The notes: generated from the letters alone by a model not told the origin. A DNA stretch of 62,495 nt, filler included, from Sphacelaria rigidula (GCA_964200075.2; 5 parts of 5 records of this genome joined end to end with filler, not necessarily neighbours in it), one strand, 5' to 3'. Shown: positions 1 through 62,495, counted from the whole stretch's first letter. Numbers and translations are program-made.

Positions 1-98
1 GGATGACAGCCTGCAATGAGTTGCTTTATTATCTGGTATCGCCACTTCCAGAGACAGCAACGGCTTATACACTGCCTCATGGGTGTCTCACCAGCATG

Positions 99-178
99 AG
101 CTCCATGGGGGGGGGCGTACTCATTTGTTGCTTGCCTTAGTCATTTGACCATTGACCACGCAGCTCCATGGGGGGGGG
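99..178. repeat. Short G-run-anchored dispersed repeat flanked by an exact 17-bp direct repeat
   Basis: AGCTCCATG9 at 99-115 and 162-178. The insert is related to 4114-4136, 11133-11226 (reverse), 24841-24921 and 46451-46522. Confidence 0.8.
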
Positions 179-353
179 AAGGAGGCCAGCATACAAGAAT
201 GGCAATAGGTAAGCGTTGCAAAAGAAGCGGCACCCATCAAGGTGAGGATTAGCAGTAGCACTCATTACTCATCACTTCGGCTCATTACTATGCCTCAAGA
301 AGGATCCCCTGCTGTAGCCTACTCGACATTGGCAAGACTGCAGGATCGAGTAC

Positions 354-444
354 CTGGCAGTCCAACGTCGGAGACGTCTTTGCTTGAACTGTCGGTGCTG
401 GGAGCACACCATCGCACCGCAGCTTCCAGCGCTGTGTCGAACAC
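354..444 (-). CDS. Possible isolated exon of an unidentified gene (VFDTALEAAVRWCAP...)
   Basis: CCGCAG acceptor, GTACTC donor, open frame. No recognisable homology. Confidence 0.25.
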
Positions 445-3400
445 CTGCGGAACTCGAGCACGCACCCAAGCACGAGATAATTGTACAAGAATACAGTACA
501 GTACAGTACAACACAAGGACCACCAGGGGAGCACAGGAACGCTATCCGGTCAGAATTAAGATCGTGATGGGTTCTTAACCCTTTTGGAACTCACAATGGA
601 AAATTGATCATTTGCAATTGAAGATTTTTGAGCAAGATATGGTTGATGGCTCATAGCTTAAACGCAACAATTTTGGCCAAACGCGTATTTTTCAGACCCG
701 TACGAGTAGCAAGTGGAACAAGAGAAGGTTTCATATTTTCTTGCTGCGATCCGTCGGCTTTTTTTTCTACACTCATGAGGTCCTTGCTCGGCCACAGTGC
801 GCGGCAGGCCTCTGTGAAGCATGCTTCCGGCCTGACCTGCACGTCCTGCCCGCTGCAGTTTATACTCTTTGCAGTGCCATAGCAACAAGGGCAACGCCGA
901 TGGCACATTCGCTAAATGTATGAACTGGTGGTATACAATCCCAGGCAGCCACCTTTCCGTGCCGCCGGGGGTGCTGCGACACTGCCCTGTACAGTACTGG
1001 GTGTGTTTACAGCAGCTTGAGGTAATCTCGACTGCAGGCTCACGTCATGCACAACATCGCGCTCATGCACGTTCCGATAGCACCATCCCGCCCTTTAAAA
1101 AGTGGGTAATGGCGACGTAGACGCCATGTGCCCTGCGGTTACGCACCGTCACTGTGGTGTAGAGTCTGCCAAGTGCCGTCGCCCCAGGGGTGATACCATA
1201 CTGCTTCGTGTCATGTCTATTTTGTATCTTGAAAATATATATGTGAAACGCGGGGCATGCACAGAACTGCGCTCTGCCAAGTACGTGCCGAGAACATCAT
1301 ACTTCGGTCTGACTATTACACAACGGCGTAGCGAAAGGCACAGTTGCCCCACCACATCTATACCGCGGGTTGATCGTTCCCGACCGTTGCATAGACATAC
1401 TTCATGCTGCATGAGATTCATGACGCCGGCTACCGCTATCGTCTCGTGCCGTCTACTCTCGTGGCCGACTTTTCACGACATGCTCATATTTATCTTGCAC
1501 GGAGTGTAGCCCCAAGTCAATACTGTAACCTACTGTATTTACTGACTGTAGGTTTTTCATCTGGCCTGATAACGGTAGGCGGTGTCCGTCGGCTCCCTCC
1601 CGTGTACATGTATATCGCCTGTTCGGCCGCCTGCGATTACACCCGCCATGTACCGCCCGCACAACCCACTGTGCCTTCCACATGTGGTGACGGGATTTCG
1701 CTGGGTTCAGCCATACTACTGTGCTGTATGTAAGGTGTGGCTTGGCAAACTCGCTACCCGATGCTGCAGCCCGTCAAAGCGGTGCTTCCCTTATGTACAA
1801 ATGCTAATATACAAACGTGCCAGGTTGGACCCTGGAGCCCATTGCTATTTTTTTTAATGGAATGTTTCATGGTGGTTTTTCTGATTATTGTCGATGGATA
1901 TAATTGGACACACTTCATCCGTTGCGTGGTATGATTGGACAAACCTAACCCAAATTCTCCAGGGAGGACATTCTTCTCCGGGCTTCCATTATAAAAATGG
2001 TTGCCGTCGGCCTATTCTGTTTCCATGTTTTCCTCTTCGTCAGGGCTTCTCATAATAAGGCGTTTGGCCAGGGGACAGGAGCGGAGGGTTCCAAAAGGGT
2101 TTACCTCAACAGCCAAAACCAACACATGAACATTGACCAACAGCCGCAGCATGTGAAGGACACGGTAGAGCCACATCATCACTCCCATCAAGAGTGCCTA
2201 GCGCAGGGTAAAGGTCGAGTCACAGTATCTTGTCTTGAGATGTCGATACCACAAGTATTATACTCTGGCGTACTTGGTACCCGGCGATTGGTTCGCCGGG
2301 TTCTTCGGGGTATAGTGCAGGCTCCATTTATAGTGAGGCTCTTCAAACTTTCGGTGCCTCATCATAGCGTGGGAGAAGTCGTCACGAGTCCGACCCGCTA
2401 TACTATTATCGAAAAAAATAACTGAAAAAGTGCTACTAGAGTATGGTGCGGATCACACCGTAGTACGGTCATGCGGTCTTGCCGGCTATCGACACGGCAC
2501 CATGGTATGACCCCCACGGTAGTATGCTCAGTACCAAAAAATGGGGAATACTAGTCGGTGTCGTACCGGACGATATCCCAAGCGTCACTGGCTTCCATCT
2601 CAACCATGGCTGTACGGATGTTGGACAACGACGACAGAAGAACCAGCGAACGCCATCAGAACACCAGGCAGTGCTGCAACGTGATGTGATTGCTGACTTT
2701 ACCGAAGACAACTTCTCAACACATCGTGGTATCATTGTACTGGTATTCGAGCAACCCGAGGTCAGAAGGACCAAAATAGGCACGATCGTAAACTAATTGT
2801 TGTTGCGATACGTATCGCTTCGGCCGTCCGACTGGGTGTCGTGTGCTGTGTGCTGTGTGCTGTGTGCTGTGTGTGTGCGAAGCAAGACTGGTCTGGTGCT
2901 GACAAGGCACTTCGTTTCTCGGGGACAGCGGAACGAGAGGAAACCTTCAACAGGAAATCACGACCGACTCGTGACAATCTAATCAAACGTCCCTAGACGC
3001 CGTATCAACAACTTAATAGCCACCGCACCCTGCTGGTGTAATTACAATGGTCCTACTGCCACCATTAGGGTGAAGAGAACGTCGGTTCGATTCCCTACGC
3101 GCTGGGTTTTTCTTCGAAGTATCCGATTTCCGCCGTCAGAAGCGTGAGTACGTGAGTCAACAAAACGCAGTTTCCTGAGCTTATTTGACAAGAATTGCCG
3201 CGGTGCGGGATTGCTGATAATCATGACCCAATCCGCGAGACCAAAGTGCAAGGGGTGTACCGTACCGGGGAGAGACAAGTTCATCCCTTGAGACTCACTA
3301 GTGGACCACGGACTCGTCCCGAGCAACGGGAGGGGTTCAAAGTGACAGAAGAAAAAAAAAGGCTGACGTACCCTTCGGAATGCCTTGCAAAACGGAGGGT

Positions 3401-3873
3401 GCTTGGCACACTACCATTAGCTACCACCCTCACCTCTTATGCATGACAGCACAAACGAGATTGGTCACGTTCAGACAACGGAAAACAAAAGAGTGAAAGG
3501 AAGGAGATGAAAAGTGTACGGCACAAACGGTGCATACGGCGCACATCGCGCACACGGCGTGTACAACATCCAAGCCCATTTTGTGCGATGAGGACAAGAG
3601 GACAAGAGGACAAGTGACAAGACTCCTTTCCAGCGCACTTGCTTGCCGCCATTCACATCACCTGAAGCTGGAAAATCCTTCCACCAAACGCTCTGGCTTT
3701 GGCGGCCTTTGGCACGCCTAGAGCCAGAATTAGCTCCAACACTTCCACCCTGCTCACCTCCGTCGTGTTTCACCCACCCAAAGCTCGAGTAAGCTCTCTT
3801 CCAACGTATGACAGCTCACACTAACTGCATAGCTGCATAGAACATCTGGCCAAAATACATTGATAATATCTAA

Positions 3874-4169
3874 GACACTTTCTACGGTAGCCCCCCGTCA
3901 AAACGTGCATGGTTTTGGGAGGCAAAATCTTCACGTGAATCGAAATGGGAAAAGCCGAGCACAACGAGAAGCTGGAAATTCCCACGCTTGGGTTCGTTCT
4001 AGCGAATGTCGCCAATATGAGGCGCTTCATGCACAGCCTGAATGCAGCCTGAACCCGAACATCAGGCGCTGTATGGCCATTTTTTTCGTGACACTTTTAG
4101 CTGGTTTTGGGTGTACTCATGATCATGCATGCCATAGGTTTTGGGTGGGGGGCTATCGTAGAAAGTGTC
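3874..4169 (+). mobile_element. MITE (GACAC/GTTTCTACG.TAGCCCCCC TIR family)
   Basis: TIRs of about 23 bp. Internal sequence is highly similar to 53230-53504. No matching TSD is visible for this copy. Confidence 0.85.
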
Positions 4170-4213
4170 CACCGGGCCCATATTTTTCCTCTTGAGGGGG
4201 GGCTTTGACGTGA

Positions 4214-5101
4214 GTGAAGATCTCACTTTCCACCTACAACAACTCACGCTCAAAAAGGTGGCTCACGTTACGCACGCGTCCGCCAACCAGCTTCAAAACC
4301 TGGCCAATTTCAAGACCGTGGACTTCAGAAAAAGCGGTGCCACCAGGCTCGACCCCCATGGACATGCCGGCTGATGTGTATTTCCACACGTTTGTCGCGT
4401 CCCTGTTCACGGTTTTGCTCACCCCCATGGAGCACGCTCCCGAGTTATGCAAGACACGCACGCGCGCCCTTCAGTCGGAGTTCGAATCAGTAGCTAACCA
4501 AGTAAGGGAGAATACAGATTACCATTACACATCACTGTAACCACATAGAACGACGGTCCGCGCCACGCTTCCAACAGCCATGGGCACCGGCATAGAGGAG
4601 TTCTTCTACCGGGTGGCACTCCAGGCACAACAGCTCCGGAGAATATATCTGGCCGTCGTACTGCCGTCGACGACGGGGGAGCCGATAGCGGCGCCGGCTC
4701 TTATGAAACTAAAAGCCTTCGTCACCGAGGACAGGCCCAACTACCTCGTCGAGAAATCTGCATTCTGACCGATCCGAAAGGCAAAACCCAACAAAAAACG
4801 TAAAGCGACGTCGCAGGCAGGCTTCGCAGCTCCCCCCTCTTCGAGCAACACCACGCCGGCGGGACCCCCGTCGACTTTCGCGCAGAGAAAGGTCCAGTGG
4901 CAGACCCCGAAGGATGTGTGCGTCTACCACTGGCAAAGCCAACCGTGCACGCGGAATAACTGTAGGTTCTCACACGATATCGTGTCTCCACTGGCATCCG
5001 GGCAGACGCAGGCTACGCCGACGCCGACAGCGCCGGCGCCGGCCCAAACACCGCCCCCGCCCCCGCCCCCGCCCCCGCAACCCCCGGTAACCCCGGCATA
5101 G
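4214..5101 (+). pseudogene. Gag-like ORF1 of the YR retrotransposon with a C-terminal CCCH zinc finger
   Basis: ORF pieces 4214-4540 and 4580-4768 are in frame, and 4916-5101 follows. CVYHWQSQPCTRNNCRFSH (C-x8-C-x4-C-x3-H) is followed by a Pro-rich tail. Lies upstream of RT. Confidence 0.65.
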
Positions 5102-5598
5102 CATACACTACCTCAGGTGCACCAACTTCCCGCTCACCAGCACCAGCAATGGGCGCCCGCCCCGGCACTGGTAGCACGTTACTCACACAGCTACGGGGGG
5201 CGCGGCGGAGGAAGGAGGGGGAAGCGCCGCCGGCGGGAAAGAAAATGGGAGCGGATGAGGGCGCGGGCTCTGCCCACCGGCAGGGCCGACATTGACAGGA
5301 GAAGCGGGTAGCGACGTGAACACGATGTTCGCGGACGCCTCTGGGTCCGTGGGGCTTATCGGGGCACCTTCACATGGGTCGGTCCCAGCGACCGTGTTTC
5401 ATGGTGAGAGATGTAGAGAGCAGACAGGGGTAGCGGTGCCTTGCGGCCGGGGTTGTGAACACATCGGAGATCAGGGTTACGAATGAAACGGTAGCAGAAA
5501 CCCACTCAGCTTCGCTCTCACAGGCGGTCGGCGTAGCGCGACCGACAACAGTAACCCCTGGTACATTAGAACAAGCCACCCCATTTTTGCATGCAGCG

Positions 5599-6057
5599 GG
5601 GACCAGTTACACCATTCCTGGACGTTGGGCCAGTTACCCCTTCAGTGACCGTGGGGCCAGTTACCTCTTCAGTGACCGTGGGACCAGTTACTTCTTAAAC
5701 GATCATGGGGCCAGTTACCCCGTAAGTGATCATGGGGTCAGTTACCCCAGTAGTGACCGTGGGGCCAATTATCCCTTAAACAAGCATGGGGGCAGTTACC
5801 CCTTAGGTGACCATGGGCCCAGTTACCCCTTCATTGACCGTGGGGCCAGTTACCCCTTCATTGACCGTGGGGCCAGTCACCTCATTACTGACTATGGGGC
5901 CAGGTACCCCTTCACTGACCATGGGGCCAGTTACCCCTCCAGTGAGCACGAGGACAGTTACTCCACCAGTGATCGTAGGATCAGTTACCACCTCAGTAAA
6001 CTCACGGCCAGTTACCCTTCCGGCGAACCCGGGGCCAGTTACCCCGCTAGTAATTCC
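5599..6057 (+). repeat. 27-bp tandem array (about 17 units) encoding GASYPxxDx repeats upstream of RT
   Basis: Core GGGGCCAGTTACCCC recurs every 27 nt, and ORF 5455-6141 stays open across the array. Confidence 0.95.
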
Positions 6058-8025
6058 TCAACGGATCAAGGAGCCAGTAGTTCCGCGTCCGGTGTAGAAC
6101 AGAAAACAGGCGTATCATTTATTTGTTGGTTTTTTGTCTAGCGGGTCGGCGGCGGTGCCGCTTCCTAAGGGTGGAGATGAGTCGGGACAGTCAGACGCTG
6201 AACTGGTTGCACTGTGGTACTCATAAAAAGGAGAGTTGGAAAAATCAGGTATCACAGCCAAGAAAAAGGAAGGCATACTGTACAGACTCACAAATATCTG
6301 CACGCGCATCACAGAAAAACACGGTGGACGCATTGGGGATGTCACGAGGTCTATCGAGGGACTGCTAGTCACGCCGCCAGTAGATCCGCACGAAATCAGG
6401 AAATATTTCGGTGAGAAAGAGGGTTTCCCGCAGACAGACGAACTCGTTACTATCGTATCCAGAAGTGTCCCCGTCGGCGCGACAGTCACTACATCCCCCA
6501 CGCAAGAGAACCTCGACTGCGCACTACAGTATGGCAACCACAGTAGTGCCCACGATCAACTACCAAAATGTTGGGGGAAACTGGGAGACGATGTACGCAA
6601 GGGAAAGTGTCTGATAGTCGAAAAGTCGGCCGCCCAAACAATTCCGAACCTGCGGTTGTCCCCCCCGGGAGCAGTAACCACACACAAAGTCCGCATAATA
6701 AACTATTTGTCTTTCGACGCGCAACGCACTCGTAAAAGAAGAAGAGGGTTGAACGGTGACACAAACCCTGAAGACGTTCCGGCCTGTTTATGCGGAGAAG
6801 CGCTGCAGAAGTTCCTAAAAGAAATCATTTCATCACGAAAAAAATACTCCAAAAAACGCATACTAATGGCAAAGGCAGATGTATCGGATGCGTTCCGTAA
6901 TGTGAGGATAGATCCAGACCACGCCCATCAATTCGGCTACATTATGGATAGCCTAGTCGTGTGTGACTTCCGGCTCACTTTCGGCTGGTCAAGCTCGCCA
7001 GGTTTCTGGGGAGTATTGGCATCGGCGGCAAAACACGCCCACTGCAACACGAAGACTGACAACGCGGTTTTACTGACAGAAGGCAAGGAGATAACAGCTC
7101 ACGTAAAGATAGTCGATAGGTGGGAAACGGGGCACCCCACACCAATTCCAAAACAATTTACGACCACCCCACACCCAGCAGGAGGCTTACATGATAATTT
7201 CTTCACGTCAGTGTACGTAGACGATTATCTGCAGATTCGCGTATAGCACTCTGATGACGACACGAAAGCTTTGATCGCGTCCGCGTCCCTCGCACCCGAC
7301 CACGTCAGACTCTTCGGCAACGGAGAAGAAGGCGAGACACCTATCCTAGCCCCCCCAAAGAGTACAGATTGAGATACTGAGATAGAGGCGTTGGGCCTGA
7401 CCGTTGACGCGCACACTATGCGGGTTTCCGTATCCCACGAGAAGGTTAAGGCGCTCCGACAAACGTTGCTAACCGAGTGTCCCCCCACTCGACGTTAAGC
7501 GATCGCTAGAGAAATATTGAGCCTGGCAGGAAAGCTGTAGAACCTCACATATGCAATGCGACCAGGAAAGTATTTCGTCTCTGGAGGACTCTGCGACTTG
7601 CAGGGCTCAACAATTCTAGAGCGAGAGACAACCAGAGCCGTATAGTAGAGGTAGGACAAGAATTTCACGCCGACCTGAATTTTTGGAAGTGGGCGATCGA
7701 GGCCAAGCTCCTGCAGCATGGTGAGTCTCTGAGTGCACCCTGCTACTCCATAGGAAAGCGACCTGCCCACCGACGCTAACTCTCGGGCGCAAGCTTCGAA
7801 GCCGTAGGCGGCTACTGCCCGGAGAAAAGAACATACTGGAGATACGACTTACCACCGGAACTTATCGCAGAACTCAAAAGAAAGGCTCAACTTTGCGAAA
7901 CATTCCCACACCATTAACTTCCTGGAGTTCCTGGGGATGGTAGTCACCGCCTGGGTCATGGTCGAATTGGTTAACGACAAAGCCGAAAATCAGGGCGACC
8001 CAGTCTTAATGCGCAGGGACAACGT

Positions 8026-8278
8026 GAGTGATGCCACGATAGGGGTTGCACGTTTTGTTCCTGGGTCTCCTTTTTGTAGGAGCCTGAATATACGGGGCTG
8101 ACTGTGCAACCCAAATCTCCGGGGACAGGACATGGAGATACACACAGGGGCCTTTTCATGAATCGGCAACATTTTCAGTCTTTTTCAAGTGAAAATGATG
8201 CCGATTCTCAAAATTATCCGTGCAACACCCCGAGGAACAATTTCGCTCAAAACGTGCAACCCTATCGTAGCATCACTC
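8026..8278 (+). mobile_element. MITE with GAGTGATGC.ACGATAGGG TIRs and 4-bp TSD ACGT (Sola-like)
   Basis: TIRs at both ends. ACGT at 8022-8025 and 8279-8282. Excision restores RNase H codons D-N-V-A-A. Confidence 0.92.
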
Positions 8279-8410
8279 ACGTAGCGGCAGTTAAGTGAGT
8301 CAACCGGTGCGGGGGCGCAAAAGATAAACGCGCAGGGTTACCCATGAGAATCCTCGGGAGGCTGGAAATCACGAGGGGTGGAGCCACGGGGCAAAACACA
8401 TTGAAGGGAT

Positions 8411-8664
8411 GAGTGATGCTACGACAGGGTTGCATTTTTTGAGCGAAATAATGGTTTCTCGGCGTGTTGCACAGATAATTTTGAGAATCGGCATCATTTT
8501 CACTTGAAAAAGACTGAAAATGATGCATTCATGAAAAGGCCCCTGTGTGCATCTCCATGTCCTGTCCCCGGAGATTTGGGTTGCACAGTAAGCCCCATAT
8601 ATTTAGGCTCCTACAAAAAGGAGACCCAGAAACAAAAAGTGCAACCCCTATCGTAGCATCACTC
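8411..8664 (-). mobile_element. MITE of the same family in opposite orientation, 4-bp TSD GGAT
   Basis: Near reverse complement of 8026-8278. GGAT at 8407-8410 and 8665-8668. Excision restores H-I-E-G-I-Q-N-V-L-A-D. Confidence 0.92.
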
Positions 8665-9029
8665 GGATCCAAAACGTACTAGCGGATGGAATTTCACGCT
8701 GGCCACGGGCGGAGCTAGACAGACGAGTAAGGGAGCACACCAACGACAACAACTGGTCGGAACAAGTCATCGGTCCACGGAGAGAGAGCACCTTCCACAT
8801 CATCCTAAAAACCAAGAATATCACCGTCCGACACGACAGAACGCTGTGGTCGCGCATGATAGAACACAGTTGACGATGAAATACTCGAACAACAAAACAA
8901 AAAGTACCATCATCGAGATACAACCACAATGCAGGTGTGAATATATATATATATATATATATAGGGTTTCCCTTCGGGAGGCTGGTACGGGCCTCCGGGG
9001 GTGGCCCAAGTCGAAAATATATTTTGTCA

Positions 9030-10985
9030 AGTTTTCCACGATCTCGAAGAGTTGTGGTTTGGGATTGACACCACGGGAAAACAGGCCAGTTTGAGCGACT
9101 TTAGGTGGCCAGAACACGCGCCACAGGTATCAGATGGCGCCAAACCTGAACGGTAATGTACCGCTGAGTCTTCTCGGTGCGCCGCAATAGGACGTGTGGG
9201 AAACATTGCCTTGCCGCCAGAGAAAACTCGGCAAAAGCGGTGAAATGATACATGTACATGATATACATCGCGCGTAAAGGCACTGACAGCGCTTGCACGA
9301 CCGTGCCTCCTAAAGTGAGTACCTCTACAGGCGATACCAAGATAGGTATCGCGTAGAATGTCATCATCCAGAGTGTACCCAATACGGATCTATGCTTGTT
9401 TTCTGGGGCAGGAGCCACTCAACAGGTCATGATGTGAAAGTGAGCGCATCTGCGTGTCCACATATGCATTCACTGACGTCTCACATAGTCTGGGCCGAGG
9501 GGAGTCCGTTTTGAGGGCGTATCGATGGCACTGCCCAGAATCCATATTCACTTCGTGCGTCTGGCGCACCACGCAAAACGTGCCGCCGATGCGGGAATAT
9601 GCTGTCTGTGTTGTGGTCTACCTCTGTGCAAATTTTCAGGCTGGTTCGTCCAGGCACGGCGGAGAAATCCACGAGCAAAGTAAGGCTTGACTTGCACTGA
9701 AAATACAGTACTAAGCCGTCGAAAGATACATGAGGTTCGTACTCGTATGATTCTCCCTGTTATCCTTGTCACAAGGACAAACCTGCCTGTAATGCGTGAG
9801 AGGACTGCGTGCTTAGAGGACCGCGCCGTGGTTCAAAACACCTCAGGATCGACGTTTTTCGAAACCAATCGGGCCAGTCCCTGCAGGTACCACGCCCATG
9901 ACGCCGACACTAGCCCTAACCCTAACCATAGGGATATTCAAATTCCGATGCGGTCCTCTAAGCACGCGGTCCTCTCACTCATTACACTGTTAACCCTGCC
10001 ACAAGGATATCCCTGCGTCTGTACTTCGCAGGTGCATCCCACGGGTTGCATGATCACAGGGATTTCAGCACCGCCATTTGCTGGTCAAAACAGGTGGCCC
10101 ATAGTAGGGACGTTTGCCGACGTGTGTGCCTTGTTCACCTCGTCAAAGGCTCACCGCACGGTCTGGTGTTTGTTGCTGACTAAGGCCAAGTGTCACAAGG
10201 TCCGCGCCGCACGAGTCGGGAAGGGTTCACACACGATAGGTTGATGTCTACTTGACTCAAGGCTCTTGTTTATAGAATGCTTTCACGAAGTCTGCGGCAC
10301 AACTCGTGAGGGGTTCACGCACAATAGGTTGATGTCTGCTTGACTCAAGGCTCTTGTTTATAGAATGTTTTTCCTTCTTGCTCAATGCTCTTCCACGCTT
10401 GCGGCTCACCAATCGGACAATAGTCAGATGTTGATAGCTCCTGGTTGCTTAGAACAGTGCCGAGGTGTGTACGAGAGCGGTTACTCCTACCCATTTTATA
10501 GGGGTACATACTATATCTGACCCTCCGATCAGACCCGTCAGCCAAGATTCGAGCATTCAAGACTCAATGCTGCTTGTCCTCATGACACAAGGCAATATTC
10601 CATTGTTTTCAACTGTATTGCTCTCATGTTCTCGTGGCGGCATAAGCGGTGTACTCGTGCTCCCAAATAAACGAGAACCTGACGAAGAGAAACACGGGGG
10701 GGAAATACCCCGCCAACAGTCATCCTGGTGCTTGAAGTTTTTCATGAACTTGGGGAGGCTTTTGTGGTTCGGGATCGATACCCCGCGAAAAAGAGCCAGT
10801 GAGGGCGACTTTCGATGGCCAGAACACGCGCCACAGGTATCAGATGACACCCAAACCTGAAGGGTAATGTATCGCTGCGCCTTCTCCCTGCACTGCAAAA
10901 GTAAGCGCGTGATGAGATGCCTTGCCGCCAGAGAAAACTCGGTAAAAGTGGTGAAAAAAGTGAAATGATATATGTGCATGTATAT
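9030..10985 (+). repeat. Diverged direct repeat of about 240 bp (9030-9270 vs 10735-10985) inside the insertion separating RNase H and YR
   Basis: Shared blocks TGGCCAGAACACGCGCCACAGGTATCAGATG and TGCCTTGCCGCCAGAGAAAACTCGG. A separate tandem duplication of about 60 bp lies at 10223-10372. Confidence 0.8.
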
Positions 10986-11229
10986 AATAGGTGTACTCAG
11001 TCACCTACAGTACATATAAAAATGACTGTCACCCCGCATGCGACGGAGGCGGTCATGGAGCCACTGGATAGGACATCATGCCACCCCCTAACCTCACCCG
11101 AGCCTGGTAGCCTGGTCCGGCGAGAACCCGGCGTGCTCCGTTTTGTATGGATGCGAGGTCAATGGTCTGATGACTATGGCATGCATGATCATGAGTACAC
11201 CCCTCACCCCCCCACCCCACCCCCCCTGA

Positions 11230-12322
11230 ACGCAGGAACAGGAGAAACCGGGGGGCACAGCAGGAAGGAAGTAGCGGGTTTAGTTCAAGCGCTGGTGCTG
11301 GGGGGCGTTTGGGGTAGCACCTACAAGACTTATAAAGCGCGTTTTGAAGCGTGAGAAAAGATGCGCTATGCACAGGGAAGATCACCTTGGATGACAGAAA
11401 ACGATGAGCCGGACCACGTGATCAGTGCACTGACCGAATTCATGGCTATGCGATGTTTCGTACTCAACAACTAACAATCCACCATAAGAGGTTACCTCGC
11501 CGCCATCTAGTAGTTTCACAAAGTGTATGTCGGATGGGACTTACCTACAACGCCCTGCAGGATTCGGGCTATAGGAAAAGAGATTGGTGAATCACACGCA
11601 TCGACTCAAGGAAAACCGCACATCAGGCGGCCGTTGACTTAGGCATTGCTAAAACAAGGGCGGCAGACAATAACCGAGGACCCGGATGGGGGGTCACGTT
11701 ATGTGGCTTGGTCTTGAGCTCTCGTACTTTTTGCCGTGCAGGGCATCCGAGTTGTGGGCGTACCCCGACGGTACCGTCCATCCAGAATTCTGCTTAACCT
11801 GCAATTGCATCAGTTTTTTCCGGGGAGACGTACAGTTAGATTTCGCGAACCGCGCGTTTGCGAACCAAGTGAACATTCACTTCGTTGCCTCCAAATTCGA
11901 TAAAAAAAAGGACAGGTTGCATCATCACGAGAACGAGGATAGTTGATTCGGTGCGATCGGGCGGAGTACCGGCGGGCGCGTTCGAGGCGCGGTTGGGCTT
12001 CTTGGACGTGCACCCACAACTGCCAGGCCAAGCACCTCTGACCACGAGAGCCACGCCGATGGGATGAAAGGCGTTTACTCGGATTAAAGCAGTAACCGCA
12101 TTAAGAAGCATGGTCAGCCGTGCGGGCAGAGACCCGTCCGAATACGCTTTACACTCAGGCAGGATAGGTGGGGCCACGCAACTAGCGGCTCGAGGAATCT
12201 CCGAACTACATATTCAACGAGCAGGACGGTGGGAGTCGAGGTCATTTATGGTTTATGTCAGGGAGGCGGGGGAGAGCGCAGAGGGCGTCACCGTCGCGCT
12301 AGGGGAACAGCGAGTAGGGTAG
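11230..12322 (+). pseudogene. Tyrosine recombinase of the YR retrotransposon
   Basis: SYFLPCRASEL supplies the first catalytic Arg, and YALHSGRIGGAT...AGRWESRSFMVYVR supplies HxxR, W and Y. Premature stops in the N-terminal part. Confidence 0.92.
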
Positions 12323-12325
12323 CCA

Positions 12326-12421
12326 GAGTCATCCTACGATAGGGGGGGGTATTTGGTTGCACGAAAAAAGAGGCCCCTAAGTGTATCAGCCATCCTTCCA
12401 CACTTGCGGTGCGCTTGTATT
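12326..12421 (+). mobile_element. Terminus of a related TIR element running into an assembly gap
   Basis: GAGTCATCCTACGATAGGGG start resembles the MITE TIR, and the segment is near-identical to 37329-37426. Confidence 0.7.
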
Positions 12422-12521
12422 NNNNNNNNNNNNNNNNNNNNNNNNNNNNNNNNNNNNNNNNNNNNTTAATTAATTAANNNNNNNNNNNNNNNNNNNNNNN
12501 NNNNNNNNNNNNNNNNNNNNN
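12422..12521. other. Assembly gap linker (N44-TTAATTAATTAA-N44); the same linker occurs at 24942-25041, 37461-37560 and 49979-50078
   Basis: Identical 100-nt structure four times, with stop codons in all six frames. Artificial. Confidence 0.97.
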
Positions 12522-14019
12522 GTGTAGTACTCTGTAGTCAATACACCACTGCAAAATTGTCTTGTCTTGAGTGTACTACCCTGTACTCCAGATAATGGGG
12601 TCATGGTTTGAGCAGTTTTTTGGAAAGTTCTGCTCGTCTTTTGAAAAGTATTTTAAAAAAAACGATATTATTTTCTGTCACAGAAATCTAATGCCGAATC
12701 TGGAATAGCCTGAGACGACAACCAATTTGAAAATTGGAACCAAAATCTACCGATGCTAGCACTTTCGATTTCTATCGAAGAGTAGTCGCGAGAAAAAACC
12801 CTTCTAAAGAAAAAAAGTTCACGCATCCTGTACTGTATTCGCTCACCCCAGTAGTTTCCAATAGGTAATACAGAATGACCTAGTGACCCAAGGGTCGAAC
12901 GAAACTACTGGGTGAGCGACAGAGCTTCGTTCAACCTGAGCAGGTGGCCTTTGATCACCAGCAGCACATCAATCATATATCGCCCATCCGACCCACAATC
13001 GGCGGTGATGAAACAAACGGCTATTAATAGGTCAAGAAATAAGTCGTGATTGTTCCCGCCAAAAAAAGTAGAATCGCGCGCTAACATCAGTAATTCATCC
13101 GTAATGTGGAATTATTCAAGATCGAACAATGCAGATGATTAAGACGCGCAGTCTCCATCCCCTCAAAACGGGGACCCCGCCTCCGTCATCAAGGCAGCCG
13201 CAGTTCCTTCTTTAGATATCATATTTTGCTTGTGAAAAGCAGCTTGGCCGGGCAAGAACCGGTGTATCGTTGTTCTGCTGCAAGGTCAACCGTTTCAAGA
13301 CTCCGGTCTTGTGTGGTCGTCAACGGTCAAAACACGTTGGCCATGCGTGGTCACGAGTGACCCATCACACAGTCCTAGCAAGTCATGCACAGAACGAATG
13401 CGCCATTACCGCTGGCCCTCTCTTAATGAAACCATTCCAACCTTTTGTTTCAGCAGTTCTCTGACCTATTTTCCCGCGTGTAGATGCGGTTATTATTATG
13501 CGAAGCGTCGAACAGAGAACCTGCTCCTTGTACTCACACTGGGTTCGCGATGAACGCGTCAAATTTAACACTCCAGAGCGCTCGTTTTTGGACGTCCCAA
13601 ACCCTGTCCTACTCATTAATTTCATCAGATCTTTACACTAGACTCTAACTATACCCGACCGAGCACATGGGGCAAGTTGTCCTCTGTGACCTGCTCAAGT
13701 GGTGCATGCCGTGAAACGCGGTGCTCTACCCTACAGCCGAAATTTGCTCCTGCGGACGCTCGTCGTTTCCGGGAGCAGTGTTCTCAACACCGGTTAATCC
13801 TCCATGTAGGCACCAGCGCTGTATCACCGAAGGGATACAAGGATCTGGTTATGAGTAAACCGGTCCTCGCCTCCCCGGCGATGTGTGAACCACGAGTGTT
13901 CCTGTGGTGGCGGGTCGGGTTGTCTTCTTGGGTCGAGGGAACGAACACGAGAAGCCCCGCAAAGCACAACTACTCAACGCAGCGTAAGTGGCGATCTCTT
14001 CCTAGCGGGCTAACACGGG

Positions 14020-14245
14020 CTAAAAAAAACGTTTCCTGAAGAGGTGTGGTCTGCGAGCCGCCAACAGCCACAGCACAGCACCTGCGGTGACACCGCCCAT
14101 GTCTCGCCACAGGGTTCGCGGGTTGGAGCTGATGAAAGGCACTTGTAACTGTCCGTTTGAGGCCGCTGTGAGGAAAATGCCGCCGCACCACGCGGCGCCG
14201 AACACCCATGTTGGCACCGGAATGAGCATGTAGAGGTTGACTTGG
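14020..14245 (-). CDS. Rhomboid-like protein, last exon (LYMLIPVPTW...RDMGGVTAGAVLW...stop)
   Basis: TTTTTTGCCAG acceptor in phase 2, IPVP motif, TM6 GGxxxG motif, TAG stop at 14020-14022. Confidence 0.85.
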
Positions 14246-15180
14246 CTGGCAAAAAACGGAGCATACAGATACACAGCAAAAATGCAACAAGTATAAAAGC
14301 TGGTACGGGTATTCGTAAATATTGATTGCTGGATTGACTGCTTGTCTCACACGAACCGATGCGCGACGAATCCAGCCGTGGTTACAAGACAGATGTGCCC
14401 AAAGAGAACTAAAGGGAAACTTTAGCTGGATACAGAGATCACAAGGACAAGAAGTAAAATCTTACAAGGCGGCAGATTATCTGATGATCATCATCCGACC
14501 CCTTGCATCACGTGTTTTACGAGGTGAAACCGTCGCCAGGCATTACAGTACTGGCAAAATCAAGACTGGGATTTAAAATATGTGCCAGCTGACGCGGTGA
14601 CAAGGGAAAGTCGTTATCTGTAGATGAGCGAAGGCGGATGATTTTCGAGGTGTGGCTCGTCCTCCTACCATCTGAGTCGTCAAGAGCAAATGACACAACC
14701 AGGTATACCAGGACCGTTTCGGGCCTGAACAGGTGCAGGCTCTAATTACTCAGGTTTGAGAGTGGCGCTCCAACAGCGCCAGCCACGCCTTATGCATGCA
14801 TGCCCCTCTTACCCATGCACACGAGCGCCGCCAATACAGTTGGCCCCGGTACCAGAATCAGGTACCATTTCCGCAACAAAGAGGTACCGACGACAAACAG
14901 TGAAATGCCGAGATTCGGATACAGACAAGGGAGAGAACAGTCTGAAATAGGTGTATGTATACCTGAGGCTTTCGTCACCACGATCCGAGAGTCGGCTGCT
15001 TTGGCAAATCAGATGGCAGAATGTTAGATGAAATATACAGAGTTCGAGGCTGTTGTTCTTGTCCCGAAAGTGTCGAAGTAAACCTGCTCGTATCATTTGT
15101 TTTTTTATTCGGAGCGTTAGCGCAGATGGAACAATGAATACAGTTTAGGGCGGTGACGTTCCTGTGTGTGTTTCAATCAC

Positions 15181-15263
15181 CTGAAGGGGAAGGTCAGTAT
15201 ATACCATGCCAGGATTGGCTCGATTCCCGCCCACGCCCCGCAGGTAGGCTCTGCTAATCCCAT
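15181..15263 (-). CDS. Rhomboid-like protein, exon (TM4: PTCGAWAGIEPILAWYILTFPF)
   Basis: Long pyrimidine tract and CAG acceptor, GTGATT donor, phase 0/2. Aligns to LGASGA...FP. Confidence 0.82.
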
Positions 15264-16712
15264 CTGTACAGTTGAGTACACCAAAGAGAAGAGCGAAAAA
15301 ATGGGAAAGGGAAGAGAAGTGGCCAGGCGGACGTTTGTGGAGGGAAATGTGTCAAATAAGCCAAGAAGTACGACGAAACCCCGCCGCCGGAAGATTCAGT
15401 ACATTGACATGACTGTAGTGAAAACGCACGGAACCAGACAACAGCGCAGCTGGTCACACCACAGACGAGCGGAATGCAGGCTATCCCCGAATAGTCTACC
15501 TCCTTTGATGTCCAACGATACACTACTATACATCACCCACGAAGGCGAAAGCAAAGCGAGGAAAAACAGAATATACATATATTCAAGGGGTTCGGCGGCT
15601 TTCGCCGCCACGCTCAATGAGATCGACAGCCAGGATACATGAGGACTGGTCATCATTGCTCGCATTGCGTAACGGCACAGGTCATAGTTTGAAGTGAAGT
15701 ATTTCCGCCGTGTGCGTCTTGTGGCGCATGTGCCAGGAGCAGGGTATGAAGAAATGATCAACTGATGTTTCATGATTCCACCGACAGGAACGGGTAAAGG
15801 AACACCCTCCAGCGGCGATGAAACACACACGGAGACAGACATTCACGTTTTCCATCCACAGCAACGGATAACAAACACCGTTCTGCCATGAACCCAGCGT
15901 TCCTCTTGTCAAAGCGACACGGATTACCAAAAGGTCGGAAACAATGCTCTTAACTTGTTCTATAATAGTGAGCGATATTCTGATCTTTGAAGAGGTTGGC
16001 AGTACCAAGTGCTCCATTATAGCTCGTTCAGAAGGTGTCCAAAATCGGCGCCACAATTTATATCTAGACCTTCTCGTTTCACTTCTTCAGGATTTTTTTC
16101 AGACTTTCCGAAGAAAAGAAATGCTGAAAAAAAAATCAACGATATATTTCCCGAGTAATACGCTGTCACATTTTTTCGGGAACTTTTTTTTTCCCGAAAA
16201 AGTCCGAAAAGTCTGAAAAAAAACAGTCAGCTTGACCCCCACACATCGAGCGTCGTTTCGGAACAGTTTCACAGGCTAACAGTTCAGGGACATCCGGGGG
16301 TGTCCTGGGGGTGTTTTTGACAGGGGGGTGGGAGTCTGTTTGCAGCACAACCGAAAAGCTCACCAAGTTAACCACATGAGTTTTGAAGTTTCCCACCGAA
16401 AAGTATAAGCCAGGAACGAGGGCCGAGGAGCGCAGTGATCATTCTGACCATCACAGTTGTCAAAATGGTCACGCTGTTCCCCTACAGTTGGACATTCTAA
16501 TCGGGGCAAAAAAAGTGAATGGGCTGTTCGAGGAAATCCCAACGACCACACACAAAAATTCCCCTTTTTCCTTTTTGTCCTGGGATGCTCCGCCCAAATA
16601 CGCTTGAGCTGTGCGCGCGTTGAAAACAAGAGAACATGCTCGGGACACCAGCGCAGTAAAGCCATAATAGGTTACATTCGCGCACTGCATGAGAAACGGC
16701 CCCCAAACTCAC

Positions 16713-16771
16713 GTAAAATACACTCGGCAGTCCGGTCCTGAACGATATCTCCGGACCAACCGCTTGACACA
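16713..16771 (-). CDS. Rhomboid-like protein, exon (LCQAVGPEISFRTGLPSVFY)
   Basis: CAG acceptor, GTGAGT donor, phase 1/0, bridging the neighbouring exons. Confidence 0.75.
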
Positions 16772-18050
16772 CTGGACCAGGAGACGTCATGCCCCGAGGG
16801 AACCGATAGTACAGGAGGGAGCACAAAACCGAACAAAGTGAAACAGGGAGGAACAAGGAGGTTAATCAGAAGACTCACCCGAAGATGATCAAAACAGCGC
16901 ACACAAGCACACAAGCACACACATACTGGAGGCACAAGCATCAAGTTGAGTCGACAAAGCCCTCTACTGCCGCAAATTGCAGGTGAGGGGCTCTTGCGAC
17001 AAATAACCGTCATCACCAGAACACCACACTCTGGGGGCGAGGCCAGCGTGATACCATACATGAAACCGGACGGACAACACGTGCAGCTCACTTCAAAATA
17101 TTGTTTCTCGTCTTTGGACGCTCAAGTGGATGGTGATTCTTACTTTTTTTGTTCTTCTTATAACCTCTCTTGCAATCCGCTTCTTGGAGGAGCTAAGAGC
17201 ACCCTACTGAAAATGCCAGCATTGAAATAAAACATTATTCGCGTACAGGATACACACGAACGCATCACATGCCAACTCACTCTTTCGTACCCGCTGTCAG
17301 AGGACCGTGCTTCCCCGAGAGTAAAATCATGTGTGAAATAGGAATGAAACATTTTTTGTAGGCTTCGCTGTAGCAGCAGGTACGTTCGTCAGGGTACTTG
17401 CAACACTCAAAAGCACGTCAACCCAGACACCGAATGAAGGCGTACATGCGCAGAGTGACGAAATTACGTGCGTTGCGAATCGACCCGTCGTCGAAACTTC
17501 TCGACGAGACAGTTTCCAACCAATTGGACCATAGGATCAGCCGTGGGATTCTATGGCTAGGCGCTTCAGCGAGATGAATATGCTGTTTTTTTCTCACACA
17601 CAGCAACACAGCGTGACGACAAGGACGACCGTGTGGAGCATGCAAAGGTTGATTGTACGCTTCTACCACCCAGACTGTGTTGTGTGTGTGTTGTCGTCCC
17701 ATCCATTCTAGACGCCAGTTTACACCTTTCGGTATATGTGCGCGCACCAGCCGGGGTCACATAGGAGGAAGGTCAACACAGGAGGTTTTTTTGTTATTTG
17801 TTTTTAGTACCCCACCTCCCTCCTGCGGTGCTTGCCTTTATTTTTTATCGCGAGAGGGGTTCAGCAGTCCCTTTCCCTCGTCGACCGTTACGTCGAATTT
17901 CGTGGACTGTTATCTTCAATGCACGCGCGCACACACAGATAAAAAAACACACAGACACATACCCAGACACACAGACACATACACAGACACACACAAACAC
18001 GATCCACAACAAACACGCTCGAAGTACTGAGGTAGTAAAAGACAACTCAC

Positions 18051-18172
18051 GTTGTGCGAACGCCCCTCCTCCTACAAACGCCGCCAGCAAAAACTGCGGC
18101 CCGACAGCCGCCGCAGCGGTTGAACCGACAAAGTAGAGGACAACAGTGGCCAAAGCTCCATCGATCACGTTT
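18051..18172 (-). CDS. Rhomboid-like protein, exon (TM2-TM3: VLYFVGSTAAAAVGPQFLLAAFVGGG)
   Basis: TAG acceptor, GTGAGT donor, phase 2/1. Confidence 0.85.
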
Positions 18173-19361
18173 CTAACAGCGCAAAACAAAAAACGCGGGA
18201 AAAAAGCACGCGGATCGCGGCGTGTTGAGAGTAACCCATGGACGAACGGATATGGGAGGCCGACACCCTTACTTGTACGTTTGTCTACTGATCCCATTAA
18301 ATCCCAAACCCTATGCACTCTCTGGATGCTGACTGCGAATATGCCGCTCCGGATCCAATCCATCTCGATCTTTGTTCGTGAGCACCACTTTTGCTTCAGA
18401 TTTTTGCAACCTGTAGAAATTCAATGCGCTGGACGCGAGAAACAGGTTTCTCGGTGATTTTCTGCGAATGTTTTTTTCACCTATTCTGGACGCTGTTTTT
18501 GAGTCGCGTTTGTGAAAGTCACATTTTCGGGCACGACGTTCGATCAGCGTCGTGTTGCTGTTTGTGACTTTCAGCGACAACAGGCAACAGCACGACACAC
18601 GTTTCCCAGAAGGTTTGTGTTTTGGGTCAAATTTGAACGAGATACGGGGTTACAAGGGTTTGGGGTCCGGGCTAATATTCTCCATGGATTTTGACTCATT
18701 ACATGTCTCTTTGGATCGACTTCATCCCGTTTATTTTGTTTCTAAATGATATTTTTTCTTTTCAGATTCCATCTATGATCACAGGAATTTCAGCGGCCTG
18801 TTGTACGTCGTGCTGTTGTAGGGCGTAGGTCCGCAGATGAAAAAGCACATCAACTCCTCCTCGACGACTGTACCCCCAAGCATCGCGAGTTCTATCAGAA
18901 GACAGCCACGCGATTTTCCCTGATTTTGCACTGCTACAGTAGTAGCGTACCTGTACCAGGTGATCGACAGACTATAGTTCCTTATTCCGCGTTACAAAAT
19001 GTTCGAGGCCCACGTGAGGAAAGTCGTGAAATGTTAGACATGTTGTATGGTGTGTGCAACTTCGTTTTTCGCTCCCAAAACATGATACCGAGTGCAGGCA
19101 GGTCTCGCCTTCCGCAGTTTTGCCGTGGCGCCCTCACGCGACCAAAACAACCATAATAGTCGCATGTGACAATGCTCGTCGCAAGATGAATTAGTTAACA
19201 AGCGCGAGCGATAGGACCAATTGTTACATGGTGGACCGGCGGAGCCCCTCCTCCCTTCAGCGAGACTGGAAAAGCCGGGCCTACGGTCGATGCGTCAAAA
19301 GAAGGATACAGTCGCAGATATTGTGCCAAAATTGGGCGGTGAGGAACACAGTCAGTCCTAC

Positions 19362-19435
19362 CTGCTGCTGAAGTTGGCCGTGAGGAGGGTGTGCAGCCTG
19401 AACCCCTTCTCTCGTAAGGGCACGCACAGATTTTT
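19362..19435 (-). CDS. Rhomboid-like protein, exon (L1 loop: RLHTLLTANFSS)
   Basis: TTTTTTCAG acceptor, GTAGGA donor, phase 0/2. Resembles the RLHTLITSAFSH motif of PARL/RBL12-type rhomboids. Confidence 0.85.
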
Positions 19436-20691
19436 CTGAAAAAACACGAGAAAAAATCCCCCCAGAGACAAGGCAAGGTCGGAGCAGCAACAACAACAAA
19501 CAGGGAAACCGGCACCGGGGGGGGGGGCACTCGTGACCATTGGATACCGGGGCGGGGGAAAGGGGGACAACGTCATGAACCCACGAGTGAGAAGACAGGA
19601 GGATGCCTTCATGCGGACCACAGCAGAACGATAGGCCGATATCGCGCGTGACATCATACGGGCAATGGGAAAATATGAAACAAGACACACCTAAGCTGAT
19701 CAACGAACACAAGTTCACCACGGAAAAACGTCGTTCATTGATGAGCGCAAATGTCGTTAAAATAAGCGCCCGGTACACCTTCAGTTTATTCGCATGAAGC
19801 AATGGTGGCATATCTCTTAGTTTCAGCACTGCGCACTCCGTCCCTCGTCCTCCTCTCCTTTCCATTTCTCGTCCGAAAGCAGGTACGCTTCTACATCGGC
19901 TAAAAAAGAGCTTTGACACACTCTGAACGCAGCTGCAGCCGCTGCAGAAATGACCTTGTGAACCTCAGTACGCGACCTAACATTTGCCTACACCGTTTTT
20001 ATGGTATAAGATGGTGTCAGGCAACCCCGTCCCTCAATCGATCGGTCCACTTTTACTTCACCACATCAGCTCGACTTCTCTGACTCGCCGTTCCCCCTTG
20101 CCAACCTCTCACACCAGTGAAGCATTTTCAATTATTTATATTTGAAATACCCCCGGCACCACCCCCTCTTGTTGGGGAAAATAAAAAGCAGGGATGTGAC
20201 ACCATTTTTGAGATCCCTTAACACGAAATAGTATAACTGGAATCATTTTCAAAAAGTCATCATTCAGTCCACGGCTGGAACAATTATGAAATCTCATTTT
20301 GCACCATTTCCACACCACAGAGGCAGCATAGAGCGGACACCCATCACTTCGAAATTTTAAAAAAGGCGTTGTATTGTACTGTGCATCATACTGTGCTATA
20401 CCGTACAATTCGAAAAAAACACAGAACGACGCCTCTATGCTGTGGAAAACGCATGTAGTTTGCGACCCCCACACCAGGGCTCCTCGGTGCTTCATTGCGC
20501 ACAAAAAGTGGACAATGACCAACGCATCCAGTATCGGTGGGATACGTGAAAATACGGTACATTACGACAACGCCTCAATCTGTGAATCTGTGGGAACAGT
20601 TTGATGGAATCCAATGTCCAAATCTCCAAGTTGAGATTGAGATATGCCCCATGTTATTTTGCGTGATGAACCAATGTCGACATGAACCGCG

Positions 20692-20899
20692 CAAGGGCGT
20701 GTCGGGTGAGGGTATACCCGATATTGTTTGTTTGTTTTTAAAGTGGAGATCCGACCCATGCACAGAGCAGCAGCCAGCCCAGTGCTGATTTTCCCCTCTC
20801 TAAAGCCCATACAAGCCATTGTAGCTGAATGAGGCAGGTGATGTGCGACTTTTCAAAATACCAAAATATCGGGTATACTCCCTACCCGACACGCCCTTG
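20692..20899. mobile_element. MITE with TIRs of about 34 bp and an 8-bp TSD (hAT/P-type), intronic
   Basis: CAAGGGCGTGTCGGGT...ACCCGACACGCCCTTG, flanked by GAACCGCG and GAACCGTG. Confidence 0.85.
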
Positions 20900-21241
20900 G
20901 AACCGTGGTCATTTGTACGGTAAAAGATTGACCTCAAACAGAGAAGACTGACATGATGTTATCGAAAAAATGCCACAAACGCAGTAGATATTCCTCGTGC
21001 ACTTTGCCTTCGTCGCAACGGTGTGCGTAGTCGAGAAGCGAGGGTGTGGTCGCAGCATCTGGTGCCGCACATGAGTTTCCGTACGGGGGTAAAAATTGGT
21101 GCGGTTTTCAACCGAAGTGAACCCTGCCATAAACAGTCCAAAACGACCACCCAAGTACGTCGAATGACCCTCCAGTTTATCAAACAGACCACACACACAC
21201 GCACGCACATTGATGCACACACAACGGCGCCAACGTCTCAC

Positions 21242-21313
21242 CTCTAGGAGAGCAGTGTATCTGCCGCCCGTCGTGCCGTTGTACACCCACAAGCCCGTTC
21301 CGAAGACATTCAG
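21242..21313 (-). CDS. Rhomboid-like membrane protein, exon (TM1: LNVFGTGLWVYN...)
   Basis: Pyrimidine tract and CAG acceptor, GTGAGA donor, 72 nt, phase 0/0. Matches the rhomboid TM1 NV...LW pattern. Confidence 0.75.
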
Positions 21314-23673
21314 CTGTCGTACAGGCGACAAGAGCGGGAGACAAGGACGGCGACCCGGCGATACGTCAGAGACCGAGGGCGCTATTGTAGCGTTGCAACG
21401 TTCGAGAAGACCACTTGGCCTGACACGATATATAATTCTGAAGCCCATCGCCAGAAGTTTCTACGGTTAGGGCGCTAATCGCTCACTAACATGTAGGAAG
21501 TTCCCCCCCAAAGGTGTCCCGGCTCTTCCTGATAGACAAATCAAGCAAGCAAGTCAGAAACAACGGATACATCCGATCGATTCGAAGAGAACCCCAAAAG
21601 GCCTTCTGCTCGTCATCATTCGTTCGTCGAGTCAAAATTATGCCGGTGCAGATGACACACCCTGGGGGCGACTATAGACAAAGCCGAAGTAAAACAGGCA
21701 GATCAGCAGCAGTGCAATGCAGTAACAAGCTGTATGGTACAGTGAAGTGTTATTTTACCTCTCCCTCCACTGTGATCCTTCCCTTTGTCCATGGGTATCA
21801 CCAACGATCAGATTACACCTAACCTTTGGAGGGCTTCACCTCTTTCTGTAGCCAGCTCTAAAATTGAACCTTGTAACCTTCGCTTATGCCATCTGGGTCT
21901 TGCACTCATCCTTCATGTAAAAACCGTGCCAATACACAGCCGATGACTCGCCCTGAAGGTACTTGTATATATATATAGACAGAGTCGGTCAACAAAGTAC
22001 AGTACAGGACAATGCAGTACAACGCAGTACATTATAGTACAGTAGAGTGTTGTCTCCTCTATCTCCCCAGTTGCATTCCTTCCCATTGTTCCCATTATAT
22101 ATGGCTGTCACCAAGGACCAGATTGCAAAAAATCGTTGGAGAGCGTGAACTCGTCCTGCCCCTAGCTTTAAAAGTAAACCCTTGGGCCTTCACGGTGGGT
22201 CATCTGGGTCCCACATCCATATTTCAAGTCAAATCAGGCCATTAAATGTATATAAACACAACACTGACTTTGTCGCAGCGCAGGGGTGATTTACGGACGG
22301 CAGGCCGCATACGGCGGTAAGGATAGTCTCTGCACAACTAAGAAACAGAAGAGCACAATACAGTCACCATGATGTTGTCTGTCCCAGTACACGCCACGCT
22401 CTCTAACGTGGGTCCCCAGAGCGGCTGGGTATACAAGCAGCAACCCTTTTCTGTTACTCATAGGTCGGAGGGCATTATACCTTGGTACACTTTAATTAAA
22501 AAGAACAAAGTTACTCCGATTTAGGCCTCTCCTTCCCTTATGTCCCACCCCCGTCCCGTCTGCGTGGCTTCCTTTCATTTGCTTTTGTTGAGCACGGTAT
22601 GGCTTGTTCAGGAGAGTCAACCGATAGGCTGGGTAAATCACAAACCTTCTCATCGACCACGACTGCGATACGAGCGCAGTTTTTTTGCGCTGTGTGCTTC
22701 AAATCACAATGCATGTCTCGACAAACACGCTTTCCGGGAACGTCCCGCGCTCGGCACACCAGACGGCAAAAAGTATTTTTTTTGCAGAGTTTCACGGGAT
22801 GCTTCAAGAGGACCGGATAAAGAAGTTTGTCCAGACATGCATGTCAGGGATGTGGAGGTGTATGTGACGTCTGAACAGGGACGGTGGCACGTGAACGCAC
22901 GATTTGCTCATGCTAAGGACATAGTTTTAAATCAAATGTATCCACACGGGAAAAGGAAACGAGCATAAGTTGTCTACGGTCGGAAAAATGTCGTCGAACA
23001 GCCCGCACAGTTTTCGTAGGCTAACACCCCCCCTCCCCCGATTCGCATCCCTAACGATAGGTAACAAGGTTGACGGGGAACGGGGGGGGAACGTTGGCAG
23101 AATAGCGGTAATCTCACGTCTCATCAAATGTTTTCACACCGAGCAGATACGTACAGGGTTCCCTTCCGAGACTTTCCCACCGATGCGAAAAAAACAGCAC
23201 AGGAGTGAGGGTGGTGGGGTACACGAAGGGCGATTTTCATCCATCATAACTTCACGACGAACCAAGTCTCTACACCTTGATCACTCGGACCCCTACTAAT
23301 AGTTTCACGCTGAATCAATAGGCTTCGGGGGGGAGGATCTGCATGGTTGTTTTTAGTGGAACGACAAGGCCAGAATACATCATAATCCGTTACCACGATC
23401 TCGCCGCGCGTCATAGCCAGTTAGTCGTGCACCAGCCGCAGCCAAAAGCATGTGACGGCTGTCTCAGTCGAGCAAAACAGCAGCAGTGATGGCGCTGGCT
23501 ATAATTGCTTTGATGCAACATTCTGCTTTTGTATCTGACAGTGCCGTACGTGCATGGCCACATGAGCTATAACTGTATGACCACATGAACCATTAATGTG
23601 GCTATGCATGTACGCAAAGATGGTCAGCGAGAGAGCAGAAAATTATCTTTCAATGTACGAAAAAGTGCAACCT

Positions 23674-23914
23674 GAGCAAATGCTACGGTAGGGGTGCACT
23701 TTTTTCGCGAAATATTCTTACGATTCTAGATGCACAAGAATACGGATCAGGGCATCCCCGTTTGCAATTCATTCGGGATATCCCCAGCACATTGGAGTAT
23801 TAATCCTGGCGTACTTTCACATATTTTCGTAAGTGGTGTTTTGCATGAGATCAGGGGCTCCTAAGGATTCTAACCTCAGAAAATATTTGTGCACCCCCTA
23901 CCGTAGCATCAATC
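23674..23914. mobile_element. Related MITE (ATGCTACGGTAGGGG TIRs), 4-bp TSD ACCT
   Basis: GAGCAAATGCTACGGTAGGGGTGCAC ... GTGCACCCCCTACCGTAGCATCAATC, with ACCT on both sides. Confidence 0.85.
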
Positions 23915-25041
23915 ACCTACTTCCTCAAACACGGCAAAAGACTACTGCACGCCAAATGGCTCAATCATAACTGTATTTTTTTGCAACAAGCACCCATGTC
24001 CTTTGAGTGTTCTTCCACGCCTACAAAAGTCATCATCCTTCAGACTCTCGCGGGACCGTCAGCGCACGAAATCTCGAAACAGAAAGGATGAGCATTCAAT
24101 TCGTCAACCTACCTGTAGAACGCACGAGACGAGAAAATTGTTTTCATGTGCAAGAAGATGTGTTGCGCTTTTACTTTTCCTAATCGCGAGCAAGTGGATC
24201 GCGAATGATTGCCAGTTAATTCGCCGAATCACCCCCTCCCCGCAAACTGACGGAAAATGCAGACGGCGGGTTTCCTAGTGAACTGAAAAAAATTCCATGC
24301 TTGTTCAATGTCAAGTATTTCTGTGATCTGTCAGTCTGAGTGTGCATCTGAGACCGAAGTTTACCAATGGCGAAGGCACTAAGCAATGAGAACGATACTG
24401 CACACGCTGCGGGCCCCACGTAATATATTTCAACAAAGCTGTGGCCTTGCTCTTACCTGCTTCACTGTTGGTGAGGCGCAATTGAGCACTCGACTTACCC
24501 ACATCTCCAGGGTATCGGGAGGTACCATTTTGTCGCAGAAATAGAGTAACTGGCGGATTTGTCCACTTGCGACTTCAGAGCTAACAGCACGTAACGCGCT
24601 TCTGGGTCATGCGCTGTGCAGCTTTTTATTTCGCGAATTCCCTTAGCTGCAACGGTGGTCAGGTCTCATGGAATCGGGCCTATTTTTGTTCAGCTCACAA
24701 CGTTTTGATATTTCGACGCACACACACGTTATTCTCTCGCACATACTATATCGTTTATTTTACCAACCGCTCACCCAAGATACTATGATTCAAACCCTGG
24801 CTCGCTTCACTACTCTCGTGCCTAACCTCTATCCTGCAGTGGGGGGGGGGGGGGGGTTCTCATTTGTTGCTTGCCTTAGCTGTTTGACCAATGACCACGC
24901 ATCCCCCCCGAGACGGAGCACCGTTCCTACCCCTCACCGGGNNNNNNNNNNNNNNNNNNNNNNNNNNNNNNNNNNNNNNNNNNNNTTAATTAATTAANNN
25001 NNNNNNNNNNNNNNNNNNNNNNNNNNNNNNNNNNNNNNNNN

Positions 25042-28000
25042 GGCTCGAACCTCATTTCATTGATGAACCTCATTTTATAGAATCCTCTGTAATTTCCCCA
25101 GCGGGCCTGCACCCGGATACCAACAAATCCAGGGCAATGACTGAAATACCGATGCCCACAAATGTTTCTCAGCTTCGCTCACTGTTGGGTAGACTCTCCT
25201 ACTATCGCAAATGTTTGCCCAACTCGTCTACAAGGAGTCACCCCTTACACCCTTACTAAAAGAGGACGCCGCGTTCGTCTTCCCAACTGACATTGAAACT
25301 ATCGCTCGCGATTTGTTGAACACGCTCATGGAGAAAACGGCTGTCTGTTCTCCAAGCTGGTATACTGTACAAAATGGCTCTCACCTCTTCCCCCTGCGCA
25401 CCGACGCCAGCACCGGCGGGTTCGGCGCGGTTCTGAACCGACCCGAACTTGATGGCTCCGTCCGATCCATCCTTTGTATAAATCGCGCCCCATGCCACAC
25501 GAGGCCAACTCGAGTCCACTCGTGTTGGAAGGCGGGGTAATCACTTGGGTCATTGAGCGTTTTCCAATTTCACAAAATGAAGTTGGTTCCTGCTGTGGGT
25601 CAAAATTCGACCAAGAGGTTTTTCGCGACTCCGTTTTTGCGTCGGGATTCTTGCGTCCTGATTCTTGCGATCGGATCCTCGCGATATTTTTTTTGCGTCG
25701 GGATTCTTGCGATCGGAATGTTGCAATAATTGTTTTGCTAGATTTTTCCAGTCTAAAACCCTTATCGAATTCGATTTTTTGGGGATAATTTCCTTAAACG
25801 GACACGAAACGCATCCTTCTCCAAGGAGCACCTGGATACACAGGAGTTGCCGCTGCGTACCTAATATCATCCTCCAAATCGAAGTCTTGAGTGAGAACCC
25901 ACAGCGTTTGGTGCTCATGTACAAGGATTATGTACATCATACTCAAAATCGAGGTGACTGCACCACTTGGTAGTTGACATATATTTCTCGAAAATATATG
26001 GTTTGCGCAGGTGCTGACGCATTTCGAAGAACACTACCCCGACCCTAACCTTAACCCCAACCGCAACGAAGACATACCGAGAACCCTCGGGCACAGGGGG
26101 TGCGGCGTGTTCCTTAGGCGAAGTATGCGTTGCCAGACCTCAAATCGGCGCCCCAGGCGCAACGCGTTCTGCGCACGCTAGGAGCACGCTAGGAGCACGC
26201 TAGGAGTAGGGTAGTCCATCTGGATCACGCATACTTTTTTCAAGTGAATATTGATGCCGATTCAGCAGGTGACTTACCCTCGAAAGGGTTTAACGATTTC
26301 GGTGTCTACACTCGAATCTAATACTGTACCTGTCAACAAGCCGTAAGTTTCCGAGAACACTTGAACTACCAAGTGGTGAAGTCTACTGTCAAACTCGGAG
26401 TCAAAATCGAAGTCTTGAGTAAGAACGACTGCCAAGTATATCAGGTCCGAAGAGAAACTCTATGTCCCTTATCGATTCCGGATCTTTGGGGATAACTTCG
26501 TCATACAGACACCAAACGCATCCTGCTTCAAGGGGCACCTGGACACACAGCAGGTGCCGCTGTCTACTGAGTATGATCCTCCAAATCGAAGTCTTGACTG
26601 AGAACCCACAGCGTTTGGTGCTCATGTACAAGGAAGGATGATCTTCATCTAGTATCATGCTCCAAAACGTTCCTGACAAGGGGGCAACACCCCCGTACAG
26701 ACAGTAGCAATGCTAGCGGATCCTACGTCCTGAGAGTCTGTGGCAGTCTGGCAGCCGGAAAGGTGGTGATGGTAGTGTCCTTCTAGCGATGTCAACTTAC
26801 AGTGCGCTGTAGCAGAGTTTGCAGGTGAATATTTCGGCGATTGCGCCTCACCTACAGCTCGCCCAGATGCTGTGGATTTTTCTCGATATCACCGAGTAAC
26901 ATACCAGACTTTCCGTCATATGATAAGTCGAGATGTACCAGACCCTGCATTAAATATGGAAATGTACCCAACCGTGAACAAAATATTTCTACAGTCAGTA
27001 CGAACACGATGTTGAAAGTGCATCGCCCAAAGTCAGTGTGTTGTCGTCTCATCTATTCTGGACGCCCGTCTCCACCTTTCGGTGTATGTGGGCGCACCAG
27101 CCTCGACTGTATTACCATACAGCTTCGCCCAAGATACAGGCAGCCATTACAGCGGCGGAGGCTGCCTCTGACTCCTGCGTGGGCCACCTGGGGCAAGCAC
27201 ACGCTGTAGCTGCAACACGGACAGCTTTAAAAAATGTGACGTGGCGATATGCTGTAGCGCGTGGGGTGATATCCTTCCTGCCTACGCGTTTGCCATAGAT
27301 ACAAGCGGGTGCACTCATGGTGTGGCGAACTGCATAGGACAACGCGAAATCAATGTAGGACAGGGATGGGCAAAGGATGTCACGTGCTGCGGTGTGCTTT
27401 GTCACCCTGCACCCCACCGCTGTGCAGTGAGCAGGTAGTACCACTGCAGGCATCACGATGCGGTTGGTACACAGTAGTAGTGTCGGCTACACACCCGAAG
27501 GGTAACCTCTGTATTGAATTCAACAAAGCGCATTGAATTAAATCATACACGCGGAGAGCGTTATTTTCGAGCAGCGCGCGCGCTAACGTTTTCCGTGTTG
27601 TCGACATCGTGCCAGCGCGCTTATATACTGAAGCGCTGTATTTCTCTGTGGCAGCCCGTCACGGTAGTGCTCCCCATGTTTGATCACGCTTTATTCGAAA
27701 ACACTCAGAAGAGATGCCAGCGAGTCCATCGTTGTTGCACTTAAATTGTGGTGAACCAGTTGTTTCTCGATAGAACCCCCGCATGCTGCATGTTTTACCA
27801 AATAGTACATACCGTACCAGTTCATAACGGATATGCATTACATGTACGCCACCGACATGCTCTGGTTATCATGAACTGTGTACGAGGCGCGGGAAGCGTA
27901 GTTTTTGTCAAGGAATGCAAGGACGCAACCATACTGCAGTACAGGCAGTGTGAAACACGTGATTCGAACGAGACACAAGATGAAGAATTTACATTATGAT

Positions 28001-30720
28001 AAATACCTGGGCGTTTTGATACTAAAACGAGTCCACCAGTCCCTCCACTACCTGCTGTACAAAGGTAGCAAGGGTTGGACGAATCAATGATTTGTCCGGA
28101 AATCATTCGATTTTTAGTGTAATTGATTTGTACTGTACGAATCCATCCTTAGGCTTTGTTTTTAGCGTTGCAACCCAGGTACGCGCAGCCCAGGCACGTG
28201 GAATAGCGCAAAAGTTGCGTGGGGACCTGTTTGACCAGCGGTCGACCTTTTTCTCTCTTTCGAGCAATCAGGCCTAAGAAAGAGTGGATTTGGTTATTCG
28301 AGTCGGCGACGATTCGTCCGAACCGTAGAAGATAGATACCACATGTAAATTACACAATACGTTACGGGCAGACCTTTTCACCCTAGAGTGGAAGGGCCCA
28401 GCCAAGACCATTCCGGTTTCATCGCCGGAATCCGGGGCCGCAACGTCATATCACAATCACCGAAATAAATTGAAATTGGAAGCGCCCTGGACACAGGGCA
28501 ATCTATTCGACAAGCTTGTTTTACGTACCTTTGCACATTTACACGGGTCACGGAGCGGTCGAACGACTCGGTAAGGTTAGCAAACATACCACGCGTGTAC
28601 AACGCTGGTGGAGTCTCTGACGGCTTACCAGTATCCTGTTGAACATCGCCGAGGAAAAACCAACGGGAATGCTGACCTTATCTCCCGACTGCCCCTGCGG
28701 CCAACGGCAGTAAATTTCAGTCCAGCTTGCCGATTAGGTGAACCCGGTGAACCAAGCGTCTACCCTATCCGGCGTTTCTACACGCCCATTTACGCCCCTG
28801 ACCTTCATTGTTCAGAAACGGGTGTGTACATGGAGCCCCTCGCCCCCTTCCGTATGATGCAATCCTGGGTGGACTGAAGCTCACGACTGCCTATTTCGTC
28901 GATTTCCGCACTTTCGGTCCTCGTGCGGATATTTCCATCCCGCCACCCTCAGTTATTCACTTTATTTCTGACAGTATGTGCTCTAGGTCTGCTGCCCGCG
29001 CCAATCCCCCACGCACCCCGCCACCACCGACCACACCTACTGATCTCACGAGCGGTGTAGCGCCGGTCACAGGACACCAAACCACACCCCACGTCCCTCG
29101 TCAACACCCACCGCACCATGCGCACAACGAGCATCGATCACGCTCTCCGGCGCGCACTGTTACAACAAGGCCGATCTCCGCGGCACAGGCAGTACCCACC
29201 CCTCCTGATCATGAAGTGTACGCCTCGGGCCCTGATCCCAATGTGGATATTGACGTTGGCACCCCTGCTCCGTCGATTTTTCCACCGCGTTCTGCGCCCC
29301 ATGCTTGGTCGGCTCTCCCGCGGAAGGCTAACTGCACGAGTTCCTCGTCAGCTACTCCCATCGCGATTGGGCTCGTGAACAACAGGCGAAACCATTATGC
29401 CGCGCAGCCATGCGGTAATTACAACTTGGCTGCCTTATTCCTGTCCCGGCCAATCTTCTGACTTCGGTTGGTACACCACCACCACCAATCATCTCCGAGG
29501 TGTAGGAATTCGCGCGCAAAGGTATCATTTTCACCACTGATGACGGTGTTCAATTGCTTTTACATTGTCCCACCCCAGCCGGGTTCAACTTCGGCCGCGA
29601 TCACCAGCTGTCATGCACGCCTACTTGATGACGAACCCACCCGTATGTGTTCCATTCTCAATGCACCCCTGGGTAATGAAACGCTACCGCACTGACTTGT
29701 CATGTCACCTCGGTGTCACGCGCACCTGAGCACTACTTGAACCTTTTTACTGGTGGTTTGGCACGGAAGCCTCCACCCGTTTTTGGATTCGGCAATGCTT
29801 TAAGTGCCAAGGCCCCAAACCTCACGACAGACAATACGGTGGCTTGTCATATCTATGGCACTTTCCAACGCCCCTGTTCACCTCGTCGTGTCGTTTGACT
29901 ATTTCGATCCCTTACCGACCACGGATCGTGGCAACACCTACATGTTACTCTTCATCGACCGCTTCAGCCGCCATGAGTCCGTGCACAAAGTCACCGCTGG
30001 AGATTTCACAGCCGCAGCTACAGCTGACATCCGATGATAGTTCGCGCCTGCATTAAGCACTATAGTTGTCCGAAACGGCTCCCCTCCGACAATGGTCAGC
30101 AATTTTGCTCCGACCTCTCGGTCTGCCGGTTTCACACAATACGCGCTTAACAGCAACTCGACAAAGTCACCGCTTTATCAAGTTACCACCGATGACGCGA
30201 CCGAATAACCTTCCTGCTTGGCCGTGTCCCACATATCCGGTCACCAGATTACTCGCGGTCGAGGAGCTAAGACTGCTGTCATGTACAAGACCCGCTGGCA
30301 AGGCCTTCGGAGCGCGTCCTGGGAACGTGAATCCGACCTTCAGTTACACCACCGTGCTATCCTCCTCTACTGGATGCAACTCCAGCAGCAACATCTTGCT
30401 GTTAACAACAACAAATGCCGCAACATGCGCCGCGGTGCTGCAGCCTTCGAATTCTACCATGACAAAGGTTTGCGCTTTGTCGCCGGTGGTTACGTACTGG
30501 TACCCACCTATCATTGGGAAGACAAGATCCGCGCAAAACAGCGAGAGCTCCATAATAAGGTGCTCATTTGTGGTACAGAGGCAGCGACAACCTCTGGTGG
30601 CTGGGCCAGACCGACTCCGTCGACCTGATTGGGACCGATGCATACATCGTGAGTTTCATCGATGTCTCTGAATCCGCGCCACGAGGACCCTGGTGCCTTC
30701 AGCAGCTCAAGTCCCAAGGC
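25042..30720 (+). mobile_element. Degenerate Ty3/Gypsy pol remnant (RT thumb, RNase H, integrase, chromodomain), split by a 2.9-kb insertion
   Basis: QLRSLLGRLSYYR, LRTDASTGGFGAVL, NADLISRLP, CHLGV...FYWW...CFKCQ, SFDYFDPLP...FIDRFSRH and ISGHQITRGR...YKTRWQG...SWERESDL. Confidence 0.88.
25562..28505 (+). mobile_element. Non-autonomous Helentron/Helitron2-like element
   Basis: 5' TTCCAATTTCA (25562-25572) has its inverted copy at 28471-28481, followed by hairpin GCCCTG-GACA-CAGGGC and the element end. It sits in a T-run with no TSD, and removal rejoins the Gypsy RNase H. Confidence 0.7.
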
Positions 30721-31899
30721 CTTCGACGAGAAATTCAGCGCAATATAGATCGCACATATCATACCAACGCACCGTTTTGAGCTTTTGCTTAATCTTCTAC
30801 CTTTGGCTTGCAAAACGCACCTATTCCCCTCCTCCGTCGTTTTAGAAATTCGTCTGTTTTCGCTACTCGAGAAAAGAAATTTCCACGACTCCAACACTTA
30901 CAACAGCCTACGAACGGAGCTCATCCGCAGCACAGCAAGCGGACCACGAACGGAGTTTGCCTGGAGCATCTTCATCCACGGCTGCCGAAGTTTTTCGTAT
31001 TCCCGCTCTTGGCTTGTGTGGCTGGCGCTGGATGCTTTGAATCCTTGAATTGCTGATTCCCTTGCCTTTCTCGGTTTGGCCCAACATGCGCCCGCCGGAT
31101 GCAATTGGCCTTTTTGGTGGTTGAGTCTGGTATCACCCAGGTAGAAGTTGTGCTCCCTGCTATACCTTGCTGGTTCGCCTCTTTCTTCCGCTAGCGTGTC
31201 GAAGAATTTGTGCCCCGTCGTTTGGGCGTTCGCTAGCTAGTAGTAGTAGTAGTTTGTGCTCCTGCGTATCCAAGCGCAACTGCGCTTTTTGAAGCGGATT
31301 ATGCTACCCTTGTTCGAGGTGTAAGAGGATCAGGCAAAAGGGTTGGGCATGGCTCTACTGGTGGGTGTGCTTTTTCCTGTCACTAGGATCGGGTGTTTCC
31401 CCATCCCTTTTCATCTTCTGGTTCGCCTTTCTTGCCACTCATGAGTTCACGAGAGAAGACACGCTTCAATGTTTGTTGCTTTTCGAGCTTACTCATCGCA
31501 GCTATAATAGAGACTCGCCTGGGCGGGCTAGTGTCATGAAGTGGAGAGGCGGTTGCAGCACCTCCTTCCCAGACGCGTAGATCAGGTGGTGGGTTGTGCA
31601 GATTCAGGGTTTTTCAGAAGAAATATCGTCACCGGAGATTTTTTGATCTCGGGTCTGACCAGTAGACAGATCGGATAATGCCCCCTAGTCCCGAGAGCGG
31701 TAACGCCTTGCTTGTGGATAGAGGTCTTGGCGAGCCAGCCCTCCCACCTCCATTCACTCCTTAGCTAGGACCTTCGTCTGGTTGCAATCGCTGCTTGCAA
31801 TTTGGTAAACATGAGTGCGAGCTACGAACGAAGGTAATCAAGCTACAAACAATTGAGAACGATCTTCCTCTCATCAATAGGCACACATACCTACCGCGT

Positions 31900-32660
31900 A
31901 AACTTGAAACGATGAAGGAAAATCAGAGCGGCTCAGATACATATTGGTTGTCGACCAAAGCAATTGAGGACTGCGTCGTTCAAATACACAGGAGAGTGTA
32001 CCCCTTATTGTCCCAATCGTACCTGTCCGATCCCTTTCCATTCCGGCATCAACTATACCTACGCTTTCCAACAGCTCGGACAATTTCACTGCATTTTTGT
32101 TCATCTCTTCTTTTAAGTTGTGCATTTTTTCTTCCATTTGTAGTTTATCGGTTCTCCAACTGTACAACTTCCTACCCCGCCTATTCCTTCTAGCTCTCAT
32201 CTGTTGGCTTCTTATCCATATTAGGCAATGATCTGTGTTTCCCACGTCCTCTGCGCATATATATGCTTTCATTTTCTTCCTGTTTCCATACTCAACCACT
32301 CAATGATCAGGAACGGAGCGTTCCCTCTCGTTTTGAATTTTCTACTCCATGGCCATCGCGTCTCTAGCTTTCGTGCTCTATCGTTCATCGTCTTCATCTC
32401 GCTATGCTCGAGGACCTTGAGCATTTCTACCCCATCCGTGTTCTCCTTATCTTCCGCGTAATGCCCAATGATACAACCAGGTTGACCTGCTCTTCCTACC
32501 CTTGCATTCAAATCTCCTACAAACGTTACTTCTTCGGGCTATGTCCCTTCCGCTTTTCCCCTATCCATGCGTACTCTCAAACTTTGCATCCTATCTCCGC
32601 CCCCTCTTCCTGCCGCTGTAAAACAAGCCGCCAGAACCCAGACATAAAAGTTACAGACTG
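31900..32660 (-). pseudogene. Non-LTR retrotransposon (LINE) apurinic-type endonuclease fragment
   Basis: VGDLNARVG (32497-32520), then EMKTMNDR, ERSVPDH and VGNTDHCLI, matching the GDFNA, IDY and SDH motifs of APE-type endonucleases. Confidence 0.75.
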
Positions 32661-32899
32661 TCACCGTACCTGCACCATGAACCGCCACTAGACAAAACAA
32701 ATCCCGGGCCGACAAACGCAATGGCTATGCAAAAAACTAAATGACGAACTATGTTCCCCCCAGAAACACACAAGATGGGTATAAACATCATATGACAGAG
32801 GTGGTATTTTTTACCTCCCGCCCCTCCCCCCCCCGGCGTGGGGGGGTATGGGGGAGTAGAGAAAACCTGATGAATCACCCATTCAAAAATAGTATGACC

Positions 32900-35800
32900 C
32901 CTCACGTATCCGACCGTTGGCTCCCACGTGGAGATTGCACTGAGCGCGTCGTTAGCCCGGACGTACGACTCGTATGCGTCCGATTTCCATCTACCCTCTT
33001 TTTTCAACACCTCTGGAGACACTCCTGCTACCGACAAGTGGGTGGCGCCACCAATCCGCAAAGAGTGCAACGCGAACTCTGCGGGCAGGAGCCCAGCCAA
33101 CGCCACCACTTGCCGTAGCGCTGCCACAACATCATATCGATTCTACACCATTTATTTCCCGGAGTCCCGCATACCATACGTCATAAGCGGGGCCTCGGCG
33201 GGGTACGAATTCGAAAGAGGCATTACTTCAGTCATCAGCGCGACTGCTCCTTCCCTTACTAGAAATGCCAACGCAGGACCCCTCGCAAACGTGCGTTACT
33301 ACTATTCCGACACGTTACTGATCCCCTTTGGGAGCTCGGAATCGCACTTCTACCCGTTCTGCTGTACCCCACTCAAGTCGACGCAACTACGTTCGTCCCT
33401 TAAAAAAAGACACATCCCTTCTACGCAGATAGTAAAGTGGATGATACGAATGAACGGAATCCGCAAACATCTTGAAAGACTTCGTCAGAGAGAAAAAGGA
33501 GGCACACAAGCCCAGCCACAGCACACGGTCACCTGGACCCCATCCAAGCGACAGACGTTCCCCGTCCATAAGCACTGACAACGCCACCGGACGTCTGACC
33601 CGCTGTTATGATCCCATCACAGCGTGACTATACTTCAATCCCAATAATGAATTTCTAGCATTTCTAATCAACGAGTGTTGAATGTCCAAGTCGACAGCTC
33701 TCTCCGTTCGATGGAAATATGCCACGGCAGCTGAATGATTTGCCACGGTGTTCAACCGCAACCCTTTCTTTGCACACGCATAACTTGTGTATTCAATGAA
33801 TGGCCACACGTTATGTATCGCCTCATCACGGCTACTCGAAAACACGACTCGGTTCATCTCCCGCCGGAAATTAATCCAGGAACCAAATTGTCCCTCGTAA
33901 GTTCTCGCAGACGACGGCGCAATGGCATTTCGGACGAGCCCGCGGCCAAAATGCATGAACACAGATGCCTCCCTTCTGTCCCGATGTCCTGCATATGCAA
34001 TTGAACATCGGGACGGCGGGACAAGAGGTTAGCGGAGATACGAATGATTGGCCATTGGGAAATACTATCAGCAACATCTTTCAGAATTCCCGGCACGTGC
34101 TTCGCCTCAAACACCCTTCCCGACGCTATTTCCAACACGCCAAGCATACGCATCAGAGCGCCCGATCGCGGCTCACTCCCCCCTGTGCACTTATTTACCC
34201 GAGTCACGGCGGCTGAACTCTCTCCACGTAGCAGCACGCAATCAGCGCCACGTAACAAATATCACCCACCCCGACATGACCATACCCAACAATTCCAGGA
34301 CATTGATGGAGATGTTCTCTCCCGAGTGCACCGTATCACCTTTAAACTGAAAACGTTCCTCATCGCACAAGTCATACCGCCACCACAGGCCCGACTGCAG
34401 ACAATATCCACCAACCGCAGCACCCGATGCGTCGGAAAAGAAAGAAATCGTGGGTGGGCGCAACACAAACCGGTATACCGGGGACGATAATACTGCTCCA
34501 TCCCGCGACAAACCGTCACTAACCAGCCAACGCCACACATCTAAATCATCGTGAAACTCCGAGCTCAAACGCACCACTGGCAACTTCGTCGCCGCCCTCT
34601 TTTGAAAATAATTCCCCGTCACCACACGGGACGATGGGGGGGCGGCGCACTCCCGCCGATGCGAGCATGCGATGTACAAAACCTTCCCCGGACGCAAAAC
34701 GTAGGAGACGTGTAGCAGGAAACCGGTCAAAGGCGAAATGTCTCTCACTGTTGCACCCTTGCGGTCCTGAGGTCATTGCAACACCAGCTTTTACAGTTTT
34801 GTGATTTTTGCCTTTGAAAACGAGATCGACAGTGAGTCAGTACCAATCATCCATCCCGGCGCTTCCCACCGGGTGTCCCACGCCGACATTTTGTCGGTGT
34901 CTAACAACGGGGGGTCATCCGCCCCCCTCTCACTCAGTAAGTGATAATGATCTGATATCAAGGAGCCCGACGCGCACAAACATCGCTTGCCGTCAGGAAA
35001 TTATTGTACTTTCACCAATATACTGTCGTCAACGCAAATTCACATACAAAAGGGGTCGCCCGCCCCGCCACCAACTCCCGGAACGGTCTTGCAGTCCGGG
35101 GGCAGAGTTGCAACGCCTTCCTGTTGGCGTGATGCCATCTTGATAGGCTGAGCATCACGACGGCCGACATCCGTCACCGCGTATGTGAATTGATGTGTGG
35201 TTGTGCTAGTGTTCCAAGGCCACCGCTAGCAAGCCTTAAAGGTCGGGACTGCTGCGCCAACCGAATTCCACACACAGGTCAACGACCGCCATACTACCAA
35301 ACACGTACCCGAAATAAACGGCACGTCTTGCTGGGTCCACCAACACTTGACGAAATCCCTCCTTGACATCAAGTTTGCTCAGCACAATGCGGGCCGTGGG
35401 GTCAAATTTCTGTCGCAGGAACAAAAGCCGCATCAGAACTTAACGCAGCACCCCACCGATGTCACACGGCGGTGCCTGGAAAAAATCGGCCTCCGCATCA
35501 ACACAGGTGTGCGGCATTCGACGGTGGGGGGGAGTGAGATAATGTATGATACGAAATTTGGGATGCGCCGCCACCCCAAGTGGGGAAACACGAAATAATT
35601 TAATATCGAAGATCCGTCTCACGTCCAATACCAGTGCGCAACCGTTCATAACATCCAGGCGCAGTTGTTCATATATACGGTCCTGGTGCTCATCCACCCC
35701 ACCATGATTCCCATAGTTAATCACATTAACCAAATAACAGCCGATTTTATATTTCGGGCTTCAACACTAAAGTGGGGTTGAAGTCCCATTTCTCTATTGC

Positions 35801-36340
35801 AAGGAAGATACGAAAGAGTAACACAGAGCGAAAGTATCTTCCTCCCCAAACCTCCGCAGCAGGAGTTAACCTTTAGACCGCGAAAGTAGATCACCTGCTG
35901 AATCGGCATCAACAGTCACTTGAAAAAAGTACACGTGGTTCAGATGGACTACCGGCACCGCGGTCCAAGGGTTGAGCAACTCTGGCTAGATGCACCCAAC
36001 GAATGCGGCGTACACGCGTGTCGATGACGGTATCACCAGAGAGAGAAGCANNNNNNNNNNGGCGATTACCACTATCGCTCGAGAGACTCGCATCATCGAT
36101 GTCATCAGCATGTACCCAATTTCCCATGTATGTTGTGCCTGAACGCCGAGAGCTGCGGAGAGATTTCGTCTCTTCTTGCTTGCTTGATGCGAAGATCAAT
36201 TTCTCTCTGCCTCTCTTTTTGGACAAGACGTGCGTCTGTGCACTGAAAAACACGTCGTTGAAAAACAGGGCAATGTTCCCGTCACCGCTACTACTGCTCT
36301 CTGTCACACACATGCCAGCGAGGACGGTGCTGCGGCAATA
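32900..36340 (-). mobile_element. Second degenerate tyrosine-recombinase retrotransposon (RT, RNase H, YR); ends approximate
   Basis: SKLDVKEGFRQV, EFGWRSSP, CVDD (~35030), FSDASGAAVGGYC, INVLELLGMV, KHVPGILKDVADSISQW and ALHSLRIGGAT...EGRWKSDAYESYVR. Confidence 0.9.
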
Positions 36341-36899
36341 ACAGATATATCCAATTTGAACTTAGGAGGTGTTATTCATCCTTGATTCTCCCCAACTTCC
36401 CCCTCCCACCAACGGGGCGCTTGACGACACGCCAGTTGGGGTGTGTGTGCATGAGAGATCAAACACGTGTGGAGACCTTCTTGACATGCGGAGTGAAAAA
36501 AGATACCTACTATGGTGGTGACCTAACTGTTGCTAGCGTGGCGCGTAGGAGTCTGCCCATGCCGCAATCTGCAGCGCACGGTGGCCGCGTGAGCACCTGA
36601 GTAATAATAGGGTACAACAGCACCAGTGCTCCCCATGATAATCTAAAAATTATTCCGATGGCAAGAGGTCATGGATTATCACAACTCGAAAGGATAGACG
36701 AGACTGCTGTCCGATCAACCGCATGTCGTTGCATTCGAGACCCACGCCATCAACCGCCGACAGCAAGAGTGTTGTGGCTTTCACGCGACGCTGTCGGCAG
36801 TACGGCAGGCAAACCCGATCATAACTACCTTTCCTTGCTTTACCACCACCGGACTTACTCGCGCCTGCTAATAAAATGCACTCAAATCCTCTGCGGTAC

Positions 36900-37326
36900 A
36901 GGTATGAAAGCAAAACAGAATATTTTTTCTACCATCATCCACGAAATGAAAACGACTCTCAGGACCTGGGGGAAGGTGTCCGTTTCGGTTCGGGTCAGAG
37001 GTATGAAGATAGTGCCAGACAGCACTACCAAACTGATTGGGGATTTGCATTAGGCAATCCATGGAGACCGGAACAGAAATCGACAAGTTGTTCTTCTTAT
37101 TAGAAACCAATTCGCATGGAAATATTTGCAGGTGCACCTACACAGATTTTCATGAAGAAGAAACTGTCCGTCTCCCCAACAGTGTTGTATATGACGTGGC
37201 CAAAAGTCTATCGTCGTTCAATATTTCCTGGAGCGATGACGGGAACTCATCCTCCCTCAGGTCCTGAGAGTCGTTTTCATTTCGTGGATGATGGTAGAAA
37301 AAATATTCTGTTTTGCTTTCATACCT
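36900..37326. mobile_element. MITE-like element with 69-bp perfect inverted repeats
   Basis: 36900-36968 is the reverse complement of 37258-37326. The TSD is unreadable because another element abuts the right end. Confidence 0.85.
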
Positions 37327-37328
37327 TT

Positions 37329-37460
37329 GAGTCATCCTACGATAGGGGGGGGGGTATTTCGTTGCACGAAAAAAGAGGCTCATATGTGTGTCAGCCATCC
37401 TTCCACACTTGCGTTGCGCTTGTATTTGGTTCCAAACGGTGTAAGGCGGTATGGATTAGC
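37329..37460 (+). mobile_element. Second copy of the same TIR-element terminus running into an assembly gap
   Basis: Near-identical to 12326-12421. Confidence 0.7.
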
Positions 37461-39446
37461 NNNNNNNNNNNNNNNNNNNNNNNNNNNNNNNNNNNNNNNN
37501 NNNNTTAATTAATTAANNNNNNNNNNNNNNNNNNNNNNNNNNNNNNNNNNNNNNNNNNNNATTTTAGCACACGAATCTTTGTTCAGCGGCCAATCCCGAA
37601 ACCTCGGAGCTAAGCGAATCTGAAAAGTGTGCTAGGCTCCTCTCCGTGGGGTGATGCAAAGTGTCTAGAATGTGTGTTGGCGATTTTCCCTGTCCGGGGG
37701 TCATGAAGGAGATCAAATGTACCAAAGGTGAACAATCCGTGGGCCGAAAATCTGTTTGCCATAACATCCGGCCTGATGGTCTACTCTGGCGGTGGGAAGT
37801 AGATCTTTGGTCTCATGTGGACGACGAACGGACATGTCGTGCACTTGTGAACGTTGGGAAAGGAGTGGGACGTGAAGTGCTTCCCCTTCTCGTGTCGGCA
37901 CACAAGTTTCCTGTGGATGCGTTCACATGCAGCCTGACGTCACGCGGGGTTTGGTCACAGATGTGCAACTGCCGACTCGCTGATACCGCTGGTTATGGTC
38001 ATGGTTGCAGTTCTAGTTCTACTTGAATGAATGAGCGCCCATGTTTTCGGTCGCAAGGCTTTGTAGACCGTTATTGAGTACCCCCCGTGTAATCTTCCCG
38101 GCGTCGTTTAGATCGTAACTCGAGGTTTCTTCACCCAAACTCCTCGTACACTAAAGCCTTCTGTTGACAAATCGGCGCACCCGCAATAGATTCCCGTTAC
38201 ATCGATGTATCTGATACTTGATTCACGTATACTTTATACAGCTCCGCCTACTGTACCCGCGTAACAGCTGCTGATTGAGGATAAGATCGGCACTCTCTCG
38301 CCAGTCAGTCGTTTTTTTCTTGGATGGTTATCTTGTGCACACTGACGTATATCATGGCGTAGCAGCATGACCGCGAGGATGAGACACCACGCGGCGGTTT
38401 ATGCGTTAGAGATTACTTTTCCCCCACGAAACTCTCGAGAAAACATGGTGTGCGAGTAATGACAGAAAATAGAGGGGATTAGAGCGATGACAGCACAAAT
38501 ATGACTTACTTCGTTTCATCTTGTGCGAATGCTGCGGCTGTCGACGGAGCAGGTGTCCATGTAAGCCAGTACCGCCTCATCGCTGTGCCCATTCTGTGCG
38601 CACTGTATGGCATATCAGAGTAGAAACACCTTTGTACGAGCTTTTGTTGTGGTTGTTTGAATAGGGAAAGTATTCCGTTGTTCGGTTCGTGCAGTATTTG
38701 CCTGTATTGTGCAAAAAATGGCTTCTGGGGAATATGCACGGTAGCCCGCGAGGTGCACCAAATTTTGTTGTATGGGTCTCGTAAATACAAGATGTGGTCA
38801 CGAAGCGTTCACACACGGAAGCGTACGTCTTGGCTGGTGCTCTTCCGTGCAGCGCAGCGCGAGGCGAGCGTGCCGTGTGTCGTACTTGTTTTGTTTTTTG
38901 CGTCATAGTTACAGTACCAGCGCTGACGTGCCGCAGCGTTTTGAATGTGTTGGATCGGCATTACTTTCACTGGGGAAATTAACGTGAGACGCAGATGCCG
39001 CCCACCCTGGCGGTCCCAGGGATGAAACTGACAACCGGGTCGCGTGATCACCGTACCCTTTTTTCTCACGAATCGAATTTTTGTTTTAGTCTTCTTCACA
39101 CCTTGGGCAATATATACTCGATAGTTGCAATAGAAAAAAAACGTACTTCATGAAGTATAGGTCTAATGCGACTATTGTCGGCCGACAACAGTTACAACAG
39201 GCCTATACTTTGTGCAGTGTACTCCTCGTCTATTGCATTTATTGACCATATATTGTCCAGGGTGTGGTACCTTGTGAAGCACGACGTGGTATATAATGTA
39301 GTTTAAATCCCAGCATGGCATCCTGAGTGTAAAACCTGACATGAGCGTATTCTAAGAAACCCCCGGTTCGCTATTTTTGTTCCTCGTACTTGTGCCTATA
39401 CCTGGATCGTGGCACACATGCTTGCGTACTGTGAACAACCCCGCAG

Positions 39447-39642
39447 ATCCAGCTGCTGCAGCACGAGATAGCTCACGCAGCGGACGAGCCGAATTTCGTC
39501 AGCGCTATCTGTAGGGCGCTAGAGGGGTCCGGAGGGGGAGGGGGGAGAGAAAGGACAGAGCAGTCGCACGGGCGACACGCATCAAGGGGGGGAGTTCAGG
39601 GGCAACAGGGGCCCCATCGGATTACGGAGGAGTTCCTCGCAG
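39447..39642 (+). CDS. NOT1: CCR4-NOT complex subunit 1, exon (IQLLQHEIAHAADEPNFVSAICRALE...ITEEFLAG)
   Basis: CCGCAG acceptor. Resembles CNOT1 [25 protein letters not shown]. Ends in phase 1 at a GC donor. Not in the ORF track; translated by hand. Confidence 0.82.
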
Positions 39643-41541
39643 GCATGTGGTGACCTCGGCTGTGGTTGGTTGTAGGTGTTGTCGGTGTCGTCTGTGGTGG
39701 TGATGTTGGTGCTAGTATTGGCAGTGGTGTTTTCGGTGCGTGGTTGTTGTGGTGGTTGAGTGCTGGTGGTCTTTCGGTATTTCGGTTCTTGCTGTGTGAT
39801 GTTTTATCAATTGAGTGTGGTTCCCGTTGATCTTCTGCGTTGTCGTGTCGAGTTGTTGGGGCGTCTAACGCGCAATGAAGACTGGTATTTCGGTGTCAAG
39901 GAGGGCGTTGTCTTGGCACGTGATATTTGATCGGAAGTGTGCGGCGGAAAAAAATCTCGCTATCTGATATGTCGTGAATTCATCCATCGCAATTTGTGTT
40001 GACGATAGTTGAAATCACGATTCGTCATATCGGAATTCTTGTTTTTTACCGTACCTTTTCAATCGAAAAATGACGCACAAGCACACGACCTTGGCCTCGC
40101 TTCAGTGTATTCAATCACAATTTCAGTCGTACTACCAGCTGGGCCAGCCCTGAAGCGTATCGGTACGTTTCGGGCGGGTTCTCACGTCATTTCCTAGTTG
40201 CACTTTCAAATTTGTTGTGTCAGATTTCCAGGGTATAATGAAAAATAATCTTCGAGAATTTTTGTATGAATCGAGGGAAACTATGATCCAGAATTCCCTG
40301 AAAAGCTCCCTAAATATGGGGAAAATCTCGAGGAGCGTGACATTTCCCCTCAAATTATGCCCTTCGACTCTCCGTGCCAAGTTTCAGAGTGCAACTCCCA
40401 AAATTTTGGTGGAGAATTCGTGATTACAGCCTCTGTGCCGGTCAAGATTTGAACAATATTTTATAGGGCATTATCCATCATGGTTTTTAAGCTTGTTCTT
40501 TGAATTTTTGTGCAAGAATGGCAAAGGCATGAAAAATACGTGCAGCTGCGGGATTTCGACTTTTGCCTGAATGAGGACGTTCAAGTGTAGTACGCGTGTT
40601 CTTATTCACGACATCATCCTCAACTCTCGAAAAAATTATGATCCTGGCGGAGTCATTTTTAGAATGCCCTTGCGATTCTGCACACGGAAGTTTCAAAGCT
40701 CAACTTTGCAAACTGAACCGGGAAGCAGATTCAAGGGCAAAAAAACACAGTTCATTTTTCAGCTGAGCGTCTGTACCCGATGATCACAATCCCAAGAACC
40801 TGAACGTACTTCTATTTCGCCCTTGCCGTGGTCCATACCAAATTCTGAAGCATAACTCTTATATGGGACGCGAAATCCAATTTCAGTGCATTTAGTGTTT
40901 CCTCGCTATATCTTGGATTTGCCACAAAGTATCATGTGCGTGTAGGTGACGAATGAGTTGAAGACGAGAGTACTGTATTGATGGTTTCCCCGTGCTGTAC
41001 GGAATTTTCACACCAAAATATGATTTGCTGTACGTATCGTTCGGGGTTTCATACATGAACTTGAGTACTGACCCCAAGCCCGTATTGTATAGGAAATTCT
41101 CGATATAATGTTCAATCAACGAGGAAAAGTTGGCTCAGACTCTTGACCAGATGAGCCTTTTGTCCTTGCTTGGACGATTAATGAGTTGAACGGATCACGG
41201 CCCAACTCGTCTGGGTCGATGGGATACGGCTGTAAGATCTTGAATCCGTTTCTAGTCTGACCCCTCTTGGCTTCACAAATACATATTTATTTACGCAACT
41301 ATCCACCGTGATTTCCGGGTTGTAGGTGTTGTCGGGACTCGGTATTAATTGACCAAGACTCGCTGCAGTGTAGGTTCAGTGATGATAATGTTGATGTTGG
41401 ATTGAACCCACCGTATATTGACGTATCCAGAATACTCGGTTACTCTCCGTCCCTCCCCCCCGCACCATGTCTCTTCATTTCTAACAATGTTATGTCTCTG
41501 TTTTTTTCCCCGAATGAACGCCCATCTCTTCACGCCACCAG

Positions 41542-41792
41542 GCTTTTGCCGTGCGCTTAAGCTCTCGCCGGCGCAGCAAGTAGCTGTTGCACTCGGCCTA
41601 TCACGCTCTTGTAACCCGGGAGTCGCGAAGGAAGGGGTAAAGTTTCTCATCGCCCGAGTACCTGGGCTTGCCGCCGGTGGCGGAGGTACCGGGGGAGGAG
41701 GAGGGGGGGGCACGGGTGCAGGACAGCTGAGTCTTGAGGCGCTGCACTCGCTGTTTGAGCTTGTCAACCATACAGAGGACGTGTCTGCACAG
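41542..41792 (+). CDS. NOT1: NOT1 exon (FCRALKLSPAQQVAVALGL...LEALHSLF)
   Basis: CAG acceptor, GTGAGT donor. Resembles CNOT1 SKVLKLSKVQEVIFGLAL...IEVLHLLL. Confidence 0.88.
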
Positions 41793-42658
41793 GTGAGTTT
41801 CTTTTATTCATGTTTTTCGTGGTTTAAGAGTTGTCAGTAGTCGTAGCAGTAGAGTGGAAGTAGTAGTGGTAATAGTAGCAGCAGCAGCAGTAGTAGTAGT
41901 AGTAGTGCGAGTGTAGAAGTGGTGGTGAACTCGGAGTCACAGTAGCTCGTTCTCTTCTACTTCAGCTGTTGTATGTTTATTTGTAATGTCTCACTCGAGG
42001 CAGCATGTGTCCATCCCAGTAGATCGACAAAATGGCACCAGTTTGTTCTTGGCCCGAGATGTCTAAGTGAGTTGCGGGATAGTGGAGTTGTTGACTGTAA
42101 AGGAGCCACTTATAATACGATCTTTGCAAGCGTGTATAGTACGTATTCTGAAAGCTTCTGCAGTGAACAGCGTTCTTTTTGATGGGCCCGGAATGAGCAT
42201 TTCATGTGTGGCACATTGACGAAGAGCTGGCCGCGGGTTAGAGAAGTCCAATCGAGCTGGTGGGCAGATATCACAGAGATATTAGACTGAATCACCTCGT
42301 GCATTCCCGTAGGGTGATGGTGGGATAATGGCGACGAGTATTCACGTACATTTGACACTGATTCACTACAAAGCAGATGAGAATGAAATGCGTACAGCCT
42401 CTAGACAGGGTAAACCAACAGCTCTGACTGTTGAATGAGGGCGCGTTTTGCTGCGAGGTGCAACAAACCACGCACTTTCCCGGTTGACGTTCCCATGCAG
42501 TGGTAATGACTTGCGCGTTTGGTCACAAGATCAAAGATTAGTCATGTACGTATGAACCGTGAAGGGGGAGGCTGTCTTTTTCTTGGCCGACTTGTTTTAT
42601 CGTCTTCGAGCAAATAAGAACGATTTCTCGTCTCGTGTGTGTTTGCTTGAACGGATAG

Positions 42659-42844
42659 CCTCACTTGGGCACGTCGCTGCTGCAGCAAATACGAGAAGCG
42701 CACCAGGAATTGTTGGCAGGCTTGGAAGGGGAATCAGGGAAGGGGAACGACGGCGGGGGCGGCTTTGCAAGCGGAGGTTCGTCGTCGGGCGGAAACAAGA
42801 GCACCGCAGGAGGTGACGCCGTCAGCTCGGCTACATCGCTTCAG
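42659..42844 (+). CDS. NOT1: NOT1 exon (Gly/Ser-rich)
   Basis: TAG acceptor, GTATGT donor, phase 0/0, open frame. Confidence 0.72.
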
Positions 42845-43444
42845 GTATGTGATCCGTCTTTTGTTCTTTGACCCGTATGGTGGCGCAGGTGGTGATGATT
42901 GTGTTTTGTTTCGGGCGTTGGTGTGTAGGATGGTGTTTCTGAGATGGTACCTTCGATGAACTTTGAAACTGGGAATTTTCTGCGCGGGTCGATTGTGCAC
43001 GTGGTTGAAGTGGACATGGATTAATCTGGACATTTTTCGTGATTGGCGCGATATAAAAATGTACAGTAGTCAGCGTCAGAAGTACGCATAATCTGTAATT
43101 TCTGAGTTTCTCAACGATTATCAAAATTTGTTTTTTTTTACACCACTCATCACAGTGACTGTTGGACGCCGAAAAATGGGCATTCGGAGATATTTTATAC
43201 CTTTTGATAAATATTGAAGGAAAAGTTATCTGCGATCAATAATGAGAGACTCACGGGTTTGACCGATCGTCGGGGGTCCTGCGAAAATACGACCTCAGGC
43301 TCTAGCTTTTCGGTATTTTGGTGGACCAGCTCGATCCGGATCATATGAATGAAGACTCCAAAATGATTTTTTTTTTAAATCCCACCTAGTCACTGCGCTA
43401 AAGCAGGAAGACCATGTTTCTTGGACCATTTACGGTGAATGACC

Positions 43445-43900
43445 CCCTCCTGATAAACGGGGTCTTTACCCGGTATCGCCCCTACGACGCCAACTCGGGC
43501 GATTGTGATTTGAGCACGGTTTGCCTATTTTTCCAAAACTATCGACGCTAGCACTTTCGAGTGCTATGGAAAATGTTTTGCGGAAAGACCTCGAAAATAG
43601 GCCATTGCAGAAAATTTTCGACTGAAGTCTGTGCAGTATAGGAGGGAAACACGATCTAGATCGTTATCGTTATCGTGAAGAACTTGATGCGTTTTCATTT
43701 GTCTGAATATTTGCCATTTCATCGTTGAAAATCGGGAAAGCTGTTGATATTGGACCAAAAACGGTCAATAACGCCCTCCTGATAAACGGGGTATCAAGTC
43801 CGTATCGCCCCAAAAAGGCCAACTTGAGCACTGCAGTTTGAGCGCGGCCTACGCTTTCTCCCTAAATCTACCGGCGCTAGCACTTTCAACTTATGGTGAA
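43445..43900 (+). repeat. Diverged direct repeat of about 125 bp (43445-43570 vs 43774-43900) in a NOT1 intron
   Basis: Shared CCCTCCTGATAAACGGGGT, GTATCGCCCC and CGCTAGCACTTTC. A related motif occurs at about 12745-12785. Confidence 0.75.
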
Positions 43901-44897
43901 GAATAGTACTCCAGAAAAACTCAAAAAATAGAACAACTACGAATTCTGAAAACTTCTGATGCTGACCACTAATTTGATTTTGAAGTGTTGTGGCGAACGT
44001 GGATGGGAGAAGAATGGTGAACAATTTTTTTTCGCTGTCACTCGCTAGTTGTTCATCTTGTCTCTTTTATTCTTCATGACCGTGATCGATCAATGGATTG
44101 TGACAATGTTGTGTTACGACACCCCTCTCCTTGACTGACCTGTCCACTTGGACTTCTGTACTGTACGTCTTTTGTTTGTAAGTATTGCCGTTGATGTATT
44201 CATAATGACGGGATAAATATGGGCCACATGTGATTCATGCACACTTTTAAAACAGTTTCACGTTTGTTCCCATCTCGAATGACGTCTTCCAGGTGGGGGG
44301 CAAGATTTAAAACCAACATGTTCGTAATAGAAAGCCTGAAGTCCTTGGTATTCGGTATGTGCGATTGAGTAGGCTTCTCCGAGGTTTTGGGGTCCCCGTC
44401 TCGCCCATATCGGCGGGGACCCTGGAGAAATTGGTGAAACCAAGCGAAAGCGCAGGGTATGGATCGTAGTTGGCCGGGGTCATATTTTGACAAACATGGA
44501 TGTGGGAATTCATTCCCCAACTCTCAACAACCGAAGGAGAAGCTGCTACCGACTGGGTCAGGGTTATTTCCCCCAGGGACCCCACCCCGCCTGTAGCCAT
44601 GTTGACGATTGAACGATCGTGTTTTTATTATTACTACTAGGGGGAAAAATGTCGACTTTTTGGTAACAATTTCCTTGCATCATGATAACCGATGGCCATG
44701 ACGTGCATGTTTAGTCCGTGTCTTTTGTTTTCCCCGTGGGGACCCCCAGCTCTGGCCGTCGTACCTCTGAAGTTTATCTATATGAGTACTACTACTACCA
44801 CGGAAAATGTCACCTTCGAGGTGCAATTTTATTTTTCAGCATGCTTGTGATGATGAATCAATCTCGTTTTTCACTGGCATATAATTATAACTTTCAG

Positions 44898-45128
44898 GGA
44901 TCGACTTCGACCTTGTCGGAGGCAGACGTGCTTGCGCTTGTGCCGCTGTTCACGGATCACACGGGAGAGATGAATTTTCTGAATAAGACGAGCGGGGCCA
45001 TGTCTCTCACGTCGGACGTTGCGGGCATCGCCAACAGCATCGGCCAGGGCGGCAGCCTCGCGGGATTTTTGAAGGACCTCGGACACACTTGTTGTTCGAG
45101 CCCCGCGGCGCTTCGTCAAGCAATCCGG
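44898..45128 (+). CDS. NOT1: NOT1 exon (SLAGFLKDLGHTCCSSPAALRQAI)
   Basis: TTTCAG acceptor, GTGAGG donor. Resembles CNOT1 [24 protein letters not shown]. Confidence 0.88.
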
Positions 45129-45854
45129 GTGAGGTCGAGGTTTTGAATATATATTTATATGTGGGAGGGAGGGGAGGGGGCGGGAGGATAGACGTTGGCG
45201 ACGGCGTACATCGAGAAACGAACACTTGTATTGTAGGGCGCATGGTAGGGTTTTGAAATGCCGAGTGAGTGCCGATGCTTGATCATCATGGGTGTTAACG
45301 TGACAAGGCAGAGGATGGTTCAAGGCATCATTATCCCTAAATGCTTTGGACTTTCGATTGACGTGTTGCATTCCTGCTTCTGGGTGACGGAAGTCGCGGA
45401 TTTTTCCACGATAAAGGTATTTTTTGGCGGAAAACTATATGCTAGCCGAGCGATTGAAGCGTGAATGTCATCCAGCCCACGGTATTCAAACTGGATCAAG
45501 AATGGAGACGTGTGACGAAAACACGTGTGACGCCAGTCAGGAAAGAACGCGATTTCGAGGGGAAAAGGAGATGAATGAAGGTGGTGGTAGAGGAGATTCG
45601 GTGTACCGCGCGGTATCGTTGTGTGGAGCATGACCGAGAAAATTCCATTTTGTGTCCTTGCAGTAGGGCTGTGCGAAGGTAGGGTATGAAAAATAGCATA
45701 TCCGAGGCGAGAGAGCCTGTTGTCTGGAATTTGTCTCGTTTTCCCCCCTCTGTTCAATCGTTCCTTAGACATATCTTTTTCACGTATATATTTTCTTGCT
45801 AACCGCCGATTCCGGGGGTTGGTGGCCTTTTTTCCTCTTCTCGTGTCGGTGCAG

Positions 45855-46001
45855 GAGAGCGGGGTGGTGGTTGATGAGCGCCAGGTGGCGCAATTGATCA
45901 CCATGCTGGCGAACAATTACAACAGTCCCAAGGGCGGCGGGGACGACGGGGACCTTTCTACAGCGTTGACCAACAGTCTTTTCTCGTCGGGAGAGGGGCA
46001 G
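45855..46001 (+). CDS. NOT1: NOT1 exon (VDERQVAQLITMLAN)
   Basis: TGCAG acceptor, GTGCGT donor. Resembles VTAAQVARVLGMMAR. Confidence 0.88.
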
Positions 46002-46075
46002 GTGCGTTATCTTCGCTTCACTCACTCGGGGAAGGACAAAAGCGTTGCAGAATGAGTAAAATCTAGAAACGCGGT

Positions 46076-46115
<40 letters not shown>

Positions 46116-46196
46116 GGGAAAGAGAACGAAAAAAAGAAAAAAAAAAAAAAGAAGAGAGTTTTGGTGGGATTTGGGGGGGAAGGGGGGGGGGGGGGG

Positions 46197-46241
<45 letters not shown>

Positions 46242-46850
46242 GGGTTGAGGAGTACGGGGACAGGGACAAGCAGCCAAAACGTGAAAATATGAAGAACGAC
46301 TGAGTTGTCGTTGTGACATGGGTCAGATGTACTGGCGGAACTGTACAGCTTAGACGCGTTTTTTTTCCAGGTTGTTGATATTCATCGGATGACGCATTTG
46401 TTAATATTTTTTTGTGGAATTCGTATCAACCTTGTTGGCTAAGGCGGGAAGGGGGGGTACTCATTCGTTGCTTGCCTTGGTCTTTTCACCAATGACGCAC
46501 GCATCTCTCGCGAGACGGAGCACTAGGCAGGAGGGGGAAGTGGGCATGATTCCACGTCGTTCATATGGCGTCTGTGTAAACGCTGGTTGTCCGGCACCCC
46601 GTTTCTTTGTCTTGGATGTGAAGTTAATGCACAAGCGTGATTCACCTGACATCACATGGAATGGTGAGAAATCCCGAAGCCCAAACAGCACGTTAACGGC
46701 TGACGTGGGTTGCCTGAACAGTTGGCAACAGCCGTCTATTTCCTGTTTGTTTTTTCATTTGCGTATACAGCGCAAGTGTTGGTGACGTGTGTCCAGTATC
46801 GTGTGCCGAACGCTCGTTGCTGATGATACTTATTTTGTTCCGCAAAACAG

Positions 46851-47018
46851 ATGGCAGCCGATGCGGGGAGAGATGGAGGGAGCTCTGCGGGGCAGGGGCA
46901 AGGCCTGTGGAAGCTAGAAGTGGCTCGACAGGTGCTTGCGGAGGACTATGGTCCCAGACTGGACTGGATTGCCGTGGCTAGGGCGCTGGATCATGACCGG
47001 TTCAACATTCCGGATCAG
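46851..47018 (+). CDS. NOT1: NOT1 exon (WKLEVARQVL...LDWIAVARALDHDRFNIPD)
   Basis: AACAG acceptor, GTGAGA donor. Resembles WNVEVLIDVL...LNFKEVTYELDHPGFQIRD. Confidence 0.9.
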
Positions 47019-47910
47019 GTGAGATGCATAATTAACGGTGTCGTCCGAAGAAGCGGTCGTTTTTTGCTGTATGTTTCCTTATTAGAACCGCAAAGTAGTC
47101 GTTGTTGTGCTGCTTGTTGGGGGGCGTTGTTGACGCACTCTATTGTTCGTCCATTTTTCGTCCATTTCCTTCCATTTCGTTCATGGATAAACACTGAGGG
47201 AAGAGTATTGAGAATGAAGCCCGTTCAATAGGGCCCTTATTATTCGGTGCCTCCGGCGAGCATCATTTTCGTGAATCAACGCCTTCATGATGGTCGCACC
47301 CGTGTTTTAGAGACACGTTGTCTCCTTAGCGTCCTGTGCACCCGCCACGTATAAGTACGAGCGCGTGGAGAGATTGTCGTTCGCGGGGAGCGTCCTCCAT
47401 GTTGTAAGACTTTTTTTGTGGCGGACGTTTCGAAGCTGCGCCATCCTCTCTGCGCAAGGAAGGACGGATCTTGTCTCAATTTTGGGCTGCAAAACGCCGT
47501 GGAAGTGCCTAACGATACAAGGAAAATAATCATTCATGCATTGGTCTTCCTTGTGCCTTCGGTGTACAAATTTCCACCCGTTGGACAGCTCGTGAGCTAC
47601 TTAAAATAACTGATCGAAGAGGTCTCTGAGATCCGTGGTCCATGAGCACAAGATACGTGGACGGCGGGGTCCGAGATGCGAAAGCGCTACCTTTGCACCT
47701 CTCCGCATGGTCGGCGTCGAGCGCCGTAGAAGGCAAATGTGCCAAGTGGTCGTTCATAAGCTGTCCGACCGACACGTGCAATATTCATCGTTTAAACTTT
47801 TTCGTCATTATTTTGTTTCGATGGAATCGCTGAAGGAAGGTGCTAATACTTGTAGTTGGATGCTATCTGTCCGCTTACTCTGTACACCTTCCCCACGCCC
47901 TCGTCTACAG

Positions 47911-47999
47911 AATGCGCTGCGAGTATTGCTGGCGCTTTACCGAGGACCGGCTGGACGGGATATCCCATCTGAGGCTTTGTACATGCCATGGGACAACAG
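47911..47999 (+). CDS. NOT1: NOT1 exon (IPSEALYMPWDNR)
   Basis: CTACAG acceptor. Resembles FPVDLIYRPWKH. Ends in phase 2 at a GC donor. Confidence 0.85.
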
Positions 48000-48694
48000 G
48001 CGAGCCTCCTTATTTTTTTCCATTCCTGCTCTCGTTCTTGTTCTTTTCATCTCTCCTATTGTTTCTGTTTTATTTTCTTTTTCTTCCCTCCCTCTTTCCC
48101 TCAGTTTCTTATGAGACCACGGCTGGACCCCTGGCGGGTCAGTTAAAGTGCGACAATCTATCAACAAAAAGATCTTCTGTTTACATTTAACACGCCTCTC
48201 ACTCGGTGAACAAAGACTGTGTTGTCGCTCCGTACTGCGGCGATCACGAGATGAGATGTTGCACGACAGTACAGTAAAGGGTGGTTTGAGGGGGCGGGGC
48301 TGGTGAGGGCAGTGAAGACAGAAATACCGGTACATGGTGGGTACTGGTCAAAAGTCCGCTTTTTTCAAGAAATCCTGCAGAAGACTGTTTTATGTTACGC
48401 TTTGCTTTGCTTTTTGTGTTCGCTTCCCGGCGAGCGTGGAGAGATGGATTGATCCTTTGAAACCACGGACTCTTCCCGAGGAAAGGAAGAGGTTGAAATA
48501 CGACAAATACAAGGATATGAAGTTGAAATTGCCGTTGAAATAACCTTGTCGACTGCCATTCGTCCTCCTGTTACACAGGAGTTCAGTCCGTAACCATGCG
48601 TACACTGAATTTAATTCATGAGCTACGTTCAAATTCTTACCACCCTCAACCCCGCCCCCCCGTCCTCTCCCTCCGCTCCCTTCTCTCGAAACAG

Positions 48695-48890
48695 GCGTGG
48701 TCAGTTAAGTTTGTTGCGTGCGGCCATTCAGGCCCCGCCCCAGGTTTTCACGTTCACGTCATCACCAGCGAAGCAGGCGCCCCTGGAGGATGTGGATCCC
48801 ACCGCAGCTACACCGAACGGGGCGTGGCTGAGTCTTGATCTTGTGGCTGCTCTACTGTCTCTGGCCAGCGACACTGAGCTGTACGCTCAG
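48695..48890 (+). CDS. NOT1: NOT1 exon (GQLSLL...WLSLDLVAALLSLA)
   Basis: AACAG acceptor, GTAATA donor. Resembles GQLSFI...WKSLDLIESLLRLA. Confidence 0.9.
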
Positions 48891-49270
48891 GTAATATCAT
48901 CTTTTTGGTTTTGTGGTGCTGTATATTGGCGTTACATGTGTTGTTGGCGGCTTAACCATTGCGAGTGGAGGAGCAAACTCCAGGGGTTATGATGAACACG
49001 CGTGGCACGGGAGTGGGGGTGGGAGTGGAGGAGAACAATGATATGTCATCTTCCGACGTGCGACAATGCAGTTGTTTTAGCACTACGCTGCCGCCATGCT
49101 TCCGTTATTCGTGATATCCACACTTTTGAGCTGGGCTAGACTGGAAAGCAGTCTTCTCTTGGACGCCCCCATCCGCGCCACGCTCCCGCTTTTTTTCTGC
49201 ATGTGTCAAAAGATCTGCATCTTCAAAACCGCGAAGCCCAACCGCGGTGTATTTTTTTTCCGAATTACAT

Positions 49271-49652
49271 CAGGGAGGGATACATCACACACGTGACACA
49301 TTTGAAAAAAACGGGAATAACGTAACTTCAGCCCATTGAACGCTACGTGAGGTTTGATTTTTTGGACGGGACAAATGCAACGTAAGGTGATGTAACACTT
49401 GGACCTTGAAGCAGTGTATCTATGTGTTTTCCACACGTGAAAAAGGCTATCTCTGAATTTTTAACTTGACACGTGACATATTCACGAAAACAAGCAGAGT
49501 TTCCGTCACATTTGAAACGTGAAACGCAATGTTCGGGTTCATGCGAACATCCACACGTTACATCATATAACGTTACATATGTCCCATCCAAGAAACCAAA
49601 TCTTACATGAGCGTTAAATGACCTAAAGTTACGTGTCACGTATCCCTCCCTG
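49271..49652. mobile_element. MITE with CAGGGAGGGATAC TIRs and long imperfect internal inverted arms (hAT-like)
   Basis: Terminal 13-bp perfect inverted repeat. Flanks AATTACAT and AATTATTT may be a decayed 8-bp TSD. Confidence 0.8.
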
Positions 49653-50078
49653 AATTATTTGAAGTGCTTCTGTCATTTTAGTCACAACGATTCATTTCAT
49701 CCGTACGAATTGTAGTGTTGTGTACTAGTGGTACCCACCATACATGCGGATAAATGTTTATCTGTTGGCAAGTTTGGGTAATGAACAGTAAATACATGGT
49801 TGGCTGTTTAATGTATGGTTGTGGTGGACGGGACGGAATGGGGTGGGATGTGTTTTTCGTTCGGGCGGGCGGGCGGGGGGGGGGGGGGGGGGGGGGGAAA
49901 GGAGCAAAAAAAGAAAAAAAGGGTGAGGACTGGGAGGGGGGGACTAAAAAAAAAAATGGAGGGGGGGGTGTAGGTCTGNNNNNNNNNNNNNNNNNNNNNN
50001 NNNNNNNNNNNNNNNNNNNNNNTTAATTAATTAANNNNNNNNNNNNNNNNNNNNNNNNNNNNNNNNNNNNNNNNNNNN

Positions 50079-53000
50079 CATCGAGAACGCCTTCTATTCA
50101 AGCGACTAATATCCGCCGTCACATTTACCCAAATACAGGCGCACCGCGAGTGTGTTGGATCGTCTGACGCACCCATGAGCCCATTTTTTCGTGGAATCGA
50201 ACACCCCTCCCATATCGTAGCATGACTCCCCTGATGTAGCAAGCGCACGTGAACTCCAAGGAAGAGATTGCGTGTGGGCTCAGACAGATGAAAACCTTAG
50301 AGTGGAACAGGTCGGTACTCCCCAGATTTCGAACAGATCGTTACTGCTCCCTGACCATCCCTCGTGCACTGCGTTAGAACCCATTTCCGATGAAGAGTTG
50401 CCGTCTGTAGGGACAGACACTTACGCCGACTAATGGATGTTCGCATCCTAGTCATGAAGGCACCTCAATCGCGTGTTCGTCACCAGGCAGACAAAGTGTT
50501 ACGCAAGACGACTCGTCTCCTAACTCGCCCACGTTGGCCCCTTTAATAGACGCCGGGTTGAACAGCACAGCTCTACCAACCCCGCGTCCTGACGAATCGT
50601 CTCCAAAACCTCCCATGTTGGCCCTAACTAGTGATGGTATTAAGTTGATTGGCGTATCAAACTCAACACCGCGCCCCGATGAATCGTCCCCTGTTCCGAC
50701 AAAGCTGGATAATGTAGTTGATTCTGCTTTGCACAATGACGATTCGCCCCCTCTGTTGGCCAATAAGGGTGAAACACCACGCACAGATCAGGTGTCGGGT
50801 CCAACCACGACAACTGCATCTCCCCGGCATCGCCCCTGCGTTGCAGTATATGAGATTCAACCCTCAGCTGATGAGACAAATATTCCAGGCACAAACACTG
50901 ACACTCCATGCACGCACCATCCTTCCGACCAAAAGTTTGTCCCACAGGATCATAAACGGGTGTCTTTTAGCACCTTTGTTCAAAACGCAAAGCAGGATGT
51001 GTCAGATGTCTTACCCGAATTCGGGCCCGATCTCGTCAGTAGTACTGCAACTATGGACGATGCTTTTTTACGACCAAGATAGGTTTACGTAGTTGAGCGC
51101 GTGCAAACTGTTATTTGATAGCTCTTGCACTACCAGACTCTGGTTCACCTCAAATGTTCATTACAACGAGCTGCTGGCAACAGTGCGGCGGACGAGCACT
51201 CTCTGTTCACCGTGCGCCCTCGTGTTTTTGGTGGGTTTGGTTCCTCCACATCTCTTACGGTCAATCAATCGGTGAGACTAAGTGTACAACTTTACCAGGA
51301 TACTACTTCCACTTCTCGGTTGTCCGTATGGGCACTAATAGTGCCCGACGGTTCCATGTCTTTTGACGTTTTGTTGAGTCGAGATAGTTGGCTTTGTTTT
51401 TCCACACACACGTACACGACAAACACACCTGTTCCGAACCATCCAGTCACAGGAAAATTGTCACTGGGTCACTTCGACATTGATTCGGGAGGTCATACTT
51501 ATGAGGATGACCCCACGCAAACAGGTAATGCTTTCCGTCTGTACTATGCTGGTGAACCTGTGGTCTCGCTTTCTCGTGAATCCCAACTTATCCAAGTGAA
51601 CCTCGTGAGACGCAAAGGATCGCCCGCCCTCACAGGACATTATTTGGTCGAATTGCTCAAACCTGACCAAGCACAGGTTGGTCCGTTTGAACAGACCGAA
51701 GTCTTTGTCCACGAAGGTAGGCAGGCCATTTACCTCACGTCCCCTGCATGTTTCGATATACTCAACGGTCAGTTGTTGGGTTATGCTCAAGCGCCTCTCC
51801 TACGAACCGCCCTGTCAGATGTGTGCCCCCCGGCGAACAACAACTCGCCGACCGACACCCCGAAATCCACGGGCCCCCCTCCGCTACACATGCCTGACCC
51901 CATGGTGGTGACAAATCCACCGGGTGCGCCTGATCCTCAACCCCCAACTGCATTACTGGATAGATTTTCTCCAGAACATCGCGCCAATTTTCAAAAGATG
52001 TGGGATGATATTCCCCCTCACTTACGGCATATTGTTTTCGATCTATCTGGCGATGGTTGTACACCCACTGTAATTGATGGGTTGCAATCCATCTTGATTA
52101 GATATTCTGAACGGTCTTCAACTGCACCCTTGGATTTGGGTCGATGTACCACGACATCGTTCACGATCAAGATTCCTGATGGCACTCCTCCTATCGCTAT
52201 GTGTCCGTACCGTACGAACCCCCTCTTAGCAGATAAGACCTAGGTGATTCTCGATGGTTACTTATCTGCCGCTTTAATTCGGCACTCGACATCTCCGTGG
52301 GCCTCGCCTTTAGTAGTCGTTCGTAAGAAGAATGGCAAAATCAGACTGGCGGTCAATTATCAACGATTGAACGCTGCCACCAAAATCGCCCGGCTTCCAC
52401 TTCCGCGGATTGATGAAATAATTGACTCTCTTGGCGGGGGTTAAGTATTTTCGAACTTGGACATGCAGTCCGGCTACCACCAGCTCGTGATGGATCCAAA
52501 TTCAATCGAACTGACAGCGTTGTGCACGCCATCAGGTTTACACGACTGGCTGGTTACACCACAAGTTGCCGCCGGAGCTCCAGGTGCGTTTCAAAGTGTG
52601 ATGTTCCGTGTAACTGATGGATTGCCCAAATGCCATACGTACCTTGACGGTGCGGTGTGCCACGACTCCACACCGGCCGAACACGTCGAACAGTTGGCAT
52701 CATTCTTCAATCGGTTTGAAGAACACAACCTGAAACTCGCACCCTCCAAATCCCGTATTGGCGCCACAAAGATTGAGTTCTTGGGTCATTGCATCACCCC
52801 CGAAGGTCGTAGCACAAAACAAGGTCGCCGCACTCTCCGATATGCCCATGCCACGGGATATTCTCAACTGCGTTCCTTGTTGGGAGGTCTAAGCTACTAC
52901 AGACAGTATTTGCCTAACCTTGCCCAAACGCTAAAACCCCTCACCACCTTCCTAAAAAAGAGGTGAAATTTGTGTTCACATTGGAAATGGAAAAAACCGT

Positions 53001-56000
53001 CTGTCGCCTTCTTGACACCCTTTCGCGCCCGCCGATTCTCGTCTTCCCCGACTGGTCGGCCGCGGAGCAGGGTTCCCGCCTTTTCCGGCTCCACACAGAT
53101 TCTTCCAAAATTGGGTTTGGCTGCACATTAGGACAGGAGCAAGTCGATGCTACCGTTCGTCCCATTGTCTATCTGAGTCGCACCACTTTCCCGATTGAAC
53201 AGAATTGGTCTGTCATGGAACAAGAGGCCGACAGTTTCTACGATAGCCCCCCCCAAAAAAGTGCATGGTTTTGGGAGGAAATATTCGCACGTAAATCGAA
53301 AAGGGAAAAGCCGAGCACAACGAGAAGCTGGGAATTCCCACGCTTGGGTTCGTTTCAGCCAATGTCGTCAATATGAGGCGCTTCATGCAGGCGCTTCATG
53401 CAGGCGCTTCATGCAGCCTAAACCCGAACATCAGGCGCTATATGGCCATTTTTTTCGTGGCACTTTTAGCTGGTTTTTTGGGGGGGGCTATCGTAGCTTT
53501 TGTCGGCCGGCGCAGTTGTTTGGGGCGTGCAGCGTCTACGTCAGTATTTGTAATACACTCCGTTTGTGATTTGTACCGATCATAAGTCTTTGGAAAGCCT
53601 TGTCAAAATGACGGAACATAACGCTAGGGTCCAACGCTGGTTCGAAATCCTGTCGTCTTACAAATATAAACTGAAGTACCGCACAGGTCCCCAGAATGCA
53701 AACGCCGACTTTCTATCACGCTTGCCCACGCCAGCTCAACCTATCGATGAATCCCCCATGGGACGTATCACCGATTCCACCGAAGACATTGTATACTTCA
53801 TGAGCAGGAATGGACATCGAGGTCTCTACACACCACTTTCACTCAGAGAAACGCCGGCTTTAGGCATGGGTGGGCTTACGACCACGGTCCACGCCTCACT
53901 TCTAGGTAGCTTGCAACCTCAATCGTTGTACTCAGTTTGGAATGGACTGTCTACGAATAATGTTGGCTTTGATAATTTTCGTGCAACTGGCCAGCGCATG
54001 GTTTTCGCAGCAGGTGTAGAACCGTCCTTTGCTGACTCCGTCTTACCAGTTCAAGTTCGAGATTTGATTTCGAAAAGGACTCGTAGACGGCGAACCGCCG
54101 AAACGGCCACCAAATTAGCTGTATCTGATCTTGACCTTCCCCTCCCTGCCCCCACCCCGGTCCCCGATAGTTTCCTTGCGCCCCCGCAGCCTCCGCGACG
54201 CAAGGCCCCTCGAACATCGACCCCGACCGTGCCGCCCCTACCGATCATAGCCGAAACCACGGCTGTGCCCCCCTCCCTTGGTGATGATATTGCAAACACC
54301 ACCACAACGCCCTCCACGCTAATCGACGCAGAAGTAGACGTTAACGTTCCGTCTGAGAGTACACCGACTGGTAGGCTCACCCTTGATTCCGAAATCACCG
54401 CTTCGGGCCAACCCCACCCCGAACCGGCCCAATACGAAGTAGACGCTTCAACAGATGGTGTACTCAAGGAAGATTCGACTCTCTTCTCCCACGCCGATCG
54501 GGCCCGGGAACAACAGGCAGAACCTGCTTGTAAATCAGCTATCCATTATCTATCCAAAGGTTGCCCATGTCCATTCTCAGAAATCGAATTCCTTTTGCCA
54601 GTCGAGACTCTCAAGGCGCCCACACAGGATGAAGTTACTGAACTTTCAAGAAAAGGTATGCTACATACGGATGATGATGGTATAGTTCTGTTAGTTCGCC
54701 GGCCCGCAGCAGCCCTCCCCAGGGGGAAGCCTACAAATCGACAAGCCCGCTTGCTAGGTGATGAACCCATCCGCATCTATGCCTCGATGTTCCTGCGCCC
54801 ATGGGTTCTACACGAATGCCATTCACAGGCATCGATCGACTCATTAAGGCACCATTAGGACCTCCGAGATCTTGGAACGTGATTATTGGTGGATTTGTAT
54901 GGATCAGTGTTGTCGATGGTGGGTGAGGCGTTGTCTTTTGTGTCAGGCGCGAAAAACTTATCGTCAAACAGTTCGTTGGCCGATTGTCTCCATGCCACTC
55001 CCAAACGGACCTGGTGAAGTAGTTTCGTGGGACTATTTTGATCCTTTGCCCCTGACGGATAGTGGAAATAAGCATATTTTGTCGTTTACGAATAGATTTA
55101 GCCGACATGCGGTGATGCACGCCTTCCCCCCCAGTAGTTATACCGCGGAAGGTACCGCCAACATTCTTGTCTACATGTACATCCCGCAGTGGGGTGTGCC
55201 CAAACGCTTACTGTCTGACAACGGCCCGCATTTTTCAGGCAAACTTTCAGCCGCCGTCAGTGACCTTTTGGGTACCCATCGCACTTTTGCTAGTTCATAT
55301 CACCCTTTCACCAATGGTGGAACGGAACGAGTGAACCATACGATGACACAGATGCTTGCTGCTGTAGCAAATGAGAGACAGATGGACTGGGACCTGCATC
55401 TGCCCCTTGTCCAAGTGAACTACAACAATTTAGTCAATGCCGCTACGGGATTGTCGCCGAATGAAATTCATATTGGACGCATGCCTAGGTCACCTTTAAC
55501 GGTATTCGAACGCAAGAATACAGGCGGACATCAGAGTCTAGATCGGTCAGCAATCGCCTTCGTCTTGCATATAAAGTGGTACGAGAACAGAACCAAATCA
55601 ACTTGGCCACGGTGGCCAGGGCGATTTCGATGTTGGATGATGTGGTACATAACCGCCCGGTGTGGAAGGTAAGCCAATGGGCATGGGTGTATAACGATGT
55701 GAAGACTATCAATCAAGGGGCTAGCTCGAAATCATCATATTTGGACAAAGTGTTGAAGGCGAAACTATCCCTGAATTGGACTGGTCCTTGGGATATTTTA
55801 GCTTTTGGTCCAAGCGCTACCGCACTCGACAAGAGTCCGGTGGGAGCGAAACATTTGTATTTTTATCATCCCACGGATGAACCTGGTTTGAAACCGAAGA
55901 TCCGCGTCTCGATGCTGCGATGCAAACCGTGTATCCCCTCTCATGACTCCTCTGACATGCCCAAACAACTGCCGGTAGGGCTTGGTCAGTATGTGTTGAC

Positions 56001-56720
56001 CACGTATGCGGTCGAAACTCCGCCGTATCATATGACGGTCGAGGATGCGGACGCACCCCTGGAACGCGTTGAGGTAGATAAAATTTCGGGCCACCACCTG
56101 GTTCGCGGTCGTGGAGGTAAGATAGCGGTAATGTATCAAACACATTGGAAGGGTATCATGCGTGTTACATGGGAGCGTGAGGTTGATTCGCGTCATTTTC
56201 GTCGGGAGATATTGCTGTACTGGGTAGAAGATACCGTCCAACACCGCCCGTTGAATAAGAGATATCGGTCGATGCGCAAGGGAGCTGCCGCTCGGGAACT
56301 GGCACGAAAACACTCAGCGCGGTTTGTTGTGACAGGATATAGCCTTCTTTCGCGTTCACAATACATGCAGTGTTTTCACGGAAAACGATTGCCGAAAGGG
56401 GCGTACTTTCGGTATAAGGCCTTGGATTCCCTCTGGTGGTTGGGTAAAATTCATTTGGTCGATCCTGCATCTGACCACTTCTACTTATCCGTTTCCTTGA
56501 TGATCCGAGTCCTCTTAAGATTCGCTTGGATGATGCGTACTACACCGAGGTGCCGACCGCTCGGAGGGATCCTGGTGCCTTCAACGACACGACCAAGTCG
56601 ATTTCGACACAGCCGCTCTATGAAACACGGACACCGCTTGGGATGCAGATGACTCATGATGCATCCGAGTCTGCTTCCCCATTCACCTTGCGTAGAGTAC
56701 CACGTTCGAGTCGCTTGTCG
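50079..56720 (+). mobile_element. Ty3/Gypsy (chromovirus-like) pol pseudogene: protease, RT, RNase H, integrase, chromodomain; LTRs not identified
   Basis: ALPDSGS and FDVLLSRD (protease); SPWASPLVVVRKKNG, DMQSGYHQ, YLDG (RT); LHTDSS, TDHKSL, NADFLSR (RNase H); DYWW...CLLCQ, SWDYF, LSDNG, GTERVN, WTGPW (integrase); VDKISGH...YQTHWKG...TWERE (chromodomain). Confidence 0.95.
53230..53504 (+). mobile_element. MITE inserted in the Gypsy RNase H, 4-bp TSD GGCC
   Basis: TIRs with CTACGATAGCCCCCC core. GGCC at 53226-53229 and 53505-53508. Excision restores E-Q-E-A-G-A-V-V-W. Confidence 0.92.
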
Positions 56721-59700
56721 TGCACCATATCGTCGTTGGAAAACCATGTGTTCCCCCCCCCCCCCCCCTTCATTCGTTTTCGTACTGATTAGCCCCGTCC
56801 TTGTCGTGGTTGATGTTGTGTTCTGTATTGGTACTTCGTCTTTTGTTTTTGTATTTTGTACTTTTTTTGTGTTGTGTTTTGTTTTTTGTTGCTTTGGACC
56901 CTGATTTTGTGTTCTGGTTTTCTTTGCCTTTGCTTCATTTTGTTTTATTTGATTTGTCTTTTTTTTCTCTCTTCGTTTCTTCTCTTTTTGCCTCGTGCTT
57001 TGTGTTCGATTTTTTTTTGGGTTCAATGGGCAATTTTCTTGTCTGGGTTCATCTGGCAAAGTACAAGCGACGACCGTTCCATTCTTGACCCTGAGTCTGG
57101 AACCTTGTACCTCCGTCCTCCGCGCCGTATATTCACAACCATTCCGTCTACTGGAACAGTTGCCACGAGTTATTTGTTTCTTCATTTTTTTCATTGTACG
57201 CACTTTTCGTCTTGCTTTGTATATTATACGGTCATTATTATTCTATTTGTTTGTTGTTGATGAAGACTTTCCGGAGCGAGCGCTAGCCATACCTGACGCC
57301 CACGTCTGGAATATTTTCGCTCTTGTTCAATTACTACGTACGCGAATGCCGCCTCCCTCTTCGGGATCGGTCGGGACGTGTCCCCTTTCTGTGTACGTAC
57401 CACGTTGAGCTTCATATTAACATGAGTAACCGTAGCCGAAGCCGAGTGCCTGAAATGTCTTGACCTTCTTGGCTGAAGCTTTTGATCCTACTTGCTTCGT
57501 ATACACGATAACCACTCCCGTTTAGGAGGACAGTTGCCACGTGTTGTTTTTCTGCTTCATGTTGCGGATATTTCGTATTCGATGTTGCCCAGCGTGCCCC
57601 TGGTTTTGTATTTATTTTGGTTTTGGTTTCTGCGTCTATGTCGGAAATTTCGCCACGAGTGTTCCAACGTGCCTGACCCTCGAGTCTAGAACCCTGCCGC
57701 GTGTGACCGACCTCGTTTATTGGAGGGTCACGGGTGACGCGACGCGATGATTTATACTTGGTGATTGGTGAGATACAACGAGGTCACTACTGGCCGCGTC
57801 GTACATAGCGGTGTTGAAGAATTGTCATTGCAGTCGCGGCATAATCGGTTCAAACGTCTCCTCATACAAGACCATTACGTATCATGATGAGGTAGATTGC
57901 TCTTCCGGAACTGTCCGTTCCACCATGTCGATATTCGACCGTTGGTACAGCCTACAGGCTCAGAGTCCGCCACTCGCTATTTTTTTCTGTCACTTTCACC
58001 AGCTTTTTGTGTACAATTACCCGCCCCTGAAATCGGTCGGTGGTGTTTTGTTTTTATCAGGGGTTATTGGACGAAGTAACGTGACGGTACGACCGGCTGT
58101 GGTTTTCACTCCAGTTTTTGTTCGGGCCAGCCTCGTTTCAGTCCGAACGGGCAAATACTATGAGGAGTGGGCTGCGTTGGTCCTCTTTGCCCTGTGTATT
58201 TGTCGTGGTTCAGAAATGTGTTGGGTGATCCGCCTCGGAACTACGTAGTAGGCCCGAAGGTTGTGTATTGACTCCACCACGTTTCTTTTGACGTGTACGG
58301 ACACCTGAACTCACAAACCGGTCGGTTGTTTTCGTATCGCCGTGTGAGCGAAAAAAAATCTCTACGGCTGGATCATCAACCAGACGTCCCAAGCAAGTCG
58401 TTGCTCTCACAAACATGTACCGAAAATTTACTCACATCAAACGGGTTGATCTGTCTGTGTTATGCTATTTTGTTTTTTTCAACGTATGGTTTTTGTGGGG
58501 AACTACCATTTTCGCGACGAAGTCGGCTGTACGTTGCTGGCTGTTGCTGATTGACTGGGACGAGTCATAAGCATGAACTTGGTTCTCGGAGGGATATAAT
58601 GCCTTGGCGGGCTTGCTTGTTTTTCTACCAATGATCTAAAACAAACCGGACATCCGGAAAAGAGTGAACTATATATTCATGATATACTTATGGCAGGGTA
58701 GGATAATCGTTTCAATGATAGGTCTCTGATTTCCTGTGGCTATCCCGGAAATGCTCACGGCATTCTGAAGACTGCATTTTTTGGTATATGGCTTTGATTG
58801 TTGATTTTGGATATTTTATTTTGGATTTCCCATGACTCCGCCTGAAAAGCTCACGGAACATGAGGACACTGAATGATTGTATCTGTTCCATTTTTTCTCT
58901 TTGCTTTCTTGTGGTTGTATTTCCTGGATTTTTGTGTTGGTCGCCCGTTCCCGTACCACGTACCAAAGAGGACTTGATCGTCAAATGAAGTCTCAGTTTT
59001 CTGTGGTGTGGGAGAGGTGTGGCTCGATGCAAGTTCGTCCTTTCTGAAAAGGGACTGCACTTGAACGATCCAGGGTGGGCTAATGTGATGGTAAATTACT
59101 GAGTAGCTGAATTAAACTAGTCTAGTAGAATACTACGATTGATCTACAAACGATCGGTGGGTATGAAAAGATTTTAGTCGAATGTGTGCTTGTAAAGCAG
59201 ATATGGAAGTGATGTGGTTTCGGACCCGCGTTCCGAGGAATCTCCAGACTGGTCTGCGTAACCCGGCCCTTCGGCTACGCACGTTTCTACAAATGCTTTG
59301 ATTGGCCACAGCATGGCCCGTCAGGATGATTTTGTAGTCGGATTGCTTGTGTCGGATTGGCCATATGGGGCACGCGCCTGCCACAATAGGTAGATGAAAG
59401 GCACGCGCCACAACGAGTTGGTATTATGACCATTGTATGCGTAGCGAGGAGTTTTTGAGGATAAGCGCGAGCAGCACCCAACATCGCCCACCTCCTCCAC
59501 TTGCGATCCACCGGTCAAAGAGAGGCTTACCGTAGAACAAATCACAAGAAGGACCATCAGCTTTTTATTTCCTCTGCACGAAGTCTGAGTCTCTGGCCAG
59601 CAAGCCGTTTATCAAGAAGTGAGTGACGTGTATTATAATCCCTTTGTGGCTTTTGGTTTTTCTTTTTCTGAAAGAGCTCGGTGCTTACCTTCAGTAGCTG

Positions 59701-59938
59701 CTGTCTGCGGTTAACGTGTGCAGTGTGCGAGAAAACCTTGCTGCTTGAGGTAACGAGCCGAATACAGGACCAGTGGGTCGCACTCACATATCTTGGGGTG
59801 CGGCTTGCTCTGCTAGTGTGTACTTCGACAATACCTTACCTACGGTGCCTGTGAAAACTTCGACTGCCCAACTTGCGCCCAGATCTGGAACGCTTCGCAC
59901 TGCCAGATGGCAGTTTTGAATTCGGTATTGAGGGTGAG

Positions 59939-60527
59939 ACAGGTACCCGGTACCGGTATTTAAGACATCTCATACCCTAGGGATACCTCATACCCTAGGG
60001 ATGCTGACCCAATCCGGTATTTTCGAAGCTCATACCTACAGTACCTACGATACCACGGTATTTCGATATTTCAATACCTACCGTACTTGCCAACTCCGGT
60101 ATTTTCAAGACTCCTGCGATACCTGCGATACCACGGTATTTCGATATTTCAATACCTACCGTACCCGCCCAATCTGGTATTTTGAAATGTCATACCTACG
60201 ATACCTACGATGCTAGTTTTTTTTGTTTTTCAATACCTACCGTACCCGCCAACTCCGGTATTTTCAAAACTCATACCCACGCTACCTACGATACCAGGGT
60301 ATTTCGAGATTTCAATACCTACCGTACCGGCCCAGCCCGGTATTTTCCAAACTCATACCTACGCTACCTACGATACCAGGGTATTTCGAGATTTCAATAC
60401 CCACCGTACCGGCCCAATCCGGTATTTTGAAATGTCATACCTACGATACCTACGCATACCACCGCATGGGATACCCCGGTAAATACCAGGGGTACGCTCG
60501 GTACGGTACCTTACCCACGGTGCCTGT
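59939..60527 (+). repeat. Tandem array of about 81-bp units (5-6 copies) bounded by short imperfect inverted ends
   Basis: TTTCAATACCTACCGTAC...CCGGTATTTT...CATACCTACG recurs with periods of 78-82 nt. Ends are ACAGGTACC and GGTGCCTGT. Confidence 0.9.
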
Positions 60528-62495
60528 GCAAAAGTTGGTAAAATGTGCAACGTAAAAGCGTGTAAGTTAATATTCTGGGAAGTATCGCGCTCTGTACCTC
60601 ACTCCAAAACAAGATACGGTGAAGTCGTATGATTCCTTTTAGGCCCTTGAGGCTGAAAAGGCCTCTACTGATCCTGAATTCAAAAAGTGTCCCTCCTGTC
60701 CTATCCGTCCGGACCTCATTAGGAAGCTCCGAACCACGCACTTTTCCCCCCCTGAATTGATTCGAAGCCGCGCTGCGCGAAAAAACCATCCCATCGCTCT
60801 TCTAACATCAATTAAAGAGCCCTCAACACGTTTCAGCTTCATTGGTGCTCATGGCGTTGTGTGTCGCTTCTGTCTCCGAGCGCACTCGAGAGCACCCCTT
60901 AATTCGACCCCTTTCGAGCAGAGCGAGTCTTGATTTAACTTCTCAGACTTGACTGTCGCAGCTTGAATAGAGGTACCTTTCGAGGTTACATTTTGAGGTT
61001 GACGCAGCAACCGGCTCTTCGAATCAGTCTGCTCGCCCTCAACAAGGTTAAGATAGATTGCTGGTTTCTGCGTTGTCTTCGCTTGTGCGTGCCGACGCTG
61101 TTCGTGGCTGAAGTGAAGGGGGTGTTAAAGTACGCAGTACGTGATCCACTTTCAACTTGAGCATGCGTTCTGAGCTGCCCCTCATTCTCTGATTTACTCG
61201 TATTAACTCGTCAAGCTTGGCGTAGGGAAAGGACAGCGAAGAGAGCAACCAAGAAACGATGTAGCACCTACGCGCGCGCATGTACCGTGCCCCCCCCACC
61301 CTTTCGACACATGGTAGGGATCGACAGCCCACCGTTCGGTGCATCGCTAACAACTTGACCAGATCGGCAGCGATCCGACCCATGAGGTGTATGTTATCTT
61401 TGCATTTACGTGCATACCCTTACATGCCGAGTATAGGCGGTACTGCACTGTTATGGGCGCGCCTGACCCCCCAAAATGAGCCAAAAAAGTGTCACCGACC
61501 AAAAGCACGAACAGACCGAAGATCTCGTTCATCCCCTGATTATGCACGCCGTAAAATCCCCCCAAGGATTTGTGATTTGAGTGGGGCTTCCACTCGACGA
61601 TTTACCATTTTCGTTGTCCCGGGCTACAAACCACGGCGTACCTAGGCTACTCACCGGCGTGTATTTGTCCAAGCTACAATCTGGAAAGATTGTGGAACCA
61701 AAGGGGTTATGGTGATCGAGAAAATCGCAAAAAAAAAACATGTTTTCCACTAAATTTGTTTTAAAACTCGAATCCCGATGAGATTAAAAAAATATATTCA
61801 CCGAGTTTTTAGCTGCCGTCTTGGCGCAAATGATGCAAAATATCGCATCCCAATCGATGGCCCTGACGATGAGTAATTGGGGCAACCGTTTGGGCTACGG
61901 GCGCAAACCAGCACCTCCAACCCTCGCCGGTTTTCACGACATGCTAACACGCCACCCCTGTCCGACGGCCTCAGAATAGATTACACTCATGGATGACTCT
62001 TGATACTGCAGATGGTTGATACATCACATGTGTGGAATGTTCAGCAGGTAGGTGTAGAATTGAACCTTTGACCAAACCCCTAGAGGCTTCCCCGTGTGCG
62101 GATATTTACCCCCACATCTGTGCATCGCTTGTGATGGTGGCAAGAGTAGCGCTAATTCTCCTGCACCCGGTGCCATCACCACGCCACTGTCGATAGCGTA
62201 GCTTTGTATCTCATCTCACCTGGCGGCAAGAGTGGACAAACTCTGAACTGACGGAGAAAAAAAAGCCACAGAGAATGGTAGAGGCACAGCTCCCATGAAA
62301 AGATCCGGATTTTGGTGTTCACAATAATATCAAGATGGATCAACTTAACTTATCCTCCCCAATGGTCAACTATACTGCGTCAAGGCAACACAGAAGACAG
62401 CATGAAGTCGTCAGCCCACTTTTGCTGAAGCCACATGGCACCGGAGCCCCATTCATGTCTTTCAGTGCACCAACCCGTCCAAAGACATGCGTCCG

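Follow-up and report, generated by a model that had tools for sequence, protein, structure and literature searches.

A predicted Tudor-like barrel behind the integrase chromodomain of a brown-algal Ty3/Gypsy lineage, a candidate two-part chromatin tether

In nature, the choice of landing sites by retroelements is seen most clearly where a reader domain is fused to the integrase. A decayed Ty3/Gypsy element of Sphacelaria rigidula (GCA_964200075.2) raises the question of whether such a device can have two parts. The first-pass annotation of the window, i.e., the whole 62,495-nucleotide stretch analysed here (five parts joined end to end with filler), described a second, Tudor/Royal-family-like module after the chromodomain of this element, conserved in two divergent copies, and suggested that the pair may serve as a tandem chromatin reader for integration targeting. 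The role of integrase chromodomains as targeting devices is established (Gao et al., 2008, as cited in the excerpted texts of PMC12477816 and PMC11541908). What they would contact in brown algae is less obvious: in the part of PMC13076208 drawn on here, brown algae are described as having no PRC2, no H3K27 methylation and no DNA methylation, with H3K9 methylation rare, active chromatin marked by H3K36me3, H3K4me3 and H3K9ac, and repressed chromatin marked by H3K79me2 and H4K20me3. This chromatin is unusual, and the Ectocarpus papers themselves ask what the many chromodomain-bearing Gypsy elements of brown algae recognise.

The window holds two copies of the element, both inactive (Table 1). 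Copy 1 is dead through frameshifts and a W-to-R substitution, and copy 2 through deletions that leave pieces at 25089-25489 and 28516-30750 (tblastn). In the pol region of copy 1, Pfam matched RT_RNaseH, Integrase_H2C2 and rve, all at or just below their cut-offs. Downstream of the catalytic core lies the sequence WTGPWDIL, which we take to be a GPY/F-like motif and for which Pfam returned no matching family. Since this GPY/F-like region precedes the chromodomain, the barrel described below would be an added domain rather than the usual SH3-like domain of integrases. A repeat search of the window found no direct repeat pair that could represent the LTRs of copy 1, so the ends of the element are undefined; on its 5' side the copy meets N runs at 49979-50078. 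Other ORFs of the window, including an RT-like ORF at 6227-7243 and a recombinase-like ORF at 32654-33142, gave no Pfam match at E ≤ 0.01.

Table 1. Features of the two element copies, in coordinates of the window, with the reading or evidence for each.
Feature	Coordinates	Strand	Reading or evidence
Gypsy pol copy 1, decayed (protease, RT, RNase H, integrase, tail)	50795..56623	+	Several frames; tblastn with P0026 and P0011, ORF list, Pfam
Integrase zinc-binding H2C2, copy 1	54848..54958	+	Pfam PF17921, E 1.8e-5, 25.2 bits against a cut-off of 25.5
Integrase catalytic core (rve), copy 1	55004..55306	+	Pfam PF00665, E 2.9e-7, 31.1 bits against a cut-off of 32.6
WTGPWDIL, presumed GPY/F-like motif, ordinary integrase C-terminal region	55777..55800	+	Sequence; upstream of the chromodomain
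Predicted chromodomain, copy 1 (three strands and a helix), cage-deficient	56062..56223	+	Frame A, in frame with 55489, ERVEVDKISGHH...ILLYW; model of relative P0004
Basic linker, copy 1	56254..56313	+	NKRYRSMRKGAAARELARKH; long helix in the models (63-83 in the whole-tail model)
Pre-barrel strand and short helix, copy 1	56317..56388	+	Strand 93-95 and helix 98-104 in the whole-tail model
Tudor-like barrel (predicted), strands 1-2 and start of strand 3, copy 1	56389..56484	+	Frame A, LPKGAYFRYK...SLWWLGKI...DHFY
Break 1, two left-over bases, one residue unreadable	56485..56486	+	-1 frameshift
Barrel strands 3-4 and loop, copy 1	56487..56564	+	Frame B, IRFLDDPSPLKIRLDDAYYTEVPTAR; translation and alignment to relatives
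Break 2, two left-over bases	56565..56566	+	-1 frameshift
Barrel strand 5 (GSWCLQRH, 56567-56590), short tail and stop (56621-56623), copy 1	56567..56623	+	Frame C, GSWCLQRHDQVDFDTAAL
Chromodomain, copy 2	30209..30370	+	Translation; Pfam Chromo E 0.0098, below cut-off
Tudor-like barrel remnant, copy 2	30559..30702	+	GAHLWYRGSDNLWWLGQTDSVDLIGTDAYIVSFIDVSESAPRGPWCLQQ; one frameshift away from the copy 2 chromodomain

The tail of copy 1 is legible across three frames. After the basic stretch, frame A reads LPKGAYFRYKALDSLWWLGKIHLVDPASDHFY up to its last base at 56484, and frames B and C carry the remainder to the stop. When the three pieces were added to the alignment of intact relatives, they fell in register with exactly one column absent at each break, and each break is therefore a -1 shift. 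With these two corrections, translation bore out the first-pass description of a chromodomain, a basic linker and a module read over frameshifts, including the R-G-[SP]-W-C-L-Q sequence for which a frameshift had been called in the 56-kb copy and whose GSWCLQ appears in frame C after break 2. The divergent second copy, which had been placed at 30571-30710, was likewise recovered. Three further properties of the copies had escaped the first-pass annotation: strand 4 of the barrel (the DPGPxKIxLxxxxYT stretch, 15 alignment columns) is missing from copy 2, the W117 that is invariant in 12 of 12 aligned relatives (YFWYK) is replaced by R in copy 1 (YFRYK), and the two tails are 39% identical (66 of 168 alignment columns).

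Two dead copies, both broken exactly at the module and accompanied by family-level scores that are all sub-threshold (see below), could in principle mislead: the resemblance might be an artefact of chance or decay, with junk rather than a domain following the chromodomain. Conservation among relatives renders this reading barely credible. We queried longer proteins with the 332-residue frame-A product in a word-indexed search (3162 candidates) and obtained 20 relatives with 42-56% identity and 88-99% query coverage. Each of the 20 has the chromodomain and the first part of the module, while the whole tail, through the C-terminal [GAC]SWxL[QR] strand (SWCLQxH), is kept in 18; in the other two (P0022 and P0023), the tail gives way to unrelated sequence part-way. 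Named relatives come from the brown algae Nemacystus decipiens (P0019, P0052) and Ectocarpus sp. CCAP 1310/34 (P0198, P0208, P0214). Natural intact relatives thus took the place of a frameshift-corrected consensus, and their retention of the tail argues that selection maintains it as a component of the element.

We aligned 12 such tails (alignment A1, with the tail of the closest intact relative, P0004, as its first row) and found 53 invariant columns, among them W117, W125, W126, L127, G128, Y141, R144, D147, P149, G150, P151, S171-W-C-L-Q175 and H177. Mean pairwise identity across these tails was 69% in the chromodomain, 53% in the linker helix, 37% in the pre-barrel stretch (the lowest in the tail), 58% in barrel strands 1-4 and 67% in barrel strand 5. 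Judged by sequence, conservation of the putative barrel is nearly equal to that of the chromodomain. Against 1.84 billion cluster representatives, the A1 profile gave 843 matches at E ≤ 0.001, of which 509 also passed E ≤ 1e-10 and 90 passed E ≤ 1e-30; the best 150 of the 843 were mainly short ORFs of element fragments. Intact ORFs elsewhere that keep the tail with its invariant residues, these 843 profile matches, and confident structural models from two independent alignments all speak against an artefact, which the conservation data in these alignments already contradict. Among longer proteins, a profile of the barrel gave 45 matches, all of them retrotransposon Pol proteins or fragments except P0052, a probable chimeric gene model that also carries TIMP and WSC domains; a candidate host donor of the barrel was not seen among these 45.

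We next considered what the tail would look like as a folded protein. In an AlphaFold2 model of the whole tail from A1 (pLDDT 81.7, pTM 0.72), residues 5-55 form three strands and a helix, and residues 63-83 one long helix. Past a short strand-helix pair, four strands occupy residues 115-155, and the fifth, at 172-177, coincides with the SWCLQ motif. With this model as query, Foldseek ranked an MPP8 chromodomain and the Tudor domains of PHF19, PHF1 and MTF2 highest in the PDB (prob 1.0, E about 0.025-0.1, TM 0.63-0.71 on target). Residues 1-60 of the P0004 tail model, itself a predicted structure, aligned with solved structures of chromodomains and chromoshadow domains, the VIA Z values being 8.2-9.4 and the rmsd 1.1-3.8 Å over 49-60 residues. 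By sequence, Pfam Chromo (PF00385) matched eight of the 12 tails under its gathering cut-off (best E 9e-4; 17 bits for the P0004 tail against a cut-off of 25.1) and did not match copy 1. On the models, the first part of the tail is a chromodomain fold.

VIA-align was run for the whole tail over Foldseek's best 1000 chains, and its list was filled by chromodomain matches; the barrel was therefore modelled separately. The alignment for this purpose, A2, comprised 16 whole short proteins taken from the profile matches and starting in the linker helix. The resulting AlphaFold2 model (pLDDT 83.7, pTM 0.74) has the same strands as the whole-tail model, at 45-49, 55-63, 71-76, 82-86 and 103-108, in a five-stranded antiparallel SH3-like arrangement; the alignments behind the two predicted models are shallow, at 12 and 16 rows. 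In each model, the RG[SP]WCLQ motif falls within the predicted barrel as its strand 5 (172-177 and 103-108, respectively) and is not a separate element.

Structural comparison of this barrel pointed to the Tudor family. Foldseek placed PHF1 and PHF19 Tudor first (E 0.04-0.1, prob 1.0), with rmsd 1.8-2.3 Å over 47-50 columns, 30-32% identity and TM 0.60-0.66 on target; the top PHF1 and PHF19 matches superposed at 1.8-2.0 Å over 47 columns with 32% identity, PHF1 at 1.8 Å. Among 48,161 representative chains, an independent VIA search found 33 matches at Z of at least 5 and none at Z of at least 8, the barrel matches lying at Z 5-7, a middling range by the tool's own scale. The three best rows were a bacterial TraI domain (Z 6.2-6.8), and 36 of the 50 matches listed were Tudor, chromo-barrel, PWWP, Agenet, MBT, SAWADEE or Spindlin domains. 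PHF19 aligned over 56 of 57 residues (model 39-110 with chain 39-94; rmsd 2.4 Å, 27% identity), a span that takes in SWCLQ as strand 5. Against viral predicted structures (BFVD), Foldseek returned only uncharacterised proteins at poor rmsd for the barrel. In the ESM Atlas, look-alikes of P0062 were KIF2A N-terminal, Spin/Ssty, Agenet and Tudor-knot clusters, all below 0.9 and useful as leads only. A predicted complex between the chromodomain (A1 1-60) and the linker plus barrel (61-185) scored 0.10 against a mark of 0.34 in a prediction made without controls, which argues neither for nor against packing of the two halves.

Profile comparisons agreed with the structural ones. PHF19 Tudor ranked first in the PDB whichever of the two profiles was used (E 0.025 and 0.018), and the copy 1 piece that precedes break 1 aligned through the profile to PHF19 Tudor residues 39-77. 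Pfam Agenet matched five of 12 tails (best E 0.004) and one of the 16 sequences in A2, PWWP matched one in each set, and SH3-like families gave sub-threshold matches in a few tails; the Agenet and PWWP matches were all below cut-offs. For the barrel, neither sequence scores nor fold scores attain curated or conventional significance; a Tudor-like fold is instead supported by the agreement of several individually weak lines of evidence together with confident models. The check by AlphaFold and Foldseek thus returned a predicted barrel with PHF1/PHF19 Tudor ranked first. The first-pass assignment to a Tudor-like module stands in so far as AlphaFold, Foldseek, VIA and profiles converge on an SH3-like barrel with Tudor as nearest family, while the scores remain sub-threshold.

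The same comparisons bear on what the barrel would bind. SH3-like, KOW and PWWP-ssDNA entries lay within 1 Z of the Tudor entries in the VIA search, as might be expected if the barrel is real but is no reader of histone marks. Under this alternative, which we regard as rather unlikely, it would bind DNA, whether target or viral, or RNA, or would support integrase multimerisation, in the manner of the SH3-like domain at the C-terminus of retroviral integrases or of DNA-binding Tudor and PWWP domains, and the chromodomain would make any chromatin contact. However, the nearest solved chains are histone-reading PCL Tudors, with DGL[WY][WY]LGKI and F-x-D both kept, RSV integrase chains appeared in Foldseek only at rmsd >15 Å, and an ordinary integrase C-terminal region (the presumed GPY/F-like motif) is already present upstream.

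The binding pockets lend no support to a classical reader. In the chromodomain, where cage positions were presumed partly from the MPP8 and Swi6 sites, one of three aromatics is kept: the middle one, W29, in 12 of 12 tails, with L, V or I at position one (12/12) and I or L (11/12) or F (1/12) at position three. The PHF1 Tudor cage comprises W41, Y47, F65 and F71, with D67 and S69; PHF19 Y80 corresponds to PHF1 F71, and MTF2, which has S at the F71 position and three of the four aromatics, binds weakly (excerpted text of PMC7492083). We transferred the PHF1 positions to the 12 tails through a HMMER alignment. W41 falls on G, A or S in these tails, Y47 on W126 (12/12), F65 on F145 (10/12, with L in two), F71 on P151 (12/12) and D67 on D147 (12/12). 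The Tudor-like barrel thus keeps two of four PHF1-type cage aromatics in these tails, and a complete cage is absent; other invariant aromatics of the alignment (W117, Y118, W125 and Y141) might contribute to a pocket. Because both cages are incomplete, classical trimethyl-lysine reading is unsupported for either half, and the ligand may be of another kind. The loss of two cage aromatics, one of them replaced by an invariant proline, also suits the nucleic-acid or multimerisation alternative, as do the strongly basic helix before the barrel and the reported binding of DNA by a Tudor domain (excerpted text of PMC13285377).

To place the element among published ones, we examined the N-terminal ends of its long relatives. 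Of five scanned, two (P0026 and P0033, 90%-identity cluster mates of P0013) begin with a NADAR domain (E 3.6e-48 and 5.5e-38, respectively), and three begin at or after the protease. Precomputed Pfam annotation gives Ectocarpus P0198 and P0208 a NADAR domain, and both contain the C-terminal module. Within the window, tblastn detected no NADAR; the 5' part of copy 1 is missing or masked where it meets the N runs. Four Gypsy lineages are described in Ectocarpus, three with putative C-terminal chromodomains, one of them ECR-1, and these chromodomain lineages are reported as phylogenetically unrelated to chromoviruses or Chronos (PMC12477816, Genome Biol 2025, in the excerpts used here). Gypsy-12_Ec32 is the example there of a chromodomain combined with an N-terminal NADAR (lineage IV). 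On that published description, the relatives of the window element appear to fit the NADAR-plus-chromodomain lineage of the Gypsy-12_Ec32 type, as brown-algal Ty3/Gypsy elements with a putative chromodomain at the integrase C-terminus and, in relatives, NADAR. The Gypsy-12_Ec32 lineage differs in being described with a chromodomain only and no second barrel (excerpted text of PMC12477816). ECR-1 was rejected as the family of the window element, since in the excerpted text of PMC11541908 it has all three cage aromatics, a 1699-aa single ORF and no NADAR in its description.

The fourth Ectocarpus lineage, Gypsy-10_Ec32, ends in a C-terminal Tudor domain, by its authors' account the first transposable element so reported, and has a homologue in Tribonema minus (PMC12477816, excerpted text). 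The barrel of the window element might then be the same published Tudor and nothing new, given that both are Royal-family barrels at a brown-algal Gypsy Pol C-terminus with presumed chromatin targeting. We consider this quite improbable. The Tudor lineage is separate from the three chromodomain lineages in the excerpted text of PMC12477816, and P0026, P0033, P0198 and P0208 carry NADAR and a chromodomain, fitting the Gypsy-12_Ec32 lineage. Compared by description, Gypsy-10_Ec32 has no chromodomain, is 11.5 kb long and has 636-bp LTRs, whereas the window barrel follows a chromodomain. A full-text literature search found no description of a chromo-Tudor tandem on an integrase. The combination of chromodomain and Tudor-like barrel therefore looks unreported, in agreement with the first-pass view that it is not a standard architecture, but its novelty is narrower than that view implied, since Tudor and chromodomain fusions to Gypsy elements have separately been published (PMC12477816).

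Comparison with better-known systems places the predicted two-domain tail between several of them. As in chromoviruses and other chromo-integrases (MAGGY, Tf1, ECR-1), the chromodomain directly follows the integrase; none of these three is described with a second reader barrel, and the cage aromatics of ECR-1 and of the group I chromodomains are all three retained (excerpted text of PMC11541908), against one here. The barrel resembles the Tudor domains of PHF1, PHF19 and MTF2 in its five strands, its strand 2 sequence DGL[YW][YW]LGKI and the F-x-D of strand 3, whereas the window family adds an N-terminal helix-strand-helix and a long loop before strand 5. A host PCL origin of the barrel is unlikely, because brown algae are described as lacking PRC2 and H3K27 methylation (excerpted text of PMC13076208).

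Taken together, we consider it reasonably probable that this Gypsy Pol tail combines a chromodomain, a basic helix and a Tudor-like barrel into a chromatin tether that biases integration. In this model, the zinc finger, rve core and GPY/F-like region would be followed by a constant tail in three parts, about 190 residues long, consisting of the chromodomain, the long basic helix and a five-stranded Tudor/Royal barrel that ends in the invariant SWCLQxH. By analogy with the integrase chromodomains of chromoviruses, the tail would tether the integration complex to chromatin and bias its landing sites. Candidate ligands are a lower methylation state, the unmodified surface of a histone or nucleosome, a chromatin protein, and DNA. 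For the tandem chromo plus Tudor-like reader proposed at first pass, the models uphold the two-domain architecture; that it acts as a reader is still something we infer, with one of three and two of four cage aromatics kept. A more specific version, which we offer tentatively and think unlikely, is that the two parts jointly read a chromatin signature particular to brown algae, e.g., H3K36me3, H4K20me, H3K79me2 or an unmodified nucleosome surface, having evolved in hosts without H3K27 and DNA methylation and with H3K9 methylation rarely detected.

A functional parallel is offered by a host protein. The PWWP domain of LEDGF/p75 tethers HIV-1 integrase to H3K36me3 chromatin. There, too, a Royal-family barrel joins an integrase to chromatin; LEDGF/p75 is a host reader acting in trans, whereas the barrel of the window lineage is fused to the integrase in cis.

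The gain for transposon biology as a whole is incremental: fusions to chromodomains are a classic theme, and one to a Tudor domain appeared in print in 2025. If the second conserved barrel is as predicted, the published annotation of the NADAR-chromodomain lineage would be incomplete, and the barrel would be a concrete candidate for the chromatin-contacting part behind a cage-deficient chromodomain. The idea of targeting is directly testable with the existing Ectocarpus genome and ChIP-seq data. Should it prove true, this two-part reader would stand as a natural equivalent, fused in cis, of the LEDGF/p75-integrase tether, and would offer a ready probe for the chromatin states of brown algae.

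Comparison of 12 relatives' tails, aligned from the chromodomain through the basic helix to the Tudor-like barrel, shows that conserved metal-type ligands are limited to a histidine pair of the chromodomain, with H11 invariant and H28 kept in 11 of 12 tails, and two residues of the SWCLQxH motif that forms barrel strand 5, C173 and H177 (both invariant). If they lie close in space, the four residues might, for instance, form a zinc site that bridges the chromodomain and the barrel.

The tail linker and barrel also occur in a gene model of Nemacystus decipiens (P0052; EukProt g3980.t1), where they are joined to TIMP and WSC domains. This model is most likely a chimeric prediction spanning an element fragment; domestication of the retrotransposon tail is a possible alternative.

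In the window, the more decayed second Gypsy copy is interrupted between its RT/RNase H pieces by ~3 kb without a match to relatives (25489-28516), and its integrase lacks ~250 residues compared with theirs. These features probably reflect a nested insertion plus a deletion. A pair of N runs adjoins the RT piece of this copy and another cuts the 5' side of the first copy's pol. Such pairs comprise two runs of 44 bases separated by 12 bases and recur with a period of ~12.5 kb along the window; because this spacing is regular, they look like masking or scaffolding, not biology. Long poly-G tracts with A-rich runs on their flanks were also observed at 46064-46281 and 49849-49929; translations across them appear as poly-proline or poly-glycine.

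Other retroelement-like features and N runs in the window
Feature	Position	Strand	Basis
ORF resembling retroelement RT (YVDD)	6227-7246	+	translation
ORF resembling tyrosine-recombinase C-terminus (HSLRIGGAT...GRW...Y)	32651-33142	-	translation
RNase H-like piece	34242-34772	-	translation
N runs, paired	12422-12521, 24942-25041, 37461-37560, 49979-50078		
N run, further	36051-36060		

The RT-like, recombinase-like, and RNase H-like ORFs had no Pfam matches at E ≤ 0.01. Judged by their translations, they would fit DIRS/Ngaro-type elements, which a 2025 study (PMC12477816) describes as plentiful in Ectocarpus.

Four relatives carry a NADAR domain at the Pol N-terminus: P0198 and P0208, from Ectocarpus sp. 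CCAP 1310/34, and P0026 and P0033, 90%-identity cluster mates of P0013, whose cluster has 197 members. This reproduces the observation published for Ectocarpus, exemplified in that 2025 study by Gypsy-12_Ec32, and extends NADAR-bearing Pol beyond the published Ectocarpus cases to ENA records of large cluster size.
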